This document shows positions 1-64,000 of a stretch of 64,000 nt of DNA, piece after piece. The stretch spans positions 10,375 through 74,374 of the forward strand of contig JAFQMN010000004.1 in the NCBI GenBank assembly GCA_017414435.1. The letters are read 5' to 3'. The stretch is from Oscillospiraceae bacterium (lineage in GTDB: Bacteria; Bacillota; Clostridia; Oscillospirales; Ruminococcaceae). How positions within the stretch are numbered: position 1 is the first letter of the stretch; each line of letters opens with the position of its first letter. A program made the position numbers and the translations under genes. A model generated the notes under the pieces. It searched no databases, was not told the DNA's origin, and saw nothing but the letters and a program-made list of their open reading frames with translations.

Positions 1-506
1 AAAAACAATTGTATGTTTTATATGATGATTTTGGGAAATTAACCTTGAAAAGCTTAGATAATACGCGAGTTAATTTCTTAATCAATGAAAACTCTGCCGA
101 GAATTATAATTATTCCTCTTCTATAGATAGCGAAACATACAATAAGGTAAAACTTACATATGATAACGAGAAAACCGGGCTGCGTGATGTATATATTGCT
201 AAAGATTCCCATAACATCAATAAATGGGGCGTATTGCAATACTTTGAAGTTTTAAATGACAATATAAATGGTAAATCTAAAGCTGATGCATTACTTAAAC
301 TATATAATACCAAAACTCAGAAGCTAACAGTTAAGAACATACTAGGTGACAACAACATTAGAGCAGGTTCTATAATTGTAGTTTTTATGGATTTAGGCAG
401 TATTAAAGTTAAAAACATGATGCTAGTTGAAAAATGCAAACATAAATATAGAGAATCAGAACATTTAATGGATTTAACATTGCGAGGCGGTGAATCTATT
501 GCATAA
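1..506 (+). CDS. Phage tail/baseplate protein, XkdQ/YqbQ-like (C-terminal part; 5' end lies outside the window)
   Basis: The frame is open from the window edge; track ORF 9..506 simply begins at an internal TTG. It sits directly upstream of an XkdR/S/T/U-like baseplate series, and its stop overlaps the next start. The call rests on synteny with PBSX-type tail modules, not on a motif. Confidence 0.45.
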   Translation, partial: KQLYVLYDDFGKLTLKSLDNTRVNFLINENSAENYNYSSSIDSETYNKVKLTYDNEKTGLRDVYIAKDSHNINKWGVLQYFEVLNDNINGKSKADALLKLYNTKTQKLTVKNILGDNNIRAGSIIVVFMDLGSIKVKNMMLVEKCKHKYRESEHLMDLTLRGGESIA

Positions 507-822
507 TGCTAACGACATTTTAGAACTTATAAAAAAAGTCTCAAACTATACCGTAGAAATAAGTCAGCTTGCAGACTTTTGTTATGGCAAAGTTGTAAGT
601 GTGTCACCTCTTAAAATCATCGTTGAACAGCATATGGAATTCGGAAAAGCTCAACTTGTATTAACACGTAATGTTTCCGATTTTAATATTTATATAACAA
701 TTGATAATAATAAAAAAACTGTAACTGTTCACAATGCCCTGCAAATAGGAGAACAGGTGATTTTAATTCGCAAAAAAGGCGGTCAGAAATATTTAGTTAT
801 TGATCGGGTGATTAATTTATGA
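490..822 (+). CDS. Small phage baseplate protein, XkdR-like position (DUF2577-type)
   Basis: 110-aa ORF that overlaps both neighbours (translational coupling). Size and order match the PBSX xkdR slot. The start codon (GTG 490 or TTG 499) is uncertain. Confidence 0.4.
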   Translation: MNLLHNANDILELIKKVSNYTVEISQLADFCYGKVVSVSPLKIIVEQHMEFGKAQLVLTRNVSDFNIYITIDNNKKTVTVHNALQIGEQVILIRKKGGQKYLVIDRVINL

Positions 823-1223
823 TACCAGCTGCAAATACTATTTTAACAGCGGATATATTAATAGATACTATCCCTTCTTTGAACTATGCTATGCAATTCA
901 AAAAAGCAATTATTTCAGGAAAAATAGATAACTTAGATGCAATGCGACAAGTAATATTTAAAATACTTAATACTGAACGCTATGACTATATTATCTACTC
1001 TTGGAATTATGGCATTGAACTCAAAGATCTTTATGGTATGCCTTATACCTACATATGTCCAGAACTTGAACGAAGAATAACTGAAGCTCTAACTCAAGAT
1101 GATCGCATTAGGTCTGTAACTAACTTTGAATTTACTCTAAGTTCAAAAAATGAAGTTTTAGTTACATTTACCGTTAATACTGTTTACGGAGATGTTAATA
1201 CTGAAAGAATGGTGGATTTTTAA
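819..1223 (+). CDS. Phage baseplate wedge protein, XkdS / gp25(W)-like position
   Basis: 134-aa ORF with a 4-nt ATGA overlap upstream and a 1-nt overlap with the baseplate J gene. Size and order are typical of the protein preceding baseplate J. Confidence 0.45.
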   Translation: MIPAANTILTADILIDTIPSLNYAMQFKKAIISGKIDNLDAMRQVIFKILNTERYDYIIYSWNYGIELKDLYGMPYTYICPELERRITEALTQDDRIRSVTNFEFTLSSKNEVLVTFTVNTVYGDVNTERMVDF

Positions 1224-2287
1224 TGTACGAAAATGTTACCTATGAAGACATTTTGCAGCGAATGTTAGATAGGGTACCAAATATAATAGATAAACGTGAA
1301 GGATCTATTATATATGATGCTTTAGCACCCGCTGCAATAGAACTTCAGTTAATGTATATTGAATTTGATGTGATTTTAAAGGAAACATTTGGAGATACTG
1401 CATCCAGAGAATATTTAATTAGGCGCGCTGCGGAACGTGGTATAAAGCCATATGAAGCCAGCTGTACAATTCTACGTGCTATAAGTACGCCAGCTAATAT
1501 ATCCATACCTATTGGTGCTAGGTTTTCGTTAGATGATTTAAACTACGTAACCATAGAGAAGCTAGCAGATGGTGAGTATAAAGTGCAATGTGAAACTGCT
1601 GGAAAGATTGGCAACAAATACTTTGGTACGCTTATTCCAATAGAATATATAGCAGGTCTTGAAACCATAGAAATTACTGAACTTCTAATACCTGGCGAAG
1701 ATGAAGAAGAAACAGAAGCCCTACGTACTAGATATTTTGAAACGTTTAAAACTAATGCATATGGCGGTAACCAGAAAGATTACATACAAAAAACAAATGC
1801 AATCAACGGAGTTGGTGCAACTAAAGTAACACCTATATGGAATGGTGGTGGTACAGTACTACTCACCATTTTAAATAGTGAGTTTAATAAGGCGTCAGAT
1901 ACTTTAATTGCTTCCGTACAAAACGAGATTGATCCTACATCTGATGGTTCAGGAGTTGGCATTGCTCCAATTGGACATATTGTTACAGTTAATACCGCTG
2001 AAGAAGTTCCCGTTAATATATCAACTTCCATTACTTTTAAAGATGGTTATTCATTTGTAACCTTACAGTCAGAAATTATTGCAGCTATTGAATCATATCT
2101 GCTTGAAATTAGGAAAGGATGGGCAAATGAATCTGAGAGTATAGTGAGAATCAGTTTAATTGACGCAAAGATATTGAATTTAGAAGGTGTAGTTGATGTT
2201 TCCAACACAGAGATAAACGGTTTTAGTGTAAACCTTACTCTTAACGGATATGAAATTCCCATCTTAGGAGAAATAAGTAATGGATAG
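1223..2287 (+). CDS. Baseplate J-like protein (XkdT-like)
   Basis: 354 aa. The N-terminus MYENVTYEDILQRMLDRVP...DKREGSIIYDALAPAAIEL is the characteristic baseplate J/XkdT opening, and the gene sits in the expected slot. Confidence 0.75.
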   Translation: MYENVTYEDILQRMLDRVPNIIDKREGSIIYDALAPAAIELQLMYIEFDVILKETFGDTASREYLIRRAAERGIKPYEASCTILRAISTPANISIPIGARFSLDDLNYVTIEKLADGEYKVQCETAGKIGNKYFGTLIPIEYIAGLETIEITELLIPGEDEEETEALRTRYFETFKTNAYGGNQKDYIQKTNAINGVGATKVTPIWNGGGTVLLTILNSEFNKASDTLIASVQNEIDPTSDGSGVGIAPIGHIVTVNTAEEVPVNISTSITFKDGYSFVTLQSEIIAAIESYLLEIRKGWANESESIVRISLIDAKILNLEGVVDVSNTEINGFSVNLTLNGYEIPILGEISNG

Positions 2288-2819
2288 AGAAATTAATTTA
2301 ATAAACTACTTGCCGCCATATATTAAAAGGTATAGAGAGATTCAACAAATAACTAATACAGAAAATCTAGAACTTCAACTATTAGCTGATGAATCTGAAA
2401 GAGTAAAAAATAATCAGTTTATATTTACTTGTAATGAAACAGGTATATCACGGTTTGAATCTCTTCTTAATATAACTCCAGAAGCAGAAGAACCATTAGA
2501 TTTAAGAATTTCAAGAGTACTCATGCGCTGGAACGACATGACATCATATACTTGGAAAACACTAGTTCAAAAGCTAGACATACTCTGTGGTGAAACTAAC
2601 TACAAAATATCTTCCGATTCAGATAACTATATGTACACACTCAATGTTCATCTAGATATGTATGGGCAGTTAGACGAACTGCAAAATTTAATAGCATATA
2701 TGATACCTGCAAATATATGTATGTTTATTAATAATATAATAGATTGTTCCTCTATCGGTTCGATTTTCGCTGCTTCAGGTTTAGCTATATGTGATGAATT
2801 TACAATAATAGAAGAGTAA
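2280..2819 (+). CDS. Phage tail protein, XkdU/YmfQ-like (DUF2313-type)
   Basis: 179 aa. LINYLPPYIKRYREIQQI...ENLELQLL resembles the conserved N-terminus of the protein that follows baseplate J in PBSX-like modules. It overlaps the upstream gene by 8 nt. Confidence 0.55.
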   Translation: MDREINLINYLPPYIKRYREIQQITNTENLELQLLADESERVKNNQFIFTCNETGISRFESLLNITPEAEEPLDLRISRVLMRWNDMTSYTWKTLVQKLDILCGETNYKISSDSDNYMYTLNVHLDMYGQLDELQNLIAYMIPANICMFINNIIDCSSIGSIFAASGLAICDEFTIIEE

Positions 2820-2832
2820 GGAGATATTAGAC

Positions 2833-3972
2833 ATGGCAGAATTTAGAGCTATGGTTATAACGAATAGTGGGCAGGAACTAATAGCTAAAACATTAGCAGG
2901 AGAACTTGAATTGCAATTTACTAAGATTTGCCTTACAGATACAGCATATACCGATGCACAATTGCTGGAATTATCTACATTGAATAATATTTGCCAATCT
3001 GCATCTATCTCTAGAGTTTCTAAAACATCTGAATCTGCAATACAAGTTGAAGGTGTAGTTTTAAATGTAAACCTTACTACAGGTTATTATATACAAACAT
3101 TAGGGTTATTTGCAAAAGATTTAAATAACAATGAAGTGTTATATGCAGCTTGTGGTGCAACCATACCAGGTTGGATGCCACCATATAACGGCTCGACCAT
3201 TTCAGGCTGCAATTTAAAATTAATAACTATGGTTTCTAACACATCAAATATAAGCCTTACTGTTGATCCTGCTGCAATAGCTACCATTGAAGATTTAAAT
3301 TCCCTTGAACTATCCTCCATTCAAACTGTAGATGGCTTACATGGTATTAGATATTATAACAATGCTCTTGAAGTTAAGAACAATGCTGGCAATTGGATTA
3401 ATCCTGCATCCTTAGCTACAGCTGCAGATTTAAATTCCCTTGAATTATCCTCCATTCAAACTGTAGATGGCTTACATGGTATTAGATATTATAACAATGC
3501 TCTTGAAGTTAAGAACAACACTGGCAATTGGATTAATCCTGCATCCTTAGCTACAGCTGCAGATTTAAATTCCCTTGAACTATCCTCCATTCAAACTGTA
3601 GATGGCTTACATGGTATTAGATATTATAACAATGCTCTTGAAGTTAAGAACAACACTGGCAATTGGATTAATCCTGCATCTCTAGCTATGAATGATGAAG
3701 TAAATGCCTTAAAACCAAAAAGTAAAACTCTAACACTAAGTGTTTCTAATTGGGTTTTAAACTCCAATACTCAATTATACGAATATACCGTCACAGACTC
3801 AACAGTTTCACCATCACATATTATCAATTGCTATATGGATTTAGACAATCAAGTCAAACTTACTGATGGTTATACTGAAACATATAATGGGTCATATAAA
3901 ATTATTACATCAAAGCAACCGATTGAAAATATTACAATAACTGTAACAAAGCAATTATATGCGAGTTGGTAA
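2833..3972 (+). CDS. Phage tail fibre protein containing three tandem 45-aa repeats
   Basis: 379-aa ORF after the baseplate genes, with GGAG 8 nt upstream of the ATG. It carries an internal near-identical triplication: DLNSLELSSIQTVDGLHGIRYYNNALEVKNN(A/T)GNWINPASLATAA. Confidence 0.6.
   Translation: MAEFRAMVITNSGQELIAKTLAGELELQFTKICLTDTAYTDAQLLELSTLNNICQSASISRVSKTSESAIQVEGVVLNVNLTTGYYIQTLGLFAKDLNNNEVLYAACGATIPGWMPPYNGSTISGCNLKLITMVSNTSNISLTVDPAAIATIEDLNSLELSSIQTVDGLHGIRYYNNALEVKNNAGNWINPASLATAADLNSLELSSIQTVDGLHGIRYYNNALEVKNNTGNWINPASLATAADLNSLELSSIQTVDGLHGIRYYNNALEVKNNTGNWINPASLAMNDEVNALKPKSKTLTLSVSNWVLNSNTQLYEYTVTDSTVSPSHIINCYMDLDNQVKLTDGYTETYNGSYKIITSKQPIENITITVTKQLYASW
3292..3690 (+). repeat. 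In-frame tandem repeat, 3 copies x 135 bp, inside the tail fibre gene
   Basis: GATTTAAATTCCCTTGAA... recurs at 3292, 3427 and 3562 (period 135 nt). Only a few substitutions separate copies, e.g. AATGCTGGC versus AACACTGGC. Confidence 0.95.
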
Positions 3973-3984
3973 GGAGGTAATAAT

Positions 3985-5265
3985 GTGATAGGTAAAATTA
4001 ATACAAAAGGATTTAACATTAACGGAATTATTGAACAATATACGGCGGGTTCAAGTAATGTTAATGCTGGTGATTTTGTTTCTTTTATTAACGGTCTGGC
4101 AGAGAGGACAGCAGCACAATTATATTCTGGTAGTGATGATAGTTACTTATCGGCGGTAGCACTCGGTAAAAACAAGGTATTCATTGCCTATCAGTATAAT
4201 TCATATTTACGAGGCATTGTGTGTACAATAAAACGTACTACTATTACCGTTGGTACTGCTACAACAATTGCTCCTTACTCCTATAATCTCTATATTTCAG
4301 CTACCGCTTTAAGTGATAGCAAGGTGTTTATTTCTTATGGACAATATCAAAGCTATAGCGATTTATATGGCATAGTTTGCACAGTAAACGGTAGTAATAT
4401 TACAGTTGGCAATGCAATAATTCTTGATGCTGCAGCAGGTGCTTCTGGTACATATTTATACTATTCTACCATTGCAGTTGCTCTCGGCTCCGATAAAGTA
4501 TTAATTATATGGGGCTATAATAGTTCTTATCACTACTTAAGAGGTGTTGTGTGTACAATAAGCGGTACAACTATTACTAAAGGAACCATAACCTCGTTAA
4601 GCACTGTAGCTAATTCCGGGTATGGCTTTATGTCTGCAGTTGCATTAAATGACAATGACGTATTTATTGCACATGACTACAATGGTTCCAACTATTATTT
4701 ATATGGCTTGGTATGCCGTATTAACGGCACAACAATTTCAGTTGGAACAGATACATATTTAAGTACCAAAGGCTATATCGCATCGGCAACTTTATTAAGC
4801 CCTAACAAAGTATTTGTTGCACACCGTGGAGATAATAATTATCTATACGGATTAGTTTGTTTGGTAAATAATATGACTATATCTCCTGGGACTGATACAT
4901 TGTTAAGAAATGTAAATAGCTTTAGACTATCGCCAGTTACCTTAAACAATAATTATGTGTTTATTGCGCATTGTCCTAGCGATATAGGGAATCTATACTA
5001 TACAACTTGTGCAATAGATAACACCACAATCACAACTACAACAATTGCAAAGCAATCAGACTACAGTTATTTTTATGGACTATCAGTGGTACGTTATACA
5101 GACCATAACATGATTGTTATTTATGCAAACTCTAAACTTTATGGTAGACTTGTTGGCGGCTATACTATTGCCTCTACAACTTCAGTAGATCAAGATATTT
5201 TGGGTGTAGCTAAAACAAATGCAGTTGCAGGAGCTACAGTTGATGTGTACGTACCAAACATCTAA
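3985..5265 (+). CDS. Phage distal fibre / receptor-binding protein with about 7 degenerate internal repeats (beta-propeller-like periodicity)
   Basis: GTG start preceded by AAGGAGG. The protein repeats the pattern SAVAL..NKVFIA(H/Y)....YL(Y/R)G(I/L)VC.I.GTTI..GT about every 45-50 aa, seven times. Confidence 0.5.
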   Translation: MIGKINTKGFNINGIIEQYTAGSSNVNAGDFVSFINGLAERTAAQLYSGSDDSYLSAVALGKNKVFIAYQYNSYLRGIVCTIKRTTITVGTATTIAPYSYNLYISATALSDSKVFISYGQYQSYSDLYGIVCTVNGSNITVGNAIILDAAAGASGTYLYYSTIAVALGSDKVLIIWGYNSSYHYLRGVVCTISGTTITKGTITSLSTVANSGYGFMSAVALNDNDVFIAHDYNGSNYYLYGLVCRINGTTISVGTDTYLSTKGYIASATLLSPNKVFVAHRGDNNYLYGLVCLVNNMTISPGTDTLLRNVNSFRLSPVTLNNNYVFIAHCPSDIGNLYYTTCAIDNTTITTTTIAKQSDYSYFYGLSVVRYTDHNMIVIYANSKLYGRLVGGYTIASTTSVDQDILGVAKTNAVAGATVDVYVPNI

Positions 5266-5285
5266 AAAATAAGGAGTGAAAACAG

Positions 5286-5600
5286 ATGTATATTCTAACA
5301 GATAAAGACAATGTAATCATGTATATTGCAAATACAGTTTGTAGACAAAAAGAAAATAATTATTATCTTTTAAATGAAAATACAAATATGGCTCTAGCCA
5401 TTCCTCCTGAATTTGTAAAGAGTGCATATGAAGTGGCTGTAATTCCTCAAAACGTTTCCGAACAAAGGTATTGCTATTCTCCTGAACAAGGCTTTTTTAA
5501 AAATGAAAATTTCGTTAAGCACTACAGTAATGAAGAACGCTTAAATGCGCTTGAAGATATAGTTAATATGCTTGTATTGGGAGGAATACAACATGAATGA
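5286..5600 (+). CDS. Phage hypothetical protein (XkdW position)
   Basis: 104-aa ORF with AAGGAG upstream, lying between the fibre genes and the XkdX-like small ORF. I recognise no motif. Confidence 0.4.
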   Translation: MYILTDKDNVIMYIANTVCRQKENNYYLLNENTNMALAIPPEFVKSAYEVAVIPQNVSEQRYCYSPEQGFFKNENFVKHYSNEERLNALEDIVNMLVLGGIQHE

Positions 5601-5697
5601 AAAATTGCAAAATTATTTAAGAATGCAAATTGAAATGGGTAGATTAACTTTAGAAGACATCCAAATTAAATATCCTGACTTTGAGGTGGTATTGTGA
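5593..5697 (+). CDS. XkdX-like small phage protein (34 aa; absent from the ORF track)
   Basis: ATG at 5593 is preceded by GGGAGGA with a 7-nt spacer. Translation is MNEKLQNYLRMQIEMGRLTLEDIQIKYPDFEVVL. It overlaps the stop of the upstream gene and the GTG start of the holin. Size and position match the xkdX slot before the lysis genes. Confidence 0.5.
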   Translation: MNEKLQNYLRMQIEMGRLTLEDIQIKYPDFEVVL

Positions 5698-5915
5698 AAG
5701 ATATAAAGATAAATTGGAAACTTAAATTAACGAGTCGTAAATTTTGGGCTGCTATACTCGGTTTTATCTCTCCTTTACTTCTTAGTTTTAATGTATCAGA
5801 AAGTGTAGTTGCTCAGGTTTCTAGCATTGTTATGTCTGGTGCAACTTTAATTGCATATATTATCGGTGAAGGATTAGTTGATTCCAATAAACAGGGAGAT
5901 GAACGTAATTCATGA
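5694..5915 (+). CDS. Phage holin
   Basis: 73 aa. The N-terminus KINWKLKLTSRKFWAAILGFISPLLL plus a second hydrophobic segment and a charged C-terminus is typical of Firmicutes phage holins. It lies immediately upstream of, and overlaps (ATGA), the endolysin. Confidence 0.7.
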   Translation: MKDIKINWKLKLTSRKFWAAILGFISPLLLSFNVSESVVAQVSSIVMSGATLIAYIIGEGLVDSNKQGDERNS

Positions 5916-6697
5916 TTTTAAAAGAGTGTATGTTAATTAAAAATGCTTGTTATATCCATAACAAAAAAATCACCAATGGTAAGCCAACTGGCATAGTTGT
6001 GCATTCCACTGGTGCTAACAATAAAACTTTAAAAAGATACGTTCAGCCTGTTTCATCTCAACCCTATTACAACGAAGTCATAGTTGATTTAGGTAAGAAT
6101 ATATATAGTAATCATTGGAACAATTATTACGTAGAAAATAACCGCAGCTGTTGCGTTCATGCATTTATAGGTGTTAATGCAACAGGAAAAATAGAAACAT
6201 ACCAAACTCTACCATTTGATATATGCTGCTGGGGTTGTGCATCTGGCAGCAAAGGATCTTATAACTATAATCCTAGTGCTAGAATTCAATTCGAGATATG
6301 TGAAGATAACCTCAATGACCGCATTTACTTTGACGCGGTGTTTAATGAGGCAATTGAATTTTGCGTCTACTTATGCAAACTCTTTGAATTTGGAGCAGAT
6401 AAGATATGTTCGCATCGTGAAGCGTATTTAACCGGGTATGGAAATAACCATGGAGATTGTGACCATTGGTTAAAACGCTTTGGAAAGAATATGGATTGGT
6501 TCCGAAGTCAAGTTAAATCGCAACTAAACGAAGAAAATAATACTCATAATAGAAAATCTATAGAAGAGTTGGCGCAAGAGACAATAGATGGTAAATGGGG
6601 GAATGGAACGGTAAGAAAAAACGCTCTTATCTCTGCTGGTTATAATTACAGCAAAGTGCAAAAGCGTGTTAATGAAATACTCTATAGTAATAAATGA
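5912..6697 (+). CDS. Endolysin: N-acetylmuramoyl-L-alanine amidase with a C-terminal Cpl-7-like cell-wall-binding repeat
   Basis: The N-terminal half resembles amidase_2/PGRP-type enzymes (GIVVHSTGANN..., HREA...). The C-terminus GKWGNGTVRKNALISAGYNYSKVQKRVNEIL matches the Cpl-7 (CW_7) repeat pattern GxWGNGxxRxxxLxxAGYxxxxVQxxVN. Confidence 0.8.
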   Translation: MILKECMLIKNACYIHNKKITNGKPTGIVVHSTGANNKTLKRYVQPVSSQPYYNEVIVDLGKNIYSNHWNNYYVENNRSCCVHAFIGVNATGKIETYQTLPFDICCWGCASGSKGSYNYNPSARIQFEICEDNLNDRIYFDAVFNEAIEFCVYLCKLFEFGADKICSHREAYLTGYGNNHGDCDHWLKRFGKNMDWFRSQVKSQLNEENNTHNRKSIEELAQETIDGKWGNGTVRKNALISAGYNYSKVQKRVNEILYSNK

Positions 6698-7111
6698 ATC
6701 AATGAAGTAATGCTCACATTAAATTTTTTTTACATTGTTGATTACTATAAATATATTCTCCCTATAAATCAATAACTTTCTTTGGTTGTTTTATGTTATT
6801 TAGCCCTATTAAAAGCCAATTAATAGCCGAACAAATCAAAAACCGAACTAGTAACACATTAATAACAAACAGTTGATAAAATGGCTTTATATAGCGATTA
6901 ATCCGAGAATGTACTTTGTTATAGCATATAATTCAAATTTGTCAAACTAGGAATCCTTATATCGTGTAAAGCGACTTTTAGTTAATAACTTTAATTTCTA
7001 TTACAACAATCCCACGTTTTCGATCAATTTTAAATTATTGCCCACGGGAAATGTAAGACATAAAGCTATATGTGTCAAGTTGAGTCATTTTATCTTATAA
7101 TACTCAATTTT

Positions 7112-7144
7112 AAACAATCCCTCAACATTGTTGAGGGATTGTTT
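7112..7144. terminator. Stem-loop (14-15 bp) acting as a likely bidirectional intrinsic terminator
   Basis: AAACAATCCCTCAA-CATTG-TTGAGGGATTGTTT. On the plus strand it is followed by TTTTTG. On the minus strand it begins 6 nt after the TAG of the 37-aa ORF, where the U-tract is weaker. Confidence 0.6.
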
Positions 7145-7150
7145 TTGTCT

Positions 7151-7264
7151 CTAACAGCACTTTTTTTGGCCAGGTTCGATTGCACAGCATGGTGTGCTTA
7201 AAAAGGCTCCGTGTACCTCAGAATCTTCTAAGCTCACAACAAAATCTATTAAATTATTATCCAT
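7151..7264 (-). CDS. 37-aa Cys-rich putative RiPP precursor peptide (not in the ORF track)
   Basis: Hand translation of the minus strand gives ATG(7264) MDNNLIDFVVSLEDSEVHGAFLSTPCCAIEPGQKKCC TAG(7153-7151). A Shine-Dalgarno AGGAGGTG (7280-7273) lies 8 nt upstream of the ATG. The ORF starts 49 nt downstream of the radical SAM/SPASM gene and is followed by a terminator hairpin. Confidence 0.65.
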   Translation of the reverse strand: MDNNLIDFVVSLEDSEVHGAFLSTPCCAIEPGQKKCC

Positions 7265-7313
7265 TACTATTTCACCTCCTTTCTTTACTATTTCTTAGAA
7301 TGTAAATCATATC

Positions 7314-8639
7314 TTAAACAATAACTTTCTTTTTCCTACGGTCGTATTCAAATTTCAAAACATCAAACAGATTGTATTTTAACGTAGGGCAAGTTTTCAA
7401 AGTAACACAAGTGCCCATACACAATGGTAAAATATTGCAGTCAGCACATTCTTTATCTTTAAGTGGGGTATATAAAATATTTTTTAAATAATACGAATTA
7501 TCAATTGATTGATCTTTTTCCTTTTCTTTTTTTATCAGTTCAAAGATATTCCCAATTTCTTTCCCGGGTTTTCCAGCGTCTGTCCAACAGCCAAAAAGAT
7601 TTCCATCTGGCCCTATCATATAAGCATGCTCAGATGTTGCTACACAATGTTGAATAATTTGAGGTAAAGGATAAATGGTTGCTTTAAAACCGAGTTTTAA
7701 AATGTCTACAATATACTCTAGTTCTTTTTTAGAAAATTCTTTGACATCTAAAAAAAGATCAAATTGTTTTGAACATTCACTTGCATAGTTTCTTATTGGA
7801 GCGATCGATACTAAACAATCATTTAAATTTTCTTTTGCAAAAATTTCTAACAGTTCTTTCACTCTTGTTTCATTTTCTTTAGTTGCATGAACACGCATGG
7901 CTACTTTTATACCGCCTGCTTTGAGCATTTTTAAATTGTTAAGAAGGGTATCAAACGTCCCTTTTGATGAATTTTTTAGCTTCCTGGACTTATTATGTAA
8001 ATCAGGTGGCCCATCAAAGCATATTTGTACACCCTCAATTCTGCTTTCTTTCATTTTATTTACTGTACTTTCATCTATAAGGTAGCCATTCGTTATCATA
8101 TATGCTAAAGATTTTGTTTTATATTTATCACAAATATCGTTGATTTTTTTAGATAAACTCCAAATGCTATTTTTTACTAATAAAGGTTCTCCCCCATACC
8201 ATGTAATTCGAATTTTTTTGCCTTTTTTTGCATAATTTTCGCATAGCTCAGCTATAGCATCTTCTACCTCCGTTGTCATCATCAAATTAGTCTTTCTGTT
8301 ATCATAGTTTCCCTCATAACAATAAGGGCAAGCAAAATTACAAGAGTAGGTGGGCATTATAGTTAATTTTAAGTATTCACTATCATATTTACTTTTCTGA
8401 TACATAAATTCTATATAATCCAATTCATTAAAATCGTCGTTAATTATATAACCACTTTTTTCCATGGCTTCTAGTCTTTTTTTATTATCTTCTTCTAATT
8501 CAGACTCTTTTATTGTATCTATTTTATTGTATAAATTCATAAATTTACCATCTGCAACGGCAAACACACTAGTTAAGCTGTTAAAGATTAATTTGTGACC
8601 ATCATGTTCAAAAAATATATTGTACCTAGAATGTTTCAA
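7314..8639 (-). CDS. Radical SAM / SPASM-domain peptide maturase
   Basis: CNFACPYC (CX3CX2C) at about residue 100, GGEPLL, and a complete C-terminal SPASM signature: CVATSEHAYMIGPDGNLFGC (CX13GX4C) followed by CADCNILPLCMGTC (CX2CX5CX3C). The roughly 95-aa N-terminal extension before the cluster motif resembles a peptide-recognition (RRE-like) domain. TTG start with AAGGAGTG 7 nt upstream. Confidence 0.85.
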   Translation of the reverse strand: MKHSRYNIFFEHDGHKLIFNSLTSVFAVADGKFMNLYNKIDTIKESELEEDNKKRLEAMEKSGYIINDDFNELDYIEFMYQKSKYDSEYLKLTIMPTYSCNFACPYCYEGNYDNRKTNLMMTTEVEDAIAELCENYAKKGKKIRITWYGGEPLLVKNSIWSLSKKINDICDKYKTKSLAYMITNGYLIDESTVNKMKESRIEGVQICFDGPPDLHNKSRKLKNSSKGTFDTLLNNLKMLKAGGIKVAMRVHATKENETRVKELLEIFAKENLNDCLVSIAPIRNYASECSKQFDLFLDVKEFSKKELEYIVDILKLGFKATIYPLPQIIQHCVATSEHAYMIGPDGNLFGCWTDAGKPGKEIGNIFELIKKEKEKDQSIDNSYYLKNILYTPLKDKECADCNILPLCMGTCVTLKTCPTLKYNLFDVLKFEYDRRKKKVIV

Positions 8640-8705
8640 TTATATTCACTCCTTTTTTAATTTTTATTTATAATTACAAAGCAAAATTTGCATAAAACAA
8701 TATCT

Positions 8706-8957
8706 TCATTCAAGCTGGTTATTTAAAATTAAATTGATAAAATTTTTAATAACTAAATTATCTTTAATGTTTTGTTCAACTATTTTTGAATTAAACTCTT
8801 TTTCTACATCGTGAACAAGTACAAAAATCTCAAAAGATGAAAAACATAGATCGTCAACAATATTACTATCTAAAGATATTTTTTCTGTTATATCAGGTTT
8901 TATATTTAAAATTATATTCTTCAATTTATTAAAAATAGCTATATTATCTTTTTTCAA
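8706..8957 (-). CDS. Acyl/peptidyl carrier protein-like (83 aa)
   Basis: Size and helix pattern fit an ACP. DDLCFSSFEIFVLVHDVEKEF aligns with the D-S-L/xxVEL phosphopantetheine-site region; the candidate Ser is in FSS. TTG start with a strong SD GGAGGGA 6 nt upstream, and a 4-nt TTGA overlap with the ligase stop. Confidence 0.6.
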   Translation of the reverse strand: MKKDNIAIFNKLKNIILNIKPDITEKISLDSNIVDDLCFSSFEIFVLVHDVEKEFNSKIVEQNIKDNLVIKNFINLILNNQLE

Positions 8958-10375
8958 ATTACATCCCTCCTTTTAATTTTATTTGTATAAGTTTTTTCAA
9001 AAGGTTGATCGGTTAACTCAAATTTATTTACTCGTTTATAAATAGGAAGCGTTGAATTTATTTGTTCAACTATATTACAGATTGCATCATATATTTCTCT
9101 ATGCTTTAAAAAAGCGTTAGAAAATATTTTTGCATATATTTGATTTTTTTGCTTGTATACTATAATTTCATCAATTTCGGGATATTGTAAAAATTTATTT
9201 TCAAGTTCTTCTGGGCATACTTTTTTACCATTATCGAAAATCATTAAATTTTTGATTCTACCAGTAACAAACAAAAATCCATCTTTTATAAAACCAATAT
9301 CACCTGTATGAAACCATCCATCTATTATTACTTTGTCCGTTAACTGTTGGTTGTTATAATAGCCAACCGTAACATTACTTCCTTTGATTAAGATTTCTTG
9401 ATTTTTTTCTGCAATTTTAACCTCATTACATGGTACTATTAAACCTGCTGCATTATCTCTTCCATTTATTAATGGGTTAATAGCAACACCGGGAGAACAT
9501 TCGGTTATACCATAACAACTAGACAAGCCAATACCTAATTTCCTATAACTTTTAATTATAGTTTCTCCTATCTGAGCCCCACCGCACAATATTTTGCTTA
9601 AACAATTTCCTACCGTCTCTTGCAAACCATATTTGGAGATTTTCAGTAGTAAAAATTTAGCAATTTCGGGCACAAGGAGCAAAAAAGTAGGATTTACAAT
9701 TTTTAAATCATCAAAAAATGTTTTTGTATTACTAAAAACAATTTTATTGCCATTAATAATAGAGGCAAGTAATACACAAGTTAAACCGAATAAATGATAA
9801 AATGGTAGAATATTTAAAATTACATCTTTCATTTCATACTTATAAACACTACAACCAGCATATACATTGCAACATAAATTTTTATTAGATAACATAACAC
9901 CTTTTGAAACGTCTGTAGTTCCAGAAGTAAATGCAATTGTACATATCTCATCTTCTGAGGTGTCAGGTAAAATGTTATCCAATTGGTGCGCGGTGTTAAT
10001 TTCTATTTCATCAAAATTTATAACTGATATGTTGTTTATTTTTAAATTTAAAAGAGCTATATCAGTGATTATGGTTTTTATTTCATACTTCGAACATAAT
10101 ATCTTTAATTCTTCTGAACTTAAATTAGGTTCTGCCAGCACAGCTATTCCGCCAGAAACTACAATACCAAAATATGCAACAGCCCATATATAAGAAGTTG
10201 TAGCTAGAATCAAATTGTTATTTTTTTTAATTTGCTTACCAAACTTATTAGCAAAGTAAGCAACATCTAGAAAGAACTGCTTGTAGGTTATTTGTATACC
10301 ATTAGCTTCGAATAAAACATTATTGGAATATTTATAACAATACGTTGATAATAGTTGGCTTAAAGTCTTTATCAA
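8954..10375 (-). CDS. AMP-dependent acyl ligase (FadD / fatty-acyl-AMP ligase-like adenylate-forming enzyme)
   Basis: Adenylation core motifs are present: FTSGTTDVSKGVMLS (A3), YGITECS (A5), GWFHTGDIG (A7), GRIKNLMIFDNGKKVCPEELE (A8), and a C-terminal NKIKRR Lys. TTG start with GAAGGTG upstream. Confidence 0.8.
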   Translation of the reverse strand: MIKTLSQLLSTYCYKYSNNVLFEANGIQITYKQFFLDVAYFANKFGKQIKKNNNLILATTSYIWAVAYFGIVVSGGIAVLAEPNLSSEELKILCSKYEIKTIITDIALLNLKINNISVINFDEIEINTAHQLDNILPDTSEDEICTIAFTSGTTDVSKGVMLSNKNLCCNVYAGCSVYKYEMKDVILNILPFYHLFGLTCVLLASIINGNKIVFSNTKTFFDDLKIVNPTFLLLVPEIAKFLLLKISKYGLQETVGNCLSKILCGGAQIGETIIKSYRKLGIGLSSCYGITECSPGVAINPLINGRDNAAGLIVPCNEVKIAEKNQEILIKGSNVTVGYYNNQQLTDKVIIDGWFHTGDIGFIKDGFLFVTGRIKNLMIFDNGKKVCPEELENKFLQYPEIDEIIVYKQKNQIYAKIFSNAFLKHREIYDAICNIVEQINSTLPIYKRVNKFELTDQPFEKTYTNKIKRRDVI

Positions 10376-10412
10376 GATATCACCTTCATGTGGTAATACA
10401 ATTTTTTTATAG

Positions 10413-10985
10413 TTAATCTAGTGAAATATATTTTTTAAACTTATCAAAAAGATTATAAAATTCATCTTTAAACATAGCAATAAGATATTCATCGTGATAT
10501 TCACCTTGAACAAATGCATGTCTTTTTCTTATTCCTTCAATTTTAAACCCAGCTGAAGTTATATTATCCAAGCTGTTTTTATTAAAATCCAAAACAGACG
10601 ACACTACTTTTTTTACAGGGAAATATTGAAACATATAATCAAGAAAAATCAACCAAGCTTCTGTATTTATAGGTGATTTTCTGTATCCAGGTTTTATATA
10701 AGTGCCAGCAAAAAAATTTCCATTTTCTAGGTCTATAAAAGCATACCCTACATATCCAACTAATTGTTCCCCTTTTTTATCTATAATGAAAAAATAATTA
10801 TCGTATTCATTATTATCGTTTAAATTTTCGATTTTATTTTTAAACTTGGCACATGAGTAAATTTTTTTATGATCACTGTTCCATTTGTTTAATTCATTAA
10901 GATTATTTTCCCATTCATAAAAATCGCTCAAATATTTATCTTCATAGGTAGAAAGATAAATATGCTTACTTTCAAGCACTTTCAT
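10413..10985 (-). CDS. GNAT-family N-acyltransferase (RimJ/RimL-like)
   Basis: Acetyltransferase-fold pattern (...LVGYVGYAFID..., GYRKSPINTEAW, FNKNSLDNITSAGFKIEGIRKRHAFVQGEYHDEYLIAM). I place the start at ATG 10985 (MKVLESK...) because AAGGAGGA sits 5-6 nt upstream; the longer track ORF start (11045) has no SD. Confidence 0.7.
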   Translation of the reverse strand: MKVLESKHIYLSTYEDKYLSDFYEWENNLNELNKWNSDHKKIYSCAKFKNKIENLNDNNEYDNYFFIIDKKGEQLVGYVGYAFIDLENGNFFAGTYIKPGYRKSPINTEAWLIFLDYMFQYFPVKKVVSSVLDFNKNSLDNITSAGFKIEGIRKRHAFVQGEYHDEYLIAMFKDEFYNLFDKFKKYISLD

Positions 10986-11073
10986 CGCCATCCTCCTTAT
11001 TTTAATCATACCAGTTATACCAGATTGTGCTGCATTCCCAAACACATATCACGATATTAAAGTTTTTTATTTT

Positions 11074-11101
11074 AGTATAAACCCCACAATAAAATTCACA
11101 A
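11074..11101 (-). promoter_or_regulatory. Candidate sigma-A promoter of the GNAT-ligase-ACP-rSAM-peptide operon
   Basis: On the minus strand: TTGTGA (11101-11096), a 16-nt spacer, then TATACT (11079-11074), about 90 nt upstream of the GNAT ATG. Sequence match only. Confidence 0.3.
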
Positions 11102-11103
11102 TA

Positions 11104-11134
11104 CCCCCCCCCATTTTTGTCGAATTTTGTCGAT
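11104..11134. repeat. C9/G9 homopolymer followed by two tandem decamers (TTTTGTCGA at a 10-bp period)
   Basis: Nine consecutive C at 11104-11112. TTTTGTCGA occurs at 11115-11123 and again at 11125-11133. Both lie immediately upstream of the candidate -35. Confidence 0.9.
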
Positions 11135-11282
11135 AAATTTATAATATTTCTTTTTTAACAAAAAATTATTCACTAATCGTAAATGTTTATTTTTGCATTA
11201 TAGTACATGTGTTTTTGTATTTTTGGATTGTAATACCTAAATTGCTTTAATACAAAAATTCGGATTTTATGTAAATTAAGTA

Positions 11283-11709
11283 AACATCCCCCGGCATAGC
11301 CGGGGGATGTTACTATTACGTCTAAAAGGCTATTTCTTAACAACATCTCAAGGTGTATTACCATTCCAATGCGTGCGTTTTTTATCTTACTTTCTACACT
11401 TAAATGGTTTTTTTATATTCTTTTATTGGGGTTTGGCTGTGCATAACTATTCTCTGTGCAAAAAACTGCTTTGTTCAAATTTATATCCTAGATTAAACCA
11501 TTCCAATCACATAACTCCCTTAGTATTTTTCCTATCTTTAATCTTTTTCGTTGTAAAACATTTTTCTTCTCCTATGTTTCGTGGTGTATACTCTATATGG
11601 TACTTACAATTCCATTCTGTATGTAATAAACTGTTAACGTTATTAAAATTACCGCTACTATTTTGTCATATAGTTTAAGTCTTTGTTACTACCGGCACTG
11701 CCGGTAGTA
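11283..11709 (-). mobile_element. Decayed IS200/IS605-family element (relic) bounded by two GC-rich subterminal hairpins
   Basis: Perfect hairpins AACATCCCCCGGC-ATA-GCCGGGGGATGTT (11283-11311) and TACTACCGGC-ACT-GCCGGTAGTA (11687-11709) bracket a frameshifted tnpA(Y1)-like remnant. Both hairpins share a CCGGC-N3-GCCGG core. Confidence 0.5.
11310..11640 (-). pseudogene. IS200-type tnpA (Y1/HUH transposase) pseudogene with frameshifts and stops
   Basis: Minus-strand translation from about 11627 gives LHTEWNCKYHIEYTP. After a frameshift it gives KHRRRKMFYNEK, and after another RLKIGKILRELCDWNGL. This tracks the conserved IS200 TnpA N-terminus (AHTxWxCKYHIVFxPKYRRxxxY....LGxILRxLCxWKxV) as I remember it. 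There is no intact start, the later part is barely recognisable, and several stops occur. Confidence 0.55.
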
Positions 11710-11719
11710 TTTTAAATAA

Positions 11720-11757
11720 AAAACCACCTAGGTTGAATTTTAACCCAGGTGGTTTTA
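11720..11757 (-). terminator. Rho-independent terminator of the large surface-protein gene
   Basis: Minus strand reads AAAACCACCTGGG-loop-CCTAGGTGGTTTT followed by a T-run. It starts about 28 nt after the stop at 11786. Confidence 0.7.
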
Positions 11758-11785
11758 ATATTTACAGCCTCATTTCTTCGTAGTT

Positions 11786-14700
11786 CTATTTTGCTACTTT
11801 CGATTTGCCCATTTTCTTTAAGGTAGCAGCTTTTGCTGTAATTTTTAAAATACCATTTGCATCAGTTTTTGCCTTGCCTAATTTTACAACTGCGCCTTTA
11901 GAATCTAAGCCCCAAACTGTAATGCTTTTCTTTTTCATTTCTGTTTCTAAGTAAATTGTTGTAGTGCAGCCCAAAGTGCCAAGATCGCCAGTATCTAAAA
12001 CAATATTCGTCTTTGCATCTTTTTTATACTTTGTTGCATCTTGCTTTTCAACCTGCAATAACAATTTGCCGGTAGCTGTAGCTGTTGATGCCTGAATATC
12101 TGCACTGTTAATTAAAAGTGTAGAATCTTCATCGTTAACAACCAGCCTGACTGTGCCTTTAGTTTTTGCTTTTAAGTCCGCTAAAGTCATTTCAAAACCG
12201 CTGTTATTTAATATCTCATACTTCCCTTTTGTCTTTTCAACAACCAATGGGCTTTCTTCAATCACATATGCATATTTTGTATCGTCAATGCTAAACGTTA
12301 CAACACCATCATCCATTGTGTATACGCCCATATTTTTTACTAACTTTCCAGTTGACCTGTTGATTTTATATACCGAACATGGCAAATCAATCTTTAACTT
12401 TTTAGAGATCAAATCAGCTGCGCCATAAACATCCACTGTAAACGGTAACTTCTTTTGTACTTTACCAAAAGTTATAATCTGAATATCTTCACCGTTACCA
12501 AAAAGTTTTTTGTTTTTATTTATAGCTTTGGTTAAAAGAGCACTTTTTTCTACCATATCGGTATCTAAATTTATCTTTCCGTTTTTCTTTTCCCAAGCTT
12601 GCAACCAAGCATACACTTTTTTTGCTTCAGCAGCAGACATCGTGCCAGTTTCTTTAGAGCCAGCTGCTTTTCTTAAATTTTCTTTGTTAATTTCAAAACC
12701 AGATTCTCCACTTTCTCCTGCACTGTTAGAGCTTGTGGTAAACAAACTTTTAGAACTGTTAGTTTTGCTAGCTGCAGTGGTTGTTGCGGTTGTAGCCCAG
12801 GACACTTCATCCATTGGAATCTTTTCGCCGCTAATAATTTCTATTCCATCAACTATATTCGAGTTGAAAGCTCTTCTAAGAGATTCTGCACTTTCAAAAA
12901 TACCGCCGTTGCCTGTTAAGCTAAAGTCACCAGAGGTAGATCTTATTGTTCTGCCGTTAATTGTAATCGTTGTTGTATCTGTAGGTGCTGCTGTTGTGGT
13001 TGTAGAACCACCCGAAGACGAACCACTTGATGATGAACCGCCTCCACCGCCAGAGCTGCCGCCAGAGCTACCGCCTGAGCTTGATGACGAACTGCTTGAC
13101 GAAGACGATGATGATGTAGTAGTGGTGGTTGTTGTAGTTGTTGTAGCTGTTGGTACATATGCTGCCGGTTCAGCCACGGTAAATGTAAGCGAATTTGTTC
13201 TACCACTAAAGTCTGTTAATTTAAATGTATATGTTCCAGCTACTGTAGTTGTATATTTACAGTGGTTAACATATGGGGCATCTGCAGGATTTTTACTCAA
13301 ATTATTAGTAACACTTAAAGCATCACTGCTTGCCGGGTGTGTAAGCGCAATTGTTTTAACTGCTGCAACCCCTGCATCATTAAAATCAAATGCAAGCGTT
13401 ACACCGCCGCTCACACTACCTGTAACAGAAACTGAAGAGCTACCATTAGCTACTTCCACTGCATCAGCTGTGCCTAATTTATATGTAATGTTTTCAAACT
13501 CCGGTTCAACTGCATCGTAATAAAACGGTGCTATACCAACAATAGCCTCACTGCTATTACGTAATACTAATGTGTAAAAGCCTGCTGGCGTAGTTCCCCA
13601 AGTTATATCAAAGTACTTTGTAGTTTCACCATTTTGTTTATCCACTCTTAATTGTGCCAACACATCAACATCGGTTTCATCTTCTGTGGTTTCTGTTGCA
13701 CTCTTCGGTTTTGCAAAGTTTGCATTTTGGCTATCTTTAACTGTAATTGCACTACCAGCTGCAATCACAGTCCTTCCTGTTAAAGAATTTATTATATAAC
13801 TGTTAGCTGCACTATAATTAGAATCAGAAGCAGAAGCTACATCTTTAAAGTAAACTGGCAAATATTCTGTTACTACAGTACTACCATCTACTTGCGTTCC
13901 AACATACCCTGAACATGGAGCTGTGGTTGATAGCAAATCAGTTAAAAGTGCTGCTAATTTCCCATTTGTTCCCAAAGTTGCAGGGCCAGCATAGTCTAAA
14001 CCTGCCACTGTATAGCTGTTTCCTGTGGAATTTAAAAACACACTTTCACCAGCGGTTGCTCCACGCCATAATTTTGGTCCATTTCCAACCTGATTATATT
14101 TTACCATAAACACGGTTGGGTTGCCCCCAGACTGCGTAGCGTCAACATTTGCCAACAATGTAATTGGAGTTGTTTCTATAAAAATATCAACATCAGATTT
14201 GCTTGCTGCTGTACTTTTTGCTAAAACCGTACTATCTCCAACACCTGCTGTTCCGTTCGTGTAAGCCTGATTGCCTTTCTCTGTTGCATAGTTATCTGCA
14301 GCAAATGTAAAGCCACTTGTATTAAAGTTTGCGTTATCGCCAAGGTTAGCAACTGCACCACCAATTGCAGCATGGCAACCTGTTATTGTAACGCTGCTAC
14401 CATTTAAAACTCCTTTGTTAAGTATAGCACCGCCTTGCTCTGCACTACAACCGCTAATTTCACTACTGCTAATGAGCATTCTGCCTTTGTTGTAGATTGC
14501 ACCACCATACACGGCTTTATTATTTTTCAAATCTGTATCCTGTATAGTACAGCTACCATCAGTATCAACTAAAATTAACGAACTGCAATCTGCTACATTG
14601 CCACCATTTATTATTATTTTATTAGTTTCATTGCCATTAAAAAGTAAAATTGTTCCACTCTCTACAAAGAATAAGCAACCTTTGTAATCCGAGCCTCTAG

Positions 14701-15196
14701 AAATTGTATTGCCAGCACCAGAAATTTGACATGCATAGGCTTTACAAGCAAGTTCTTCGGTAACTGTTATATCGTCACTCAAAGTAACAGCTAAAATAAA
14801 CGGCACATTTATGGTTGCACTGCCTGCCGTTACCCCAGCAACTTCAGCCGGTGCATTGTTCATTGCCTGCTTTAATTCCTCAAAGGTAGAAACAGTTATT
14901 TCTGTTGCTGCTGCCAACACACCTCCTTCTTTTGCTATTGTATAATTGTAACCAATTTCACTATCTCCTAAAGATGTAACAATAGTTCCATCAGATTTAA
15001 CTATACCGGTAGAATTTTCTGCTGCAACAGTGTAGCTAACGCCATCCACCGAACCTGTTGCGGCTTCAGCTTCACCTGCTACACCAAGTGGTGTGCCAAC
15101 TGCAAAAGTTCTACCTGTTCCCAAAGTGTTTGCAAACACTAAAAAAGCCACAAAACTCGAAAGGTGCTTTTTTAGTTTTAATTTTATAGATCTCAT
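11786..15196 (-). CDS. Large secreted surface protein with GGAI-type (polymorphic-membrane-protein-like, predicted beta-helix) repeats, Ig-like middle region and T/S/G linker
   Basis: 1136 aa. Signal peptide MRSIKLKLKKHLSSFVAFLVFANTLG, with AAGGAGGAAG 8 nt upstream of the ATG. Repeated motifs YGGAIYNKG / QGGAILNKG / IGGAVANLG are separated by Cys-containing turns. A homopolymeric T10-S13-(GGS)n stretch follows. I found no LPXTG, S-layer homology or choline-binding motif. Confidence 0.7.
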   Translation of the reverse strand: MRSIKLKLKKHLSSFVAFLVFANTLGTGRTFAVGTPLGVAGEAEAATGSVDGVSYTVAAENSTGIVKSDGTIVTSLGDSEIGYNYTIAKEGGVLAAATEITVSTFEELKQAMNNAPAEVAGVTAGSATINVPFILAVTLSDDITVTEELACKAYACQISGAGNTISRGSDYKGCLFFVESGTILLFNGNETNKIIINGGNVADCSSLILVDTDGSCTIQDTDLKNNKAVYGGAIYNKGRMLISSSEISGCSAEQGGAILNKGVLNGSSVTITGCHAAIGGAVANLGDNANFNTSGFTFAADNYATEKGNQAYTNGTAGVGDSTVLAKSTAASKSDVDIFIETTPITLLANVDATQSGGNPTVFMVKYNQVGNGPKLWRGATAGESVFLNSTGNSYTVAGLDYAGPATLGTNGKLAALLTDLLSTTAPCSGYVGTQVDGSTVVTEYLPVYFKDVASASDSNYSAANSYIINSLTGRTVIAAGSAITVKDSQNANFAKPKSATETTEDETDVDVLAQLRVDKQNGETTKYFDITWGTTPAGFYTLVLRNSSEAIVGIAPFYYDAVEPEFENITYKLGTADAVEVANGSSSVSVTGSVSGGVTLAFDFNDAGVAAVKTIALTHPASSDALSVTNNLSKNPADAPYVNHCKYTTTVAGTYTFKLTDFSGRTNSLTFTVAEPAAYVPTATTTTTTTTTTSSSSSSSSSSSSSGGSSGGSSGGGGGSSSSGSSSGGSTTTTAAPTDTTTITINGRTIRSTSGDFSLTGNGGIFESAESLRRAFNSNIVDGIEIISGEKIPMDEVSWATTATTTAASKTNSSKSLFTTSSNSAGESGESGFEINKENLRKAAGSKETGTMSAAEAKKVYAWLQAWEKKNGKINLDTDMVEKSALLTKAINKNKKLFGNGEDIQIITFGKVQKKLPFTVDVYGAADLISKKLKIDLPCSVYKINRSTGKLVKNMGVYTMDDGVVTFSIDDTKYAYVIEESPLVVEKTKGKYEILNNSGFEMTLADLKAKTKGTVRLVVNDEDSTLLINSADIQASTATATGKLLLQVEKQDATKYKKDAKTNIVLDTGDLGTLGCTTTIYLETEMKKKSITVWGLDSKGAVVKLGKAKTDANGILKITAKAATLKKMGKSKVAK
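12968..13152 (-). repeat. Low-complexity Thr/Ser/Gly-coding tract (TTTTTTTTTTSSSSSSSSSSSSSGGSSGGSSGGGGGSSSSGSSSGGSTTTT)
   Basis: Read directly from the translation of 11786..15196. The DNA here is locally GC-rich and repetitive (GCCGCCAGAGCT units, GGTGGTTGTTGTAGTTGTTGTAG). Confidence 0.9.
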
Positions 15197-15330
15197 TTGA
15201 TTTACTTCCTCCTTGTTTTAATTTTAGTTTAAATTTTACTTAAAGAATAAGATCTAAAGCTAAAAGTACAACTACCCTCCCCCGCACCAAAAATTGTTAA
15301 CAAAACCAAAACTAATCTCGTTACTAGCAA

Positions 15331-15359
15331 AGTATACCACATATTTCCAAAAAAATCAA
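15331..15359 (-). promoter_or_regulatory. Candidate sigma-A promoter (extended -10) of the surface-protein gene
   Basis: Minus strand: TTGATT (15359-15354), a 17-nt spacer, then TGG-TATACT (-10 at 15336-15331). This implies a 5' UTR of about 125-130 nt. Confidence 0.5.
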
Positions 15360-15538
15360 TTCTTTCTGTTAATTTTTTATTAATTTTTATTGTTTTCGTG
15401 TCTTGTGGCCTTTTAGTTATCTTTAATAAAATAATTCTCTTGCTCCATTCTAGCGTTTCTTGCTCCAAAATAACCTGACTTCTCCCCCATATTAAATATA
15501 ATTCTTCTTACGCAAAGTTACGAGATAATTTAATCAAA

Positions 15539-15652
15539 TTTTAAAAAAGTACAAAAAACGAATCTTCAGCTTATGAATTTAAATATAACTATAACCACAC
15601 CCTGCTGCGCGAGGTGGTTATATATAGTGGATTTTTAAAAAAGTACAAAAAA
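15539..15652. repeat. 20-nt direct repeat TTTTAAAAAAGTACAAAAAA (2 copies, 94 nt apart) flanking a short hairpin
   Basis: Copies at 15539-15558 and 15633-15652. Between them lies ATAACCAC-N14-GTGGTTAT (about 15591-15620). Confidence 0.9.
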
Positions 15653-15689
15653 AGTGGAGTTTATGGCTTTATTAAAATAAAAATTTAAT

Positions 15690-15709
15690 TTTGTTCCACG
15701 TGGAACAAA
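15690..15709. other. Perfect 20-bp palindrome TTTGTTCCACGTGGAACAAA
   Basis: Read directly. It lies in the uvrB / surface-protein intergenic region, about 70 nt downstream of the uvrB stop. Confidence 0.95.
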
Positions 15710-15730
15710 TGTTAATAACTTTTTTGTGCG

Positions 15731-15760
15731 TAAAAAATCACCCCCGACATAAACGAGGGC
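15731..15760 (-). terminator. Probable intrinsic terminator of uvrB
   Basis: Minus strand reads GCCCTCG-TTTATGT-CGGGGGT (includes G-U pairs) followed by GATTTTTT, about 20 nt after the uvrB stop. The stem is short. Confidence 0.4.
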
Positions 15761-15779
15761 TTTTTATTCAATTAATTTT

Positions 15780-17750
15780 TTATTCTTCTTTTAACTTTGC
15801 AATCATATCTCTTAAATGTGCCGCATGCTCGAATTCAAGCAATTTTGCGGCCTTTTTCATTTCTTTTTCTAGCTTTTTAATCAATTTGAGTTTTTCTGCC
15901 ACACTTAAGTTTTTCTCACTCTTTAAAGCCTTTTCTGCCTCTTCCGTTTCGTGCGAAATCTCTAAAATATCTCGAATGTCTTTTTTAATAGTTTGCGGCA
16001 CAATATTATGCTCTTCGTTATACTTCCGCTGAATGCTTCTTCTGCGCCTTGTTTCTTCTATTGCAGAGGCCATTGAATCTGTAATTTTATCTGCATACAT
16101 AATAACCTGACCATTTGCATTTCTGGCTGCTCTGCCAATTGTTTGAATCAGTGATATTTTAGACCTTAAAAAGCCTTCTTTATCTGCATCTAAAATTGCA
16201 ACAAGAGAAACTTCCGGTAAATCTAACCCTTCTCGCAGCAGATTTATACCTACTAAAACGTCAATTTCACCTAGCCTTAAAGATCTAATTATTTTTGTAC
16301 GTTCAATAGTCTCCACATCGCTGTGCATATATCCAACTTTAATATGTTCATTCTTAAGATAGTTAGTTAAATCTTCTGCCATCTTTTTGGTCAATGTTGT
16401 TACTAAAATTCGCTCATTTTTTTCTATCCTTAGCTTTATTTGCTCCAATAAGTCTTTAATTTGGCCCTCAATTGGTTTTACAATAATCTCTGGGTCTAAT
16501 AGTCCTGTTGGCCTAATTAACTGTTCAAATATATTTTCACCACTTTTTTGGCGTTCAAAATCATTAGGAGTGGCGCTAACAAAAATCACCTGATTAATTT
16601 TATTGTAAAATTCATCGAAATTAAGCGGTCTGTTATCTCGCGCAGAGGGCAATCTAAAACCATTTTCTATCAAATTGTTTTTGCGCGATGCATCTCCTGC
16701 AAACATACCTCTCACCTGTGGCAAAGTAACATGCGATTCATCGATCACCAGCAAATAATCATCCGGCAGGTAATCTAGCAAAGTAAACGGAGAACTACCT
16801 GGTTTTCTTCCTGCAAGCACCCGGGAATAATTTTCAATTCCTTTGCAAAAGCCCACTTCTTGTAATAATTCCATATCATAATTTGTGCGTTCACGGATTC
16901 TTTGCGCTTCAATTAGCTTACCGTTTTCTTCAAAATATTTTACTTGTTCTTCCATCTCATTTTTTATCTGTTCAATTGCAGGTGGTAGTTTCTCTTTTGG
17001 AATAACATAGTGAGATGCCGGGTAAATTGCCACATGGTCTAACCTTGCTTTTGCCTGACCGGTTATTGGGTTAATTACTGCAATCGTTTCAACTTCATCG
17101 CCCCAAAATATCACTCTAATAGCATTCTCGTATTCATATACCGGAAAAATATCCACAACATCGCCGCGCACTCTAAATTTGTTATGAATAAACTCAATAT
17201 CATTGCGCTCATATCTAATATCAATTAATTTGGCTACCAACTGCTCGCGCGTAATCTTCATATTAGGTCGCAGCGAAATAACCATTGTTCTATAATCTAT
17301 AGGGCTTCCTAAACTATATATGCAAGATACACTGGCAACCACAATTACATCTCTGCGTTCAGAAATTGAAGCCGTTGCACAATGCCTTAATCTATCTATC
17401 TCTTCGTTAATAGAGCTATCTTTTTCAATATAAGTATCGGTGCTTGCAATATATGCCTCTGGTTGATAATAGTCATAATAAGAAACAAAATATTCAACTG
17501 CATTTTCGGGGAAAAACTCTTTAAATTCGCTGCACAGCTGAGCTGCTAATGTTTTATTATGAGCCAAAACTAGAGTGGGCCGCTTTGCCCGTTCTATTAC
17601 GTTAGCGATTGTAAATGTTTTGCCAGAGCCTGTAACTCCCAAAAGTGTTTGTTCTCTGTGCCCGGCAGCTAAAGAATACACTAAATTATCTACTGCCTTC
17701 TCTTGATCTGGGTTCATTTTATAGTTCGAGATTAACTTAAATTCTGCCAA
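15780..17750 (-). CDS. uvrB: Excinuclease ABC subunit B
   Basis: 656 aa. Walker [11 protein letters not shown], helicase motifs (DESH), and a C-terminal UVR motif ([18 protein letters not shown]). TTG start with AGGAGAGAA upstream. Confidence 0.95.
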
Positions 17751-17779
17751 AACCGTTCTCTCCTAAGCCTAATTTATAT

Positions 17780-18493
17780 TTATTTTAAAAGTTCCTCTAA
17801 TGTTACTTCATATGCTTTCTGCATGTCATCAAATTTCATTGCAGAATATGCGAATTCCTTTGTTTTGTTGGCGAGTTTTTTTACTATTAATTCCAAAAAG
17901 TCTGGATTTTTTGCTAAAACTGGCCCTATAAGGTGTGTAGCGAACAAATTATTTTTTTGCATTCCTTCAAACTTGTCATCCGGTGAATTGCCAACGCCTT
18001 TTATAACTTTAAACAGCGGTTTTTCGTTAGATATGATTTTAGTTGCCCGATTTATAAAACCAACTATTTTACTGTTTGTTAACTCACAATCGAATACACA
18101 ATCTTGCATTGTGGGGGTGTTATATGTTTCGTATGTTTCTATATCTAATATGGAAAGTCCTTCCATTTCCTCTCCGTTTTCTTTAACAATTTTTTTGCCA
18201 AATAAAGACATACTATTACCCGTTAACAAAACTACCGCATTTTTTTCAAATATCAGCTTGTTTAATTCATCTGTAAAGTTACATGCCTCTTTTAGTGAAG
18301 CAAACATACTTTTTTCTGTTCCGCTACCTATATAAACAAAGTCAAAATCCCAATCTATCACATCTTTTGGCATGGCTTTAGCAGTTTTAAAGGCAATGTT
18401 ACCCGCTTTTAGTCTGCGCTCAAGTATCTTTATGTTGCCCGTTTCTCCATAAAGATTCATTAAATTATTAAACAAATGTAATATTTTAACCAT
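17780..18493 (-). CDS. gatD: GatD-like CobQ-type glutamine amidotransferase subunit (partner of MurT), with non-canonical active-site residues
   Basis: The N-terminus ILHLFNNLMNLYGETGNIKIL and ...FVYIGSGTE..., ...GKKIV..., ...THLIGPVLAKNP track S. aureus GatD as I remember it, and the gene is adjacent to murT. I chose the start at ATG 18493 (MVKIL). See the finding about the missing Cys. Confidence 0.65.
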   Translation of the reverse strand: MVKILHLFNNLMNLYGETGNIKILERRLKAGNIAFKTAKAMPKDVIDWDFDFVYIGSGTEKSMFASLKEACNFTDELNKLIFEKNAVVLLTGNSMSLFGKKIVKENGEEMEGLSILDIETYETYNTPTMQDCVFDCELTNSKIVGFINRATKIISNEKPLFKVIKGVGNSPDDKFEGMQKNNLFATHLIGPVLAKNPDFLELIVKKLANKTKEFAYSAMKFDDMQKAYEVTLEELLK

Positions 18494-18511
18494 TAAAAAC
18501 ACCTTCTAAAG

Positions 18512-19834
18512 TTAGTTTATTAGCTCTTTAATAACTCGTTCCTGGTCTGCAAGGCAGGTGAGAACAAATAATTTGCCCTGCTTGTAAGTTTTTACCGTAT
18601 TTTTAAGCAATTGAAAATCTGGTTCACAGAAAATTTTCTCTTTAGGAATTTCTGTGGAGTTAAACCGTACCAATAGGTCATAGCAGTATTTACCGCCTAA
18701 AATGATACTTTTTACTCGATCTGTGTTTAGCTCTTCGAAGTCTATATCCCACAACCATGAAGTTTCGCTCGTAAAGTATTTCCTACTTATTCTATCTACT
18801 ACAATCAGCACAGATACATCTTCATTTTGGTTTAAAACATGTGCAATTGAGCAGTTATAAGACATTGAATTTTCGTGTTTAGATATTAAAAGCTCTGCGG
18901 CTGAACCATCAAATACAAAATTTAAAATTCGCCCTGTTTGAGATTTGTGATTGCTTAGAGCCTGTGCCACCTTGCTTTGTTTAACCTCGCAACACGAACA
19001 TGTTACAAAAGCAGCTAATAGATTATATATATTATGAATATCTAAGTTATCTGTTTGAATTTGGAATTTGTTGTTAATCTCAATTGTTCTTGTTTCAATA
19101 TCTACATTAGTAACTGCAAATTGGCCATTAGCACTGCCATTCGAGCAGTTTGTACACTTGAATCTGCCAAGCGAGCCATAGTTTCTATATTCATATTGAA
19201 GTGGCATTTTACAGTTTGGGCAAAATGCTCCGTCATCGTAACTGAGCGTGGGTTTTTGTGATGAAATTGCAGTTTTATTGACTGTATAGTAAATTGCATT
19301 TTCGAACTTAATTCCAAACGATGCAACAATTGGATCATCTGCATTTAAAATTAACTTGCTATTAGGCGAAATACATTGAGCAATAATATCAAAAATCCAT
19401 TCTGGGTGCCTGTTACGTGTAAGCTGATCTCTTAATAGATTTGTAATTAAAAAATATTTTGGCGTAAAGTATTGGAATGTTAATCTGGCATAACGTTCAT
19501 CACTTTCTATTACCAATGCCTGCGGTTTAAAGTTACCTTTAAAATCACAATTGCTTAAAATTAATGTGGTTACACCTTCAATTTGGTTAGAACCTTCTTT
19601 GTTATAAACCGCATTTACACCAGATTTTTTTAGTGTAGTTGCAATCAGTTCCGTGGTTGACGTTTTGCCATTGCTACCCGTTACTGCAATTATATTTTCA
19701 CATAATTTGACTTTTTTAAGCACATCTGGGCAAATTTTTAATGCTAACTTTCCAGGCAGACTGCTAAAACCACCTATAATTGAACCGCAAAAATGCAGTA
19801 CTCTGCAAATTAGTATTGCAATAAACATTCTCAT
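18512..19834 (-). CDS. murT: Lipid II isoglutaminyl synthase subunit MurT (Mur ligase family with Cys4 ribbon and DUF1727-type C-terminal domain)
   Basis: VTGSNGKTSTTELIA P-loop, VIESDE, ITNLLRDQLTR, LNADDP, zinc-ribbon CPNCKMPLQYEY...FKCTNC, and TSWLWDIDFE in the C-terminal domain. Confidence 0.8.
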   Translation of the reverse strand: MRMFIAILICRVLHFCGSIIGGFSSLPGKLALKICPDVLKKVKLCENIIAVTGSNGKTSTTELIATTLKKSGVNAVYNKEGSNQIEGVTTLILSNCDFKGNFKPQALVIESDERYARLTFQYFTPKYFLITNLLRDQLTRNRHPEWIFDIIAQCISPNSKLILNADDPIVASFGIKFENAIYYTVNKTAISSQKPTLSYDDGAFCPNCKMPLQYEYRNYGSLGRFKCTNCSNGSANGQFAVTNVDIETRTIEINNKFQIQTDNLDIHNIYNLLAAFVTCSCCEVKQSKVAQALSNHKSQTGRILNFVFDGSAAELLISKHENSMSYNCSIAHVLNQNEDVSVLIVVDRISRKYFTSETSWLWDIDFEELNTDRVKSIILGGKYCYDLLVRFNSTEIPKEKIFCEPDFQLLKNTVKTYKQGKLFVLTCLADQERVIKELIN

Positions 19835-19878
19835 AATTAATCTCTCCTAACAAAAGCCTTTAAACTTTACTTTTTATG

Positions 19879-20493
19879 CTAATATTTTTTTAAACTAAAT
19901 AAGCAGCCACAATAGTTTTGCCGATATAAGTCATATCTCTTTGAAAGTTCAATAGAGCGTTTATAACCGTCTTTTTTCTTGAAATCGGTACATAAAAATT
20001 CTACATTATAACCTTTAGAAACATTAAAACCAACTTGGTTAATTATTTGTGCATCCTTATGCGGGCTTGTTGTTAAAGTTGTTGTAAAGTAGTTTGAGTT
20101 TATTTCTTTAGCAATTCTAGCTGTTCTTTTTAACCTTAATTCAAAGCATTTTTGACATCTAAAGCTTCCTTCTGGCAATGATTCTAAACCTTTCACATAT
20201 TCTAAAAACTCTTGCTCATTATATTCTGGTGCTATAACGTTTATATTATAACTCATCCTGTTTATTAATTTTTGCTGCTCGTTTTGCCTTCTTAAAAACT
20301 CTTCTTTAGGTTGAATATTGGGGTTATAAAACAACAACGTAACATTAAAATAATCAGTTAACCGCTCTAAAGCAACGCTGCTGCACGGCCCACAACAGCT
20401 ATGCAATAACAAGCTTGGTTTTGAGTTCGCTATTTTTAAGCTTTCTAAATGTTTTTCCATTATTTTTGAATAGTTTTCTTGCAAATTAATCAC
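19879..20493 (-). CDS. queH: Epoxyqueuosine reductase QueH (DUF208)
   Basis: 204 aa. LLLHSCCGPCSS near the N-terminus, CxxC (CQKCFELR), and C-terminal YRQNYCGC are the QueH Cys signatures. Confidence 0.75.
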   Translation of the reverse strand: MINLQENYSKIMEKHLESLKIANSKPSLLLHSCCGPCSSVALERLTDYFNVTLLFYNPNIQPKEEFLRRQNEQQKLINRMSYNINVIAPEYNEQEFLEYVKGLESLPEGSFRCQKCFELRLKRTARIAKEINSNYFTTTLTTSPHKDAQIINQVGFNVSKGYNVEFLCTDFKKKDGYKRSIELSKRYDLYRQNYCGCLFSLKKY

Positions 20494-20514
20494 CTTATTT
20501 TATAAGCCATGAAC

Positions 20515-23500
20515 TTAAAACATAGAAAGTTGGTTACTTTCTGGCATACCTTTAAGTGCTCCAAAAGCACTTAGTTCTGAAACAAAACCACGAGAAATAC
20601 CCGATTTACGTACTAAATCTTCTACTGAAAATAATTTTTCTGTTTTGGCAACTGCTACTAATTTGTTAGCTGCGGTGCTACCTACCCCTTTTAATGCAGA
20701 AAACGGCAAGCGAATACGGCCCTCATCTATTATATAACGTGTTGCTTGGGACTTATAAAGGTCTACCGTAGCAAATTCAAACCCTCTGGCTAAAATTTCG
20801 TAAATTATTTGCAGCATCATGAATTGCTCGTTCTCTTTTGCTGTTTTTTTAATATCTGGTCTATTTAATTCCTTGAATTTTTGTGCGGCGTAGAACTTGC
20901 CATTAAACAGCCAATCATACTCCAGCGGAACATCTTTAATTGACAGGAGTACCGTATAAAACTCTAACGGATAGTATAGTTTGAAATAGCCTAAACGTAT
21001 AGCTGCAATAACATATGCGGCCGCATGTGCTTTTGGAAACATATATTTGATCTTTTTACAACTTTCTATATACCAGTCTGGAACGTTATGCTCCTTCATT
21101 ATTGTTATATATTCTTCATTTAACAAAGTGCTAGCTTTACCTTTTCTAATAATCTCCATAATTTTAAATGCTAAATCTGGTTCTAGCCCCTTTTGCAGCA
21201 AGTATGTCATAATACTGTCTCTTGTTCCAATTACATCCGAAATTGTGCAAGTCTTATTTTTTATTAAATCTTGCGCATTTCCAAGCCAAACATTAGTTCC
21301 GTGTGATAATCCGGATATCTGCAAAAGATCTGAAAAAGATTGTGGATTCGCTTCTGTTAACATCTGCCTAACAAATCCTGTTCCCATCTCTGGCAATCCT
21401 AAGCTCCCTGTTGCACAGTCAATATCATCTAGAGAAACACCTAACGGAGCTGAAGATGTGAACATTTTAACCACGTTTTTATCACTCATAGGGATATCTG
21501 TAATTTTAACACCTGTTAATTCTTCTAAGTGTTTATACATGGTAGGTACATCGTGACCTAATAAGTCTAGCTTTAAAATTGTATCGTGGAGTGAATTAAA
21601 ATCAAAATGCGTGGTTACTACCCCACTATCTTTATCATCTGCAGGATGCTGGACTGGTGTAAAATCATAAACCTCAAAATCACTAGGCACAACCACCATT
21701 CCTCCTGGATGTTGGCCTGTTGTTCTTTTTATGCCTGTGCAACCCAAAATTAAACGTGTTTCTTTTGCTTTACTTACTTTTATGTTGTTTTTTTCTAAAT
21801 ATCTCATTACAAAACCATATGCTGAGCGGTCTGCAATTGTTGCAATGGTTCCTGCTTTAAAAACATGTGCTGAGCCAAATAATTCCTCGGTGTATTTATG
21901 AGCCGTGGCTTGATATTCGCCCGAAAAGTTAAGGTCTATATCTGGTGCTTTTTCTCCATGAAAGCCTAAAAATGTTTCAAAAGGTATATTATGGCCATCT
22001 CTTTTATATTGTGTATTGCAAATTGGACAGTTTTTTTCTGGCAAGTCGTAACCTGAACCTACTGAACTATCTAAAATAAATTCGGAATTCTTACATTTGG
22101 GGCAAACATAGTGAGGAGGTAGAGGGTTAACCTCTGAGATTCCCGCCATTGTTGCCACAAAAGATGAACCAACCGAGCCCCTTGAACCCACTTGATAACC
22201 ATCTTCAACCGATTTAAGCACTAATTTTTGTGCGATAACATAAAGTACTGCAAAACCATGATTTATTATCGCGTCTAGTTCTTTTGTCAAACGTGCTTCC
22301 ACTATCTCTGGCAGTTCTTCGCCATAAGCATCATGCGCCGCTTTTAGGCTATATGAACGTAATAATTCTTCTGCTCCTTCAATTTTAGGTGTAAATGTTC
22401 CCTGCGGTATTGGTAATATTTCTTCTATCTGATCTGCAATCTTTTGAGTGTTATGCACAACAATTTCTTCTGCAACCTCTTTGCTCAAAAATGAAAAATC
22501 TTCCAGCATCTCTTTTGTTGTTTTAAAATAAAGCGGCGGCTGTATATCAGCACCTTCAAACCCTTGTGCTTCCATCAATATTCTGCGGTATATTTCATCT
22601 TTTTTATTTAAAAAATGCACATCGCCGGTTGCAACTACCGGTTTTTTTAATGTTTTGCCAATATCAACAATCTTTTTTACAAAGCTTTGCAGCTCTTCTT
22701 TGCTTTCTACTAGTCCTCTTTTAAGCATAAATATATTATTTTCAATTGGTTGCACTTCTAAAAAATCATAAAATTCAGCAATCGTCAACAAACTTCTTGC
22801 ATCGTTGCCGGATGAAACTGCTCTAAATAATTCACCGGATTCACAAGCTGACCCAATAATCAAACCCTCTCTGTGTTTGTTGATTAAACTTTTGAGCAGC
22901 CTTGGCTTTTTATAAAAGTAATCTAAGTGAGAAAATGATACTAATTTATAAAGATTTTTTAAACCTACTTGATTTTTTGCTAATAATATAACGTGAGAAG
23001 TAGGAAGCCGTTTATATAGTTCTGTGTTAGAAATTGTAATTTGAGTCCTTGCGTTAATATCTGACTGCATTTTAAGCACAATTCTTGCCAGCACATCAGC
23101 ATCATCGCAGGCCCTGTGATGGTTAAAATCACCCACATCTAAATATTCTGCTACGGTATCGAGTTTATGATTTTTAAGTTCAGGATAGAGAATTCTTGCA
23201 ATTTTTACTGTATCGATATAACGTGTTGGTATTTTAATTCCACATCTATTTGCTGTTGCACTAATAAAACTCATATCAAATTTTGCATTATGCGCTACAA
23301 AAATAGGCTCTGTTGAAACATTACAAAAATCCAAAAATTTAGTTAGTGCTTCGTCTTCTTTAGGGGCATCTTTTACCATATCATCTGTAATTCCTGTAAG
23401 CTCTGTGATTCTTTGTGGGATTGGTTTTTGCGGGTTAACAAAAGTGTTAAATGTTTCTAATATTCGGCCATCCATAACTTTGATTGCACCTATTTCTGTA

Positions 23501-24843
23501 ATGCGCTCAAATTCTGCATTTAAACCGGTTGTTTCAATATCAAAAACTATCATGTTTTTGCACAATTTTATGGCAGCAAGGTCATTGAATTCTTTTGCTT
23601 GAGCATTTTTTGCCTCTTTAGAATTATAATCATCATCATTTACCATATAACCTTCTAGGCCATAAATAATTTTAATATTTTTGCCCGCTTTTTTAAGTTT
23701 TTGGGCTGCCACCGCTGCATCTGGAAATGCTTGCACAACACCATGGTCTGTTATTGCAACAGCTTTATGACCCAAAGCACATGCCTTATTAACTATTTCA
23801 GATACATCGGCAATGCCATCCATAGCAGACATGTTAGTATGCAAATGTAGTTCTACTCTTTTTTCTTCTGCCGTATCTATCTCTATTTTCTCTTCAACAG
23901 GTTCAATATTACAGGCTGAAACAATTAGCTCATTTAAGAATTTATCGTTGCTTAATTTACCACTAACCTTAATAAAAGTTCCTTTTTTTAAAATTTTACT
24001 AAGTTCCGCTGCCTCCTCTTTAGGTTTAATCTGTTTCACAATAATACAATCTGTTTCATCTTCACCGTAAATTGAAAAAATAACCTTTCCATTTTTAATC
24101 TCAAAAGAATCTACTGAAAAAATTCTTAACTTTAAAGACACTTTGGAGCCCGAAGCAAGTTTGAGTGCTTCGGCTACCGAGATGATATCTTCTTTTACAT
24201 TGCTAGAATTAAAGTTTGTATTAAGACTTATATTAAAATTATTATTTGATATTTGTGAACTTTGCAATATATGCCTGTTGGATGTATCTTCTTTATTAAT
24301 GTGCAACGTGTTTTCTTGTTTGTTAAGTATATTAGAGCTATTTTGAGGCTGTGGATTTTCTTTTTTTTGCTGAACAAACTCTATTGTTGGTGATATGCCA
24401 AAAAGTTCGTTAAAAGCTTGTGTTATTTTAGCAGCATAAACCTCTTTACAAAATATTCCGTTTATATACTTTACCTTTATTGTTGCTATAGTGTAATCAT
24501 CATTTAAACTGCAATCACTTAAAATTCCATAGACCGGTAAACCGAAATCAACAAGTTTGCTAAGTAAAACCTGGAAAGTTTCTTCTTTATTCTGCAATAA
24601 GTTAGTTTTAAACCTAATGTTAAAATTGATTTTTTTATTTTGAAAATACTTTTTTAGAATGTTTTTTAACTCTTTTTTTTCTGGAGGTGTGAAAAATGTG
24701 CCAGATAGACCAATAAGGTTGATTTCTGACTTGTATTCATCTAAAATCAACCTATCTATTTCTAAATTTAATAATGTTTCTGAACACTCTATATTTACAT
24801 CATGATTTTTTAAACTTTTACATATTGCTTCTTTTAAGTTCAA
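20515..24843 (-). CDS. polC: DNA polymerase III alpha subunit, PolC type
   Basis: 1442 aa. PHP domain (VELHLHTNMSAMDG), an inserted DnaQ-like 3'-5' exonuclease (FDIETTGL...HRACDDA), a polymerase core with Zn-finger CPKC...CPIC, and a C-terminal HhH. Confidence 0.97.
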   Translation of the reverse strand: MNLKEAICKSLKNHDVNIECSETLLNLEIDRLILDEYKSEINLIGLSGTFFTPPEKKELKNILKKYFQNKKINFNIRFKTNLLQNKEETFQVLLSKLVDFGLPVYGILSDCSLNDDYTIATIKVKYINGIFCKEVYAAKITQAFNELFGISPTIEFVQQKKENPQPQNSSNILNKQENTLHINKEDTSNRHILQSSQISNNNFNISLNTNFNSSNVKEDIISVAEALKLASGSKVSLKLRIFSVDSFEIKNGKVIFSIYGEDETDCIIVKQIKPKEEAAELSKILKKGTFIKVSGKLSNDKFLNELIVSACNIEPVEEKIEIDTAEEKRVELHLHTNMSAMDGIADVSEIVNKACALGHKAVAITDHGVVQAFPDAAVAAQKLKKAGKNIKIIYGLEGYMVNDDDYNSKEAKNAQAKEFNDLAAIKLCKNMIVFDIETTGLNAEFERITEIGAIKVMDGRILETFNTFVNPQKPIPQRITELTGITDDMVKDAPKEDEALTKFLDFCNVSTEPIFVAHNAKFDMSFISATANRCGIKIPTRYIDTVKIARILYPELKNHKLDTVAEYLDVGDFNHHRACDDADVLARIVLKMQSDINARTQITISNTELYKRLPTSHVILLAKNQVGLKNLYKLVSFSHLDYFYKKPRLLKSLINKHREGLIIGSACESGELFRAVSSGNDARSLLTIAEFYDFLEVQPIENNIFMLKRGLVESKEELQSFVKKIVDIGKTLKKPVVATGDVHFLNKKDEIYRRILMEAQGFEGADIQPPLYFKTTKEMLEDFSFLSKEVAEEIVVHNTQKIADQIEEILPIPQGTFTPKIEGAEELLRSYSLKAAHDAYGEELPEIVEARLTKELDAIINHGFAVLYVIAQKLVLKSVEDGYQVGSRGSVGSSFVATMAGISEVNPLPPHYVCPKCKNSEFILDSSVGSGYDLPEKNCPICNTQYKRDGHNIPFETFLGFHGEKAPDIDLNFSGEYQATAHKYTEELFGSAHVFKAGTIATIADRSAYGFVMRYLEKNNIKVSKAKETRLILGCTGIKRTTGQHPGGMVVVPSDFEVYDFTPVQHPADDKDSGVVTTHFDFNSLHDTILKLDLLGHDVPTMYKHLEELTGVKITDIPMSDKNVVKMFTSSAPLGVSLDDIDCATGSLGLPEMGTGFVRQMLTEANPQSFSDLLQISGLSHGTNVWLGNAQDLIKNKTCTISDVIGTRDSIMTYLLQKGLEPDLAFKIMEIIRKGKASTLLNEEYITIMKEHNVPDWYIESCKKIKYMFPKAHAAAYVIAAIRLGYFKLYYPLEFYTVLLSIKDVPLEYDWLFNGKFYAAQKFKELNRPDIKKTAKENEQFMMLQIIYEILARGFEFATVDLYKSQATRYIIDEGRIRLPFSALKGVGSTAANKLVAVAKTEKLFSVEDLVRKSGISRGFVSELSAFGALKGMPESNQLSMF

Positions 24844-24867
24844 TGCAAAATTCCCTTCTTAAAATTA

Positions 24868-25647
24868 TCAATCTACACATTTTTCACAAGGTGTATACCC
24901 TTGCTCTTTTGCTTTGGATATAGTTATATTTTCAGCATTTTTGCCTGCACAAGTTAACGAAGAATGGTATTTTCTACCATGAGGTGTTACATATACGGTT
25001 ATTGTCTTTTGTTCTTGAACATTTGGTATATTTACTACACCGTTAGAGTTTTTGGGCATATATGTTAAAAAATGTTGTGTTACAAACCACACATAATAAC
25101 CGTCCTGTTTTTGGCAATAAAACCCTACTCCTACATAATCAAAGTCTCCTAACATGTTTTTATAATGCGGCGCACTTGCTTTAAATTTATCAAAAATTAT
25201 CTGCGGTGTTGGCATGTAGTAAGTATAGCCCCTTTGAATGTTTTCTGCCCACTTCCTTTTATTCGTTATATTAATATCTTCTTCATCAAACACAGTATCC
25301 CACAACGAACCGTCTGGCCTTGTGTGTGAAAAATAATCGTTATCAAACATCTCTTTTGATCTTAACCTTGCACTTTTTTTGAGCTTAGTTTTTAATTTTA
25401 GTTGTTTAAGTGATGTGTTATGCTCCTTATTATAGCGTTTACGCTCTTTATTAATTAATTTAACAACCTCTTTTTCTAATTTTATGCAATTGCCATTTTT
25501 ATTTATTTTATATTCTTCATTTTGATTGCTATCTGTGACCTCTGTTGCCTCACTCTGCAAAAATTCTAAGTATGCGCTAAAGCTTTGATTGTTTGCTATA
25601 CTTATAAGCAAAACAATTAATATATTTGCAAAAATACAATGTTTCAT
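24868..25647 (-). CDS. Secreted CAP/SCP (YkwD-like) domain protein with a C-terminal Cys/His motif
   Basis: Signal peptide, then the CAP-like pattern ...LRSKEMFDNDYFSHTRPDGS...APHYKNML. The C-terminal HGRKYHSSLTCAG....GYTPCEKC resembles small metal-binding tails seen on secreted Firmicutes proteins. Confidence 0.55.
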   Translation of the reverse strand: MKHCIFANILIVLLISIANNQSFSAYLEFLQSEATEVTDSNQNEEYKINKNGNCIKLEKEVVKLINKERKRYNKEHNTSLKQLKLKTKLKKSARLRSKEMFDNDYFSHTRPDGSLWDTVFDEEDINITNKRKWAENIQRGYTYYMPTPQIIFDKFKASAPHYKNMLGDFDYVGVGFYCQKQDGYYVWFVTQHFLTYMPKNSNGVVNIPNVQEQKTITVYVTPHGRKYHSSLTCAGKNAENITISKAKEQGYTPCEKCVD

Positions 25648-25650
25648 ATT

Positions 25651-26103
25651 TTAAGCTCCGTTATTAACCATTTTCACCATTTCGCTAACCGCTAAAGAGT
25701 CACAACGTTCATTTTCTGGGTGCGCATTATGACCCTTTACCCAAAAAAATGCAACATCGTGAATTTTTAAAAGAGCTAAGAGCTCATTCCAAAGATCAAC
25801 ATTAAGAACCGGTTTTTTATTGCTGGTTTTCCAACCGTTTTTCTGCCAATTGTTAATCCAACCTTTTTTAAAAGCATCTACAACATATTTGGAATCACTG
25901 AACACTTCCACCTCACATGGTTCTTTTAGCGTTTTAAGAGCCATTATTACTGCTGTTAATTCCATTCTGTTATTTGTTGTTTCTTTTAATGCTCCACAAA
26001 TCTCTTTCTCTTGCTCTTTATATTTTAAAATTGCTGCGTAGCCCCCTGGGCCAGGATTACCTGAACAAGCACCATCAGTGAATATTGTTACTTTTTTTTT
26101 CAA
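25651..26103 (-). CDS. rnhA: Ribonuclease HI
   Basis: VTIFTDGACSGNPGPGGYAAIL..., TNNRMELTAV, FSDSKYV, HNAHPENERCD: classic RNase H1 catalytic DEDD context. Confidence 0.9.
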   Translation of the reverse strand: MKKKVTIFTDGACSGNPGPGGYAAILKYKEQEKEICGALKETTNNRMELTAVIMALKTLKEPCEVEVFSDSKYVVDAFKKGWINNWQKNGWKTSNKKPVLNVDLWNELLALLKIHDVAFFWVKGHNAHPENERCDSLAVSEMVKMVNNGA

Positions 26104-26127
26104 TTTTTCGCCTCGTTCCTACTTACA

Positions 26128-26907
26128 TTAAGCATTAAGATTCATATCACTTTCTACCATATTAGATGATGCCTTAGATTTGATAAAGTTAACAATTCCG
26201 CACGGAAGGTAGAATAAAAAGAAAATCCCGCTAGTTAACATGCCAAAATTAAAGTAATATTCTAAGCCTTCACCAAAGTCATCCAGCGGGCTTGCCGTTT
26301 CTGGTGCGTGGGATAAATACATATAGTTTTGGTCGAATACTTTATCTATAAATGCGACAAAAACAGCTACAAATATTAATGTTTTTAGTGCATATAAAAA
26401 AGACTTAAATGAAATTTTATATCTTTCTACAATTAAGCCATAGCACATTGTTAAAATAATATAGCTGTGGATAATAAAAAAGTGATAAAATCTAAATTTA
26501 TTAGCACCATATATTAACGCTGGGAAAGTTAAAGCTGCAATTGCTCCTATGCTCCAAAAATAGAGCAGTTCAAAAATGTGTTGCTTTTGAGTTTTGTTTA
26601 GTTCATTTTTTAAATTAAAAACAGCTGATAAAATTAATGTTATACTGCACAGATCAAAATAAAACAAATTTCCTAAAAAGTTCTCATCGTTTATATAGTT
26701 CCAAACGTGAAATAAAAGTTCGCAAGTAATAGCTATGCTGCTAGAAATTACTTTGATTAGTCTATCTGCTTTTGGTGTTATTTTATTCTTAAAAAGCACC
26801 ATTAATATAATTAATATTGCCAATATATAAAGTACTATTAGATGTTCTTTGCCATAAGCTTCAAAACCATAGTTATTGTAGTTACCTTGCCAAAAATGTT
26901 TTAGCAT
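26128..26907 (-). CDS. Integral membrane protein (possibly YwaF/TIGR02206-like)
   Basis: 259 aa with about 7 hydrophobic segments. The family assignment is only a size/topology impression. Confidence 0.35.
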   Translation of the reverse strand: MLKHFWQGNYNNYGFEAYGKEHLIVLYILAILIILMVLFKNKITPKADRLIKVISSSIAITCELLFHVWNYINDENFLGNLFYFDLCSITLILSAVFNLKNELNKTQKQHIFELLYFWSIGAIAALTFPALIYGANKFRFYHFFIIHSYIILTMCYGLIVERYKISFKSFLYALKTLIFVAVFVAFIDKVFDQNYMYLSHAPETASPLDDFGEGLEYYFNFGMLTSGIFFLFYLPCGIVNFIKSKASSNMVESDMNLNA

Positions 26908-26977
26908 ATTTATTGTTCTTCCTTCCCATGTATTAAGCTATAATTATTATATCATGAATAACAAGTTTTGTAAATCT

Positions 26978-27481
26978 TTATTCCCAATTGAACCTTGTTA
27001 GATTGCCTGTGCATTTAAAACCATTAAATTTATTTTGCCTTAAAGCTTCGTATGTTGCAATTGCTACAGAATTAGAAAGATTAAGGCTTCTAGATTCTGA
27101 AATCATTGGTATTCTAACACAACAATGTTGGTTTTTTAAAAGTAAAGTCTCTGGCAAACCTGCATCTTCTCTGCCAAAAACAAGAAAAGAATTTAAAGGA
27201 TAAGTTAATTCTGAATAAACTTTTTTTGCTTTCGTTGAAAAATAAAAAAAGCTACCGTGGTTTTTCTCAAAAAAGTCATCTAAATTTTCGTAATATTTTA
27301 TATTAAGCATATGCCAATAGTCTAGCCCCGCTCGTTTGAGTTTTTTATCATCTATCTCAAAGCCAATCGGTTTTATTATATGCAAGTTACTATTAGTTGC
27401 CGCGCATGTTCTTGCAATATTGCCCGTGTTTTGTGGAATTTGAGGCTCTACTAGCACAATATTTAAGTTTATTTTGCTCAT
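26978..27481 (-). CDS. trmL: tRNA (cytidine/uridine-34 2'-O)-methyltransferase TrmL (SpoU family)
   Basis: NIVLVEPQIPQNTGNIARTCAATNSNLHIIKPIGF..DDKKLKRAGLDYW and C-terminal SLNLSNSVAI are SPOUT/TrmL motifs. 167 aa. Confidence 0.85.
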   Translation of the reverse strand: MSKINLNIVLVEPQIPQNTGNIARTCAATNSNLHIIKPIGFEIDDKKLKRAGLDYWHMLNIKYYENLDDFFEKNHGSFFYFSTKAKKVYSELTYPLNSFLVFGREDAGLPETLLLKNQHCCVRIPMISESRSLNLSNSVAIATYEALRQNKFNGFKCTGNLTRFNWE

Positions 27482-27520
27482 ATATTTACCCTCTTTAAAT
27501 TAATAGCCAATCAAAAGAAA

Positions 27521-27549
27521 TATGCTTCTTAATTTAACAGAAGCATATA
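27521..27549 (-). terminator. Rho-independent terminator after corA
   Basis: ATATGCTTCT-9 nt loop-AGAAGCATAT, followed on the minus strand by TTCTTTTG. It lies about 19 nt after the corA stop. Confidence 0.65.
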
Positions 27550-27567
27550 TATTATTAAGAGTTACAA

Positions 27568-28518
27568 TTATAATAAATCTTTTTTCTTCAGAATTAAGTA
27601 ACTTCCCAATGTGGAAATTACCGAAATAATAACTAAAACTATTAAACCATAGTTTTTATTGCCCATTGGTAAAGGAACGTTCATGCCATAAAAACTTGAA
27701 ATTAATGTTGGAATTGCTAATAAAATTGTAATTGACGTTAAGAATTTCATAGCAATGTTTAAATTGTTAGAGATAATAGAAGCATAGCTGTTCATTGTGC
27801 TTGTAACTATTCCAGAATAAATACTTGCCATCTCTATTGCCTGCCGAATCTCTATTAAAACATCAGATAAAATATCTTCATCATCTTCGTATAATTTTAA
27901 AACTCTGCCTCTCATTATTTTCTCTATAGTTGCTTGGTTTGATTTTAAAGAAGTTGAAAAATAAACTAATGATTTTTCTAACTCTAACAGCTGTAAAAGC
28001 TCCTTGTTCTTCATAGAGCTTTTTAGTTGAGCTTCTAATAAACTTTCTATTTTATCTATTTGTTTTAGGTATTGTAGAAACCTGATTGCAATACGATAGA
28101 GCATAATAAATAAAAACTGTGTTTTATATTGTGTGTTCAGGTTTTTTACCCTTGAATCTTCAAGCTCTTTAATCACTGTGTTTTCTTTTAAAGAGATTGT
28201 TAAGATAAAATCTTTTGCAATTACTACTCCAAGTGGCATTGTAAAATACAGTAATGTGTTTTCGCTTTGCCGTTCGGCATAAGGCGCGTCTACAATAACT
28301 AATGTTTGTTGACCATCATCGCTTATTTCTGTTCTAGACGATTCTTCTTCATCTAATGCTGAATTTAAAAACATCTCGTCTATTTTAAGCACGTTTTTTA
28401 AATATTCTAGTTCGGTTTCATCTGGTGCAATCACATTAACCCAGCAACCGGATTCTAATGAATCTATTTGGCAAATTTTCCCATTAACTGATTTGTAAAA
28501 TTTTAGCATTGAATTCAC
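27568..28518 (-). CDS. corA: CorA-family magnesium/cobalt transporter
   Basis: 316 aa with two C-terminal TM helices and the signature FYGMN (SSFYGMNVPLP). Confidence 0.85.
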   Translation of the reverse strand: MNSMLKFYKSVNGKICQIDSLESGCWVNVIAPDETELEYLKNVLKIDEMFLNSALDEEESSRTEISDDGQQTLVIVDAPYAERQSENTLLYFTMPLGVVIAKDFILTISLKENTVIKELEDSRVKNLNTQYKTQFLFIMLYRIAIRFLQYLKQIDKIESLLEAQLKSSMKNKELLQLLELEKSLVYFSTSLKSNQATIEKIMRGRVLKLYEDDEDILSDVLIEIRQAIEMASIYSGIVTSTMNSYASIISNNLNIAMKFLTSITILLAIPTLISSFYGMNVPLPMGNKNYGLIVLVIISVISTLGSYLILKKKDLL

Positions 28519-28544
28519 CTCTGCACAAAACTGTTTTTAATAAC

Positions 28545-29489
28545 TTAAGAAATAAATTCACTTCTGTAATTGTTTTTAATTATTTCTGTAAAAAGTGGTG
28601 CTGCCGAAAGTATTTTTATTTTTTTTGATTCATTTTTCGCCAAAGGTATTGTATTTAGCAAAACCAGTTCGCAAATTTCACTATTTTCTATTAAACTTAC
28701 TGCCTGCCCAGAAAGTACTCCATGTGTAGCGCACGCAAAAACTTCTTTTGCTTTGCCAATTTTTTTAATTGCCTCTGCAGATTTACACAATGTACCTGCT
28801 GTATCTACCATATCGTCTATGATAATAGCGTATTTTCCCTCAACATTTCCAATAATACTCATAACCTCACATACATTTGCCTTTGCTCGCTGCTTTTCAA
28901 CAACAGCCATAGGAACGTTTAATAGCTGTGCAAATTTTCGTGCCCTTTTTACTGAGCCTATATCTGGAGCTACAACTACTAAATCCACTTTCTGGCTCTT
29001 AAACTTCGCCTCAAAATAATCTAAGAACACATTAAGGCCTAAAATGTTCTCTACTGGAATATCAAAAAAACCCTGAATTTGCGGTGAATGTAAATCAACA
29101 GTAATTATTTCATTTGCTCCAGCTACCGCAAGAAGGTTAGCAACTAATTTTGCAGATATTGGATCATATGGCCCTGCTTTTCTATCTTGCCGGGCATAAC
29201 CAAAATATGGGATAACTGCTACAATATTTTTTGCTGACGCCCTCTTACACGCATCAATCATAACAAGCAATTCCATTAAATTATTGTTGACTGGTGAACA
29301 TGTGGATTGAACTAAAAAGACATCGCAACCTTTAACCGGTTCTAAAAGTGAGATGTTAATTTCACCGTCTGCAAAATTAGAAATTTTTGCATTACTTAAA
29401 TTAAGCTCTAAAATTTTTGCTATTTCTTCTGCTACTAGTTTTCCTGCTGTTCCTGCAAATATTTTTATTTTTCTTGCATCTAACTTCAT
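28545..29489 (-). CDS. prs: Ribose-phosphate pyrophosphokinase
   Basis: 314 aa. FADGEI, PYFGYARQDRK, VTVDLHS, and the PRPP-binding loop IIIDDMVDTAGT. Confidence 0.95.
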   Translation of the reverse strand: MKLDARKIKIFAGTAGKLVAEEIAKILELNLSNAKISNFADGEINISLLEPVKGCDVFLVQSTCSPVNNNLMELLVMIDACKRASAKNIVAVIPYFGYARQDRKAGPYDPISAKLVANLLAVAGANEIITVDLHSPQIQGFFDIPVENILGLNVFLDYFEAKFKSQKVDLVVVAPDIGSVKRARKFAQLLNVPMAVVEKQRAKANVCEVMSIIGNVEGKYAIIIDDMVDTAGTLCKSAEAIKKIGKAKEVFACATHGVLSGQAVSLIENSEICELVLLNTIPLAKNESKKIKILSAAPLFTEIIKNNYRSEFIS

Positions 29490-29561
29490 AATATTCGCCT
29501 CGTTTTACGCAAATTCCATTTGAAATAATAACATTTTTGAGCTAGTTTTGTCAATAAAAAA

Positions 29562-30482
29562 TTAATGGTGGTGGTGATGAGTTTTATTTATATTTAAATA
29601 GCCACGCATTTCAAATTCACAATTATCTTCTTTGCATCGCTCACATTCAAATTCTATCTCTATAGTAACATGACCAATATTATAATCTAGCATTACATTG
29701 CGCACAAACTTCTTTATCTCTGAAAGTTCTAACTCATTTAAGCCATCACATACAACAACATGTATTGTTGAATACGTATTAATTCCATCTGCTAACCACA
29801 TGTGTATATGATGAATATTTATTATTTTACTGTTCTTTAAAAGGTCATTCTTTAGTTCAGCTACATCAACATCTTTAGGCGCCCTCTCAAGTAACACTTC
29901 AAAAATTAGCTTTAAATTTTTAATAACATTTATTAGGATAAATAACACAATGCCCAATGATAGCAGCGGATCTAAGATGTTTACATTAAATATCTTTATT
30001 AAAAAACTTACCGCAAGTGTCGCCACCCAGATCATTACATCACTTAACAAATGTAAGCTTACTGCACGTTCACTGATGCCTGTTCCTTTTGCAGTTTTAT
30101 AAACTCCTAAGCCTTTAAATATAATGCCAATTACCGACAGAATTAACATGCCGTTTTTATCAACTTCCTGCGGTGAATAAAATCTGGGTAATGTTTCGTA
30201 AAAAATTACAATACAGCTCGTTAACAAAATTAAAGAGTTAATTAAAGCTCCCAAAAAAGAAAATCGCATATAACCATATGTATATTTTTCGTTAGGGCGT
30301 CTTTCTGATATCTTTTCGAGTATCCAAGATGCTCCAAGTGCTACTGTATCGCCACAGTCATGAATAGCATCTGATATAATTGATATACTATTTGTTAAAA
30401 TTCCACCAATAATTTCTACTACAAAAAAAGCTATATTTAACAATAATGCTAAGCCAATATTTTTTGTCGATTCCCGTTTCAT
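29562..30482 (-). CDS. Cation diffusion facilitator (CzcD/ZitB-like) divalent-metal efflux protein
   Basis: Six TM segments with HDxxD (AIHDCGD) and HLLSD motifs, a cytoplasmic C-terminal domain, and a His5 tail. I place the start at ATG 30482 (MKREST...), which has GGGAG 8 nt upstream and lies 1 nt after the murD stop. Confidence 0.8.
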   Translation of the reverse strand: MKRESTKNIGLALLLNIAFFVVEIIGGILTNSISIISDAIHDCGDTVALGASWILEKISERRPNEKYTYGYMRFSFLGALINSLILLTSCIVIFYETLPRFYSPQEVDKNGMLILSVIGIIFKGLGVYKTAKGTGISERAVSLHLLSDVMIWVATLAVSFLIKIFNVNILDPLLSLGIVLFILINVIKNLKLIFEVLLERAPKDVDVAELKNDLLKNSKIINIHHIHMWLADGINTYSTIHVVVCDGLNELELSEIKKFVRNVMLDYNIGHVTIEIEFECERCKEDNCEFEMRGYLNINKTHHHHH

Positions 30483-30483
30483 T

Positions 30484-31854
30484 TTATCTTCTCCCATTTT
30501 TTATGTTCTGCACTTCAAATTTAAATGCTTTGCCTCTTTCTTCAAAATTACTAAACATATCAAAACTAGCACAAGCCGGCGCAAGTAAGACTACATCTCC
30601 GCTTTTGGCATTTTTTGTTGCAATCTCAACCGCTTCCTTAATTGTAGTTACTAACTCTATTTTAGTTTTATTTTTGTTAAAATATTTAGATTTTGTGATT
30701 GCATGTTTAATGCTGTTTGCTGTTGCGCCCATAAGCACTACACATTTAACTTTTTTTGCGATTTCATCGCCTAGTTCATCAAACGGTAGCCCTTTATCTG
30801 ACCCGCCAGCAATTAGCACAATTGGTTCTTTGAACACAGAAATGCCTATTATTGTTCTATGTGGTGTTGTTGCAATAGAATCGTTAAAAAACTTTACTCC
30901 GTTAATCTCTTCACAAAATTCTATTCTATGCTCAACTCCATTAAACTCTTTAGCAACCGTTGCTATATCTTCTGGCTCTACAATATCTTCTGTTGCCGCA
31001 ATGGCAGCTAAATAATTCTCTACATTATGAGAACCTCGCAGTTTTATTTCGTCAACCGATATAATTGCCTGATTTTTAGAATTATACAAAACTCCCTCTT
31101 TAACATGCACCATTGCTTGGCTAAGCCCAAAAGTGACAACTTGCCCTCGTGCTATTTGTGAAAAATAATGTGTATATTCGTCTTTTTGGTTTAGTACCGC
31201 TCTAGAAAATGCATCTTGATGCGCAATTATATTTTTTTTAGCAGCAACGTAATTTTGCATTGTTTTATGCACATTAAGATGATTTGGTGTTAAGTTTGTA
31301 ATAACGGCAATATCTGGACTTATTCGCATAGATTCTAATTGAAAGCTGGATAGTTCAACCACAACTATATCTTCTTTATTCATATCATCTACATACGGCA
31401 AAAGTGGTTTGCCAATATTGCCACCCAAATGAACAGCTTTACCTGCTTGTTTGAGAATTTTATAAATTATTGTAGTTGTTGTTGTTTTACCATCGCTGCC
31501 TGTTATTCCAATTGTTCGGCATGGGCATAACTTGAAAAATAGCTCTAGTTCACTTGTAACAATTTTATTTGCCGCTCTAATTCTTTGAATTTCTTCACTT
31601 TTAAAAGGCAGGCCAGGAGTACGAAAATAGATATCCGCATCTAAATCTTTTAAATAGTCTGTGCCTGTTCTTAATTCTACTCCTAGTGCTTTAAATTTTT
31701 GTATTAGTTCTGGGCTCACCGGCTTTTTATCTAAAGCCTGCACTTTTGCTCCAAGTTGTGCAAATTTTAAAATTGCCTGGGTATGACTAACGCCAACACC
31801 TATAAATGCTATCTTTTTATTTTTATATGAATTTAAAAAGTTCTGCAGTATCAT
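30484..31854 (-). CDS. murD: UDP-N-acetylmuramoyl-L-alanine--D-glutamate ligase
   Basis: N-terminal Rossmann IAFIGVGVS, P-loop GITGSDGKTTTT, and overall Mur ligase architecture at 456 aa. Confidence 0.9.
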   Translation of the reverse strand: MILQNFLNSYKNKKIAFIGVGVSHTQAILKFAQLGAKVQALDKKPVSPELIQKFKALGVELRTGTDYLKDLDADIYFRTPGLPFKSEEIQRIRAANKIVTSELELFFKLCPCRTIGITGSDGKTTTTTIIYKILKQAGKAVHLGGNIGKPLLPYVDDMNKEDIVVVELSSFQLESMRISPDIAVITNLTPNHLNVHKTMQNYVAAKKNIIAHQDAFSRAVLNQKDEYTHYFSQIARGQVVTFGLSQAMVHVKEGVLYNSKNQAIISVDEIKLRGSHNVENYLAAIAATEDIVEPEDIATVAKEFNGVEHRIEFCEEINGVKFFNDSIATTPHRTIIGISVFKEPIVLIAGGSDKGLPFDELGDEIAKKVKCVVLMGATANSIKHAITKSKYFNKNKTKIELVTTIKEAVEIATKNAKSGDVVLLAPACASFDMFSNFEERGKAFKFEVQNIKNGRR

Positions 31855-31866
31855 TTTTTCTCATCT

Positions 31867-33159
31867 TCATTCTTTAATTGTGTTCGTTGACTCTTCATCT
31901 TCTTTGCATTCTCCCAGTAAGCCGTTAATTAGGCTTATTGGTTTTAACTTGAAATTTTTTAGAATTTCGAAAACAAGTATTAATTTTACTTTAGTTAATA
32001 TGCCATTATAGCCGTTTTCGTAATAATGTTCGATTGGCTCAAACCTCTTTGCTATTGCATAAATTAAAGTAAATACTTCATCTGGTGTAGGCTTTGACTG
32101 TTTTTTTATAGCATTCATACAGATTAAAGCTCTTAACATAGAAAAATAAACTGTTAAAAATAATACTGAATCGCTCATGCTATTAAAATAAAGAAAAGGT
32201 ATTCCATTGCTAAAACATTCATTAACCAAAATATTTTCTACCATATAACCATATTGCTCTTCAAAAGGTATATAGTAATTTTTATAGGCTGTTTTATACT
32301 TTAGTGTGATCTCTTGCATATCTTTAACGTCAACACCATCTGCTAGTTCTGCAATAAAATCAAGCAGGTGATCCACTTCGTCATTATAATTGGATCTTAG
32401 CATTGTTTCGAATAGTAAATAACACAAAACTAACTGTTCTTTAAAACTAGATTTGAAATTCTTAAAAATGCCTATATATTCCTCATCACTTAATTTGTTG
32501 CTATAAAGCTTTACAAACTCCGTACATTTAGAGTCTTTTCCCTCAAACAGCTGGTCTAAGTGGTTATAAAATGTTGCCATGAGTAGCAACCTTTTTTGTA
32601 TAGTAAAATTTCTATTCTGCAATAAATTTATTGCCATATGTTTAAGTTCTGGAATAAACGAAGTGTATTTATTATATATATCTGTATATTTTTGCCCCGG
32701 ATTATTTTTATTCAAATTGCGTTGAACTTTTGTGAATTTTATACCAGACTCTTGGTTTAACATTTTTTTAAGCATTTGCGGGCAAGACGATAACGCACAT
32801 GTATCTAGTTCCCCACACATATTAATATAAGCCTTGGGGTACGATGCGCAAGGAAACCCCAAATATTTTTCGCCTAGTGAATCTTTAATTAAACAATTAC
32901 CACTTTTATCTAAAAACTTGCAGGTACCTTCTGGTTTTAAAAAAGCATAATCGTATTTAGTATTAGATGCTTCGTTTATTTTTAAGCTTTCTTTAGCTAT
33001 TGTTTGCACTTTTGGGTTATTACATGTTATTAGTGTATTGTATGACTCTTTACTAAAATAAATTATATCAAATCTATTGCAGCATTTATCTTTACACTTT
33101 GCACGCTCACATTGAAAGTCTAGAGCAAAATCTGGCATATTCATAATTACTCTCGGCAT
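31867..33159 (-). CDS. FliB-family Cys-cluster protein (annotated in databases as flagellin lysine-N-methylase family)
   Basis: N-terminal pattern F.CERAKCKDKCCN..., ...GTCKFLDKSGNCLIKDSLGEKYLGFPCASYP..., ...LSSCPQ, as in FliB/YkgJ-type proteins. 12-nt gap to murD. Confidence 0.5.
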   Translation of the reverse strand: MPRVIMNMPDFALDFQCERAKCKDKCCNRFDIIYFSKESYNTLITCNNPKVQTIAKESLKINEASNTKYDYAFLKPEGTCKFLDKSGNCLIKDSLGEKYLGFPCASYPKAYINMCGELDTCALSSCPQMLKKMLNQESGIKFTKVQRNLNKNNPGQKYTDIYNKYTSFIPELKHMAINLLQNRNFTIQKRLLLMATFYNHLDQLFEGKDSKCTEFVKLYSNKLSDEEYIGIFKNFKSSFKEQLVLCYLLFETMLRSNYNDEVDHLLDFIAELADGVDVKDMQEITLKYKTAYKNYYIPFEEQYGYMVENILVNECFSNGIPFLYFNSMSDSVLFLTVYFSMLRALICMNAIKKQSKPTPDEVFTLIYAIAKRFEPIEHYYENGYNGILTKVKLILVFEILKNFKLKPISLINGLLGECKEDEESTNTIKE

Positions 33160-33193
33160 AATAATTCTTCCTCTTTCTTTTTCATTTTAAAAT

Positions 33194-34186
33194 TTATGCT
33201 GCTTTCTTAAAAAGTTCGTTGCCATGTGAATTTAAAATAGTATAGTAATCTTTATATATATTTAATTGCAGTGTGCCATCTTGTTGTGTCGAGAAATATT
33301 TTATATTATTTTTAGAAAGTCTATTCAACACTTTTTGGCTTGGATGCCCATATTCGTTAAACCCAACAGAAATAAAAGCAACATCTGGCTGCACCGCTTT
33401 TAAAAAGTTTGATGTTGTCGATGTTCTGCTGCCATGATGTGCAATATCTAGTACATTGCTTTTTAGTGAAGAATTATTTTTTATTAGGTCTTTTTCTGCA
33501 GCTTTTTCTATATCACCTGTACTTAAAAAAGACCAGTTGTTATAGCTAATTTTTGTGACTAACGAAGCATTATTTAAGTTGTTGTACTTTTTGCCCGATT
33601 CTGAAAGTATATTAACTGTTGATGGTCCAAGTTTAAATTCTTCGTTTGCTGCTACGCAGCGCAATTTGGTTTTTTTGTTAAGTAATACCCTCAAAAATTT
33701 TTCATATGTAGGTGTAGTAGGTATTATATCCTCTTTTATTTCAGGCATCAGCACTTCCCCTACTTTAAAATTCTTAATAACCTCTGCTGCTCCACCAATA
33801 TGGTCGTTATGCGGGTGCGTTATTATTAAGTAATCTAGCTTATCTTGTTTCTTTTGCTTTAAAAAATCCACAACTCTAGCACCATATTCAACATCACCTG
33901 CATCTATAAGCAAAGTATGACCCTCACTTCTTACAAAAATACTTTTACCTTGTGCCACATCAATCTCAAAAATAGTAAGTATTCCTTCTGGTATGTTTTT
34001 AACTGTGTTTGTTTTTATGTTAAAATATTCCAGAATTTTATCGATATCTACCTGTTTTATTTTGAATTTCCAATTGCCATAATCTTCTTCACTAATAAAA
34101 ATCGAGCCTAAAGCTCCAACAAATAAGACCACCAAACAAATGATATAAGTTTTTACTTTTCTTCTAAAACCAAACTTAGCTTTCAT
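33194..34186 (-). CDS. Membrane-anchored MBL-fold metallo-hydrolase (ComEC C-terminal-domain-like)
   Basis: N-terminal TM helix, HxHxDH motif (ITHPHNDHIGG), a later DIAHHGS, and GHP. I prefer the start at ATG 34186 (MKAKF...; GAGAGGA upstream) over the track start 34216. Confidence 0.7.
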   Translation of the reverse strand: MKAKFGFRRKVKTYIICLVVLFVGALGSIFISEEDYGNWKFKIKQVDIDKILEYFNIKTNTVKNIPEGILTIFEIDVAQGKSIFVRSEGHTLLIDAGDVEYGARVVDFLKQKKQDKLDYLIITHPHNDHIGGAAEVIKNFKVGEVLMPEIKEDIIPTTPTYEKFLRVLLNKKTKLRCVAANEEFKLGPSTVNILSESGKKYNNLNNASLVTKISYNNWSFLSTGDIEKAAEKDLIKNNSSLKSNVLDIAHHGSRTSTTSNFLKAVQPDVAFISVGFNEYGHPSQKVLNRLSKNNIKYFSTQQDGTLQLNIYKDYYTILNSHGNELFKKAA

Positions 34187-34191
34187 GTTGT

Positions 34192-36597
34192 TTAATCCTC
34201 TCTTCTGTTCTCCCATTCAAGCCATTCAGCCTTAGACATTAGTACTTTACGCGGCTTGCTGCCAATGCTTTCGCTAACTATACCTTGTTCTTCCATCTCG
34301 TCTAAAATTCTAGCTGCACGCGAATACCCTACCTTTAGTTTTCTTTGCAATAATGAAGTTGATGCCTGACCATATTCTACAACACACCTAATAGCTTTAT
34401 GCATCAACTCATCCATTTCTGCATTTTTTTCTGCCACTTCAGCTTTTGCACCTGATTTCTCTTTAATTACATGCTTTTCAATCTCATTTATAACTTCTTC
34501 ATCATAATCTATATTTGCTTCTTGCTTAACAAAATCTGTAACTCGTTCTATCTCTTCATCTGACACCAAACAACCTTGTATTCTTTGCGGTTTGCTCTGC
34601 CCTACTGGTAAAAACAGCATATCTCCACGGCCTAAAAGCTTTTCCGCCCCAGAAGAATCTATAATTGTTCGTGAATCTACCTGCGAAGAAACCGCAAAAG
34701 CTATTCTGCTTGGAATATTAGCCTTTATTATTCCAGTTATAACGTCTACCGACGGCCTTTGTGTTGCAATAACCAAATGCATACCCGCCGCTCTTGCCAT
34801 TTGAGCGAGCCTACAAATAGAATCTTCCACATCATTTGGTGCCACCATCATTAAATCCGCCAATTCATCGATTATTATCACAATCTGCGGTAATTTTTTT
34901 AAGCTTTCATCTGTTTTTGCAAGTTCGTTATAACGCTTAAAATCACGTACTGAATTTTCGGCAAATAATTTGTATCTGTTTAGCATTTCGCACACAGCCC
35001 AACCTAAAGCTCCTGCTGCTTTCTTAGGGTCTGTAACCACCGGAATTAACAGATGTGGAATTCCGTTATAAATACCTAACTCAACAACTTTTGGATCGAT
35101 TAGTAAAAGTTTCACATCTTCTGGCGAGGCTTTGTAAATTAAACTTACTATTAGTGAATTTATACATACAGATTTACCCGAGCCCGTTGCACCCGCAATT
35201 AGCAGATGTGGCATTTTAGAAATATCTGCAATGGATATATTCCCAGAAATATCTTTACCTAAAGCAACTGTTAACTTACTTGGACTTTTTTGAAATTTTT
35301 CTGATTCTATTATCTCACGGATATTAACTACACTTGTTATTTTATTAGGCACTTCAATTCCTACTGCAGATTTGTTTGGAATTGGAGCTTCTATTCTTAC
35401 TCCGGCAGCTGCTAAATTTAAAGCAATATCATCTGCTAAATTTGTTATCTTGCTAATTTTTACTCCCACAGATGGTTGTAGTTCATACCTTGTAACAGAA
35501 GGGCCGCAAGATATTTCTGTAATTGTTGCACCCACTCCAAAATTTTTAAGTGTTTCGGTTAATTTTGCAGCTGTAGCGTGCAACTCTTCATTTCTTTTTC
35601 CAAAATCAACATTCTTAGGCGCTTTTAAAAATTCTATATTAGGAGCTTTATAGCTTTCTTCACTCAACGTTTCATCTGCTTGCAAAGCATCAAACATTTC
35701 CGTTTTTTCAAGTTTATCTGCTTTATAGTTATCTGGATTATTTTCTTGTTCTTTTTTCTCTATATGGTTTTCTGAAACTAAGTTCAACAACTCATCTTCT
35801 GTTCCGTTTACCTCTATTTCATCTGGTAATTTTTCAAAATCTTCCAACATATTCACTGTATTTAATTTTTCATCTTCCACTTGGGCAACGTTATTAATTG
35901 GTTCTATTTGCTGTGGTTCTTCTGTCTCCTCTTGTTCAATTTTATCTAATCTAGCCATATCTTTAAGCCAAGATTTATCTTTTTTACAACAAGCATCGAC
36001 TCTATTTTTGAGTTGCTGCTTTTCTAACTGTTGTTCTTTTACCTTTGTTACTTTATTCTGCGCTTTATTTTTTGCCCTTTTTATTGTCTCATAAATATCT
36101 ATTATTGTTATACCAAAAACTAACATTATAAAAGCTAAAATTAAAATTGCTATAATTATGCCGGCTCCCCAAGTTCCACACAGCTTTAACAATGGCCACG
36201 CTAATATGCCAGAGATTAAACCACCACCGTAGTTTATCCCCTGTTCGTAACAATCTCTTATTGCCGCTAAAAAGTTTGTTTGTTGAAGTAGTTCAGACAG
36301 TGTGAAAATATTTGTTATTGCGCCCAAAAACAGAATAAGCAAGATGCTTTGCATAGTTCTTGTTAAAGCCGATGTTTTTGACTTTTTGGATGTTAGAATT
36401 ACTGAAATATATACAAAGATTGGCCCTAATAGAAATGCACTCCAGCCAAACATTCCAAATAACACTCTGTGCACTATTAACCAAGCTGAATCTCCCTCTA
36501 TTAAAGCTATTGAAAATAATAACAGCCCTAAAGTTAATAACAAAACACTTTGATTTTGCCGTGTGTTTTTTGTCTTATTGATCTTTTTTTTCGCCAT
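34192..36597 (-). CDS. ftsK: DNA translocase FtsK/SpoIIIE
   Basis: 801 aa. N-terminal TM helices, an acidic linker, a motor domain with Walker A AGATGSGKSV and Walker B IVIIIDELADL, and a C-terminal winged-helix gamma domain (QASTSLLQRKLKVGYSRAARILDEME). Confidence 0.95.
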   Translation of the reverse strand: MAKKKINKTKNTRQNQSVLLLTLGLLLFSIALIEGDSAWLIVHRVLFGMFGWSAFLLGPIFVYISVILTSKKSKTSALTRTMQSILLILFLGAITNIFTLSELLQQTNFLAAIRDCYEQGINYGGGLISGILAWPLLKLCGTWGAGIIIAILILAFIMLVFGITIIDIYETIKRAKNKAQNKVTKVKEQQLEKQQLKNRVDACCKKDKSWLKDMARLDKIEQEETEEPQQIEPINNVAQVEDEKLNTVNMLEDFEKLPDEIEVNGTEDELLNLVSENHIEKKEQENNPDNYKADKLEKTEMFDALQADETLSEESYKAPNIEFLKAPKNVDFGKRNEELHATAAKLTETLKNFGVGATITEISCGPSVTRYELQPSVGVKISKITNLADDIALNLAAAGVRIEAPIPNKSAVGIEVPNKITSVVNIREIIESEKFQKSPSKLTVALGKDISGNISIADISKMPHLLIAGATGSGKSVCINSLIVSLIYKASPEDVKLLLIDPKVVELGIYNGIPHLLIPVVTDPKKAAGALGWAVCEMLNRYKLFAENSVRDFKRYNELAKTDESLKKLPQIVIIIDELADLMMVAPNDVEDSICRLAQMARAAGMHLVIATQRPSVDVITGIIKANIPSRIAFAVSSQVDSRTIIDSSGAEKLLGRGDMLFLPVGQSKPQRIQGCLVSDEEIERVTDFVKQEANIDYDEEVINEIEKHVIKEKSGAKAEVAEKNAEMDELMHKAIRCVVEYGQASTSLLQRKLKVGYSRAARILDEMEEQGIVSESIGSKPRKVLMSKAEWLEWENRRED

Positions 36598-36618
36598 TTT
36601 AAACTGCTCCCTAGAACT

Positions 36619-37332
36619 TTAAACCCGAAATCCAGATATATTAGCTCTGCAAATTGCGCCAAAAATACGATTTTTAACACCTTTATTAGCTTTTTCTAAA
36701 TTAGCTAAATACGTTTTCATTTCAGCTCTTGCTGAAATTTTATTGTTTGGACATGGGTTTTTTAACACATTAAATTGCATTTTAGAAATTGCTCGTTTTA
36801 TATCTCGCTCTTGAACATAAACTAGTGGTCTTATAAGATAAATGTCTTTACGGCTTAAATAAGTTTTTGGTGCAAATGTTGCAATGCGTCCCTCGTTAAA
36901 AAGATTTAGCATATAAGTTTCAATAACATCATCTAAATGGTGGCCTAGTGCTAGTTTGTTGCACCCTTGCAACTTTGCTGTATCGTGAAGAACTCCTCTG
37001 CGCATTCTTGCACACAAACTGCACGGATTTCTTTCTTTTCTTATGTTAAATACTATTTTAGCTATATCTGTTCGCTCTATTTTAAAATCGACTTTTAGCT
37101 GATCACAAACTAGTTTTAAATTAAGCAATTCTTCAAAATTACCAAAACCTATATCTATGGTTATAGCAGTTAAATTTATAGAACTATCTATATAATCACG
37201 ATACTTAGCTAAAATATACAATAAAACTAAAGAATCTTTACCTCCACTCAAACCTATAGCAATTTTATCTTTAAAAGCAATTAATTCGTACTGTTCTACC
37301 GCTTTGCAAACCTGATTTAATATTTTTTGCAT
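36619..37332 (-). CDS. PP-loop ATP pyrophosphatase, TtcA-like tRNA thiolation enzyme
   Basis: SGGKDS PP-loop (GLSGGKDSLVL), CSLCARMRRG, and GHHLDD motifs. 237 aa. Confidence 0.7.
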   Translation of the reverse strand: MQKILNQVCKAVEQYELIAFKDKIAIGLSGGKDSLVLLYILAKYRDYIDSSINLTAITIDIGFGNFEELLNLKLVCDQLKVDFKIERTDIAKIVFNIRKERNPCSLCARMRRGVLHDTAKLQGCNKLALGHHLDDVIETYMLNLFNEGRIATFAPKTYLSRKDIYLIRPLVYVQERDIKRAISKMQFNVLKNPCPNNKISARAEMKTYLANLEKANKGVKNRIFGAICRANISGFRV

Positions 37333-37500
37333 AAAGCAATTCCTTTATATTTTTAAATAATTGTAACATAAAAAAGTTAAAAATGCAAATCTACATTACT
37401 ATTGTTATTCCATAAATTTTATCAGATTTTTAATAGACCGTTTAGTTTATATAACAAGAGATATATTTTAAAAATATACTTCATTATCATATAATATTAT

Positions 37501-37529
37501 TTGCTTTTTGAATCTTTTTGTAGTATAAT
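37501..37529 (+). promoter_or_regulatory. Candidate sigma-A promoter upstream of rny
   Basis: TTGCTT (37501-37506), a 17-nt spacer, then TATAAT (37524-37529). This would give a leader of about 210 nt. Confidence 0.4.
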
Positions 37530-37744
37530 ATTTTTGTATTAGTATATAAATATTAATAAATAATTATAGTGTTAGCTTACCCAACAACAAATAGAAAGGG
37601 TACTGCTCTTGCTTTTGCACATTAATTTCTTACTATTAAAATAAATATTCAAAATATTAATTGGAGTTGATTTGAAAATTTTTAATATTTCTCAACTGCT
37701 AACAAAGCAGTTTATAATCTAGGAATTTTTGCGCACAAGTTATT

Positions 37745-39325
37745 GTGCAGTATATGGTGAATTATGTGAACATTAATCTTTTTACATTTATTTCTATTAT
37801 AATAATATTATTTATTACTTTTTGTTTATTATCATTTAAACTGGGCTCTAGCCACAGAAAACACGTTGCCGAAGCTACAATTAAAAGTGCTGAAGAAGAA
37901 GCCAAAAAAATTATTAACGACGCTATTAAATCTTCTGAATCTAAACGTAAAGAAGTTATTATTGAAGCCAAGGATGAAGCTTTTAAAATCCGCAGCGAAA
38001 CCGATAAAGAACTTAAAGAAAGACGTTTAGAAATATCACGTCAGGAACGCAGAATTACTCAAAAAGAAGAAGCTCTTGAAAAAAAGGTTGAAAATATCGA
38101 AAAAAGAGAAGAACTAGTTGCAACCAAGTTAAAAGAAATAAATAACAAACTAGACGAAGTTGAAGCCGTTAAAAAACAAGAATTCGACTTGTTAGGGCGC
38201 ATATCTGGTCTTTCAAAAAATCAAGCCACAGAAAAATTTCTTTCTATGTTAGAAGAGGAATTGACTCATGAAAAAGCTTTGAAAATTTCAGAATATTCAC
38301 AAAAATTAATCGAAGAATCTGAATCTAAGGCTAGAGATGTTATATCGCAAGCCATTCAGCGCTATGCAGCAGATGAAGTTACAGAAATTACTGTATCTGT
38401 TGTAAGTTTGCCGAATGATGACATGAAAGGGCGTATTATTGGGCGAGAAGGCCGTAATATAAGAACTCTAGAAACACTGCTTGGTATAGACCTTATAATA
38501 GATGATACTCCCGAAACAATTACTATTTCTTGCACCGATCCTGTGCGTCGTGAAATTGCAAGGCTTACCCTCCAAAAATTAATAACAGACGGTCGCATTC
38601 ATCCAGGACGGATTGAGGAAACTGTGGAAAAAGCCAAAAACGAGCTTGACCATAAGATGAAAGAAGATGGTGAACAAGCTATACTAAATCTTGGCATTCA
38701 CAATATGCATCCTGAATTGGTTAAATTAATTGGTAAGCTAAAATATCGCACTAGCTATGGGCAAAATATATATCTGCATTCAATTGAAGTAGCAAATCTT
38801 GCGGCAATGATGGCTGCAGAACTAGGTTTAAATGTAAATGTTGCTAAACGTGCTGGTTTACTGCATGATATTGGCAAAGCATTAAGTTTTGAAGTTGAAG
38901 GCTCTCATGTGCAGATTGGAGCTGAAATTGCTAAAAAATATAAAGAATCTCCTGCTGTTGTTCATATTATTGAATCTCACCACAACGATATAGCTCCAAA
39001 TTCAGCTGTTGCATTTTTAGTTCAAGCAGCAGATGCAATATCTGCCGCACGGCCAGGAGCTAGAAAAGAAAATATTGAAAAATTCATAAAAAAAATTGAA
39101 AAACTTGAAGAAATTGCCAATTCTTTTGCTGGAGTGGAAAAATCTTATGCTATTCAAGCTGGGCGAGAAATTCGTATTATGGTAAATCCTGAAGATATAA
39201 ATGACGATGAAATGACTATTTTAAGTCGTGATATTGCCAAAAGAATTGAGCAAGAACTTGAATATCCAGGCCAAATTAAAGTTAATGTGATAAGAGAAAA
39301 AAGAGCAATTGATTATGCCAAATAA
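37745..39325 (+). CDS. rny: Ribonuclease Y
   Basis: N-terminal TM helix, a coiled-coil region, the KH domain ([38 protein letters not shown]), and the HD domain (GLLHDIGKA...ESHH). It is near-colinear with B. subtilis RNase Y. The exact start (GTG 37745 or ATG 37754) is uncertain. Confidence 0.95.
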
Positions 39326-39359
39326 AACAAAAACCTCTTTGCAAAGAGGTTTTTGTTTT
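39324..39359 (+). terminator. Rho-independent terminator after rny
   Basis: AAAACAAAAACCTCTTT-GC-AAAGAGGTTTTTGTTTT, overlapping the TAA stop of rny. Confidence 0.75.
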
Positions 39360-39391
39360 ATATCTATTTACGTTTTTAAGGAGTTAGTAAT

Positions 39392-40180
39392 ATGACCAAT
39401 TTAAAAGCTTTAAGAATACTTGCTATTGGTGATGTTGTAGGGCCCGCAGGATGCCTTTGTTTAGAAGCCTGTTTGCCCAAAATAAAACAGCAGTACAAGG
39501 TTGATGTTGTAATTGCTAACGGAGAAAATTCATCACAACACAATGGCATTTCTCACAATTCTGCAAAAAGAATTCTAAATGCTGGTGTTGATGTTATAAC
39601 CACTGGTAATCATGCTTTTAAAAATTATCAAGCTGCTAGCGTTTTTGAGCAATATCCTTGTGTTCTGCGCCCCGCCAATTTTCACCACAGTTTGCCAGGA
39701 GTTGGGTTTTTCACATTAGACCTCGGAAATTGCCAAGTTTGTGTGATAAACTTAATAGGTAATGTATATATGCCAAATACCAATGCTAATCCATTTGATA
39801 CAATTGATACTATTTTAAAACATAATCAAACTAAAATTACTTTGTTAGATTTTCACGCGGAAGCCTCTGCTGAAAAAAAAGCTTTGGCCTTTTATGTAGA
39901 TGGGCGTGTATCTGCCGTATTTGGAACGCATACACACATTCAAACAGCCGATGAACAAATTTTACCTTTGGGAACTGCATATATCACTGACCTTGGTATG
40001 ACCGGACCTGCTATATCAGTACTAGGGATTTCCCCTGAAATTGCAATTAAAAAACAAATTACCGGTCTGCCCGTTAAATTTGAACTGGCCTTGGGGCAAT
40101 GCGAAATTTGTGGCGCTATTATAGATATTTCTACAGAAACAGGAAAAGCAATAAATATAGAAAGATTTAGACTTGTTTAA
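39392..40180 (+). CDS. ymdB: YmdB-family metallophosphoesterase (2',3'-cyclic-nucleotide phosphodiesterase, TIGR00282-type)
   Basis: ILAIGDVVG, NGEN, TTGNH, DFHAEA.EK, and GTHTH.QTADE motifs. Conserved rny-ymdB synteny. Confidence 0.85.
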   Translation: MTNLKALRILAIGDVVGPAGCLCLEACLPKIKQQYKVDVVIANGENSSQHNGISHNSAKRILNAGVDVITTGNHAFKNYQAASVFEQYPCVLRPANFHHSLPGVGFFTLDLGNCQVCVINLIGNVYMPNTNANPFDTIDTILKHNQTKITLLDFHAEASAEKKALAFYVDGRVSAVFGTHTHIQTADEQILPLGTAYITDLGMTGPAISVLGISPEIAIKKQITGLPVKFELALGQCEICGAIIDISTETGKAINIERFRLV

Positions 40181-40187
40181 TTTATTT

Positions 40188-41234
40188 TCACATTTTACTA
40201 TTAACCATTTTTATAATTTCTTTCGCTATTCTTTCGCTTCCTAAGCCGTCAACCAAATCAGTTAATTTCTGTTTGTAATACCTTCTTAGTTCATAACTAT
40301 TAAACAGTTTATCAAATACATGGTTTAACTTATTAAAAAACTCTTCTATCGAATCTCTTACATCACCTATGCTAATCACAATATCATGTTCATGCAGCCA
40401 TTTTACTCCTTGTTTCTGGTTGTCTGCTAACGAAAAACATATAGTTGGCACTTTACATGCACATAATTCATACAAAGTAGTACCCCCTGCAGAAATTGCA
40501 ATGTCACTTTTTTGCATAAGTTCAGCCATATTAGGCGGTGTTACTTCTAATTCTAAATTTATATATCTTTTTTCTAACTTTTCGAGCTTTGCCAAATTAG
40601 TGCTTAAACTCCCAGCTACTAAAATTACTTTACATTGCGGAATTTTATTACATATAAACTCTGCAATCTTTTCTCCAACCCCAAACTCATCTGTTCCGCC
40701 TGTGGTTATTAATATTTTCTCTGGTATTTGTTTAGTTTCGGTAATCCGCCTCTTACATTTAAATTCAGCTCGTAAAGGGGCATATTGTTGACCCAATAAC
40801 AATTTTGTTTTTGCCCTTTTAGTTTCATATAAGTTTGTGTATGCTTCTTTGTTACAATAAAATGAATAATTTATAACCATGCTGCAATCTGCAAAGCAAT
40901 TTGTATAATCATCAATATATATAATTTTAGTTTTTTTGCTTAAATTCCTTATATATTTCTCAGTAACAAAATAACTATCTAATACCATAGCTTGTGGTCG
41001 GTTTTTCTCTATTATATCAGTAATCTTTTCTATTTCAAGTTCTAAATTTTGCCATTTGCTATTTAAACATATAAACTCAAACTTATCCGCTAAAATTTGG
41101 TCTCGCATAGAATCGTTTGCAGCTATAAAAATACATTCTTGCCCTAAATCTCGCAAACTATGTGCAATAGCTTTACACCTCATTACGTGCCCTGAGCCTA
41201 TCTCTTTATTACCATCTGCTCTAAAATAAATCAT
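40188..41234 (-). CDS. PseG-like UDP-sugar hydrolase / GT28-type glycosyltransferase
   Basis: The N-terminus MIYFRADGNKEIGSGHVMRCKAIAHSL matches the PseG opening (RADxxxxIGxGHxMRC). The C-terminal half is GT-B-like (GGTTLYEL). Its start overlaps the tilS stop by 4 nt. Confidence 0.55.
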   Translation of the reverse strand: MIYFRADGNKEIGSGHVMRCKAIAHSLRDLGQECIFIAANDSMRDQILADKFEFICLNSKWQNLELEIEKITDIIEKNRPQAMVLDSYFVTEKYIRNLSKKTKIIYIDDYTNCFADCSMVINYSFYCNKEAYTNLYETKRAKTKLLLGQQYAPLRAEFKCKRRITETKQIPEKILITTGGTDEFGVGEKIAEFICNKIPQCKVILVAGSLSTNLAKLEKLEKRYINLELEVTPPNMAELMQKSDIAISAGGTTLYELCACKVPTICFSLADNQKQGVKWLHEHDIVISIGDVRDSIEEFFNKLNHVFDKLFNSYELRRYYKQKLTDLVDGLGSERIAKEIIKMVNSKM

Positions 41235-42589
41235 CTTTCTACCTCAATCAAAAGTACTTCCTTTGTCTTTTCATCCAAAGCCACCCTCTGCGCTACTCCA
41301 AATCCATTAACCCAAATCGGCCCCTCATTATCCGCTAGCACCAAACAAGATTCTCGCTCTTTTTGTGGCAGTTTGTATTCATTAAATAGCTTTTTTAATG
41401 TTTTTGTACAGTTCCTCCCATTTAGTTTAATAGAATCTCCTGGCACTTTAAAGCGCACAAGTAGGTCTCCATTTGTTTTTTTAAAATCAATAGCATTGTG
41501 AATTATTAAATTACTATTTTTTCGTCTTTCATTATATTCCTGAATGGAAATTGCCACTAGTTTTAACTTTTGCTTTCTGCTAACTTTATACTCTCCTGGC
41601 AGTACAATTTTAATAGGTGTAAAATCATTCTCTTTTGACTCTTTTGCTATTTTTTCAATGCTTAAAACATCATCTCTTACTATACAAAATATATCGTTAT
41701 GTAAGTTTATTTTTCCAAATCCAATGTTTATAGCATCTTCTATCAATTCAATTTTTTTTGCATCACATAATATATTTACTTGGGTCAATATTTCTTTTAT
41801 ACTCCTAAATTTTATACTAGCTGGCAAGTTTTTAATTTTAGAAACGTAAAATTTGTTGGGTGAAAGCTGTATTTCTTTTATTGCTTTAAGCGTTTCGTTT
41901 TGTAAAAATTCTTCATCTGCTGTAAGATTATTATACATTCTTTTAAAAACTTTCGCAAAAGATGGATTAACTATAAATAATTTCGGCATAATTTCATGCC
42001 GAATTCTATTGCGCTTATATTCCAAATCATTATTTGTGCTATCATTTACAAAATCAAGGTGATTGTCTTTAATATATTCTTCAATTTGAGTTCTAGAAAT
42101 TTCTATTAAAGGTCGAATAATTTTGCCACGTTTAGCCGGAATTCCACATAAACCTTTAAGTCCAGTACCTCTAGTGAGGTTTAAAATCACAGTTTCTATA
42201 CTATCATTCAATGTATGCGCGGTTGCAATTTTAGCATTTAGCTTACTGGCCAGCTTATTAAATATATTATATCTAACTTCTCTAGCCATTTCTTCTAATG
42301 ATTTGCCATTCTTTCTAGAAAGCTCTGGTACATTAATTGTTTCTACAAATAATGGGATACTCAAATTTTTGCATAAAATCCGCACAAAATCTTCATCTCT
42401 TTGTGCCTCTTGGCCTCTAATTTGATGATTAACATGGCACACCCAAATATTAAATGAATACTCTTTTAAACTATTAAGCAGATGTAATAGCGTTACCGAG
42501 TCTGCCCCACCAGAAAGTGCTACTAAAATATTGTCATTTTGTTTTAGCATGTTAAATTTATTAATTGTTTTCACAACTTTAGTTCTCAT
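41231..42589 (-). CDS. tilS: tRNA(Ile)-lysidine synthetase
   Basis: PP-loop VALSGGADSVTLLHLL, HVNHQIRG, TAHTLNDS.ET, and a C-terminal TilS domain. I set the start at ATG 42589 (MRTKVV...; GGAG 9 nt upstream), because the longer track ORF would overlap dnaB by 190 nt. Confidence 0.85.
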   Translation of the reverse strand: MRTKVVKTINKFNMLKQNDNILVALSGGADSVTLLHLLNSLKEYSFNIWVCHVNHQIRGQEAQRDEDFVRILCKNLSIPLFVETINVPELSRKNGKSLEEMAREVRYNIFNKLASKLNAKIATAHTLNDSIETVILNLTRGTGLKGLCGIPAKRGKIIRPLIEISRTQIEEYIKDNHLDFVNDSTNNDLEYKRNRIRHEIMPKLFIVNPSFAKVFKRMYNNLTADEEFLQNETLKAIKEIQLSPNKFYVSKIKNLPASIKFRSIKEILTQVNILCDAKKIELIEDAINIGFGKINLHNDIFCIVRDDVLSIEKIAKESKENDFTPIKIVLPGEYKVSRKQKLKLVAISIQEYNERRKNSNLIIHNAIDFKKTNGDLLVRFKVPGDSIKLNGRNCTKTLKKLFNEYKLPQKERESCLVLADNEGPIWVNGFGVAQRVALDEKTKEVLLIEVER

Positions 42590-43931
42590 CCCTGTTCCAC
42601 TCCACACTTTCGAATTTGGTATATTGTCCATCCCAACTGAGTGAAACTTTATTAGTTTCGCCATGCCTGTTTTTAGCCACAATACATTCTGCCATATTAG
42701 GGAATTCCGATGCTTTATTATAATAAGAATCTCTGTATAAAAACATAACAACATCAGCATCTTGCTCAATTGAACCAGATTCTCTGAGATCAGAAAGTTT
42801 TGGTTCGTGGTCTGTTCTAATATCCGGACTGCGCGAAAGTTGCGATAATGTTATTACAGGAACATCAAGTTCTTTAGCCATAATTTTTAAGCTGCGCGTT
42901 ATCTCCGAAATCTCTTGCACACGATTATCATATCTACGATTCCCTGTAGACATTAACTGCAAATAATCAATAATTACTATGTCTACCCCACCCAAACGTC
43001 TAACTTTTGCTTTCATTTCAGAGGTTGTGATATTCGCTGTATCATCTATATAAATTGGGGCATTAGAAAGTTCTTGTGCCGCTTGAGCAAGGTTTTCCCA
43101 ATCTTCTAATTCCAGATTGCCCATTTTTAATGTATTGTTCGGTATTCTTGATATATAAGATAAAACTCTAGTTACAAGTTGCTCTTTACTCATCTCTAAT
43201 GAAAATAAAGCAACTTTTTTATTATATCTAAGTGCAACATTAGTAGCGATGTTAAGAGCAAAAGCAGTTTTTCCCATGGCCGGGCGCGCAGCAAGTAAAA
43301 TTAAATCCGATTTATTAAGCCCCATTAAAATTCTATCAAGCCCAGTAAATCCTGTTGGTATACCTATATAATCTTCTTTGTCTGCACTAGAAAGCCGCTG
43401 TAAATTGTCATATGCCCCAATAACAATTTCACCGATCTTTTGTAACCCTTTACTTTTGTTATTCTGCCTTAATTCAAATATCGATTGCTCCGCAAAATCT
43501 AACAAACTATTTGCATCATTGCTGAACTCATTTGAGTTGTTAATAATATTATGAGCAATTAAAATTAAGCTTCGAACATAAAATTTTTCCTTAACTATTT
43601 TAGCATAACTCACTATATTCTTAGTTGTAGGTGCAAAGTTTGCTAGTTGAGTTAAATATTCCTTTGCTTCACTTTCTGAATTGAATATATTATTTGTTTT
43701 CACTTCTTCTAAAACTGTCACAATGTCTATTGGAATGGAAAGTGCGAACATTCTTACAAAAATATTATAAAGTTCTTTGTTAGGCTGAATATAAAAATAT
43801 TCTGGTGTTAAAATGTCTACAACTTCTAAAAAAGATTGGCTATTTAATAAAATTGCTCCTAAAATAGCCTGTTCTGCTTCTGCACTAAATGGCAATTGTT
43901 CAATACTCAAGTTCTGATCAAAACTTTCCAT
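42579..43931 (-). CDS. dnaB: Replicative DNA helicase (DnaB family)
   Basis: 450 aa. N-terminal PFSAEAEQAILGAILL, Walker A ARPAMGKTAFALN, IIDYLQLM, and RSLK.LAKEL.VPVI.LSQLSR. Confidence 0.95.
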   Translation of the reverse strand: MESFDQNLSIEQLPFSAEAEQAILGAILLNSQSFLEVVDILTPEYFYIQPNKELYNIFVRMFALSIPIDIVTVLEEVKTNNIFNSESEAKEYLTQLANFAPTTKNIVSYAKIVKEKFYVRSLILIAHNIINNSNEFSNDANSLLDFAEQSIFELRQNNKSKGLQKIGEIVIGAYDNLQRLSSADKEDYIGIPTGFTGLDRILMGLNKSDLILLAARPAMGKTAFALNIATNVALRYNKKVALFSLEMSKEQLVTRVLSYISRIPNNTLKMGNLELEDWENLAQAAQELSNAPIYIDDTANITTSEMKAKVRRLGGVDIVIIDYLQLMSTGNRRYDNRVQEISEITRSLKIMAKELDVPVITLSQLSRSPDIRTDHEPKLSDLRESGSIEQDADVVMFLYRDSYYNKASEFPNMAECIVAKNRHGETNKVSLSWDGQYTKFESVEWNRDEN

Positions 43932-43950
43932 AACATTAAATCTCCTTAAA

Positions 43951-44403
43951 TTAACTCTGCTGCTCTGTTACCATCACCTTAAAATCAGCAAAAACATCTG
44001 GCATGAATTTAGCAGTTATTGTGTAACAACCATAACTCTTTAACTCTACATTCGTTGATAACTTCTTCTTATCTATTTTTAATCCTAACGCTTTAAAGAT
44101 AGCTTCAGATACATCTTTCATAGTTACAGAACCAAATAATTTACCATTGGTACCCGCTTTCATATAAATTGTAACAGTTTGATCTTTTAGTTTCTCTGCT
44201 AACTGTATTGCCTCTTTTTTTGCCTCTGCTTTTTGGTAAGCTGCTGCTTGTTTTTTACCGTTTAAATCGTTAATATTTTTTTTATCTGCAATTACCGCTA
44301 AGTTCTTTTTTAATAGAAAATTCCTTGCATATCCATCAGATACTTCTATAATCTCGCCCGCTTTGCCCGTACCTGCTATATCTTTATTTAAAATTACTTT
44401 CAT
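43951..44403 (-). CDS. rplI: 50S ribosomal protein L9
   Basis: MKVILNKDI.G.GKAGEIIEVSDGYARNFL, 150 aa, with conserved gdpP-rplI-dnaB synteny. Confidence 0.95.
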   Translation of the reverse strand: MKVILNKDIAGTGKAGEIIEVSDGYARNFLLKKNLAVIADKKNINDLNGKKQAAAYQKAEAKKEAIQLAEKLKDQTVTIYMKAGTNGKLFGSVTMKDVSEAIFKALGLKIDKKKLSTNVELKSYGCYTITAKFMPDVFADFKVMVTEQQS

Positions 44404-44418
44404 AACTTATTACTCCCT

Positions 44419-46392
44419 TTAATTTAAAGTTTTATTTAAAGCACTTTTTAGCATATAAACAACCTCTTCGCTGCTTTTGCCTTTAATTTGAGCCGCCGCC
44501 ATAATTCTGTGCCCACCACCGCCTAGTGTCTCCATAATAATCTGCACATTAACTTTACCAAAAGACCGTGCAGAAATTAAACAGCCTTCTTTGTTCTCAT
44601 AAATAACAAACGAAGCATCTACTCCTTTAATATTCATAAGACTATCTGCAGCTTTTGCAATTATTAACCTTGCTTCTATACTTTCTCCACAAGCTACACA
44701 AATAGCACAGTTATTAAAAAATACTGCTTTAGAAACAATATCATTTATTTGTTTATACTCTTCTGCTGTATTTGCAAACATTTTTCTAATTGCAATTGTG
44801 TCGGCTCCGAAATCTCTTAATAAAGCTGCAGATTGAAAAGTTCTTGTTCTGGTTTTAAACACAAAATTTTTTGTATCTAGCACCAAACCAGAAAGTAACG
44901 CCATTGCTTCTAGTTTATTCAGTTTAACCTTTTCATTTAAATATCTAATAATTTCTGTAACCATCTCAGATGCAGAAGATGCAAATGGCTCATGGTAAAA
45001 TAATAATGCATTATCTATGTGATTAACCATTTTTCTATGATGATCTATAACTACAATATTTTTAGTCATTTTTAGCAATTCAGGGTATTCCACAAGATCC
45101 ATTGTATGCAGATCAACAACAACTATTAATGTATTCTGTTTAATAAAAGAAAGTGCACCATTAAAATCTGTAATAATATCTTTATAGTCTTCATCGCTTG
45201 TAAAAGTTGTTAAAAGAGAACCTACCATATGAGTTGCTTGGTTAATTGCAATTTTAACTGGCTTGTTAAAAGATTTCGCTATCTTTGCAACACCAATTGC
45301 AGCCCCAAAACAGTCCAAATCTGCAAACTTGTGCCCCATAACAACAACAGAGCTGCTATTTTCAATTAAATTGCTAAATGCTAATGCCATAATCCTTGCT
45401 TTAACTGACGTTCTTTGATCAACATCAGCTGCCATATTACCAAAAAATGAATAGCCATCTTTGGTTTTTAAAGCCACTTGATCTCCGCCTCGACCAAGTG
45501 CCATATCTAAAGATTTATAGGCTTCTTTTAGTTTGTCTTTTAATAATCTTGTGTTTGGATTACTTATACCCATTGAAATTGTTGGTATAATATCCCTTAC
45601 TAACTTGGTATTTTTTATCTTTTCTAACGTGGAAAACTTTTCATCGCATAATTTGTCTAGTTGTTTGTTACTAAATATTGCTAAAAACTTATCTTTATCT
45701 ATCTTTTGTACAATTCCATTAATTCCTTCAAAAAAGGTTTTAACTGTGTATTCTAAAGTGCTATCAATTTTTACACGTTCTAATTCCCCTGTTTGCTGCA
45801 GTATGGCTTCATAATTATCTATAACCGCAACTGATATAATAACCTTTTCGGATTGGTATGCGTTTAATAATTTAGTATATTCTGTAATTTCTAGCATACA
45901 TAAAAACATCAGTGTTCCAGATTTCTGTTCAGTTTCTGTGTATTCTGTTGCAAGAATTAAGTACTCTTTATTATTATATTGTATTGTTACCTTTGAATTT
46001 TTGTTAAGCTTTACATCTTCGAGTTGTGGTATATATAAAGCTATATTTTCTCCCATTATATTTATATCTGCTGCCAGCTCCATTTTAAATGCAGAGTTAT
46101 ACCACAAGATAGCTTTTTTGTCATTTAAAATTACAATCGGTATTTGCAATAGATCAAACCATTGCGTTTTTGGCATATTCAAAATACTATTTTTCTGTTG
46201 CCATACAATATGTAATTCTTTTTGTTGTTTAATTATACTAAACAATACAAAAAATAATAAAAGCAATGTAATACCCCATTGCATTTTTTGGGCAATAACT
46301 TCGTTAGTAAATTTTTCAAAATACCACAAAAATGAAAAACTAACCAACAATAAAAAAAATCCAGTTTTAATCTGAAACATCTTCCCCTTCAC
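44419..46392 (-). CDS. gdpP: GdpP/YybT-like DHH-DHHA1 phosphodiesterase (c-di-AMP phosphodiesterase family)
   Basis: Two N-terminal TM helices, a PAS-like and a degenerate GGDEF-like region, DHH motifs (GHKFADLDCFGAA, VVIDHHR), and the DHHA1 motif GGGGH. Confidence 0.8.
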   Translation of the reverse strand: MKGKMFQIKTGFFLLLVSFSFLWYFEKFTNEVIAQKMQWGITLLLLFFVLFSIIKQQKELHIVWQQKNSILNMPKTQWFDLLQIPIVILNDKKAILWYNSAFKMELAADINIMGENIALYIPQLEDVKLNKNSKVTIQYNNKEYLILATEYTETEQKSGTLMFLCMLEITEYTKLLNAYQSEKVIISVAVIDNYEAILQQTGELERVKIDSTLEYTVKTFFEGINGIVQKIDKDKFLAIFSNKQLDKLCDEKFSTLEKIKNTKLVRDIIPTISMGISNPNTRLLKDKLKEAYKSLDMALGRGGDQVALKTKDGYSFFGNMAADVDQRTSVKARIMALAFSNLIENSSSVVVMGHKFADLDCFGAAIGVAKIAKSFNKPVKIAINQATHMVGSLLTTFTSDEDYKDIITDFNGALSFIKQNTLIVVVDLHTMDLVEYPELLKMTKNIVVIDHHRKMVNHIDNALLFYHEPFASSASEMVTEIIRYLNEKVKLNKLEAMALLSGLVLDTKNFVFKTRTRTFQSAALLRDFGADTIAIRKMFANTAEEYKQINDIVSKAVFFNNCAICVACGESIEARLIIAKAADSLMNIKGVDASFVIYENKEGCLISARSFGKVNVQIIMETLGGGGHRIMAAAQIKGKSSEEVVYMLKSALNKTLN

Positions 46393-46395
46393 AGA

Positions 46396-47085
46396 TTAAA
46401 CCCCCAAATCATTATAAAATTGCAAAACTTCATACCAGCAAACTTGTTTTATTGCGCTGTTTCTTTTTTTTGCACTGCACACAGAAATTACATATTCCCG
46501 ATTATCAAAGCATTCAAAAAAATATTTTTTTTCTTGCACATATAAACAAAATTTAGTTTTTATGTGGCCAGCAAACGATATTGACTTTATCTCTTTAAAA
46601 ATTCCTGTTCCTAACATTTTAGCAAAACTTTCTTTTAATGTCCAAAATTTGAAAAATAAATCTATCTTTGAATTGGCAGAGCATTGCTTAATAGCAGCGT
46701 ACTCATCCTTCAAAAAAAATCTGCTAGCAATAGATTCTACATTATTTACTACTCTTTTTTTTTCAATATCTATTCCAATATTTTGTGTGCTAATTACACA
46801 AACTAAAAATGAATCACTATGTGAAATATTAAAATTAAGCTTGCTATCCAAAAGATAAGGCTTTCCAAATTTCCCAACAAAAATCTCTTGCAAAGGTATT
46901 CCCTTTTGAGCCAAAATATATTTTAAAAACAAGTCTGCCGCTAATTTAGTATAGCTTGAGCTTAAATTCACTGTGTCAAAATAACGTTGCTTATAGTTGC
47001 TTATATATTTTTTATAACAATCTAGCGCACCCTCTTGTTGAGGTTGTAATTTTAAAAAATAAATATAATCTTCCAGAAAATGCAC
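46396..47085 (-). CDS. Sfp-type 4'-phosphopantetheinyl transferase
   Basis: FGKPYL, FNISHSDS, GIDIEK, and FWTLKESFAKMLGTG are the Sfp-type PPTase motifs. 229 aa. Confidence 0.8.
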   Translation of the reverse strand: MHFLEDYIYFLKLQPQQEGALDCYKKYISNYKQRYFDTVNLSSSYTKLAADLFLKYILAQKGIPLQEIFVGKFGKPYLLDSKLNFNISHSDSFLVCVISTQNIGIDIEKKRVVNNVESIASRFFLKDEYAAIKQCSANSKIDLFFKFWTLKESFAKMLGTGIFKEIKSISFAGHIKTKFCLYVQEKKYFFECFDNREYVISVCSAKKRNSAIKQVCWYEVLQFYNDLGV

Positions 47086-47157
47086 CCCTCAACCTTTAAA
47101 ATAGCGTTGCGGCAAACACCTTTTTTTGATGTATGCCGCTATTAGAACAACTAAACG

Positions 47158-47724
47158 TTACTGATGATATCCATCATCAGAAGTTGCTGCCTCAATTAAA
47201 CCATATGTATCATCATGCCTGCGATATATAATGTTTAGCTCATAAGTATTATCATCTTTAAAAAGATAAAATTCATGCCCTATCAAATTCATCTGTAAAA
47301 TTGCCTCTTGAGCACTCATTGGCTTTATAATAAATTTTTTATTTTTAACAATCTTAAATTCTTCTAAATCATCAATATCTTTATCGTAAGTATCGAGCAA
47401 TTCATCATAATTGTTGTCATATGCTTTAACTTTTAAGCGCTTTCCGAGTTTTGTTTTATTTTTGAACAGTTGTTTCATAATAGCAGAAAGCGCCATATCA
47501 AAAGATTCAATGAAATTAGATGTGGTTTTTTGTGCACGTAGAATAAGACTTCCTGCCTTTATTGTAAGCTCAATTGTTTCCCGCTCTTTTTCAGAAGAAG
47601 CAACAATATTTGCAACTACATTTTCTTCATAAAAAAAATTATCTAAATGATCTAATTTTTTCTGCGCTCTGTCCTTAAAAGTTTCACTTAAATGTGCTTT
47701 CCTCGTTGTTATTTTTATCTCCAT
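47158..47724 (-). CDS. hpf: Ribosome hibernation-promoting factor (long HPF)
   Basis: 188 aa. An N-terminal RaiA/S30AE domain plus the C-terminal dimerisation domain (KPMSAQEAILQMNLIGHEFYLFKD.....NIIYRRHDDTYGLIE). Confidence 0.9.
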   Translation of the reverse strand: MEIKITTRKAHLSETFKDRAQKKLDHLDNFFYEENVVANIVASSEKERETIELTIKAGSLILRAQKTTSNFIESFDMALSAIMKQLFKNKTKLGKRLKVKAYDNNYDELLDTYDKDIDDLEEFKIVKNKKFIIKPMSAQEAILQMNLIGHEFYLFKDDNTYELNIIYRRHDDTYGLIEAATSDDGYHQ

Positions 47725-47868
47725 CTTGCTTCACCATCTCCTCTAAATTTTTGTCATTAAAAAACTTAATAGAATACCAAATAATAATTTAATATTCTTA
47801 TTTTTCATTATAACATTGAACGCTCTTTTCTTCAAGTTGTTTTTATATCAAAATGTCGCGCTGCAATT

Positions 47869-49410
47869 TTAGTCATTCCTTCTCCATATTTTTGAACATA
47901 TTAATTCTTTAAAAAATAAATATTCTTCACTATTTTTAAAAGTAAAAAAGAAAATAGAACTTTGAACAACTAAAACTATTAGCGTATTATAAAATATCTT
48001 AACCCCGCCTGCTTGTGTTACCAATTTTTTACACAAGTTAACACAAATACAACAACATACAAAAGTCAACGCGTAATATAAAAGTTGCTTTTTAAAATAT
48101 ACTGCCAATTTAGTTTTAAAACCATATTTATAAAGAAGATACGGTTCCCACCAAAAACAGGTAAATAAAATACTTATTGTAGTTCCTCCCAAAATACCGG
48201 CAATGCCATAAAACTTTGCACCAAAATACGAAATAACTAAATTAATTAACGCTTCGCATATAGTAATATAACGCGCCGGCCAATAAATTCCCATATTGTC
48301 TCTTATTGTTTTTACTATTTTATGAATTCCCATAAGGTAAAAATTAAATAGAATTATCGCTACCACTATATTATTAAACACATGATTTTTAGGCATCCAA
48401 ATATTAATAATAGGTGAAAAATTTACAATTAAATTGCAAACTACCGCACTAAAAAAACAATTGCCAATAAATAAAACGTCATAAAATCTTTTTTCTAACT
48501 TTTTTATATCTCCAACAGCCGCAAGATTCCCAAAACCTGCAGCAATAGATTCACAAAATTGCCAATTTATAGTCTTAAGCGCATTAATAATAAATTTATA
48601 TGGTGCATAAATCCCCGCTATAATTAGCCCAGCAATTTTCGATATATACACGCTGTCTGTAGTATGAATTACTAAACCAAAAGCCTGATTAAGTGTGGCA
48701 CCTTTTACATTTTTTAAAATTGCCTTTTTTTCTGATTTCGTAAGATCTTCTGTTATTCTATATTTTAAAAATGGGTAAAGTTTATTAGAAACTGCAAAAG
48801 TTATAACACCTTCTATTAATGTTGCACTTAACATACAAATAGAGAATATCAAAAAGCTTTTATATATCTTAAGAAAAATCAATCTTGCTAAAAGTCCTAA
48901 AACCGTTGAAATAAAAGAGTTTAATACCACAATATATCTTCTTTGGTCATTTAAAATAAGCCATCTTCTGTGCGCAAAAAAATATGGCAAAATAGCATTG
49001 ATCAAATATAATAAATAAATGATTTTTACGTCCAAAATTACATCTGCATTATTAAGAATTAAATTCAAATGGTAAGAAAATATTATGCCAACCGCCCCAA
49101 AAAGTATTCCCATAACCCAGCATGAGTTACGCAAGAATTTAAATGCTGCTTTTAATTGTTTTTCATCTGATTCTGCAAGCGGTTTATATAAACTATAGGC
49201 AATTGCCGAAACAATTCCAAGATTATTTGCAGAAATCATTATTAAAACACTGCTAAATGTACTATCTAAGCCTAAATATATCTCTCCTAACATACTTGAG
49301 AATTCTTTTCGCATGTAAAACTCTAAAATAAAAATAATAAACTGGCATAACATAGCATAGGTTAAATTTATTATCGTTTTCTCTGTTCTCGTTCTTTCCA
49401 ATAAAATCAC
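47869..49410 (-). CDS. Polysaccharide/oligosaccharide flippase (MOP/Wzx-like superfamily)
   Basis: 513 aa with 12-14 hydrophobic segments, a topology typical of Wzx/MOP exporters. No diagnostic motif. Confidence 0.5.
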   Translation of the reverse strand: MILLERTRTEKTIINLTYAMLCQFIIFILEFYMRKEFSSMLGEIYLGLDSTFSSVLIMISANNLGIVSAIAYSLYKPLAESDEKQLKAAFKFLRNSCWVMGILFGAVGIIFSYHLNLILNNADVILDVKIIYLLYLINAILPYFFAHRRWLILNDQRRYIVVLNSFISTVLGLLARLIFLKIYKSFLIFSICMLSATLIEGVITFAVSNKLYPFLKYRITEDLTKSEKKAILKNVKGATLNQAFGLVIHTTDSVYISKIAGLIIAGIYAPYKFIINALKTINWQFCESIAAGFGNLAAVGDIKKLEKRFYDVLFIGNCFFSAVVCNLIVNFSPIINIWMPKNHVFNNIVVAIILFNFYLMGIHKIVKTIRDNMGIYWPARYITICEALINLVISYFGAKFYGIAGILGGTTISILFTCFWWEPYLLYKYGFKTKLAVYFKKQLLYYALTFVCCCICVNLCKKLVTQAGGVKIFYNTLIVLVVQSSIFFFTFKNSEEYLFFKELICSKIWRRND

Positions 49411-49466
49411 CTTCTAGTTCTACATAAATTGCAAAGATGAAAATTAATTTAAATTCCTAATATTAA

Positions 49467-51146
49467 CTAACTAATATGTGGCAAGGGGTTAACCTGAATA
49501 CCATTCTTTAGAATTTCAAAATGCAGATGATTACCAGTTGCATATCCAGTTCTCCCCATCGCAGAAATTACTTCGCCTTGTTTCACTCTCTGACCAACCC
49601 TCACAAATATCTCGGAATTATGAGCGTAACGAGTAAATAAACCGTTATCGTGCTGAATTACCACACTCTTGCCATACGTTCCTTCCCAACCTGCACTAAC
49701 AACAATGCCGCTGTCGCTTGCCAAAATTCCCGTTCCTGCCTCTGCACATATATCAATACCTCTGTGCCTGTTAGATCCGCTAAAATAACAGCTAATGTAT
49801 CCCTTATTACTTTCTACTGGCCAAATAAAATTAGCATTATCTAAAGTATCATCTGTTAAACTATAATCATAAAAATAATTGTTCCGTCGTTTTCCAATCA
49901 CCACATACTCATTTATCGGTTCTTTTATTATTTTATTTGAAACTGCCGATCTACTAACTTCTTTGTCTTGAATATATGTTACATTATAAGTAACTTCCGC
50001 TAAACCATTCTTACCTCTTTGTTTATAAAACGATGTACCATAAGGATAATTTGTACTTTCAATTTTTATGCTTTCAAATGGTACTTCTTCTTGTTCCTTT
50101 ATGGTTCGAACTACTTTAATATCCAGTAGAGGCTTTTCTACAAAAACATCTACAATATCTCCCAATGTAAATTGATTTTTCTTCTGATTCAGTTTAATAA
50201 ATTCTTGTGTTGTCATATTAAATTTTGCTGCAACTTTCTCAATTGTGTCTTCCTCTGTAATAATATATTGACTTTTAACACGTTCGCTAGAATAAAGTAT
50301 CGGTAAAATTTTTTCATCAAAATCATAAATACTCGAAATTGGATACATCCCATCTTGAACTTCTACTGAATTTTGGAAAATAACCTGCCCTTTATTTTTT
50401 ATATCCTTAGCTCTTTCTTTTTTTATTCTTACAAGTGCACCCTTAAGCTTGCTTGACTCCGTTGTTGCGCCGTAAAAATTCCCAGCAATATATACACCAC
50501 TTGCCTTTGCTATTTTATTACTCCAAATTGCAATAATATTATCAGCTAACTCTCTTTCATCTGTTAACTCACCAGAATTTATTGCACATATAGTAAATTC
50601 TGGTACAACATTCATATTTGTTTCATCTTCTAAAAGTACTATTCTTTTCCGCGCGGTTTGTTCTGCCCCCCAAAAACTAAACTCATTTTGCACATAACCC
50701 AATGTTTCGCCATTTACTTTAATCTGCAATGCCCATTCAATATTTCTTATATAATTAATTACATATATACAGCCAAATAATGAAAATATAACCAGCAGCA
50801 CTCGAAAAAATCTATAAACTTCTATTCTATGGATGTGAAATTTAAGCTTAAAAAATGCAAAAAATTCTTGAATAATAACTTTTATCTTTTCGTTCTTTAG
50901 CATATATATAAAATGTTCACTGCTTCTTTTAAGCGTTCCCAATATACTCCTTAACACTTTTAAAAAATGATAATAAGCATTTTTAACATAAATTCGTAGA
51001 TTTATAACATCGTGTCGAATATACTCCAATTTTATTCTAATATTATTTTTCATATTATGTGGTTTAATAAATCTACTATTAATTATACATAAAAAATCCC
51101 AAAAATGCTCCCCTAAAGTTATTACTCTATTTTGCAAGTTTTTCAA
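49467..51146 (-). CDS. Membrane-anchored LysM / G5 / M23 metallopeptidase
   Basis: A TM segment around residue 120, LysM-like YIITEEDTIEKVAAKFNMTTQEFIKLN, a G5-like segment, and M23 catalytic motifs HRGIDI...HDNG..TRYAH...GNHLHFEI. Confidence 0.8.
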   Translation of the reverse strand: MKNLQNRVITLGEHFWDFLCIINSRFIKPHNMKNNIRIKLEYIRHDVINLRIYVKNAYYHFLKVLRSILGTLKRSSEHFIYMLKNEKIKVIIQEFFAFFKLKFHIHRIEVYRFFRVLLVIFSLFGCIYVINYIRNIEWALQIKVNGETLGYVQNEFSFWGAEQTARKRIVLLEDETNMNVVPEFTICAINSGELTDERELADNIIAIWSNKIAKASGVYIAGNFYGATTESSKLKGALVRIKKERAKDIKNKGQVIFQNSVEVQDGMYPISSIYDFDEKILPILYSSERVKSQYIITEEDTIEKVAAKFNMTTQEFIKLNQKKNQFTLGDIVDVFVEKPLLDIKVVRTIKEQEEVPFESIKIESTNYPYGTSFYKQRGKNGLAEVTYNVTYIQDKEVSRSAVSNKIIKEPINEYVVIGKRRNNYFYDYSLTDDTLDNANFIWPVESNKGYISCYFSGSNRHRGIDICAEAGTGILASDSGIVVSAGWEGTYGKSVVIQHDNGLFTRYAHNSEIFVRVGQRVKQGEVISAMGRTGYATGNHLHFEILKNGIQVNPLPHIS

Positions 51147-51180
51147 GCTGTTTCACCTCCTTAAATTTATTATTAAAAAT

Positions 51181-52530
51181 TTAGAAAAAACTTTTTAACT
51201 CTTTTAAAGATTGTATACCCATCAACTCTATTTTAAATTCTTTAGGCTTAAATTTATTCATAGTAGTTTTTGGCAAAATGCAACGTTCAAAGCCCAACCT
51301 CTGTGCTTCTTGCACTCTTAATTTTGCGTTGGCAATACTGCGCACACCCCCTGTTAAATCTACTTCACCAAATGCAACTGTCTTTTTCATAATAGGTTTA
51401 TCCTGCACTGTAGAAAGCAATGCCAATACAATTGCTAAATCTGCCCCTGGTTCATTTAAGCGGAACCCTCCCACAACATTAACATATGCATCTAAAGAGC
51501 CAAAACTAAAACCCAATCGCTTTTCAAGCACAGCTAATAAAACACATATCCTGTTATAATCTATACCAGCTGCCGTTCTCCTTGGCATAGCAAAACTACT
51601 TTTGGTAACTAAAGCCTGAATTTCTAAAAATAACACTCTAGTTCCCTCTAATAAACAAGTTATACAAGTTCCCGGCACTGGTTCAGGATTATCGTCAAGC
51701 ATTGCAGTGGCCGGGTCATCTATCTCAACAAGGCCATCCTCTTCCATATCTAAAATAGCTACTTCACTAGTTGGTCCAAACCGATTTTTAACTGTTCGCA
51801 AAATTCTATAACTGCTACTCCGCTCTCCTTCAAGGTAAAGTACAGTATCTACAATATGTTCAAGCACTTTTGGCCCTGCAAGTGCCCCTTCTTTGTTTAC
51901 ATGCCCTACTATAAAAATCATAACATTTTGCTCTTTAGCTAACTGCATAAGCCGTACAGTTGCCTCTTTTACTTGTGATATACTAGAAGTAAAAGCGGTT
52001 TCTTTGCACTGCACAGTTTGAATTGAATCTATTACTACAAGTCCCGGAGATTTTTGCTTAACCGTTTCTTCAATTGCTTCAATATCTGTGTTAGAAAATA
52101 AAAATATATTTTCATTTGTAATCTTTAGACGATTTGCACGTAATTTAATTTGTTTAGTATTTTCTTCACCCGAAAAGTAAAAAATTGGTTCTGTTATCTT
52201 TATTTTATCACAAATCTGTAATAGCAAAGTAGACTTGCCCATGCCGGGCTCACCACAAATAAGAGTAAGCCCGCCTTCAACAAGTCCCCCACCTAAAACT
52301 CGGTTTATTTCTGCAAATCCCGAATCGAACCTTGTGCTGTCTTCGGATTCTTCATCGTTTATGCAAGACATTTGTAACACTTTTGCTGTACTATTTTTCT
52401 TTTTAGTTCTAAATTCCGCTGTTTGTTCCTGCATAGTTCCCCAAGCCCCACAGCCTGGGCACCTACCTAACCACTTTGTAGATGTTTCTTTACAGTTACT
52501 ACAAACAAACATGCTTTTTTCTTTTGTCAT
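51181..52530 (-). CDS. radA: DNA repair protein RadA/Sms
   Basis: N-terminal Zn finger CSNCKETSTKWLGRCPGCGAW, Walker A GEPGMGKSTLLLQ, KNRFG, and a Lon-like C-terminal domain. Confidence 0.95.
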   Translation of the reverse strand: MTKEKSMFVCSNCKETSTKWLGRCPGCGAWGTMQEQTAEFRTKKKNSTAKVLQMSCINDEESEDSTRFDSGFAEINRVLGGGLVEGGLTLICGEPGMGKSTLLLQICDKIKITEPIFYFSGEENTKQIKLRANRLKITNENIFLFSNTDIEAIEETVKQKSPGLVVIDSIQTVQCKETAFTSSISQVKEATVRLMQLAKEQNVMIFIVGHVNKEGALAGPKVLEHIVDTVLYLEGERSSSYRILRTVKNRFGPTSEVAILDMEEDGLVEIDDPATAMLDDNPEPVPGTCITCLLEGTRVLFLEIQALVTKSSFAMPRRTAAGIDYNRICVLLAVLEKRLGFSFGSLDAYVNVVGGFRLNEPGADLAIVLALLSTVQDKPIMKKTVAFGEVDLTGGVRSIANAKLRVQEAQRLGFERCILPKTTMNKFKPKEFKIELMGIQSLKELKSFF

Positions 52531-52550
52531 TATTTTGCCTCCGCAAATAG

Positions 52551-53078
52551 CTATTCATCTTTTTGATTTCTATAAAGTGTTTTTTTAAGCAGCACAGCTA
52601 ATAATGTGCCTCCTACTGTACATATAACAAACTGACTAATTGCAATAATGCCCGCATTTTTAAAATAAATGCTCCAAATAAAATTAAATCCATTCTGTTC
52701 TATAGTACTCTCTAACCCAATCACTATTGCATTTATAATAACAGGTGGTAATGTTGAAACCAATGGCAATCCGAAAATTTTAATATTTTTAAGTTTACGT
52801 GTTAAAACTGCACACACTAAAGTAGCCAAACTACCAATAATTACATCATAACCTGGTGTTAAGCCTTTAAATGCACCGTATATATTGCTAACTACACAGC
52901 CTAACGTTAAGCCCGGTATAGCACTAGAATCAAACACAGGTAAAATTGTTAATATTTCAGAAATTCTAAACTGAACAATCTTATAGCCTAACGGTTCTAC
53001 AAGCATTGTTAATACTGCATATAATGCTGCAATTGCTGCAGCTTTTACCATTCTTTCTGTATTTCTCTTCGAATCCAT
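52551..53078 (-). CDS. queT: QueT-like queuosine-precursor transporter (ECF S-component type)
   Basis: 175 aa with 5-6 TM segments. The opening ...AAIAALYAVLTMLV.P..Y..VQFRISE.L resembles QueT family proteins. The call is from memory of the family. Confidence 0.55.
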   Translation of the reverse strand: MDSKRNTERMVKAAAIAALYAVLTMLVEPLGYKIVQFRISEILTILPVFDSSAIPGLTLGCVVSNIYGAFKGLTPGYDVIIGSLATLVCAVLTRKLKNIKIFGLPLVSTLPPVIINAIVIGLESTIEQNGFNFIWSIYFKNAGIIAISQFVICTVGGTLLAVLLKKTLYRNQKDE

Positions 53079-53102
53079 TTAAAGCCCACCTTTAATTATT
53101 AA

Positions 53103-54329
53103 TCATTTTTTCTTTTTTTGCACTCTAGAAGGACTAAACTCTGAAATTGCAGTTTCATTAAAGTTAATATTCATTGCCTTTCCTTTAGCAGTTAAAATTT
53201 TTTCAAAAGGTGATTCGCACATATCGTGTAAAATATTTACTTTAATGTTCTCGAACTCTTGTTCATCAGTTTTTTGCTTAACAACAACAAACCATACCTT
53301 ATTAGATACACTATCAATCAAAACTGGCGTTTCAATATCTGCGCTATCTATCTTATCTATCTCTTTTTGTTTAAATGCACCTTTTAACATTGATTTTTTT
53401 CTTATAATTGTACTTGAATTTTTGATTCTGTCCCTTGCTTCTTCTGGCGTTTCTTCTTTTTCAACTTCTTTACTTTTTTCATCGGCATCTACTTTAGAAG
53501 ATTTATCTTCAATAGATTCCCTGCTCTCTTCAGCGTCCCCAACTTTATTTTCTTCTGCAGTTTTTTCTGCTTCTTTTTTTGTAGCTTCCTTTTCTTCTTT
53601 CTCTTTGGCTTTTCTTTCTTCTTCTAATGCTTTAGCTTTCTCTTCCTTCTCTTCTAGTCTCCACGCCTCTTCAAAACCATTATCTCTAACTGAATCTAAA
53701 AATTTTTGAGCCTTTTCTTTAGTTTTCTCCTTATCTTCCTCAGAACTATATCTAAATGGCCTTATAGACAATTTAAAATAATTATCATCAAAATGTTTTT
53801 TTAATTGTTCTTCCTTCGGTCTGTTTTTACCGTTTTCTCCATAATAATAGTCAAACAGCGCTTGACGTTTTTGGATATTCTCAGCATAACTCATATAAGA
53901 CTCTTTACCAATTCCGAACGCTTTAATAGCTTCTTCATTTTCTTTATAAACGTTCTCTTCTTGTTTTAAAAAATTTTTCTGTTCATCTTTTAAATTCAAC
54001 TTGAGTTCTTCAAATAATTTATCTGCTCCAACATGCATTTGCATTTCGGTTTTTGCTCTTTCAACAATTAAGTCTTCAATTAGTTTGCCATTAAAATTAA
54101 TACTATAAATATCCTCACTGTTTTGCAATAGTTCTGGGTCTGTTTGTGAAATTTCTTCAAATACCTTAGCTCTAGCCTCTTGTAAACTATACAACACATA
54201 CACTCCGGTAGGAATTGTTCCTCCAGAGTAAGTTGCTGCATATTGAGTACTGTTACTTATCTGGCATGACGAAAAAATAACCCCCAACGATAAAACTAAA
54301 CTTGCTAACACTGTCCCTTTATTTTTCAT
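53103..54329 (-). CDS. Lipoprotein with Glu/Lys-rich low-complexity segment (possibly SurA/PrsA-N-like chaperone)
   Basis: Signal peptide ending VIFSSC (lipobox-like Cys). The central segment is about 100 aa of E/K-rich sequence. I recognise no catalytic motif. Confidence 0.4.
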   Translation of the reverse strand: MKNKGTVLASLVLSLGVIFSSCQISNSTQYAATYSGGTIPTGVYVLYSLQEARAKVFEEISQTDPELLQNSEDIYSINFNGKLIEDLIVERAKTEMQMHVGADKLFEELKLNLKDEQKNFLKQEENVYKENEEAIKAFGIGKESYMSYAENIQKRQALFDYYYGENGKNRPKEEQLKKHFDDNYFKLSIRPFRYSSEEDKEKTKEKAQKFLDSVRDNGFEEAWRLEEKEEKAKALEEERKAKEKEEKEATKKEAEKTAEENKVGDAEESRESIEDKSSKVDADEKSKEVEKEETPEEARDRIKNSSTIIRKKSMLKGAFKQKEIDKIDSADIETPVLIDSVSNKVWFVVVKQKTDEQEFENIKVNILHDMCESPFEKILTAKGKAMNINFNETAISEFSPSRVQKKKK

Positions 54330-54347
54330 AATTTAATAAAACCCCTC

Positions 54348-55544
54348 TCAAATTTTTGAATTTACTTTTCTTAGCCTTGCTCTAATTACACTTGTACTAA
54401 CTAAAGCAATCATGCAAACCGCAATAAACACCGGCATAATCCACACATTATTATCTTCATCTGCTATCATAACATCAATCCATAACGAATCAATCAATTC
54501 ATTAATTTCTTTTGAATTGTATACATAGCATTCCGTTTTGTTAAGTACATCTTGTTCTGGATAAGCAATCTTATTATTTTTAATTCCTTCCGGCAACATT
54601 GCATAAGCTAATTCATTAGGTGTGGAATAGCCACTATATAGCGCATTGTTTAATGCAATTTTAGGATCACATAAAAAATTTATATAAAGTTCTGCCCATT
54701 CTTTTTTTTCTGAGTTTGCAGGAACACAAGCTGCATCCACAAAACGGTTTGTTCCATTAAATGGAATTACAAAATCTAGATCTGGATTGTTTTTCATCAT
54801 AACCAAAGCATCTCCAGAATAATATGGCGCTATCGCCGCTTCTTCGGATTGCATTTTGTCAAATATTTCATCCATAACATATGCCTGAACTAGTTTTTTT
54901 TGCTTTCTTAACTCCTCCGCTGCATTTAAAATATCGGCTTTGCTTTTTGTATTAAATGAAATCCCGAGCTTTTTTTGCGCAATTCCAAATGAATCTCTAG
55001 AGTTCATAAACATTAAAATGTTTTTAGCTAAATCTTCATCCCAAAGGGCATCAAATCCTTTTATAGGTTTTTGCACCAAATTTTTATTGTAAATAATTCC
55101 CACAACACCCCATAAATATGGCACACTATATAAGTTTTTAGGGTCATATTCAAGATGTTTAAAATTTGCAAATATATTTTTAAAGTTCGGTATATTTTCA
55201 AAATTCAACTCTGCTAAAAACTTTTCAGAAATCATTCTTGAAATCATATAATCCGAAGGAAATATCACATCATAAACTACATTGCTGCTTTTTAACTTAG
55301 CATACATTTCCTCGTTAGATGAAAATGTTGAATAGTTTACGTGGATTCCTGTTGCCTTTTCGAACTCTAAATTAACGTTAAGCAAACCATCAGAACCGTT
55401 AGACATAAACTCGCCCCAGTTGTAAACATTAATATATTTTCTATGCATACCAACTTGGCTATCCGCAGCTGCTCTAACCTGAGTAAAACAATATGAATTT
55501 AAAACTAACAGACTCAGAATAATTAAACAGGCCTTTTTTATCAC
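54348..55544 (-). CDS. potD: Spermidine/putrescine ABC transporter substrate-binding protein with an extra C-terminal TM helix
   Basis: PotD-like length and pattern (NVYNWGEF..., FPSDYM, VPY.WG) in a potABCD operon. The C-terminal WIMPVFIAVCMIALVSTSVIRARLRK is hydrophobic. Confidence 0.75.
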   Translation of the reverse strand: MIKKACLIILSLLVLNSYCFTQVRAAADSQVGMHRKYINVYNWGEFMSNGSDGLLNVNLEFEKATGIHVNYSTFSSNEEMYAKLKSSNVVYDVIFPSDYMISRMISEKFLAELNFENIPNFKNIFANFKHLEYDPKNLYSVPYLWGVVGIIYNKNLVQKPIKGFDALWDEDLAKNILMFMNSRDSFGIAQKKLGISFNTKSKADILNAAEELRKQKKLVQAYVMDEIFDKMQSEEAAIAPYYSGDALVMMKNNPDLDFVIPFNGTNRFVDAACVPANSEKKEWAELYINFLCDPKIALNNALYSGYSTPNELAYAMLPEGIKNNKIAYPEQDVLNKTECYVYNSKEINELIDSLWIDVMIADEDNNVWIMPVFIAVCMIALVSTSVIRARLRKVNSKI

Positions 55545-56353
55545 TTCTCTCCTCCCCTCTTTTTTTTGTTGATTTCTTTATTGTTAACAACCAGAATAAT
55601 TATTAAAGCAATAACAAAAATTATAGTAGAAAGCGCATTTATTTCTGGGCTTACCTTTCTGCGCGTCATAGCAAAAATTGCAAGTGGCAACGTTTGCGAT
55701 GTGGGACCGCTGTTAAAATAGCTAATTACAAAATCATCCAGCGAAAATGCTATAGACATTAAAAACCCAGAAATGATCCCCGGATAAATTTCAGGCAAAA
55801 TCACCTTAAAAAACACCCCGGTAGAATTGCAGCCTAAATCCATTGCAGCATAACATAAATGCCTGTCCATCTGTTCCAACTTAGGCATTACATTAAATAT
55901 AACATAAGGTACATTAAAAGCAATATGTGCTATAATCAAAGTTGCAAATCCCATCTTAAGTTTTAAAAATGTAAACAAAAGCATTAAAGAAACTCCTGTT
56001 ACAATTTCTGGATTCATAATAGGTAATGATGTTAGAGTCATCAATGCTCGTTTCCATCTGCGCTTTAAAAAGTGTATGCCCACAGCCGAAACCGTTCCAA
56101 TAACTGTGGCAATTGCCGATGCTGAACTTGCTACAATTAAAGTGTTCAAAACCGAACGCAAAATCTCTCGATTATGTAATAACTTATTATACCACGTTAA
56201 AGTAAATCTTGTCCATACTGATCTGCTTTTTGATTCATTAAAAGAAAAAACAATTAATACAAATAGTGGAGCGTACATAAAAAGTAAAAATAAAACCACA
56301 TATAATTTTGAGATAAACTTTAGTTTTATTTTGTGATTCTTTTGCACCTTCAC
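55541..56353 (-). CDS. potC: Spermidine/putrescine ABC transporter permease
   Basis: 270 aa, 6 TM, EAA-like loop (AAMDLGC....FFKVILP). 4-nt overlaps with both neighbours. Confidence 0.8.
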   Translation of the reverse strand: MKVQKNHKIKLKFISKLYVVLFLLFMYAPLFVLIVFSFNESKSRSVWTRFTLTWYNKLLHNREILRSVLNTLIVASSASAIATVIGTVSAVGIHFLKRRWKRALMTLTSLPIMNPEIVTGVSLMLLFTFLKLKMGFATLIIAHIAFNVPYVIFNVMPKLEQMDRHLCYAAMDLGCNSTGVFFKVILPEIYPGIISGFLMSIAFSLDDFVISYFNSGPTSQTLPLAIFAMTRRKVSPEINALSTIIFVIALIIILVVNNKEINKKKRGGEK

Positions 56354-57165
56354 ACCAACTTTCCTTCCATATCCTCACATTCAAATTGGTTCATCACACT
56401 CATACAAAGTAAAATTAAAACCATCAGCACTAACGAGATTGCTGCTCCTAAATGTGGATTATATGAATTCCCTAAAAATTGCATATCAATTAAATCACCA
56501 ATCAGTAAATTCCCGCCACCACCTAACATTCTAGAAATAATAAATGTACTAACTGCTGGCACAAAAACCATGGTAACCCCACTAACCACACCCGGCATTG
56601 TGAGTGGAATGATTATTTTTGTAAAGATAGAAAACCCGCTCGATCCTAAATCTTGAGCTGCTTCAATAACACTAGGCTCAATTTTTTTCATTACAGAAAC
56701 AAGTGGTAGTACCATAAACGGTAGATAATTATAAATCATGCCAATTACTACTGCAATTTTAGTATTAATAATATTAACTGGTGAAAAATTTAAATAAACC
56801 AATAACTTATTTAAAAGCCCATTTTTTTCAAGTATAGTCATCCATGCATAAGTACGTAATAAAAAGTTCATCCACATAGGCAACATAACAATCATCATTG
56901 CAATCTTGCCGGTTCTACCACCTATTCTAGATATAATATACGAAAAAGGATAAGCAATAATTAAAGAGATAAAAGTTGCAATACTTGCTAGCAAAATAGA
57001 TTTAACAATAACAGAGAAATAGCGCCCTACATTAGATATATTTAAAATGGTAAATTTGCCGGAAGGTGTTGTTATTGCAAAAAAAATAACAATTAGTAAA
57101 GGAACAACTGTAAACATACAAACCCAAGAAATATATGGCAAAGAAAGCATTCTTAATTTTTTCAT
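56350..57165 (-). CDS. potB: Spermidine/putrescine ABC transporter permease
   Basis: 271 aa, 6 TM, EAA loop (EAAQDLGSSGFSIFTKIIIPL). Confidence 0.8.
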   Translation of the reverse strand: MKKLRMLSLPYISWVCMFTVVPLLIVIFFAITTPSGKFTILNISNVGRYFSVIVKSILLASIATFISLIIAYPFSYIISRIGGRTGKIAMMIVMLPMWMNFLLRTYAWMTILEKNGLLNKLLVYLNFSPVNIINTKIAVVIGMIYNYLPFMVLPLVSVMKKIEPSVIEAAQDLGSSGFSIFTKIIIPLTMPGVVSGVTMVFVPAVSTFIISRMLGGGGNLLIGDLIDMQFLGNSYNPHLGAAISLVLMVLILLCMSVMNQFECEDMEGKLV

Positions 57166-57166
57166 A

Positions 57167-58213
57167 TTAAATCTCCATTTTTTTCATAATATGAATATCA
57201 TTTGGATCAATATCTATTCCCACCAAAGAACCTACATTTTTCGGCAACGTTGAATGCACAGTCCAGCTATACCCCGCCGAGTCTACTTTCATTTCATAGT
57301 GCACTCCTTTAAAAATAATACTTTCTACCACTCCCTCTAGCCTTCCGTTTCCTGCTTCTAAAAGCTTCACATCTTCTGGTCTAATAACTACATCCACTTC
57401 CTCATTACAAGCAAAACCTTTATCTACACAAATAAAATCATGGCCTAAAAAGCCTACCATATAATCTTTATACATAATGCCATTAATAATGTTGCTCTCA
57501 CCAATAAAATCTGCAACAAAGGCATTTTGCGGCTCATTATATATATCTATCGGTGATCCAATCTGCTGAATTTGCCCGTTGTTCATTACTACCACCACAT
57601 CAGACATAGTAAGTGCTTCTTCTTGATCATGAGTTACATACACAAATGTAATTTCTAGTTGCTGTTGAATATTCTTAAGCTCTGTTTGCATCTCTTTTCG
57701 CAGCTTTAGGTCAAGCGCTCCAAGTGGTTCATCTAGTAGTAAAACTTTAGGTCTATTAACCAAAGCTCTTGCAATTGCCACCCGTTGTTGTTGCCCTCCA
57801 GAAAGCCTTTCTATGCCACGTTTTTCAAAGCCCTTTAAATTCACTAACTCTAGCATTGCAGCAACATTACGTTCTATTTCTTTTTTAGAAAATTTGCGAA
57901 TTTTAAGACCAAAAGCTATATTTTCAAATACATTAAGATGAGGAAATAGTGCATATTTTTGAAATACAGTATTAACTTTTCTTTTATATGGTGGTAAATC
58001 AGTTATATCTAAACTATTAAAAAATAATTTGCCAGATGTAGGCTTTTCAAAACCACCGATAATTCTTAGAGTAGTTGTTTTTCCGCAACCAGATGGTCCC
58101 AGCAAAGTTACAAATGATTTATCATATATACGCAAATTTATTTTGTTTAAAATTAATTCGTCATCAAATTCCGCGCAAATGTCAAAAAGCCTTAAAATTA
58201 CATTATTTTTCAC
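57167..58213 (-). CDS. potA: Spermidine/putrescine ABC transporter ATP-binding protein
   Basis: Walker [10 protein letters not shown], signature [10 protein letters not shown], Walker B LLLDEP, and a TOBE-like C-terminal domain. Confidence 0.9.
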
Positions 58214-58307
58214 TCAATCAATTCTCCCTTAAAAACAATAAAAAATCAGCTATAATTTTAACAGTTTTTTAGAAAAATATCAAGCTTTTTTCTGCTACAT
58301 ATAATTA

Positions 58308-59315
58308 TCATTTTATTGCAACAGAAATCACTCCTAATACACAACCAACAAACTGGGTTATCATCATCATAATATTAATCTGCACTTCAGAATAGCCACT
58401 TAATTCAAAGTGGTGATGTATGGGGCTCATTTTAAAAATTCGTTTCTTAGTAAAGTGGAAATATGTCATTTGAATAATAACCGATAGAGTCTCTAGCACA
58501 TAAACAATCCCAAAAAATGCAAGAGCCACCTGTAAATTTAAAGAAAAAGCAATTGCAACTAGCATGCCTCCTAAAAATAACGCACCAACATCACCCATCA
58601 TTACCATGGCAGGATAAAAGTTCCAAAATAAAAATCCAATGCATCCACCTGCTAAACTAATAGCCAAAACTGAGCCTAGCCAGTTCCCTAACATCATGGC
58701 ACAGGCCAAAAACCCCAAGGCAGAAACACACGTTACACCAGAAGCTAATCCATCTAAGCCATCTGTAATATTAACCGCATTAACACAGCCTAAAATAATG
58801 AATAAATAAACTGGGTAAATAACCCAACCAATATCAATCTGCCCACAGAATGGCAACCATAAAATTCCACTGTAGCCATTTAAAAAGCTAATTTGCAATA
58901 TATAAGCAATGGCAACTAAAAATTGTAACCCAAACTTTTCACGTGCCCTTAAGCCTAAATTTTGTTTCTTAATCACCTTAATATAATCATCCATAAACCC
59001 AATAAGTGCAAACCCTAAAGCCATAAACAAATTTGCAAGCAGCATACTTAAATTAAGAGAATTTGCAGTTTTACCAATTTTAAACTTTAGTAACACAAAG
59101 CCAACAATAGAAGCTGCTAGAATTCCTGCAATCATCATTAAGCCGCCCATTGTAGGTGTGCCAGACTTTTTTTCATGCCAAGTTGGACCAATTTCTTTTG
59201 TTGTCTGTGCACATTTAATTCGTTTTAAAATGGGAATTAACTTTGCTCCCATAAAATATGTTATAAATAACGCTGCAAAAAAACTAATCAACAAAATTAT
59301 TTTGCACATATACAT
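58308..59315 (-). CDS. mraY: Phospho-N-acetylmuramoyl-pentapeptide transferase
   Basis: KSGTPTMGG, GF.DDY.KV, NAVN.TDGLDGLA, and HHHFE motifs. 10 TM. Confidence 0.95.
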   Translation of the reverse strand: MYMCKIILLISFFAALFITYFMGAKLIPILKRIKCAQTTKEIGPTWHEKKSGTPTMGGLMMIAGILAASIVGFVLLKFKIGKTANSLNLSMLLANLFMALGFALIGFMDDYIKVIKKQNLGLRAREKFGLQFLVAIAYILQISFLNGYSGILWLPFCGQIDIGWVIYPVYLFIILGCVNAVNITDGLDGLASGVTCVSALGFLACAMMLGNWLGSVLAISLAGGCIGFLFWNFYPAMVMMGDVGALFLGGMLVAIAFSLNLQVALAFFGIVYVLETLSVIIQMTYFHFTKKRIFKMSPIHHHFELSGYSEVQINIMMMITQFVGCVLGVISVAIK

Positions 59316-59392
59316 ATAAACCCCATCCTTTATCGCTTTTTTAATAAAATTAAATTTCCTCTTAAAAAAACAGCTCTTTTTATAAAAAAATA

Positions 59393-60769
59393 CTATTTCA
59401 AAATAACTTCATCTGCCACTTCTTCAAGCTTCATATTTCTGCTGCCTTTAATCCATACCACAGAACCAGGTTGTGCTACTTCTTTTAACTTTTTTATTAA
59501 GTCTGCCTTTGTATCAAACCACATTGCTGTATTAATTCCCACTTTTTGTGCTGCCTGAACTGTTAATTTGGATTTATTTCCTACACAAAGTAAAAAATCT
59601 ACATTCATTTTGGCCATAAACTCGCCTATTTCTTTATGTGCTGAATCAGATATGCTTCCTAATTCGTTCATATCTGCAAAAACAAATATCTTGTTACAAT
59701 CTTTTGTTGTTGCACACAAAGTCTGCACAGCTGCCTTCACGGAATCTGGGTTTGCATTATAATAATCAAGAATATATGTAATTCCGTCTTTTTTTACCAA
59801 TTTTTGTCGTGCTCCAGACGATACATAGTTTTTAAATCCATTTATAATCTGCTCATCTGTCATTTTTAACTCTTTGCCCACACAATAAGCCGCTAAAGCA
59901 TTGCTCACGTTGTGTTCGCCTAAAGCCGGCAAAAAAGCCTTGGTTTTTGCTAGCTTTGTATTAATATAAAATTCTGTTCCAGCTAATTTATTGAATTCAA
60001 TCTCAGAACCCCAAACATCTGCATATTCATTTCTAATTCCATAAAACATAACTTTAAATTCCGCAGATTTTACATTTTTTAAGCATTCATCATCTGCATT
60101 TAAAACAAGTAACCCATTTGGCTTTAACCCCTTTGTGATTTCCATTTTGGCTTTAAATATATTTTCTCTTGTTTTTAAACTTTCTATATGAGTTACACCA
60201 ATTCTAGTTATAACTGCAATATCCGGTTCCACCCCACAAGAGAGCAATTCAATTTCACCCAAATTACACATACCCATCTCAATTACTGCAATTTCATCTT
60301 TATAGCCCGCACTCAGCATTGTTGAAAATACTCCAATTTCATTATTCAAATTTTCTGGAGTTTTTATAACTTTATACCGCTCACTTAACACACAAGCAAT
60401 CATATCTTTCGTACTGGTCTTCCCCACACTTCCTGTAACTCCAACTACAGTGATTTTTAACATATTACGATAATAACTTGCAATCTGCATCAACGTTTTG
60501 GCCATATCTTTAGTTTTAAGAACTAATATATTCCCAACATCTTCTTTAAAGTTCGAATCTACAAGTACAGCTTTAGCGCCTTTTTCTATTGCTGCTTTAA
60601 CAAAATCATGGCCATCAAAATTTTGACCCTTAAGTGCCACAAAAAGGCTGCCATAAACGTCTTTTCTCGTATCTGTACAAATGTTGTCAATAAACTCTTC
60701 GCTTTGCACTTCTCTATTTGCTTCAACATCAAGTGTCTTAACTAACTCCTTTAAATACATTCTTTCCAT
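59393..60769 (-). CDS. murF: UDP-N-acetylmuramoyl-tripeptide--D-alanyl-D-alanine ligase
   Basis: DTRKDVYGSLFVALKGQNFDGHDF, P-loop GVTGSVGKTSTK, and DYYNANP. Confidence 0.9.
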   Translation of the reverse strand: MERMYLKELVKTLDVEANREVQSEEFIDNICTDTRKDVYGSLFVALKGQNFDGHDFVKAAIEKGAKAVLVDSNFKEDVGNILVLKTKDMAKTLMQIASYYRNMLKITVVGVTGSVGKTSTKDMIACVLSERYKVIKTPENLNNEIGVFSTMLSAGYKDEIAVIEMGMCNLGEIELLSCGVEPDIAVITRIGVTHIESLKTRENIFKAKMEITKGLKPNGLLVLNADDECLKNVKSAEFKVMFYGIRNEYADVWGSEIEFNKLAGTEFYINTKLAKTKAFLPALGEHNVSNALAAYCVGKELKMTDEQIINGFKNYVSSGARQKLVKKDGITYILDYYNANPDSVKAAVQTLCATTKDCNKIFVFADMNELGSISDSAHKEIGEFMAKMNVDFLLCVGNKSKLTVQAAQKVGINTAMWFDTKADLIKKLKEVAQPGSVVWIKGSRNMKLEEVADEVILK

Positions 60770-60792
60770 ATCTTTACCTTCTTTAACAAAGT

Positions 60793-62238
60793 TTATATAC
60801 GTTTATTAAAAAAATCCAACACAATTTTTCTCTCATCAAAAAGTACTGTGCATTCACGCAAAACTTGATAATTTTCATGCCCTTTTCCTGCTAATAGAAT
60901 AATATCTTTCTGCTTTCTGTTCTGCAATACCCAATTAATAGCTTCCATTCTATCACTAAATACTCTATATGGCGTATTGCATACTTCTAGCCCCTTTTCT
61001 GCATCTAATAAAATTTGTTCTTCTGGTTCCTCACGAGGATTATCTGATGTTAACACCACAAAATCTGCAAGTTCTGCCGCAATCTTGCCCATTTCTGCAC
61101 GCTTAGTCCTGTCACGTTCCCCTGCACAGCCAAACAATAATACCAATCGGCCTTTTTTAAAAGCTTTAATTGTTTTTAAAATATTTTCTAGACTATCTGG
61201 ACTATGTGCGTAGTCCCGCATAACCACTACATCGCTATCTTTATAAATTATTTCAGATCGCCCTGCAATGTTTTCACAAGCCTTTAACGCCTCAGTTACT
61301 TGCTTTGGTTCAAAACCTAGTTTTACTGCGGCCCCCCAGGCAACAGCCGCATTGTATACCGAAAATTCCCCAGGCATGTTAAAGCAGCAAAAATGAGATG
61401 TATTGTTAAATATAATCTTAAATTCACTTCTAGTTTCAAACAGATCAATATCTTTAACAAAAATATCTGCCTCTGCATTTTTACAACTCACCGAAAATAT
61501 ATTACGTTCTTTTAGTCTTTCCTCTGTATAAATTCTCGTTCCAAATGGATCATCAATATTAACAACTGCCTGTGTAGACATTTTAAACAAACGCTTCTTT
61601 GCCTTAAAATAATTTTCCATAGTTTTATGAAAATCTAAATGATCTTGTGTTAAATTAGTAAAAGCACCAACTTCAAATGTCATTCCAAAAAGCCTTTGCT
61701 GTTCCAGTGCATGAGAAGAAGCCTCTAGCACAATATATTCACAGCCAAAATTCTTCATTGCTGCTAATATTGAATTCAATTCAAACGGCTCTGGTGTAGT
61801 ATATTTTGCAGGTATTTTTATACTTCCAATTTCATTATAAATTGTTCCAATAAGACCTACTGGTTTTTTTGTTAAGCTTTCTAACATTCTTTTAATTAAA
61901 TTTGTAACTGTTGTTTTACCATTTGTCCCTGTAACTGCAACTAACTTTAAACTCTTTGCCGGGTTTTTAAACCACTGTGCACATAATAATGCATAAGCCT
62001 GTTTTGTATCTTCAACTAAAATTTGGCGTTCTGTTAGGCCTAAGTCTTTTTCTGTAATCACAAAAACTGCACCATTTTTTAGCGCCGCTTTTGCATAATC
62101 GTGGCCATCATGATTGGTTCCCTTTATGCAAACAAAAATATCCTTTTCTTTTACATTTTTTTCAAATACTTTTATTCCACAAATCTCGCCAGCTTTTTTT
62201 AATTGTTGCAACTGTGTTAAAACTGTAGCAAATTCCAA
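60793..62238 (-). CDS. murE: UDP-N-acetylmuramoyl-L-alanyl-D-glutamate--2,6-diaminopimelate ligase
   Basis: P-loop VTGTNGKTT, DYAHSPD, and the meso-DAP-specificity motif DNPR (LTSDNPREE). Confidence 0.9.
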   Translation of the reverse strand: MEFATVLTQLQQLKKAGEICGIKVFEKNVKEKDIFVCIKGTNHDGHDYAKAALKNGAVFVITEKDLGLTERQILVEDTKQAYALLCAQWFKNPAKSLKLVAVTGTNGKTTVTNLIKRMLESLTKKPVGLIGTIYNEIGSIKIPAKYTTPEPFELNSILAAMKNFGCEYIVLEASSHALEQQRLFGMTFEVGAFTNLTQDHLDFHKTMENYFKAKKRLFKMSTQAVVNIDDPFGTRIYTEERLKERNIFSVSCKNAEADIFVKDIDLFETRSEFKIIFNNTSHFCCFNMPGEFSVYNAAVAWGAAVKLGFEPKQVTEALKACENIAGRSEIIYKDSDVVVMRDYAHSPDSLENILKTIKAFKKGRLVLLFGCAGERDRTKRAEMGKIAAELADFVVLTSDNPREEPEEQILLDAEKGLEVCNTPYRVFSDRMEAINWVLQNRKQKDIILLAGKGHENYQVLRECTVLFDERKIVLDFFNKRI

Positions 62239-62288
62239 AGATTACTCCTCCTATCTAAGGTAAGTTCAAATCTAACACAAATATCTTA

Positions 62289-64000
62289 TTAATTTATATG
62301 GGTATCAGAACTATATACAAATTCCAGCTTAATAACACTCCCTGGTTTTACTTTACTACCAGCATCTGGCGTTTGCTTTGTGATTATTGCACGTTCTCTA
62401 TTATTTTCATTGTCCTTTGAATCTTGTTCCATATAGTTAAGTCCTATCTCATTTAACCTATCTTTAGCAGATTCCAAGCTCTTACCTACTAAATCCGGTA
62501 CCTCTACTAAACTAACATCCTCATCAAAATCTGTGTATAAAGTCACAATACTTTTTTCTGGCACATAAAATCCTGCTGCTGGCAATTGACCCAAAACCGA
62601 TTCTTTATCGCCAGAAATATTATAACGTAGATTGTTTTCTCTTAATATCTTTTTAGCTTCTTCCACTGTTTTTCCTTCTAAGTTCGGCAAACATACAGAT
62701 TTCACAGATTCTGATGTAATATATGTTGGCTCTATATTCATATATTGATATATATCATCTAAAATTCTCCCCACCACTGGCACAGCAATCACGGAACCCG
62801 AAATCTGCCCAAGTCGTGGCGTATCAAGCAAAACTAAAACGGCAATCTGTGGGTTATCTGTTGGTGCAAAAGCTAAAAATGAAAGTGTATAGTTAACAAC
62901 TTCACCATGCACCTGTTTATCTAATTGTTCTGCTGTTCCTGTTTTGCCACCTCTCTTTTGCCCTTTTCTATAAGCTTGTCTGCCACCAGCTTCCGAAACC
63001 ACCTTCTCGCAACCTTTTGCAATAATTTGCGCAACTTTTTTAGAAATTACTTGCCTTTTAACTACTGTTTCGTTAGAAGATATTACATTGTGATTTTCGT
63101 CAATAATCTGCTTAACAATATGCGGCTTTACTAACTTTCCGCCATTTATTGCTGCAGAAACTGCTGTTATTAACTGAATTGGCGTTGTTTTGAATGTTTG
63201 GCCCATAGAAGAAACTGCTAATGTATGGTCGCTAAAATTTCCTGGATTGTGAAAAATGCATGGTGCTTCCCCTGGCAAATCAATCCCGGTTAGTTCTTTA
63301 AATCCAAATGCTTTAAAGTACTTAATAAAGTTTTCTTGCCCTAATTTTAATCCCATGGTAACAAATGCAGGGTTACACGAATGCACTAGTGCATCCTCAA
63401 AATTAATGTGGCCATGTCCTTCCGGTCTCCAACAATTAATTGATCTATCTCCCACAGTAATATACCCTGGGCAATAAAAATCACTATCTTCTTTTATAAC
63501 ACCTTCTGCAAGCGCTCCTGCAGCGGTAATAATTTTGAACACCGAACCCGGCTCATATGGATCAGATACCGCTTTGTTACGCCATTGTTCTTGTAAAAAT
63601 TTAAGCTCTGTTTGGGCACGTTCTGTTTCATCAGTAATTTTTTCAAGTTCAGCTTTTTTCGTTTCATCAAACACTTTAAAAGGTTCATTTGGGTCATAGT
63701 CCGGCTTTGTAGCCATTGCTAATATTTCGCCATTATTAACATCCATAACAATTCCAACTGCCCTATTTTCTACAGAATGTTCTTTTACCGCATCTTTAAG
63801 GTGCTTTTCTACAATCTCTTGTATGTTTGCATCAATTGTTAGCACTAAATTATTGCCATTTTTTGCATCATACACTTTTTGAGTAGAATTCGGCATATCT
63901 GTGCCCCAAGCATTAGTATCGCCAATAACTTTTCCATCAAACCCTTTTAAATCTTGCTCGTAATAACGTTCCAGCCCTTCTAACCCTTCGCCATCGTTTC
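62289..64000 (-). CDS. Class B penicillin-binding protein (FtsI/SpoVD-like) with two C-terminal PASTA domains; N-terminus lies beyond the window
   Basis: SxxK (GSVFK), SxN (HSCN), and KTG (GKTGTA) motifs, plus two PASTA-like repeats at the C-terminus. The frame stays open upstream of the track ATG (63896) to nt 64000 (...LEGLERYYEQDLKGFDGKVIGDTNAWGTD), so the gene is truncated by the window. Confidence 0.9.
   Translation of the reverse strand, partial: NDGEGLEGLERYYEQDLKGFDGKVIGDTNAWGTDMPNSTQKVYDAKNGNNLVLTIDANIQEIVEKHLKDAVKEHSVENRAVGIVMDVNNGEILAMATKPDYDPNEPFKVFDETKKAELEKITDETERAQTELKFLQEQWRNKAVSDPYEPGSVFKIITAAGALAEGVIKEDSDFYCPGYITVGDRSINCWRPEGHGHINFEDALVHSCNPAFVTMGLKLGQENFIKYFKAFGFKELTGIDLPGEAPCIFHNPGNFSDHTLAVSSMGQTFKTTPIQLITAVSAAINGGKLVKPHIVKQIIDENHNVISSNETVVKRQVISKKVAQIIAKGCEKVVSEAGGRQAYRKGQKRGGKTGTAEQLDKQVHGEVVNYTLSFLAFAPTDNPQIAVLVLLDTPRLGQISGSVIAVPVVGRILDDIYQYMNIEPTYITSESVKSVCLPNLEGKTVEEAKKILRENNLRYNISGDKESVLGQLPAAGFYVPEKSIVTLYTDFDEDVSLVEVPDLVGKSLESAKDRLNEIGLNYMEQDSKDNENNRERAIITKQTPDAGSKVKPGSVIKLEFVYSSDTHIN

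Follow-up and report, generated by a model that had tools for sequence, protein, structure and literature searches.

Introduction

Several GNAT enzymes are known to transfer acyl groups to ribosomal peptides or to take them from carrier proteins. In the goadvionin pathway the GNAT GdvG/AprG takes an acyl group from a carrier protein and puts it on a ribosomal peptide, giving a lipo-RiPP (PMC8784127; PMC11685415). The acyl chain is built by PKS/FAS-type enzymes, the peptide core is of an avionin/lanthionine type made without radical SAM (rSAM) enzymes, and the producers are actinobacteria. In the selidamides the GNATs PhaN/KspN/NpuN catalyse the fatty acylation of Lys/Orn side chains; these clusters are proteusin, Nif11 or lanthipeptide types, mostly from cyanobacteria and proteobacteria, and the paper mentions no dedicated ligase and a carrier protein only once, in connection with goadvionins (PMC8784127). 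In altemicidin biosynthesis SbzL, SbzG and SbzI adenylate an acid, load it on a stand-alone carrier and transfer it to an amine, and the canonical GNAT P-loop is replaced (PMC11685415). The acceptor there is a small-molecule dinucleotide, the donor is 2-sulfamoylacetyl, and neither a ribosomal peptide nor an rSAM enzyme is involved.

Among the rSAM maturases, the closest described systems are the Clo7bot peptide/TIGR04334 maturase system of Clostridium botulinum and C. sporogenes and the structurally characterised thioether synthase CteB (SCIFF). A computational family (CcpM, CLI_3235 and the TIGR04069 "peptide maturation system acyl carrier-related protein") combines an rSAM peptide maturase with a small ACP-like protein in Clostridia.

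Here we analysed a window of 64,000 nucleotides (contig JAFQMN010000004.1, positions 10,375 to 74,374, assembly GCA_017414435.1) from a gut or rumen bacterium, an Oscillospiraceae genome assembled from a metagenome. It carries an operon in which an rSAM maturase and a small Cys-rich peptide lie next to a ligase, a carrier and a GNAT. A single ANL ligase is proposed to load the carrier, in contrast to the PKS/FAS-type enzymes of the goadvionin pathway, the partner is an rSAM/SPASM maturase, and the hosts are Clostridia. In the literature and family libraries searched, nothing like this combination is described.

Results

Organisation of the operon

The preliminary description had reported five co-directional genes separated by 37, -4, 66 and 49 nt, and this arrangement was confirmed (Table 1). 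Each start is preceded by a Shine-Dalgarno sequence, which is strong for the peptide gene. The starts agree with the conserved N-termini of homologues, MKVLESKH for the GNAT and MKHSRYN for the rSAM.

Table 1. Features of the operon and the PPTase gene encoded in the same window (positions within the window).
Position	Strand	Start codon	Length	Feature
11099..11133	-			Conserved cis-element, probably promoter or operator
10413..10985	-		190 aa	GNAT acyltransferase, RimJ/RimL/SpeG-like Acetyltransf_3 type
8954..10375	-	TTG	473 aa	ANL-superfamily acyl-AMP-forming ligase
8706..8957	-	TTG	83 aa	Small acyl-carrier-type protein
7314..8639	-	TTG	441 aa	Radical SAM/SPASM peptide maturase with N-terminal RRE-like domain
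7151..7264	-	ATG	37 aa	Precursor peptide
7112..7144	-		15-bp stem	Stem-loop 6 nt after the peptide stop codon
46396..47085				PPTase

The operon is bracketed by two conserved elements. The upstream element, TCGACAAAATTCGACAAAAATGGGGGGGGGTATTG, consists of two 10-bp-spaced TCGACAAA repeats, a poly-G tract and TATTG. It has one match in the window and none in 100 shuffles, and it lies upstream of the GNAT in 6 of 8 architectures that contain the GNAT-ligase-carrier triad, in otherwise diverged intergenic DNA. In other metagenome contigs the same element lies directly upstream of unrelated RiPP precursors, including a nisin-like lanthipeptide.

The stem-loop at the 3' end (-22.3 kcal/mol, z = -5.7) is conserved after the peptide stop in two diverged relatives, L001 and L096 (L numbers designate the loci and genomes recovered for comparison). 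The preliminary description had called it a terminator hairpin; however, the terminator scan scores it only on the + strand, and on the operon strand it is followed by UUUAAAA rather than a U-run. It marks the 3' end of the operon, as transcript end or stabiliser.

The maturase and its precursor peptide

Profile searches with the rSAM protein gave hits to Radical_SAM (PF04055, 1.1e-16) and Fer4_12. The best family is the Clo7bot maturase TIGR04334 with 364.6 bits, well below the cutoff of 600, followed by other RiPP maturases, including TIGR04463 (258 bits) and CefB (220 bits), whereas anSME scores 72. Identity to Clo7bot-type maturases is 35-42%. The CxxxCxxC motif (CNFACPYC; C100, C104 and C107) is invariant in 22 homologues, and seven C-terminal Cys (C332, C351, C398, C401, C407, C411 and C417) are invariant, although the Pfam SPASM model itself did not hit the protein. 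An AlphaFold model (pLDDT 84.6) shows an N-terminal domain of three strands plus helices (residues 1-85, pLDDT about 90), and its best full-length fold match is CteB (5wgg), which contains an RRE domain, with an alignment spanning 473 columns, followed by anSME, TigE and SuiB. Thus, the rSAM falls among RiPP maturases and not among sulfatase maturases.

The 37-aa peptide, MDNNLIDFVVSLEDSEVHGAFLSTPCCAIEPGQKKCC, has no NCBIfam or Pfam hit. Homologous peptides with the same core, (T/S)PxCA(I/V)ExG...CC, follow the homologous rSAM in L001 and L096, and the leader motif x-F-[IV]-[VI]-x-[PL] is shared with true Clo7bot peptides. In contrast to Clo7bot-type loci with arrays of 5-10 paralogous precursors (seen in L014, L011, L007 and L009), the window has a single precursor with a different core, CC...CC rather than CxxC repeats.

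The preliminary description had suggested that the locus may belong to the CcpM/CLI_3235/ACP-related family. This is not where it belongs: the rSAM scores 103.1 bits against a cutoff of 500 (CcpM, TIGR04068), the carrier 14.9 against 70 (ocin_ACP_rel, TIGR04069), and the peptide has no hit.

The ligase, carrier and GNAT

The ligase matches AMP-binding (PF00501, 1.9e-51) and the C-terminal domain (3e-05), and its nearest families are MenE, FadD, 4CL and oxalyl-CoA synthetase. The core motifs A3, A5, A7 and A8 and the A10 lysine are present (TSGTTDVSKG, YGITE, HTGD, GRIKNLMIFDNGKKVCPEELE and NKIKR), but the P-loop TSGTTDVSKG is atypical (D/S). At the A4 position the ligase has H, not D (LPFYHLFG), and it resembles acid-CoA ligases rather than amino-acid adenylation domains. 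Its close family is tight (45-92% identity), after which identity drops to 35% or less. The 4-nt overlap couples the ligase gene to the carrier gene.

The carrier protein has no Pfam PP-binding hit and fails every NCBIfam cutoff; generic ACP models score 19-30 bits against cutoffs of 66-106 (NF002150, 30 bits against 66). Nevertheless, an invariant SSF(E/D) motif aligns with the phosphopantetheine serine at the start of helix 2, that is Ser36 (DSL) of E. coli ACP and DSF of DltC. The orthologue in L102 gets a weak PP-binding hit, and analogues in L003 and L043 match PF00550 at 4e-14 and 8e-10, respectively.

The GNAT matches PF13302 (4e-10) and PF13420 (7e-10), and its best solved relatives are RimJ (3igr), SpeG and MccE (3r95); no significant sequence hit to a solved SbzI chain appeared. 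Its AlphaFold model is of low confidence (pLDDT 67). In place of the CoA-binding P-loop Q/R-x-x-G-x-G/A the window GNAT has R-K-S-P-I-N, where RimJ has Q-G-K-G-I-M, and family variants are RKSSIH, RGMAIN, RKTGVN and RGMPIN. Loss of the canonical glycines has been reported for the carrier-dependent GNATs SbzI and FeeM (PMC11685415), a criterion that is suggestive but not diagnostic.

The triad lies beside different rSAM maturases

To determine whether the triad and the rSAM-peptide pair are co-conserved, relatives of the GNAT and ligase were recovered with their neighbourhoods. Close relatives of both are always found as GNAT-ligase-carrier, forming a tight, rare family. In all 8 distinct architectures recovered the triad lies within about 2.5 kb of rSAM peptide maturases, next to small peptides, and the maturases belong to different subfamilies. 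L082-84 have three Clo7bot-like rSAMs plus an ABC exporter, L086/L103 a CefB-like rSAM, L102, L103 and L106 a CXXX-repeat rSAM (496-515 bits against a cutoff of 350), L101 an anSME/DynA-like rSAM, and L097-100 HxsB/DynA-like rSAMs. The window-type rSAM and peptide pair is found with the carrier or ligase directly upstream in L096 and L001.

In one lineage (L097-100) an rSAM domain, HxsC-like in L097, is fused to the GNAT. The GNAT part is 32% identical to the window GNAT, a representative has 505 aa, and the ligase-defined locus was seen in 56 contigs. L106 is a complete cluster with MetK, rSAM, CXXX precursor, GNAT, ligase, carrier, ABC exporter and Sfp-type PPTase.

Distant analogues (GNAT, ligase and PP-binding protein) also lie in Clo7bot-type clusters of the GTDB genomes L003 and L010, and ligase plus carrier occurs in L012, L043 and L044. 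However, of 79 Clo7bot-like loci in reference genomes, 71 have neither ligase nor carrier nearby and only 8 have a ligase, so that acylation is optional for this rSAM family. True Clo7bot loci in C. botulinum and C. sporogenes have no ligase, carrier or GNAT.

Discussion

The preliminary description interpreted the operon as a candidate acylated thioether RiPP system, and our data support this reading, although the chemistry itself remains inferred without experimental evidence. The evidence also widens it, since the triad is a portable module, attached in related gut and rumen Clostridia to at least five different rSAM maturase subfamilies, and not a feature of this one operon. This points to an undescribed way of making acylated ribosomal peptides.

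Most likely, and with moderate confidence, the operon consists of two functional modules under one promoter. In the first, the N-terminal domain of the maturase would bind the short leader motif (DFVVSL) and the rSAM domain, with two auxiliary clusters, would crosslink the Cys-rich core (TPCCAIEPGQKKCC), most likely through Cys-derived thioethers. Since the chemistry of Clo7bot-type maturases is itself uncharacterised, thioether formation rests on analogy with CteB/PapB-type enzymes and on the four Cys in the core. In the second, the ligase would adenylate a carboxylic acid and thioesterify it onto the phosphopantetheine arm of the carrier, made holo by a host Sfp-type PPTase, and the RimJ-like GNAT would take the acyl-carrier as donor and N-acylate the alpha-amine or a Lys of the peptide. 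That the peptide is the acceptor is inferred. Precursors in triad-bearing clusters share no common acceptor motif, and the C-terminal Lys of the window peptide is not conserved in L096. The operon has no protease, exporter or immunity gene.

The nearest characterised relatives of the GNAT acylate protein N-termini, polyamines or aminoacyl-nucleotides, so a non-peptide acceptor is possible. The triad might make a separate N-acyl amino acid or N-acyl amine, as by FeeM-type synthases that use acyl-carrier donors (PMC11685415), and merely travel with RiPP clusters on mobile DNA as a second product, co-factor or signal. The similarity to the polyamine acetyltransferase SpeG and the lack of a shared acceptor motif would fit this, but we consider it unlikely, because in the window the triad shares one promoter element and one 3' hairpin with the rSAM and the peptide, the association with rSAM maturases holds in 8 of 8 architectures across five subfamilies, the GNAT is fused to an rSAM domain in one lineage, and none of the recovered contexts shows the triad without an rSAM nearby. 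It is still less likely that the GNAT confers self-immunity by acylating the mature peptide inside the producer, as MccE does with processed microcin C. MccE is among its solved relatives and no other immunity gene is present, but an immunity acetyltransferase would use acetyl-CoA and would not need a dedicated, translationally coupled ligase and carrier, nor a PPTase as in L106, and the degenerate P-loop also argues against a CoA donor.

Similarly doubtful is the possibility that an rSAM enzyme works on the acyl-carrier, tailoring the bound acid (for example by C-methylation or desaturation) before transfer, or that the carrier-like protein is a scaffold or chaperone for the peptide, as proposed for the ACP-related protein of CcpM systems. 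The rSAM fused to the GNAT in L097 has no recognisable peptide-recognition domain (its match starts at residue 7), and NCBIfam holds a computational family of ACP-related proteins in rSAM peptide systems (TIGR04069, weak hit). Yet the only rSAM of the window has the RRE-rSAM-SPASM architecture of peptide maturases and a precursor with a matching leader motif, and a ligase with an intact adenylation motif set and a PPTase imply a genuine thioester carrier. A chance juxtaposition, or an anti-phage defence island with a viperin-like rSAM and unrelated cargo at the end of a prophage, is very unlikely. The operon abuts a prophage lysis module and the rSAM has weak pVip hits in PADLOC (4.5e-14), but these cover only the generic rSAM core, while RiPP maturase models score 100-365 bits over the full length. 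The other four proteins have no PADLOC hits, and the gene order is conserved across unrelated genomic contexts.

Organization of the operon

Inspection of the open reading frames and the sequence confirmed the five co-directional genes on the minus strand that had been proposed in the preliminary description, at exactly the coordinates given there (see table). The genes are separated by 37, -4, 66 and 49 nt, each start is preceded by a Shine-Dalgarno sequence and three of the starts are TTG. Comparison with homologues confirmed the chosen starts, since MKVLESKH is invariant in six GNATs, and M1, K2, S4, Y6 and N7 are invariant or nearly so (90% or more) in 22 rSAM proteins. A perfect 15-bp hairpin follows the stop codon of the peptide gene (-22.3 kcal/mol, z = -5.7) and is conserved in two diverged relatives; however, on the operon strand it lacks a U-run and the scan scores it as a terminator only on the opposite strand, although it had been taken as the terminator of the operon. 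No Rfam family (riboswitch or leader) was found anywhere in the window.

Coordinates of the operon genes, neighboring features and features of other loci recovered in the searches (designated L with a number)
Feature	Location	Coordinates	Strand
GNAT gene	Window	10413-10985	-
Ligase gene	Window	8954-10375	-
Carrier protein gene	Window	8706-8957	-
rSAM gene	Window	7314-8639	-
37-aa peptide gene	Window	7151-7264	-
Conserved cis-element	Window	11099-11133	-
Poly-G tract within the cis-element	Window	11100-11108	
GC-rich hairpin	Window	11283-11311	-
Terminator of the 1136-aa protein gene	Window	11720-11756	
1136-aa protein gene	Window	11786-15196	-
Prophage late region	Window	9-6697	+
Holin gene of the prophage	Window	5694-5915	
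Endolysin gene of the prophage	Window	5912-6697	
PPTase gene	Window	46396-47085	-
HxsC-like rSAM::GNAT fusion gene	L097	8484-9992	
Conserved protein following the CXXX-repeat maturase	L102	8971-9282	
Conserved protein following the CXXX-repeat maturase	L103	7492-7785	
Conserved protein following the CXXX-repeat maturase	L106	3247-3522	
Remnant of the window-type rSAM gene	L082	6879-6983	
Second cis-element and start of a second GNAT gene	L087	4690-4989	

Predicted functions of the five gene products

The proteins were compared with the Pfam and NCBIfam models. The GNAT belongs to the Acetyltransf_3/4 group, which includes RimJ, RimL, SpeG, PseH and MccE, and its best solved relatives are RimJ (3igr) and SpeG; an AlphaFold model of this protein was too uncertain (pLDDT 67) to justify a fold search. 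The ligase is an ANL enzyme (PF00501, 1.9e-51) nearest to MenE, FadD, 4CL and oxalyl-CoA synthetase. It has a histidine in LPFYHLFG, at what is probably the position of motif A4, where amino-acid adenylation domains carry the amino-binding Asp, which points to a carboxylic acid substrate. The carrier scores only weakly as ACP (30 bits against a cutoff of 66, no Pfam hit); nevertheless, its invariant SSF(E/D) serine aligns with the phosphopantetheine serine of E. coli ACP and DltC.

The rSAM protein scores best on RiPP maturase models, with 364.6 bits for Clo7bot TIGR04334 (cutoff 600), 258 for TIGR04463, 220 for CefB, 116 for PapB and only 103 for CcpM, while the anaerobic sulfatase maturase model scores 72. 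It contains CxxxCxxC and seven conserved C-terminal Cys. An AlphaFold model (pLDDT 84.6) matches the RRE-containing thioether synthase CteB over its full length as the top PDB hit, followed by anSME, TigE and SuiB. The peptide matches no family model.

Thus, we consider with high confidence that the locus is an rSAM RiPP operon. True Clo7bot membership was rejected on the cutoff and on the type of precursor, and membership in the CcpM / CLI_3235 / TIGR04069 (ACP-related) system, which the preliminary description had suggested as a possible home for the locus, was rejected on scores. An anti-phage defense system was likewise rejected, since only generic viperin-core hits appeared for the rSAM protein.

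The precursor peptide

The only close rSAM homologue (57%, locus L001) is followed at the same spacing by MDFIVSPEEIMSEKYNSMKATPACAVELGRKGCC, and a third lineage, L096, has MDFIISPEEIINEKYNSMKTSPCCAIELGRTSCC. These share with the window peptide the core (T/S)PxCA(I/V)ExG...CC. The leader motif D-F-[IV]-[VI]-S-[PL] is the same x-F-I-V-x-P motif that starts genuine Clo7bot peptides (MKFIVKP...) in C. botulinum, C. sporogenes and C. senegalense, which fits a homologous recognition domain in the maturase.

Linkage of the GNAT-ligase-carrier triad to rSAM maturases

To determine whether the triad is linked to the rSAM-peptide pair, which was the key refutation test of the preliminary description, searches were started from both sides. 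Starting from the rSAM protein, 79 loci from GTDB reference genomes were found to carry 28-41% identical Clo7bot-like maturases, and none of them has a close homologue of the window GNAT or carrier. Starting from the triad, the picture is sharp. The GNAT has only six close clusters in 5.8 billion proteins, and in an exhaustive search of 1.84 billion representatives only its own cluster scores below 1e-90, the next scoring 1e-31. The ligase has a tight family at 45-92% identity, followed by a drop to 35% or less.

Every contig long enough to judge shows GNAT-ligase-carrier in that order, next to rSAM peptide maturases. The window and L081 have a Clo7bot-like rSAM plus peptide. In L096, with L001 and L094, the ligase is 92% identical and is accompanied by a window-type rSAM and peptide, on a contig with Rep3 and ParA genes. 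In L082-84 a 34-aa remnant of the window-type rSAM (76% identical) is followed by three Clo7bot-like rSAMs (one scoring 506 bits), a 35-aa peptide and an ABC exporter; this remnant, located between the carrier gene and a different set of rSAM genes in L082, is direct evidence of module swapping at the carrier/rSAM junction. L086-89 and L103 contain a 473-aa CefB/TIGR04463-like rSAM, and in L087 a second copy of the cis-element described below and the start of a second GNAT gene follow the first triad-rSAM unit, which suggests tandem cassettes. L102 and L090 contain a 678-aa CXXX-repeat-target maturase (496 bits, above the cutoff of 350) and a Cys-rich 44-aa peptide, and L101 an anSME/DynA-like SPASM enzyme, with YcaO, another rSAM and an ABC exporter on the other strand.

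L097-100, in which the ligase is on 56 contigs in several sample sets, encode a 77-aa Trp/Asn/Cys/Asp-rich precursor with WDN/CNW repeats, two SPASM maturases and a 502-aa fusion of an N-terminal HxsC-like rSAM (CNHNCLFC) to a C-terminal GNAT that is 32% identical to the window GNAT, followed by ligase, carrier and an ABC exporter. L106 encodes MetK, a CXXX-repeat maturase (515 bits), a CXXX-repeat precursor, GNAT, ligase, carrier, an ABC exporter and an Sfp-type PPTase. In triad-bearing clusters, the ~680-aa CXXX-repeat maturase is always followed by a conserved protein of about 91-103 aa with no family hit (L102, L103 and L106). The association therefore holds in eight of eight architectures across five rSAM subfamilies, and together with the domain fusion and the dedicated PPTase this makes a functional link hard to dismiss. 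The apparent truncation of the carrier gene in L001, the split ligase in L094 and L101 and the frameshifted rSAM in L096 involve scaffold gaps or short contigs and were not treated as evidence of decay.

Distant analogues recur in Clo7bot-type clusters of reference genomes. L003 has GNAT, an ABC exporter, a ligase and a PP-binding protein directly after the precursor array, L010 has a GNAT plus a ligase::PP-binding fusion, and L012, L043 and L044 have ligase plus carrier. In total, eight of the 79 loci have a ligase within 8 kb; L003 and L010 were themselves used to build the search profiles.

Proposed acyl donor and mechanism

The work on altemicidin biosynthesis describes exactly this three-protein logic, in which SbzL adenylates, SbzG carries and the GNAT SbzI transfers, and reports that carrier-dependent GNATs (SbzI, FeeM) have lost the CoA-binding P-loop Q/R-x-x-G-x-G/A (PMC11685415). 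In the alignment with RimJ, the window GNAT has R-K-S-P-I-N where RimJ has Q-G-K-G-I-M, and the family variants also lack the pattern. This is suggestive rather than diagnostic, but it fits the translational coupling of the ligase and carrier genes and the PPTase in L106. The window also encodes an Sfp-size PPTase (PF01648, 5e-19) among housekeeping genes (GdpP, L9, DnaB), which is 36% identical to the PPTase of the L106 cluster and is a plausible activator of the carrier protein of the operon.

We propose that the ligase activates an acid and loads the holo-carrier, that the GNAT moves the acyl group to an amine of the peptide, and that the rSAM enzyme recognizes the short leader and crosslinks the Cys-rich core, in an order that could not be determined. 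A conserved Lys acceptor in the peptide core was rejected, because the C-terminal Lys pair is not conserved (GRTSCC in L096), and the precursors of the different triad-bearing clusters share no motif. Both points favor a sequence-agnostic site such as the alpha-amine, in keeping with the RimJ/RimL-like family, but this is inference. Thioether formation is also inferred, from the Cys-rich core and from CteB/PapB-type relatives; no paper on the Clo7bot branch was found in the literature searched. Taken together, it is more likely than not that the triad serves the RiPP pathway by acylating the peptide, and the interpretation in the preliminary description is supported and generalized to further rSAM clusters.

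Relation to known systems

In the proposed mechanism the operon works like two known systems, the carrier-dependent GNAT acylation of goadvionins, where a RiPP is the acceptor, and altemicidin biosynthesis, which has the same ligase-carrier-GNAT triad; here, that logic is joined to a CteB/Clo7bot-like rSAM maturase. Acylation is what turns many peptides into membrane-active antibiotics. In ribosomal peptides it is known from only a handful of systems, namely goadvionins, lipolanthines, selidamides and lipolasso peptides, none of which involves rSAM crosslinked peptides and none of which has been reported from anaerobic gut Clostridia. No description of a ligase-carrier-GNAT module in rSAM RiPP clusters was found in the literature searched, which leaves out most subscription-journal papers, so that a prior description elsewhere cannot be excluded; a further search on OhkG, FlmE and CefB returned only irrelevant papers. 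No Pfam or NCBIfam model is specific for the parts of the module, and NCBI annotates the genes only generically, the one product name checked being that of the ligase (MBQ3067866.1, "AMP-binding protein"). Genome mining by product name would therefore pass over the module.

A compact three-gene donor pathway that is naturally swapped between different rSAM peptide clusters predicts a family of undescribed acylated sacti/ranthipeptide-like products in rumen and gut microbiomes, and offers a small, modular enzyme set for engineering peptide lipidation. More tentatively, and on balance somewhat less likely than not, the triad would be a class-independent, horizontally mobile lipidation plug-in for rSAM RiPPs in gut and rumen Clostridia. 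The same cassette would convert thioether, CXXX-repeat and Trp/Asn-rich (cyclophane-type) peptides into N-acylated peptides, and would be expressed from a promoter element shared by a wider bacteriocin regulon that also drives lanthipeptide genes. This would make it the first acylation system known to operate across several rSAM RiPP classes, and a ready-made tool for lipidating peptides.

A conserved upstream element and genomic context

A 35-nt element, TCGACAAAATTCGACAAAAATGGGGGGGGGTATTG, lies 114-148 nt upstream of the GNAT start and is the only conserved island in the otherwise diverged upstream regions of six triad architectures. The element, TCGACAAAnTTCGACAAAAATG(4-9)TATTG, occurs upstream of the triad in the window and also occurs in L086, L087, L090-L095 and L101-L103. 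Scanning metagenome contigs for the element identified six further loci (L107-L112), none with the triad. In five of them it is located about 60-530 nt upstream of a candidate RiPP precursor; two of these are followed by an rSAM plus an exporter or an rSAM plus a large downstream ORF, and a third by an rSAM alone. One of these precursors, in L111, is nisin-like (...ITSKSLCTPGCGKTGTGNSFCCG). In the sixth locus, L109, the element precedes a 248-aa secreted protein. The element therefore looks like the promoter or operator of a bacteriocin-type regulon, which independently supports reading the window operon as a RiPP operon and, together with the triad, gives a handle on how these bacteria co-regulate several bacteriocin loci. 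No regulator gene was found next to it in L107-L112. The homopolymeric G tract between the repeat and TATTG varies from 4 to 9 G among loci, with 9 in the window, and could change promoter spacing (phase variation) or could reflect sequencing noise.

The window is from an NCBI genome assembled from a metagenome and labelled "Oscillospiraceae bacterium". The operon lies between the lysis end of a prophage (tail, baseplate wedge, tail fiber, holin and endolysin genes), which ends about 415 nt from the 3' hairpin, and chromosomal genes encoding a 1136-aa, apparently secreted protein, UvrB, MurT/GatD, QueH and PolC, and may be prophage cargo or chromosomal. Relatives are located beside plasmid, toxin-antitoxin, resolvase and restriction-modification genes; the module therefore belongs to the mobile gene pool. 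However, a phage- or plasmid-borne copy was not found, since blastn gave no match in the phage collection and only trivial matches in plasmids, and neither the ligase nor the cis-element gave a hit in IMG/VR. The 1136-aa protein encoded immediately upstream of the operon has no Pfam hit; its translation shows an apparent N-terminal signal-like sequence and a long Thr/Ser/Gly linker, and its gene has its own terminator. In the AT-rich spacer between this gene and the promoter region of the operon lies a GC-rich 13-bp hairpin (AACATCCCCCGGC...GCCGGGGGATGTT), which the scan calls terminator-like.

Follow-up and report, generated by a model that had tools for sequence, protein, structure and literature searches.

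A conserved small ORF beside a Clo7bot-like radical SAM/SPASM gene, encoded with a ligase, a carrier protein and a GNAT acyltransferase, is a predicted RiPP precursor in an Oscillospiraceae bacterium

Clo7bot is a bioinformatically defined RiPP family of Clostridia, consisting of Cys-rich peptides (TIGR04333) and a radical SAM (rSAM)/SPASM maturase (TIGR04334). SPASM enzymes with an N-terminal RRE also mature the ranthipeptides/SCIFF and the sactipeptides (CteB-thermocellin, PapB-freyrasin, AlbA-subtilosin), whose precursors carry Cys in the core and are encoded next to the maturase. CteB is the thioether-forming SCIFF maturase, and other SPASM enzymes install C-C and C-O links, epimerise residues or oxidise Cys. 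To our knowledge, only a few kinds of lipidated RiPPs are known, namely the lipolanthines, goadvionins, selidamides, lipoavitides and lipolassos. In the literature searched, no publication on the Clo7bot family was found, and neither was a report of ranthipeptides or sactipeptides whose cluster has its own ligase, ACP and GNAT. A 2022 review lists an uncharacterised RaS-RiPP cluster of C. sporogenes, which may or may not be that of Clo7bot.

Peptide-modifying GNAT enzymes are described for several of the lipidated classes. In the selidamides (kamptornamide, phaeornamide, nostolysamides), a GNAT fatty-acylates Lys or Orn side chains (PMC8784127, PMC13647313) of precursors of the NHLP/Nif11 or lanthipeptide type, and no rSAM enzyme is mentioned (PMC8784127). 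GdvG of the goadvionins and SbzI, the latter from a non-RiPP pathway, take the acyl group from a carrier protein, as outlined in passages of two articles (PMC8784127; PMC11685415). Their acyl groups, made by PKS or other dedicated pathways, are passed to lanthipeptide-type peptides or to a non-peptide substrate. The lipolasso acyltransferases (structure 9IY3; bioRxiv 10.1101/2024.12.31.630886) are also peptide-associated GNATs, and the abstract of that preprint names no ligase or ACP.

The DNA considered here, referred to as the window, is a stretch of 64,000 nucleotides from an Oscillospiraceae bacterium; its UvrB, PolC and FtsK proteins are identical to those of NCBI MAG entries under this name. 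It carries an operon of five genes on the minus strand, in the order GNAT, ANL ligase, ACP, rSAM/SPASM enzyme and, last, the peptide, with intergenic gaps of 37, -4, 66 and 49 nt from the GNAT to the peptide gene. No terminator-like sites were found between the five genes, while two terminator-like hairpins (11311-11283 and 11756-11720) part the operon from the upstream gene, which codes for 1136 aa. No leader peptidase or exporter was found within the operon. The features of the locus are as follows.

11074..11133, minus strand: putative promoter-like site TTGTGA-16-TATACT (11101-11074), with a direct repeat TCGACAAAATTCGACAAAAA (11133-11114) and a G-run upstream of it
10413..10985, minus strand: GNAT acyltransferase of 190 aa (Acetyltransf_3/4), with its ATG at 10985 preceded by GGAGG
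8954..10375, minus strand: ANL-superfamily acyl/aryl-adenylate-forming ligase of 473 aa (Pfam AMP-binding, E = 1.9e-51)
8706..8957, minus strand: acyl carrier protein-like protein of 83 aa with the serine motif DDLCFSSFEIF, in a 4-nt overlap with the ligase stop
7314..8639, minus strand: radical SAM/SPASM peptide maturase of 441 aa with an N-terminal RRE-like domain
7273..7280, minus strand: Shine-Dalgarno sequence AGGAGGTG, with an 8-nt spacer to the peptide ATG
7151..7264, minus strand: precursor peptide gene of 37 aa, MDNNLIDFVVSLEDSEVHGAFLSTPCCAIEPGQKKCC (ATG 7264-7262, TAG 7153-7151)
7112..7144, no strand assigned ("."): terminator-like hairpin with a 15-bp stem and a 3-nt loop, 6 nt past the stop codon
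1..6918, plus strand: prophage end with baseplate, tail fibre and endolysin genes, abutting the operon
46396..47085, minus strand: Sfp/ACPS-type 4'-phosphopantetheinyl transferase (Pfam ACPS, E = 5e-19), outside the operon

The locus resembles Clo7bot in that TIGR04334 is the best family match of its rSAM enzyme, and in its short precursor, whose core bears Cys and whose leader may be of the (K/D)F(I/V)V(K/S)P type. Many Clo7bot relatives also carry a GNAT, and some a ligase and a carrier protein. Unlike Clo7bot, the operon has a single precursor rather than tandem paralogues, with a TPxCAxxPGxK(xCC) core in place of CxxC/Cx3C repeats. Its GNAT belongs to a different subfamily, and it lacks both an HExxH protein and an ABC exporter. 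The ranthipeptides and sactipeptides share with it the SPASM enzyme with an N-terminal RRE, the Cys in the core and the precursor gene adjoining the maturase gene, the cross-link being a predicted one here. As in the selidamides, a GNAT is found in a RiPP cluster, and a conserved core Lys is the candidate acceptor. The precursor, however, has no NHLP/Nif11 family match, and the GNAT is of the PF13302/PF13420 type whereas the selidamides were mined with PF00583. The goadvionin and SbzI systems have in common with this locus a carrier protein encoded beside the GNAT; they differ by description, since a stand-alone ANL ligase would be the sole acyl supplier here and the peptide partner would be rSAM-modified. 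The lipolasso acyltransferase 9IY3 is among the top ten PDB matches of the GNAT (TM ~0.61), although this match is no better than those of SpeG, RimL and MccE and the lipolassos are another RiPP class.

The peptide gene had been proposed in an earlier note as a 37-codon ORF with an acidic leader and a core carrying Cys and Lys, acting as the precursor of the adjoining rSAM enzyme. The ORF was indeed found at the reported place, on the minus strand (7264..7151), and its strong Shine-Dalgarno sequence (7280-7273) and the hairpin behind its stop codon were located as described there. The AGGAGGTG octamer has only three copies in the 64 kb, another of which precedes a long ORF at a similar spacing. 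The acidic N-terminal leader comprises approximately residues 1-20 and contains a DFVVSL motif; it is followed by a C-terminal core with Cys and Lys, which reads T24-P25-x-C27-A28-x-x-P31-G32-x-K34 and then K35-C36-C37, so that the Cys pattern is CC-x8-CC. The hairpin has a dG of -22.3 kcal/mol, with z = -5.7 relative to shuffled sequences. Its likely role is that of a bidirectional or at best weak terminator, because its 3' flank on the ORF strand is AAAAUU and the U-run lies on the plus strand. Rfam gave no match across the whole window, which places the hairpin outside the known RNA families, and a hairpin scan of viral contigs returned 0 matches. The peptide matches no protein family model (NCBIfam at E <= 0.01; Pfam), and a phmmer search of 1.84 billion representative proteins returned only the peptide itself.

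Homologous small ORFs were found beside related rSAM genes at four loci (L001, L083, L024 and L219), as the earlier note had suggested looking for. Behind the gene of the closest rSAM homologue (P0002, 57% identity) lies, at equal distance, MDFIVSPEEIMSEKYNSMKATPACAVELGRKGCC (L001), where GGGGGTG occupies the position equivalent to the Shine-Dalgarno sequence of the window, and where the stop codon and the hairpin are near-identical despite a protein identity of 47-57%. At L083, MNNYNSKDFKFVFLPEETEYVYGVTPVCAPGPGDK lies between rSAM genes, on a contig whose GNAT, ligase and ACP are 77-88% identical to those of the window. In single-pair BLASTP, the window peptide matches the L001 and L083 peptides with E = 3e-10 and E = 3e-5, respectively. 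All three share a DF(I/V)V-type N-terminal motif and a common core, T-P-x-C-A-x-x-(P/L)-G-x-K, with identical spacing. The conserved T, P, A, G and C codons contain 4-5 synonymous changes, which points to selection on the peptide at the protein level, and the sole internal indel is one of 6 nt that keeps the reading frame. Looser relatives lie beside other rSAM homologues, at L024 (MKIIVSRQEIKEHSFAIRSIMNVCAIDNSGRKCRC) and L219 (...RFILSPNKEIYGPKFADCTRVCAPGLDGSTRSNCCK). The clear orthologues found number only three or four. Judged by this conservation, the ORF is a genuine, conserved precursor peptide of the adjoining rSAM enzyme. The two CC pairs, which had been emphasised in the earlier note, did not prove to be conserved: orthologues have Ala or Val in place of the leading Cys of the first pair, the terminal CC is missing in L083, and of the Cys and Lys positions only Cys27 and Lys34 are invariant.

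The rSAM enzyme has TIGR04334, the Clo7bot maturase model, as its best family match (364.6 bits, model positions 1-438 of 440). The score is below the equivalog cutoff of 600 bits, and by this measure the enzyme is a relative of TIGR04334, not an equivalog; its identity to canonical Clo7bot members is 42% at most. Scores against the SCIFF and PapB models are 66 bits (cutoff 425) and 116 bits (cutoff 340), respectively. Both the sequence and the structural model have the characteristics of a SPASM enzyme: the CxxxCxxC motif (C100/C104/C107) and the C-terminal SPASM cysteines (C332, C351, C398, C401, C407, C411 and C417) are invariant in 30 rSAM homologues, and in the AlphaFold model (pLDDT 85) residues 1-85 form three strands and three helices, as the N-terminal RRE-like domain. 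The best PDB match, by both sequence and fold, is CteB (5WGG/5WHY), over the full length including the N-terminal domain. The second tier of matches includes anSME, SuiB, DynA and enzymes that form cyclophanes, and thioether enzymes of the PapB, SCIFF and QhpD types are among the family matches.

The single rSAM protein, used as a query against genome contigs, found no relatives; an alignment of 30 rSAM sequences, searched against one genome per species, gave 79 loci, the closest of which are ~40% identical. The rSAM gene has tandem small ORFs at its flanks in C. botulinum, C. sporogenes, Paraclostridium and many MAGs; these ORFs start with MK(F/Y)I(V/I)KP, have Cys-rich cores and match TIGR04333, the C. 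botulinum peptides scoring 54-60 bits against a cutoff of 31 bits. The window peptide has no match to this model at E <= 0.01, and the L001, L083, L024 and L219 peptides have none at E <= 1. When the leader block is compared with MKFIVKP, the window has I-D-F-V-V-S-L (with a 5-residue extension and no Pro), L001 has MDFIVSP and L219 has RFILSP; the conserved N-terminal element thus resembles the Clo7bot-like (K/D)F(I/V)V(K/S)P motif. Because this block aligns and yet TIGR04333 is not matched, the window peptide and its close orthologues are, as far as their sequences can tell, a divergent branch of the Clo7bot-like family rather than members of the modelled one.

The three genes preceding the rSAM gene encode an adenylating enzyme, a carrier protein with a Ser motif and an acyltransferase, which together make up a putative acylation cassette. 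The GNAT start at ATG 10985 gives 190 aa, as in its homologues, and the protein is recognised by Pfam with E = 5.5e-10. Its structural model is of moderate quality (pLDDT 67), and SpeG, MccE, RimL and the lasso-peptide acyltransferase 9IY3 matched it equally well. The ligase is MenE or fatty-acid-CoA ligase-like according to NCBIfam, and its nearest PDB sequences are oxalyl-CoA synthetase, 4CL and MenE. It is a generic ANL enzyme with a substrate that cannot be assigned from these relatives, and it presumably loads the ACP. The matches of the ACP-like protein are weak (E = 3.8e-7, 30 bits, under the cutoffs), with no Pfam PP-binding match; it is kept at 49-88% in L001, L083 and L087, and a DLxFSS motif is conserved in its homologues. 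The phosphopantetheinyl transferase at 46396-47085 could be the maker of the holo-ACP.

Among 5.8 billion proteins, the window-type GNAT has no more than 5 further clusters at 90% identity. For the three clusters that were looked up (P0123-P0125), the ligase gene follows the GNAT gene in every contig read. In L087, L091 and L088, the GNAT gene is likewise preceded by the TCGACAAAATTCGACAAAAA repeat. Where the context is long enough (the window, L083 and L087/L088), the order ligase, ACP and rSAM gene(s) was seen in all three cases; the L091 contig stops within the ligase gene. The L083 cassette has three rSAMs as partners, ~41% identical to that of the window; its precursor retains TPxCAxxPGxK despite this distance, and behind the ACP there remain, as a relic, 34 residues of a window-type rSAM N-terminus. 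The distant rSAMs and the relic together suggest an exchange of modules. At L087/L088, the cassette occurs with a different rSAM of 473 aa, and no convincing precursor was found there. A search of metagenome contigs with a degenerate GNIFELIK pattern returned unrelated DNA, and tblastn gave no relevant locus among the matches listed. Canonical Clo7bot-like clusters contain a small unrelated GNAT, an HExxH protein of ~200 aa and an ABC exporter; kinship of this small GNAT with that of the window was considered and dropped, as there is no significant similarity between them. Some of the Clo7bot-like clusters additionally encode an AMP-ligase, either with a separate PP-binding protein or fused to the carrier. 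Gene sets of this kind, in which GNAT, ligase and carrier protein are unrelated to those of the window, recur in L003, L005, L008, L012, L217 and L219, with L217 also having a PPTase.

Downstream of the peptide gene, homology to two prophage-free contigs (L221 and L226) ends at ~6919, ~230 bp past the peptide stop. These contigs apparently come from pig-gut samples of one study and are not independent. In both, the peptide gene is followed by a PqqD-family sequence, an ABC-2 ATPase and permease, and two large secreted proteins. The PqqD-like gene lacks a start codon and contains an in-frame TGA, and is apparently a relic. By this comparison, the prophage is inserted between the peptide gene and the ABC-2 transporter, and the absence of any transporter from the window is explained by its position in front of the ABC-2 genes. 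The idea that the RiPP operon is cargo of the prophage was rejected, since the identical operon was also found without it.

Taken as a whole, the locus is probably a RiPP operon (GNAT, ANL ligase, ACP, rSAM/SPASM enzyme and precursor) whose product would be a peptide cross-linked by the rSAM enzyme and acylated from acyl-ACP. In this scheme, the N-terminal part of the peptide, including DFVVSL, would serve as a Clo7bot-type leader bound by the RRE-like domain of the rSAM enzyme. The enzyme would then join a core Cys thiol to a carbon of another residue, giving a thioether as with CteB and PapB. Cys27 in TPxCA is the main candidate for this Cys, and Cys26, Cys36 and Cys37 may take part; Cys is the sole hint of thioether chemistry. 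The ligase would adenylate a carboxylic acid and load it onto the translationally coupled ACP, from which the GNAT would move the acyl group to an amine of the peptide. The epsilon-amine of Lys34 is favoured for this role, with the alpha-amine as the alternative. A Lys had been put forward in the earlier note as a plausible acyl acceptor, and this gains weight from Lys34 being invariant, at fixed spacing, in the three peptides sharing the GNAT-ligase-ACP cassette, and from the motif tracking the cassette (77-88% in L083) rather than the rSAM (41%). Leader removal and export would be carried out by functions outside the operon, a candidate being the ABC-2 transporter directly downstream in the prophage-free strains. 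The mature peptide would presumably act as a bacteriocin or a signal.

Several other explanations were weighed against this scheme. The precursor could be genuine and rSAM-modified but not acylated, the cassette being co-transcribed for self-protection by N-acetylation, as by MccE, or for a separate small molecule. The closest relatives of the GNAT (SpeG, RimJ/RimL and MccE) depend on acetyl-CoA, canonical Clo7bot clusters have their small GNAT without a ligase or ACP, and the ACP match is weak. We nevertheless consider this unlikely, because the cassette lies close against the rSAM and precursor genes, with an overlap between the ligase and ACP genes, and travels with rSAM/precursor sets of differing lineages, independent ligase-carrier-GNAT lineages recur in related clusters, and the peptide motif containing Lys34 follows the cassette and not the rSAM. 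A similarly small chance is given to an rSAM/SPASM enzyme that installs something other than a thioether (a C-C or C-O link, an epimerisation or a Cys oxidation), with the cysteines forming disulfides or binding metal. That the family is uncharacterised, that anSME, SuiB, DynA and cyclophane-forming enzymes are among the second-tier matches, and that one Cys only is invariant among the orthologues would fit such an enzyme; a thioether is favoured by CteB being the best match in both structure and PDB sequence, by the PapB, SCIFF and QhpD-type thioether enzymes among the matches, and by the Cys-rich precursors of all relatives.

The other two alternatives concern the peptide itself. In the earlier note, a double-glycine-type GA leader had been read from G19-A20, supported upstream by an E and a V in plausible places, so that cleavage after Ala20 by a C39-peptidase ABC exporter would leave a 17-aa core, FLSTPCCAIEPGQKKCC. 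This site is seen in the window sequence only: L001 has YNSMKA at that place, L083 YVYGV and L024 FAIRSI, and L219 is without GA. The conserved element of the leader is instead the N-terminal FIV-type motif. That no C39 peptidase-domain exporter is encoded in the 64 kb had been stated correctly, and no C39 domain was found downstream in the prophage-free contigs either, nor among the exporters that related clusters encode. The latter match PCAT models only from ~position 130, so that the peptidase domain is missing. A need for such an exporter was not borne out, as canonical relatives with exporters of this kind carry the small HExxH protein instead, and the GA reading is regarded as highly improbable. 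The probability that the ORF is a mere chance frame in the AT-rich intergenic stretch that separates the rSAM gene from the terminator appears close to negligible. Many ORFs of 20-45 codons do occur nearby by chance, and the peptide has neither a family-model match nor a phmmer relative; against this stand the strong Shine-Dalgarno sequence at ideal spacing, the orthologues with significant similarity at the same position, the synonymous changes at conserved residues together with the frame-keeping indel, and the identical sequence on ~29 contigs.

The peptide is thus placed, on the comparisons above, in a branch of the Clo7bot-like rSAM RiPPs that is rare and divergent and is coupled to a dedicated ligase-ACP-GNAT cassette. 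Neither this branch nor the combination of an rSAM enzyme with such a cassette was described in the literature searched, and no lipidated RiPP was found in which cross-linking by a radical SAM enzyme goes together with a dedicated acid-activating ligase, carrier protein and GNAT. We tentatively raise the possibility of an undescribed class of ribosomal lipopeptides, with a ranthipeptide-like, rSAM-cross-linked core that would be N-acylated, probably on the invariant Lys, by a carrier-dependent GNAT fed by the ligase; its cassette would be portable among rSAM/precursor sets in gut Clostridia, and sometimes located at prophage borders. Should the proposed chemistry be true, these five genes would amount to a very compact and entirely gene-encoded pathway for a cross-linked lipopeptide in an uncultured gut Oscillospiraceae bacterium, and would open a first functional approach to the large Clo7bot-like rSAM family, including its members in C. 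botulinum and C. sporogenes. The TPxCAxxPGxK motif offers defined residues for mutagenesis. As for the distribution of the peptide, the exact sequence is gene-called in ENA and Logan assemblies, on the ~29 contigs mentioned above and with no NCBI source listed, and one of the records containing it is labelled as pig gut metagenome.

The peptide gene, last of the five-gene operon, lies close to a prophage border. The junction is at about position 6919, about 230 bp downstream of the gene, and two prophage-free contigs with the same operon (L221 and L226) are 99.9-100% identical to the window as far as this point, beyond which both run on into host genes. The features considered here are the following.

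Features of the window and of related loci
Window 1-6918: prophage end, with baseplate wedge, tail fibre and endolysin with CW_7 repeats
Window 3291-3688: tandem repeat within the prophage tail-fibre gene, with a 135-bp unit present in 2.9 copies (97% matches)
Window 11104-11133, minus strand: direct repeat TCGACAAA(n)TTCGACAAAAA, then a G-run; also in L087, L091 and L088
Window 11786-15196, minus strand: gene of a 1136-aa protein, immediately upstream of the operon
Window 46396-47085, minus strand: Sfp/ACPS-type phosphopantetheinyl transferase (Pfam, E = 5e-19)
L221 10480-12180, and the same in L226: PqqD-family sequence and ABC-2 region, directly downstream of the peptide gene
L083 6879-6980 and 8690-8790: rSAM relic and decayed precursor duplicate

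The PqqD-family sequence of the prophage-free contigs (Pfam, 32.5 bits) has an in-frame TGA and lacks a start codon, and looks like an RRE gene in decay; after it come the genes of an ABC-2 ATPase and permease, of two large secreted proteins and of a WapI-like protein. Other Clo7bot-like rSAM/precursor cassettes are likewise found at mobile-element borders (L215 2411-5315 and L217 1-8631), one adjoining a prophage amidase and tail module and the other a phage-like replication module that carries a fragment of a SAM synthetase. In L024, which carries a looser relative, metK is intact and lies just upstream of the rSAM gene.

The stop codon of the peptide gene and the 15-bp hairpin behind it are near-identical between the window (7112-7153) and L001 (1945-1990), while the proteins flanking the hairpin share only 47-57% identity; this 3' element is conserved more strongly than the coding sequence. 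No Rfam family matched the window hairpin. In L083, which also holds a peptide orthologue, the N-terminus of a window-type rSAM (34 residues, 76% identity) persists as a relic immediately after the ACP, and a decayed copy of the precursor (NDLNFVFLPNETECAYCVTSVRVQGKNVK, without a start codon) stands just upstream of the intact one; both are left over from recombination and duplication events within the cluster.

At the other end of the operon, the direct repeat and G-run are kept in the window and the three other loci, some 100-170 nt before the start of the GNAT gene, with a promoter-like TTGTGA-16-TATACT just downstream of them; the repeat may be the binding site of a regulator. Two terminator-like hairpins separate the operon from the gene of the 1136-aa protein, which has a signal-peptide-like N-terminus and a long low-complexity Thr/Ser/Gly tract, and has no match in Pfam or NCBIfam. 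The phosphopantetheinyl transferase of the window is 35% identical to the one encoded inside the related cluster L217. The 135-bp repeat region differs in length in L220, a contig otherwise identical to the window.

Follow-up and report, generated by a model that had tools for sequence, protein, structure and literature searches.

At a probability that we put at about 0.6, the GNAT acyltransferase, ANL ligase and stand-alone carrier genes of the window (the whole 64,000-nucleotide stretch of DNA analysed here) form an acylation cassette, complete in itself, that serves the radical-SAM peptide operon of which they are the first genes, the acyl group passing from the ligase to the holo-carrier, then to the GNAT and finally to an amine of a cross-linked peptide. 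The cassette always travels with radical-SAM peptide enzymes, in gut Clostridia, and therefore most likely acylates a ribosomal peptide. We infer that this peptide is the acceptor, and the acyl group is probably fatty.

The operon and the proposed pathway

The three genes lie where the initial annotation had placed them, all on the reverse strand, and open a five-gene operon in the order GNAT, ANL ligase, carrier, radical-SAM/SPASM maturase and 37-aa Cys-rich precursor. The features of the operon, and the one other gene of the window that the proposed pathway draws on, are as follows.

11074-11134, reverse strand: predicted promoter-like region of the operon (sequence and promoter scan)
10413-10985, reverse strand: GNAT acyltransferase, 190 aa, RimJ/RimL/SpeG-like (Acetyltransf_3/4; Pfam PF13302)
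8954-10375, reverse strand: ANL (class I adenylate-forming) ligase, 473 aa, TTG start (Pfam AMP-binding, 175.5 bits)
8706-8957, reverse strand: stand-alone carrier, a divergent ACP of 83 aa, TTG start (Ser41 alignment to solved ACPs)
7314-8639, reverse strand: radical-SAM/SPASM peptide maturase, 441 aa, Clo7bot-like (NCBIfam TIGR04334)
7151-7264, reverse strand: 37-aa Cys-rich precursor, MDNNLIDFVVSLEDSEVHGAFLSTPCCAIEPGQKKCC (sequence; AGGAGG 8 nt upstream)
7112-7144, no strand: hairpin with a 15-bp stem that closes the operon (terminator scan)
46396-47085, reverse strand: Sfp-type 4'-phosphopantetheinyl transferase (PPTase), 229 aa (PF01648, 68.8 bits)

The promoter-like region contains two TCGACAAA(A) direct repeats with 11 bp spacing at 11114-11133, a run of nine G at 11104-11112 and, by promoter scan, TTGTGA-N16-TATACT at 11101-11074. 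The repeat and G-run recur 5' of the GNAT gene in two other lineages, L006 (four G) and L010 (eight G), and to judge from their sequence are probably an activator site. The GNAT gene starts at the ATG at 10985, just after an AGGAGG; a longer ORF from the GTG at 11045 was rejected because of this AGGAGG and because every homologue has the N-terminus MKVLES.

The operon's neighbours are prophage holin/amidase, an IS200 relic, a surface protein, UvrB, MurT/GatD, QueH and PolC. No convincing att-type flanking direct repeats were found around 6700-11800, and no riboswitch or leader RNA, the Rfam matches being weak IS200-type sRNA matches alone, at 11212-11344. As the initial annotation had stated of the vicinity, condensation, ketosynthase and thioesterase genes are absent from within and beside the operon, and a ketosynthase is absent genome-wide. 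Its description of the module as standing outside any fatty-acid, PKS or NRPS context therefore holds as far as such genes go, but the module is not free of context: its three genes are the leading part of a radical-SAM/SPASM RiPP operon.

In the pathway that we favour, the ligase would adenylate a free carboxylic acid lacking an alpha-amino group, most likely a scavenged fatty acid, and would move the acyl group to the carrier, onto the thiol of the phosphopantetheine that the genome's single Sfp-type PPTase would have attached at Ser41. The GNAT, with acyl-carrier rather than acyl-CoA as its donor, would acylate the 37-aa peptide at an amine, which may be that of a Lys side chain or the alpha-amine of the N-terminus. 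The SPASM enzyme would cross-link the Cys-rich C-terminus of the same peptide, cross-linking and acylation coming in either order, to give a ribosomal peptide that is both acylated and cross-linked. The operon contains no protease or exporter gene, which counts against this pathway as regards leader removal and exposure of the N-terminal amine.

Whole-genome search of the 0.94 Mb host genome gave no ketosynthase match and no ANL enzyme besides the ligase, its sole AMP-binding enzyme; two FakB/DegV proteins and PlsX are present. Any fatty acid is therefore probably scavenged, and because there is no second ANL enzyme there is no FadD-type route to acyl-CoA. In such a host it would make sense for the cassette to do the acid activation itself.

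The three genes stay together and stay with radical-SAM enzymes

Ten ligases shorter than 480 aa (about 455-475 aa), the window ligase among them, form one clade with support 100/100 and a common deletion of about 34 aa. We examined the neighbourhoods of nine of them (the window, L026, L002, L006/L019, L010/L030, L021-24, L025, L027, L028 and L029). Each has a stand-alone carrier and radical-SAM enzymes, and a GNAT is present in each one in which that side is on the contig, the L026 contig ending there. GNAT, ligase and carrier remain linked as ligase identity falls from 92% to about 32%, and this comparative evidence gives good support to the earlier proposal of a dedicated ligase and carrier loading pair. 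In one lineage, L021-23, a 502-aa protein has a radical-SAM domain (residues 11-164) fused to a GNAT (324-479).

Between the window and L002 the GNAT is 79%, the ligase 88% and the carrier 87% identical, compared with only 41% for the radical-SAM enzyme; the corresponding values for L006 are 69%, 63% and 49%, compared with 26%. Judged by these alignments, the putative GNAT-ligase-carrier cassette is better conserved than its radical-SAM and precursor partners. Vertical inheritance was rejected, since the GNAT is missing from 60 related genomes, two of the same genus included, and a pattern scan found it in one of 185,579 species genomes. Carriage as phage cargo is unsupported: 2.9 million viral contigs contained no GNAT relative, and sequenced phages and plasmids no ligase match above about 30% identity. 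The window cluster abuts a prophage lysis cassette, as does that of L029. Rep/ParA genes are present on the L026 contig.

The window maturase has TIGR04334 as its best NCBIfam match, at 364.6 bits where the cut-off is 600, and is therefore a Clo7bot relative and not a member; its further matches are all RiPP maturases, and with the maturase of L026, a plasmid-borne relative, it shares 58% identity. The 37-aa precursor is, from its sequence, the likely acyl acceptor. Related small ORFs occur in L026 (...KTSPCCAIELGRTSCC) and L002 (...GVTPVCAPGPGDK), and recognisable precursors in six of the examined neighbourhoods, with types beside the cassettes that are wholly unlike one another: Cys-rich TPCCAIE, WDNCN repeats and WSNSTASWK repeats. 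We found no convincing precursor small ORF in the L006/L019 lineage.

The acceptor need not be the peptide if the product of the cassette is a small N-acyl amine in its own right, formed from an amino acid, a polyamine or a lipid head group, and the cassette is only co-regulated or co-transferred with the peptide system. Several observations are compatible with this. Lys sites are unconserved among the precursors, the two closest having KK (window) and TS (L026) before the last CC, and the Lys residues of the WDNCN precursor being restricted to its N-terminal part. The distant L029-type cluster, which encodes a U32 peptidase-like protein and two GNAT-like proteins, has no obvious precursor; the polyamine acetyltransferase SpeG is among the nearest folds of the window GNAT; and N-acyl synthases of the FeeM type use acyl-ACP (PMC11685415). 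However, radical-SAM enzymes are present in all the neighbourhoods examined and precursors in most of them, one lineage has the GNAT and radical-SAM domains in a single protein, and the window genes form a tight operon whose only parts outside the cassette are a RiPP maturase and a peptide. We therefore regard a separate small product as unlikely.

The GNAT as the proposed transfer enzyme

The window GNAT matches PF13302 at 40.9 bits (cut-off 25.4) and, also above cut-off, PF13420 at 39.5 bits. Its AF2 model (pLDDT 81) gave Foldseek matches to SpeG, RimJ and RimL (TM 0.73-0.77), and the lasso-peptide Lys acetyltransferase IatT (9iy3) was among the ten best fold matches (TM 0.75). We took Q/R-x-x-G-x-G/A as the CoA pyrophosphate loop of an acyl-CoA GNAT. 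The window loop, R102-K-S-P-I-N107, which PDB sequence alignments set opposite QGKGIM and QGYGYA, is a degenerate form of it. R102 is invariant in seven homologues and the Gly positions are not kept, position 4 being P, S, A, G or Y and position 6 N, H or A. Substitutions of this kind in the P-loops of the carrier-dependent GNATs SbzI and FeeM have been called characteristic (PMC11685415). SbzI, FeeM and GdvG-type enzymes are all outside the 50 best fold matches of the window GNAT, and these proteins have little sequence in common. The degenerate P-loop is suggestive only as a sign of carrier dependence.

That the GNAT would be the transfer enzyme for the ligase-carrier pair, as the initial annotation had proposed, is well supported by the conserved linkage, the radical-SAM fusion and this loop, and the enzyme may be read, from its sequence and surroundings, as a carrier-dependent N-acyltransferase. 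It could instead be an ordinary acetyl-CoA acetyltransferase, engaged in peptide N-acetylation or MccE-like self-protection, with the ligase and carrier serving another step such as supplying a radical-SAM enzyme with an acyl group. Its sequence and fold are indeed closest to the acetyl-CoA enzymes RimJ, RimL, SpeG and IatT, the P-loop Arg is invariant, and N-acetylating GNATs are common in RiPP clusters (bioRxiv 10.1101/2023.10.25.564083). We nevertheless find this quite unlikely, because no homologue retains the pyrophosphate-loop Gly residues (the window enzyme has Pro instead), because the GNAT gene always adjoins the ligase and carrier genes and in many cases runs into the start of the ligase (by 8 nt in L025), and because the window operon has no other transferase able to unload the carrier. 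The conserved linkage and the fusion likewise make it unlikely that the GNAT is an unrelated acetyltransferase or a self-resistance enzyme, the alternative that had been offered with the original proposal.

The ligase and its carrier

The ligase contains every ANL core motif that we used as a test of the class (A3, A5, A7, A8 and the A10 Lys): A3 TSGTTDVSKG (150-159), A5 YGITECSP (288-295), A7 TGD (357-359), A8 GRIKN (372-376) and A10 K466, with A4 PFYHLFG (His194) in addition. Across 27 relatives S151, G152, T153, K158, G159, Y288, G289, E292, G358 and D359 do not vary, and at least 90% of these relatives retain T357, G372, R373 and K466. The A3 motif SGTTDVSKG had been noted as slightly degenerate; the sequence is as described, but it is not a defect, since D, N or S in place of Gly is typical of the whole short-ligase clade and K158 and G159 are invariant. 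At A4 the ligase has His194 where amino-acid A domains have the Asp that binds the alpha-amino group. DltA- or NRPS-type activation of an amino acid was rejected on this ground, the DltA fold ranking only 25th and 49th.

The best PDB matches to the ligase are oxalyl-CoA synthetase, 4CL, MenE and luciferase. Foldseek with the AF2 model (pLDDT 88) likewise placed CoA ligases on top, the best FAAL (7r7e, 567 aa) ranking 20th, with an alignment that takes 555 columns against the 473-aa ligase; the E. coli FAAL 3pbk could be aligned over residues 327-402 only, and the AasS structure 8hsy was a weak match. We took as the criterion of a FAAL that its N-terminal domain has about 20 aa inserted in comparison with CoA ligases. 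This insertion, in an account that goes back to Arora in 2009, reportedly sits between A5 and A6. Across A5-A8 the alignment of the ligase with luciferase, oxalyl-CoA synthetase and MenE shows no added residues, and the stretch falls about 10 aa short of that in luciferase. With no insertion, its nearest sequences and folds among the CoA ligases and a length of only 473 aa, the enzyme was rejected as a FAAL, and the term FAAL-like given to it earlier has to be dropped.

The insertion, which the initial annotation had offered as a test of carrier loading, is moreover the wrong discriminator. FAALs have a specific helix, a blocked canonical CoA pocket and an alternative pocket lined by proline, whereas in other ANL enzymes the canonical pocket takes the phosphopantetheine arm of CoA or of a holo-carrier alike (PMC8460268). 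The CoA-ligase-like sequence and fold of the ligase do count against the reading that we favour, and it is the gene neighbourhood, not an insertion, that argues for carrier loading. Outside the clade, both of the longer outgroup ligases examined are directly followed by a stand-alone PP-binding carrier, one ligase sitting after a PlsC-like acyltransferase and the other before a PPTase, a thioesterase and a PKS; the ligase family as a whole therefore looks carrier-loading. From these neighbourhoods we infer that the window enzyme loads its carrier rather than CoA, and propose that it is an acyl-carrier-protein ligase.

The overlap of the ligase stop with the carrier start (TTGA) that had been described is real: TGA and TTG overlap by 4 nt (AATTTGAAAA, 8954-8957), and an AGGAGG lies 7 nt upstream. 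The TTGA overlap may point to stoichiometric co-production of the two proteins. In relatives the two genes likewise overlap or nearly touch: the overlap is 4 nt in L026, 8 nt in both L006 and L025 and 14 nt in L002, whereas L021 has a gap of 7 nt. The predicted phosphopantetheine site of the carrier is Ser41 (codon 8835-8837) in DDLCFSSFEIF. This is the second Ser of FSS, the motif for which an alignment with ACPs had been called for, and it stands opposite the DSL Ser of three solved ACPs (E = 3.8e-5). It is invariant in eight aligned carriers, comprising six cassette carriers, the genome's own ACP and E. coli AcpP (Ser36). The PPTase at 46396-47085 is the genome's only PF01648 match and would be the enzyme that acts on the carrier.

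The carrier falls below both the Pfam and the NCBIfam thresholds, which counts against the favoured pathway: it has no PF00550 match, scores at most 30.3 bits against NCBIfam ACP models with cut-offs of 66-106, and reaches 14.9 bits (E = 0.028) with TIGR04069, for which the cut-off is 70. No CcpM or TIGR04066 gene is present in the operon. A carrier profile search of 1.84 billion representatives returned only about four family clusters, and ordinary ACPs thereafter. Among more distant cassettes, the carriers of L027, L028 and L030 match Pfam PP-binding, that of L027 passing PF00550 at 31.7 bits against a threshold of 20.8, and in L025 an Sfp-type PPTase (AASDHPPT_N + ACPS) lies within the same gene run as the cassette. 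We consider it very unlikely that the ligase is a plain acyl-CoA synthetase and the small protein a non-acylated, ACP-like peptide-binding or scaffold partner, as TIGR04069 proteins may be in CcpM-type clusters. In favour of such a reading, the ligase is CoA-ligase-like, the carrier touches TIGR04069 weakly and radical-SAM peptide clusters of other kinds also contain ACP-like proteins with no known role (PMC10731318, PMC4573289). Against it, Ser41 is invariant among carriers just 25-50% identical, distant carriers pass the Pfam model, one cluster has its own PPTase, the translational coupling is conserved and each outgroup ligase examined has a true PP-binding carrier as its partner, in one case together with a PKS.

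Significance and comparison with known systems

Known ribosomal lipopeptides are few: selidamides, goadvionins, lipolanthines, lipoavitides and engineered lipolasso peptides. To our knowledge all of them come from actinobacteria, cyanobacteria or proteobacteria, and we know of no acyl donors for them other than primary metabolism or an entire PKS/FAS. If the proposed pathway is correct, a three-gene cassette that activates free acids would be the simplest route to a ribosomal lipopeptide, its lipid part could be selected by feeding, and the radical-SAM peptides of anaerobic gut bacteria, for most of which neither product nor role is known, would gain an acylated class. The ligase clade would comprise carrier-loading ANL enzymes without FAAL features, the nearest non-cassette relatives being labelled long-chain acyl-CoA synthetase by their sources. 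Found beside very different scaffolds, the cassette would, if it works, be a candidate general tool for peptide lipidation.

More tentatively, the three genes may be a portable, horizontally moving lipidation cassette that marks out a sizeable and so far undescribed set of acylated radical-SAM peptides of gut and rumen Clostridia, built on unrelated scaffolds (Cys-rich thioether-type, WDN-repeat and WSNSTASWK-repeat), with lipopeptides made from scavenged host or dietary acids in fatty-acid-auxotrophic hosts. Full-text literature searches brought up only reviews and the papers on known lipo-RiPPs, and no description of a radical-SAM RiPP cluster with a ligase, carrier and GNAT.

Clo7bot (TIGR04333/TIGR04334) and CcpM-type (TIGR04065-04069) systems resemble the operon in combining a SPASM maturase with short Cys-rich peptides in Clostridia and Bacilli, and CcpM clusters also have an ACP-related protein. 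They lack a ligase and a GNAT, however, and the window maturase and carrier are below the family cut-offs. FAAL and AasS acyl-ACP synthetases share the predicted chemistry, an adenylate followed by a thioester on a holo-carrier, but the window ligase is shorter by about 100 aa, has no FAAL insertion and is a member of a distinct Clostridial family whose genes habitually precede that of a carrier. In the mycobactin mbt-2 locus FadD33 (MbtM) loads a fatty acid onto the ACP MbtL and the GNAT-family enzyme MbtK acylates a Lys epsilon-amine; unlike the window system, it has a true FAAL and a non-ribosomal siderophore core as acceptor, and belongs to a mycobacterium.

GNAT acylation of a RiPP Lys or N-terminus is found in selidamides (KspN/PhaN), lipoavitides (LpvE) and the lasso peptide of IatT. 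These have no dedicated ligase or carrier, their donors coming from primary metabolism or being acyl-CoAs, and their scaffolds are proteusin/Nif11, AviMeCys or lasso, whereas that of the window is radical-SAM/SPASM, Cys-rich and Clostridial; the selidamide clade has an NHLP/Nif11 precursor, in contrast to the 37-aa Cys-rich peptide. In goadvionin the GNAT GdvG links an ACP-bound acyl chain to a ribosomal peptide (cited in PMC8784127 and bioRxiv 10.1101/2023.10.25.564083). The chain there is made by PKS/FAS genes of the cluster and the peptide is an actinobacterial one of the avionin type. The window operon has no ketosynthase and neither has the rest of the host genome, a single ligase being predicted to activate a ready-made acid.

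The altemicidin enzymes SbzL, SbzG and SbzI of Streptomyces (PMC11685415) are alike in the logic of their three parts: an adenylating enzyme charges a carrier that stands alone, and a carrier-dependent GNAT whose P-loop is substituted delivers the acyl group to an amine. Their acceptor is a small molecule, an azaindane dinucleotide, and their acyl group 2-sulfamoylacetyl, with no peptide or radical-SAM context. SbzI is not among the 50 best fold matches of the window GNAT. By analogy, the predicted cassette is a variant of a known logic, that of altemicidin SbzL/G/I and of goadvionin GdvG.

Organization of the operon

The GNAT, ligase and carrier genes (the cassette) are the first three of five co-oriented genes that together form one operon, completed by a radical-SAM/SPASM peptide maturase (SPASM enzyme) and a Cys-rich precursor peptide.

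Features of the operon (window positions)
11074-11101, minus strand: promoter-like site (promoter scan)
10413-10985, minus strand: GNAT, 190 aa
8954-10375, minus strand: ANL ligase, 473 aa, TTG start
8706-8957, minus strand: carrier, 83 aa, TTG start
7314-8639, minus strand: radical-SAM/SPASM enzyme, 441 aa, 66-nt gap after the carrier
7151-7264, minus strand: precursor ORF, 37 codons, MDNNLIDFVVSLEDSEVHGAFLSTPCCAIEPGQKKCC, 49 nt past the SPASM gene
7112-7144: 15-bp hairpin (terminator scan)

As the initial annotation had read them, the ligase's stop codon and the carrier's start codon run into each other as TTGA (8954-8957; an AGGAGG lies 7 nt upstream), and a good Shine-Dalgarno sequence precedes both the SPASM gene and the 37-codon ORF. 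The operon is bounded by a prophage holin/amidase ending at 6697 and, on the other side, by an IS200-like relic (~11212-11700); further out lie a 1136-aa surface protein and then the core genes UvrB, GatD/MurT, QueH and PolC. The G+C content of the islet is 25-29%, against 32-40% in its surroundings. The gene content of these surroundings agrees with the earlier view that no fatty-acid, PKS or NRPS genes accompany the module; nevertheless the cassette does have a context, which is a ribosomal-peptide (RiPP) operon. No protease or exporter gene is present within the operon.

We propose that a free acid would be adenylated by the ligase and loaded on the Ser41-phosphopantetheine of the carrier, that the GNAT would pass the acyl group from the carrier to an amine of the precursor, and that the SPASM enzyme would cross-link the precursor's Cys-rich tail. 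The motifs, the invariant Ser, the conserved linkage, a gene fusion and a PPTase in the cluster of a relative are observed; what the ligase loads, which donor the GNAT uses, that the peptide is its target, and the type of acyl group are inferred.

Upstream of the GNAT, a pair of TCGACAAA(A) direct repeats that lie 11 bp apart precedes a G-run and then a -35 box (11104-11134, minus strand). Repeat and G-run are kept in three lineages, with G-runs of 9 in the window, 4 in the relative L006 (~990-1020) and 8 in L010 (~3779-3828). An activator might bind this element, whose spacer would then be prone to slippage; within the window, no gene for a regulator is close by. Weak Rfam matches to the IS200-associated sRNA STnc490, below the gathering score, occur at 11212-11344 and are adjoined by GC-rich hairpins (11283-11311 and 11687-11709), which fits a decayed IS200 element. 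A prophage lysis module lies directly beside the cassette at two unrelated loci: holin and amidase in the window (5694-6697), and holin, GH25 lysin and Tn916-type Int/Xis in L029 (8781-13276).

The cassette occurs with different radical-SAM peptide systems

The strongest evidence in this analysis comes from comparative genomics of cassette relatives, all of them metagenome contigs (L002-L030).

Cassette relatives, with identity of their ligase to that of the window
L026, 92%: ligase, carrier, SPASM enzyme, precursor ending in SPCCAIELGRTSCC; contig cut before the ligase
L002, 88%: GNAT, ligase, carrier, three Clo7bot-like maturases, precursor ending in TPVCAPGPGDK, ABC transporter
L006/L007/L019, 63%: GNAT, ligase, carrier, unrelated SPASM enzyme
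L010/L030, 63%: GNAT, ligase, carrier, 678-aa radical-SAM enzyme
L021-24, 53%: four radical-SAM enzymes, WDNCN-repeat precursor, radical-SAM::GNAT fusion, ligase, carrier, ABC transporter
L025, 45%: 679-aa radical-SAM enzyme, GNAT, ligase, carrier, ABC transporter, Sfp-type PPTase
L027/L028, 32-34%: HD protein, GNAT, WSNSTASWK-repeat precursor, two radical-SAM enzymes, ligase, PP-binding carrier
L029, 32%: carrier, radical-SAM enzyme, GNAT, U32-like protein, ligase

The SPASM enzyme of L026, whose contig also carries Rep and ParA genes, is 57.6% identical to that of the window. By pairwise identity the cassette proteins are clearly more conserved than their radical-SAM partners, and the precursors of different lineages belong to unrelated types. 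The cassette therefore appears to be portable, a unit that various radical-SAM peptide systems have taken up. The radical-SAM::GNAT fusion ties the GNAT physically to peptide-modifying chemistry, and the PPTase of L025 ties the carrier to phosphopantetheine chemistry.

The fusion lies at 7484-8992 in L021 and is found also in L022 and L023, its two parts being separate ORFs in L024. Its ~330-aa radical-SAM domain shares 28-29% identity with the radical-SAM enzyme that comes first in the L027/L028 clusters. The two may thus represent a small radical-SAM subfamily that accompanies the cassette and is missing from the window. WDNCN(W/Q) units are repeated in a precursor-like ORF of L021 (3928-4161), and WSNSTASWK(D/N)G units in those of L027 (2295-2588) and L028 (2083-2397); their W-x-N resembles the three-residue cyclophane (triceptide) motif. 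A radical-SAM enzyme of 678-681 aa paired with an acidic protein of ~91-103 aa adjoins the cassette in three lineages (L019 7492-9820; L025 1206-3522; L030 6938-9282). Between L025 and L030 these enzymes share 47% identity, and in L025 a gene for SAM synthetase immediately precedes the pair.

Judged by its GNAT, the cluster is accessory: none of 60 related genomes, two of them from the same genus, has it, and among 185,579 species genomes a pattern scan placed it in one. It was not found in viral contigs searched with the GNAT, nor, above ~30% identity, in sequenced phages or plasmids searched with the ligase. In the 63% lineage, a 4862-bp GNAT-ligase-carrier-radical-SAM unit has its promoter and the 5' end of its GNAT repeated directly after it (L007 1-4989; L006 927-5843; L019 1997-7079). 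L007 assembles into a circle, its ends sharing an exact overlap of 127 bp; in L019 the second GNAT start is truncated, and a serine recombinase and HicAB adjoin the unit. Two readings fit this arrangement: a tandem duplication, or an element that excises.

Carrier and ligase

Overlap or near-abutment of ligase and carrier recurs in every relative compared that has both genes (L026, L002, L006, L021 and L025). The FSS serine had been expected to be the ACP phosphopantetheine Ser, and its second Ser, Ser41, indeed falls on the serine of the DSL motif in solved ACPs and is invariant in an alignment that covers six cassette carriers, the ordinary ACP of the host and E. coli AcpP. The motif (D/N)L(G/C/F)(F/L)SSF(E/D)(I/M)F is kept among carriers that are 25-50% identical. 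The window carrier fails the Pfam PP-binding model and scores ~30 bits with NCBIfam ACP models; a six-carrier profile run against 1.84 billion representatives retrieved about four family clusters and, beyond those, ordinary ACPs only. We read the carrier as a divergent ACP.

The A3 motif of the ligase reads TSGTTDVSKG, as previously given. The suggestion that the ligase is like the fatty acyl-AMP ligases (FAALs) did not survive alignment with solved structures, which revealed CoA-ligase kinship and no FAAL insertion. The top sequence matches were oxalyl-CoA synthetases, 4-coumarate-CoA ligases, MenE and luciferases, and the E. coli FAAL aligned only over residues 327-402. The A5-A7 interval is ~10 residues shorter than in luciferase, and so leaves no room for the insertion. 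In a fold search with the AF2 model (pLDDT 88) the same CoA ligases led, with a FAAL domain at rank 20. On structure matches, missing insertion and fold ranking, the ligase is not a FAAL. The canonical pocket of ANL enzymes other than FAALs takes up a phosphopantetheine arm whether it belongs to CoA or to a holo-carrier (PMC8460268), and absent FAAL features therefore do not settle whether CoA or the carrier is the acceptor; the gene neighbourhood says more on this point. In the A4 motif, His194 replaces the alpha-amino-binding Asp, which points to a plain carboxylic acid as substrate; family names are what suggests that this may be a fatty acid.

Among ligase relatives, identity drops sharply from at least 45% (all ~455-475 aa) to 30-37%, a range mostly of ~500-560-aa proteins named long-chain acyl-CoA synthetase or AMP-binding protein at source, with a few short ligases (homologues P0016, P0018, P0058 and P0119). 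Ten ligases under 480 aa share a ~34-residue deletion and form one clade (support 100/100). In the neighbourhoods sampled, a carrier gene was close to the ligase in 9/9 short-clade contexts, directly after it except in L029, and directly after it in 2/2 longer outgroup ligases, one downstream of a PlsC-like acyltransferase, the other upstream of a PPTase, thioesterase and PKS. On these contexts, the whole ligase family looks like carrier-loading enzymes.

The GNAT and its possible targets

Sequence searches place the GNAT in the RimJ/RimL/SpeG type, and its AF2 model (pLDDT 81) resembles SpeG, RimJ and RimL, with IatT at rank 8. Where CoA-dependent enzymes have the consensus Q/R-x-x-G-x-G/A, the window GNAT reads R-K-S-P-I-N, and the Arg alone is conserved in this loop among its homologues. 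The carrier-dependent GNATs SbzI and FeeM have the same kind of substitution, and grafting the canonical loop into SbzI lowered activity to 2-5% (PMC11685415). The loop thus fits a carrier-dependent GNAT, though it is no proof of one. The nearest relatives act on N-terminal alpha-amines (RimJ/RimL) or on side-chain or polyamine amines (SpeG, and IatT, which acetylates Lys residues of lasso peptides). Lys33/34 of the window precursor are not kept in the precursor of its closest relative.

The cassette might instead make a separate N-acyl amine, which we consider improbable. Somewhat less probable still is a GNAT that is an ordinary acetyltransferase or self-protection enzyme, and the least likely reading has a CoA ligase with the small protein as a non-carrying, ACP-like partner. 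Each of four observations tells against at least one of these readings: that linkage is conserved, that the GNAT is fused to a radical-SAM domain in one lineage, that the carrier Ser is invariant, and that a relative's cluster holds a PPTase.

Host lipid metabolism

The host genome (0.94 Mb, 98% complete) yielded no ketosynthase in a search that was positive in 14/14 reference genomes. It encodes one ordinary ACP, two FakB/DegV proteins and PlsX (contigs C2, C6 and C9), and therefore looks like that of a fatty-acid auxotroph that would activate exogenous acids as acyl-phosphates. The window ligase is its sole ANL enzyme, so that there would be no FadD-type acyl-CoA route, and an acyltransferase that requires a thioester donor would depend on an activation pair dedicated to it. 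The only PPTase of the genome, of Sfp type, lies in the window (46396-47085). The ordinary ACP gene (C6:98479-98679) adjoins a plasmid-type Mob/Pre relaxase-like gene and not lipid genes.

Comparison with known systems

The proposed acyl transfer follows the same three-part logic as altemicidin SbzL/SbzG/SbzI (PMC11685415). Mycobactin FadD33/MbtL/MbtK shares this logic. Acylation of a RiPP by a carrier-dependent GNAT is already known from goadvionin GdvG (cited in PMC8784127 and bioRxiv 10.1101/2023.10.25.564083). In the case of selidamides, lipoavitides and IatT, RiPPs are lipidated by GNATs for which no donor pathway is set aside. CcpM-type clusters have annotated ACP-like proteins adjoining radical-SAM maturases (PMC10731318, PMC4573289). 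In full-text literature searches we found no description of a minimal ligase-carrier-GNAT cassette, free of chain-building enzymes, joined to radical-SAM/SPASM peptides of anaerobic Firmicutes.
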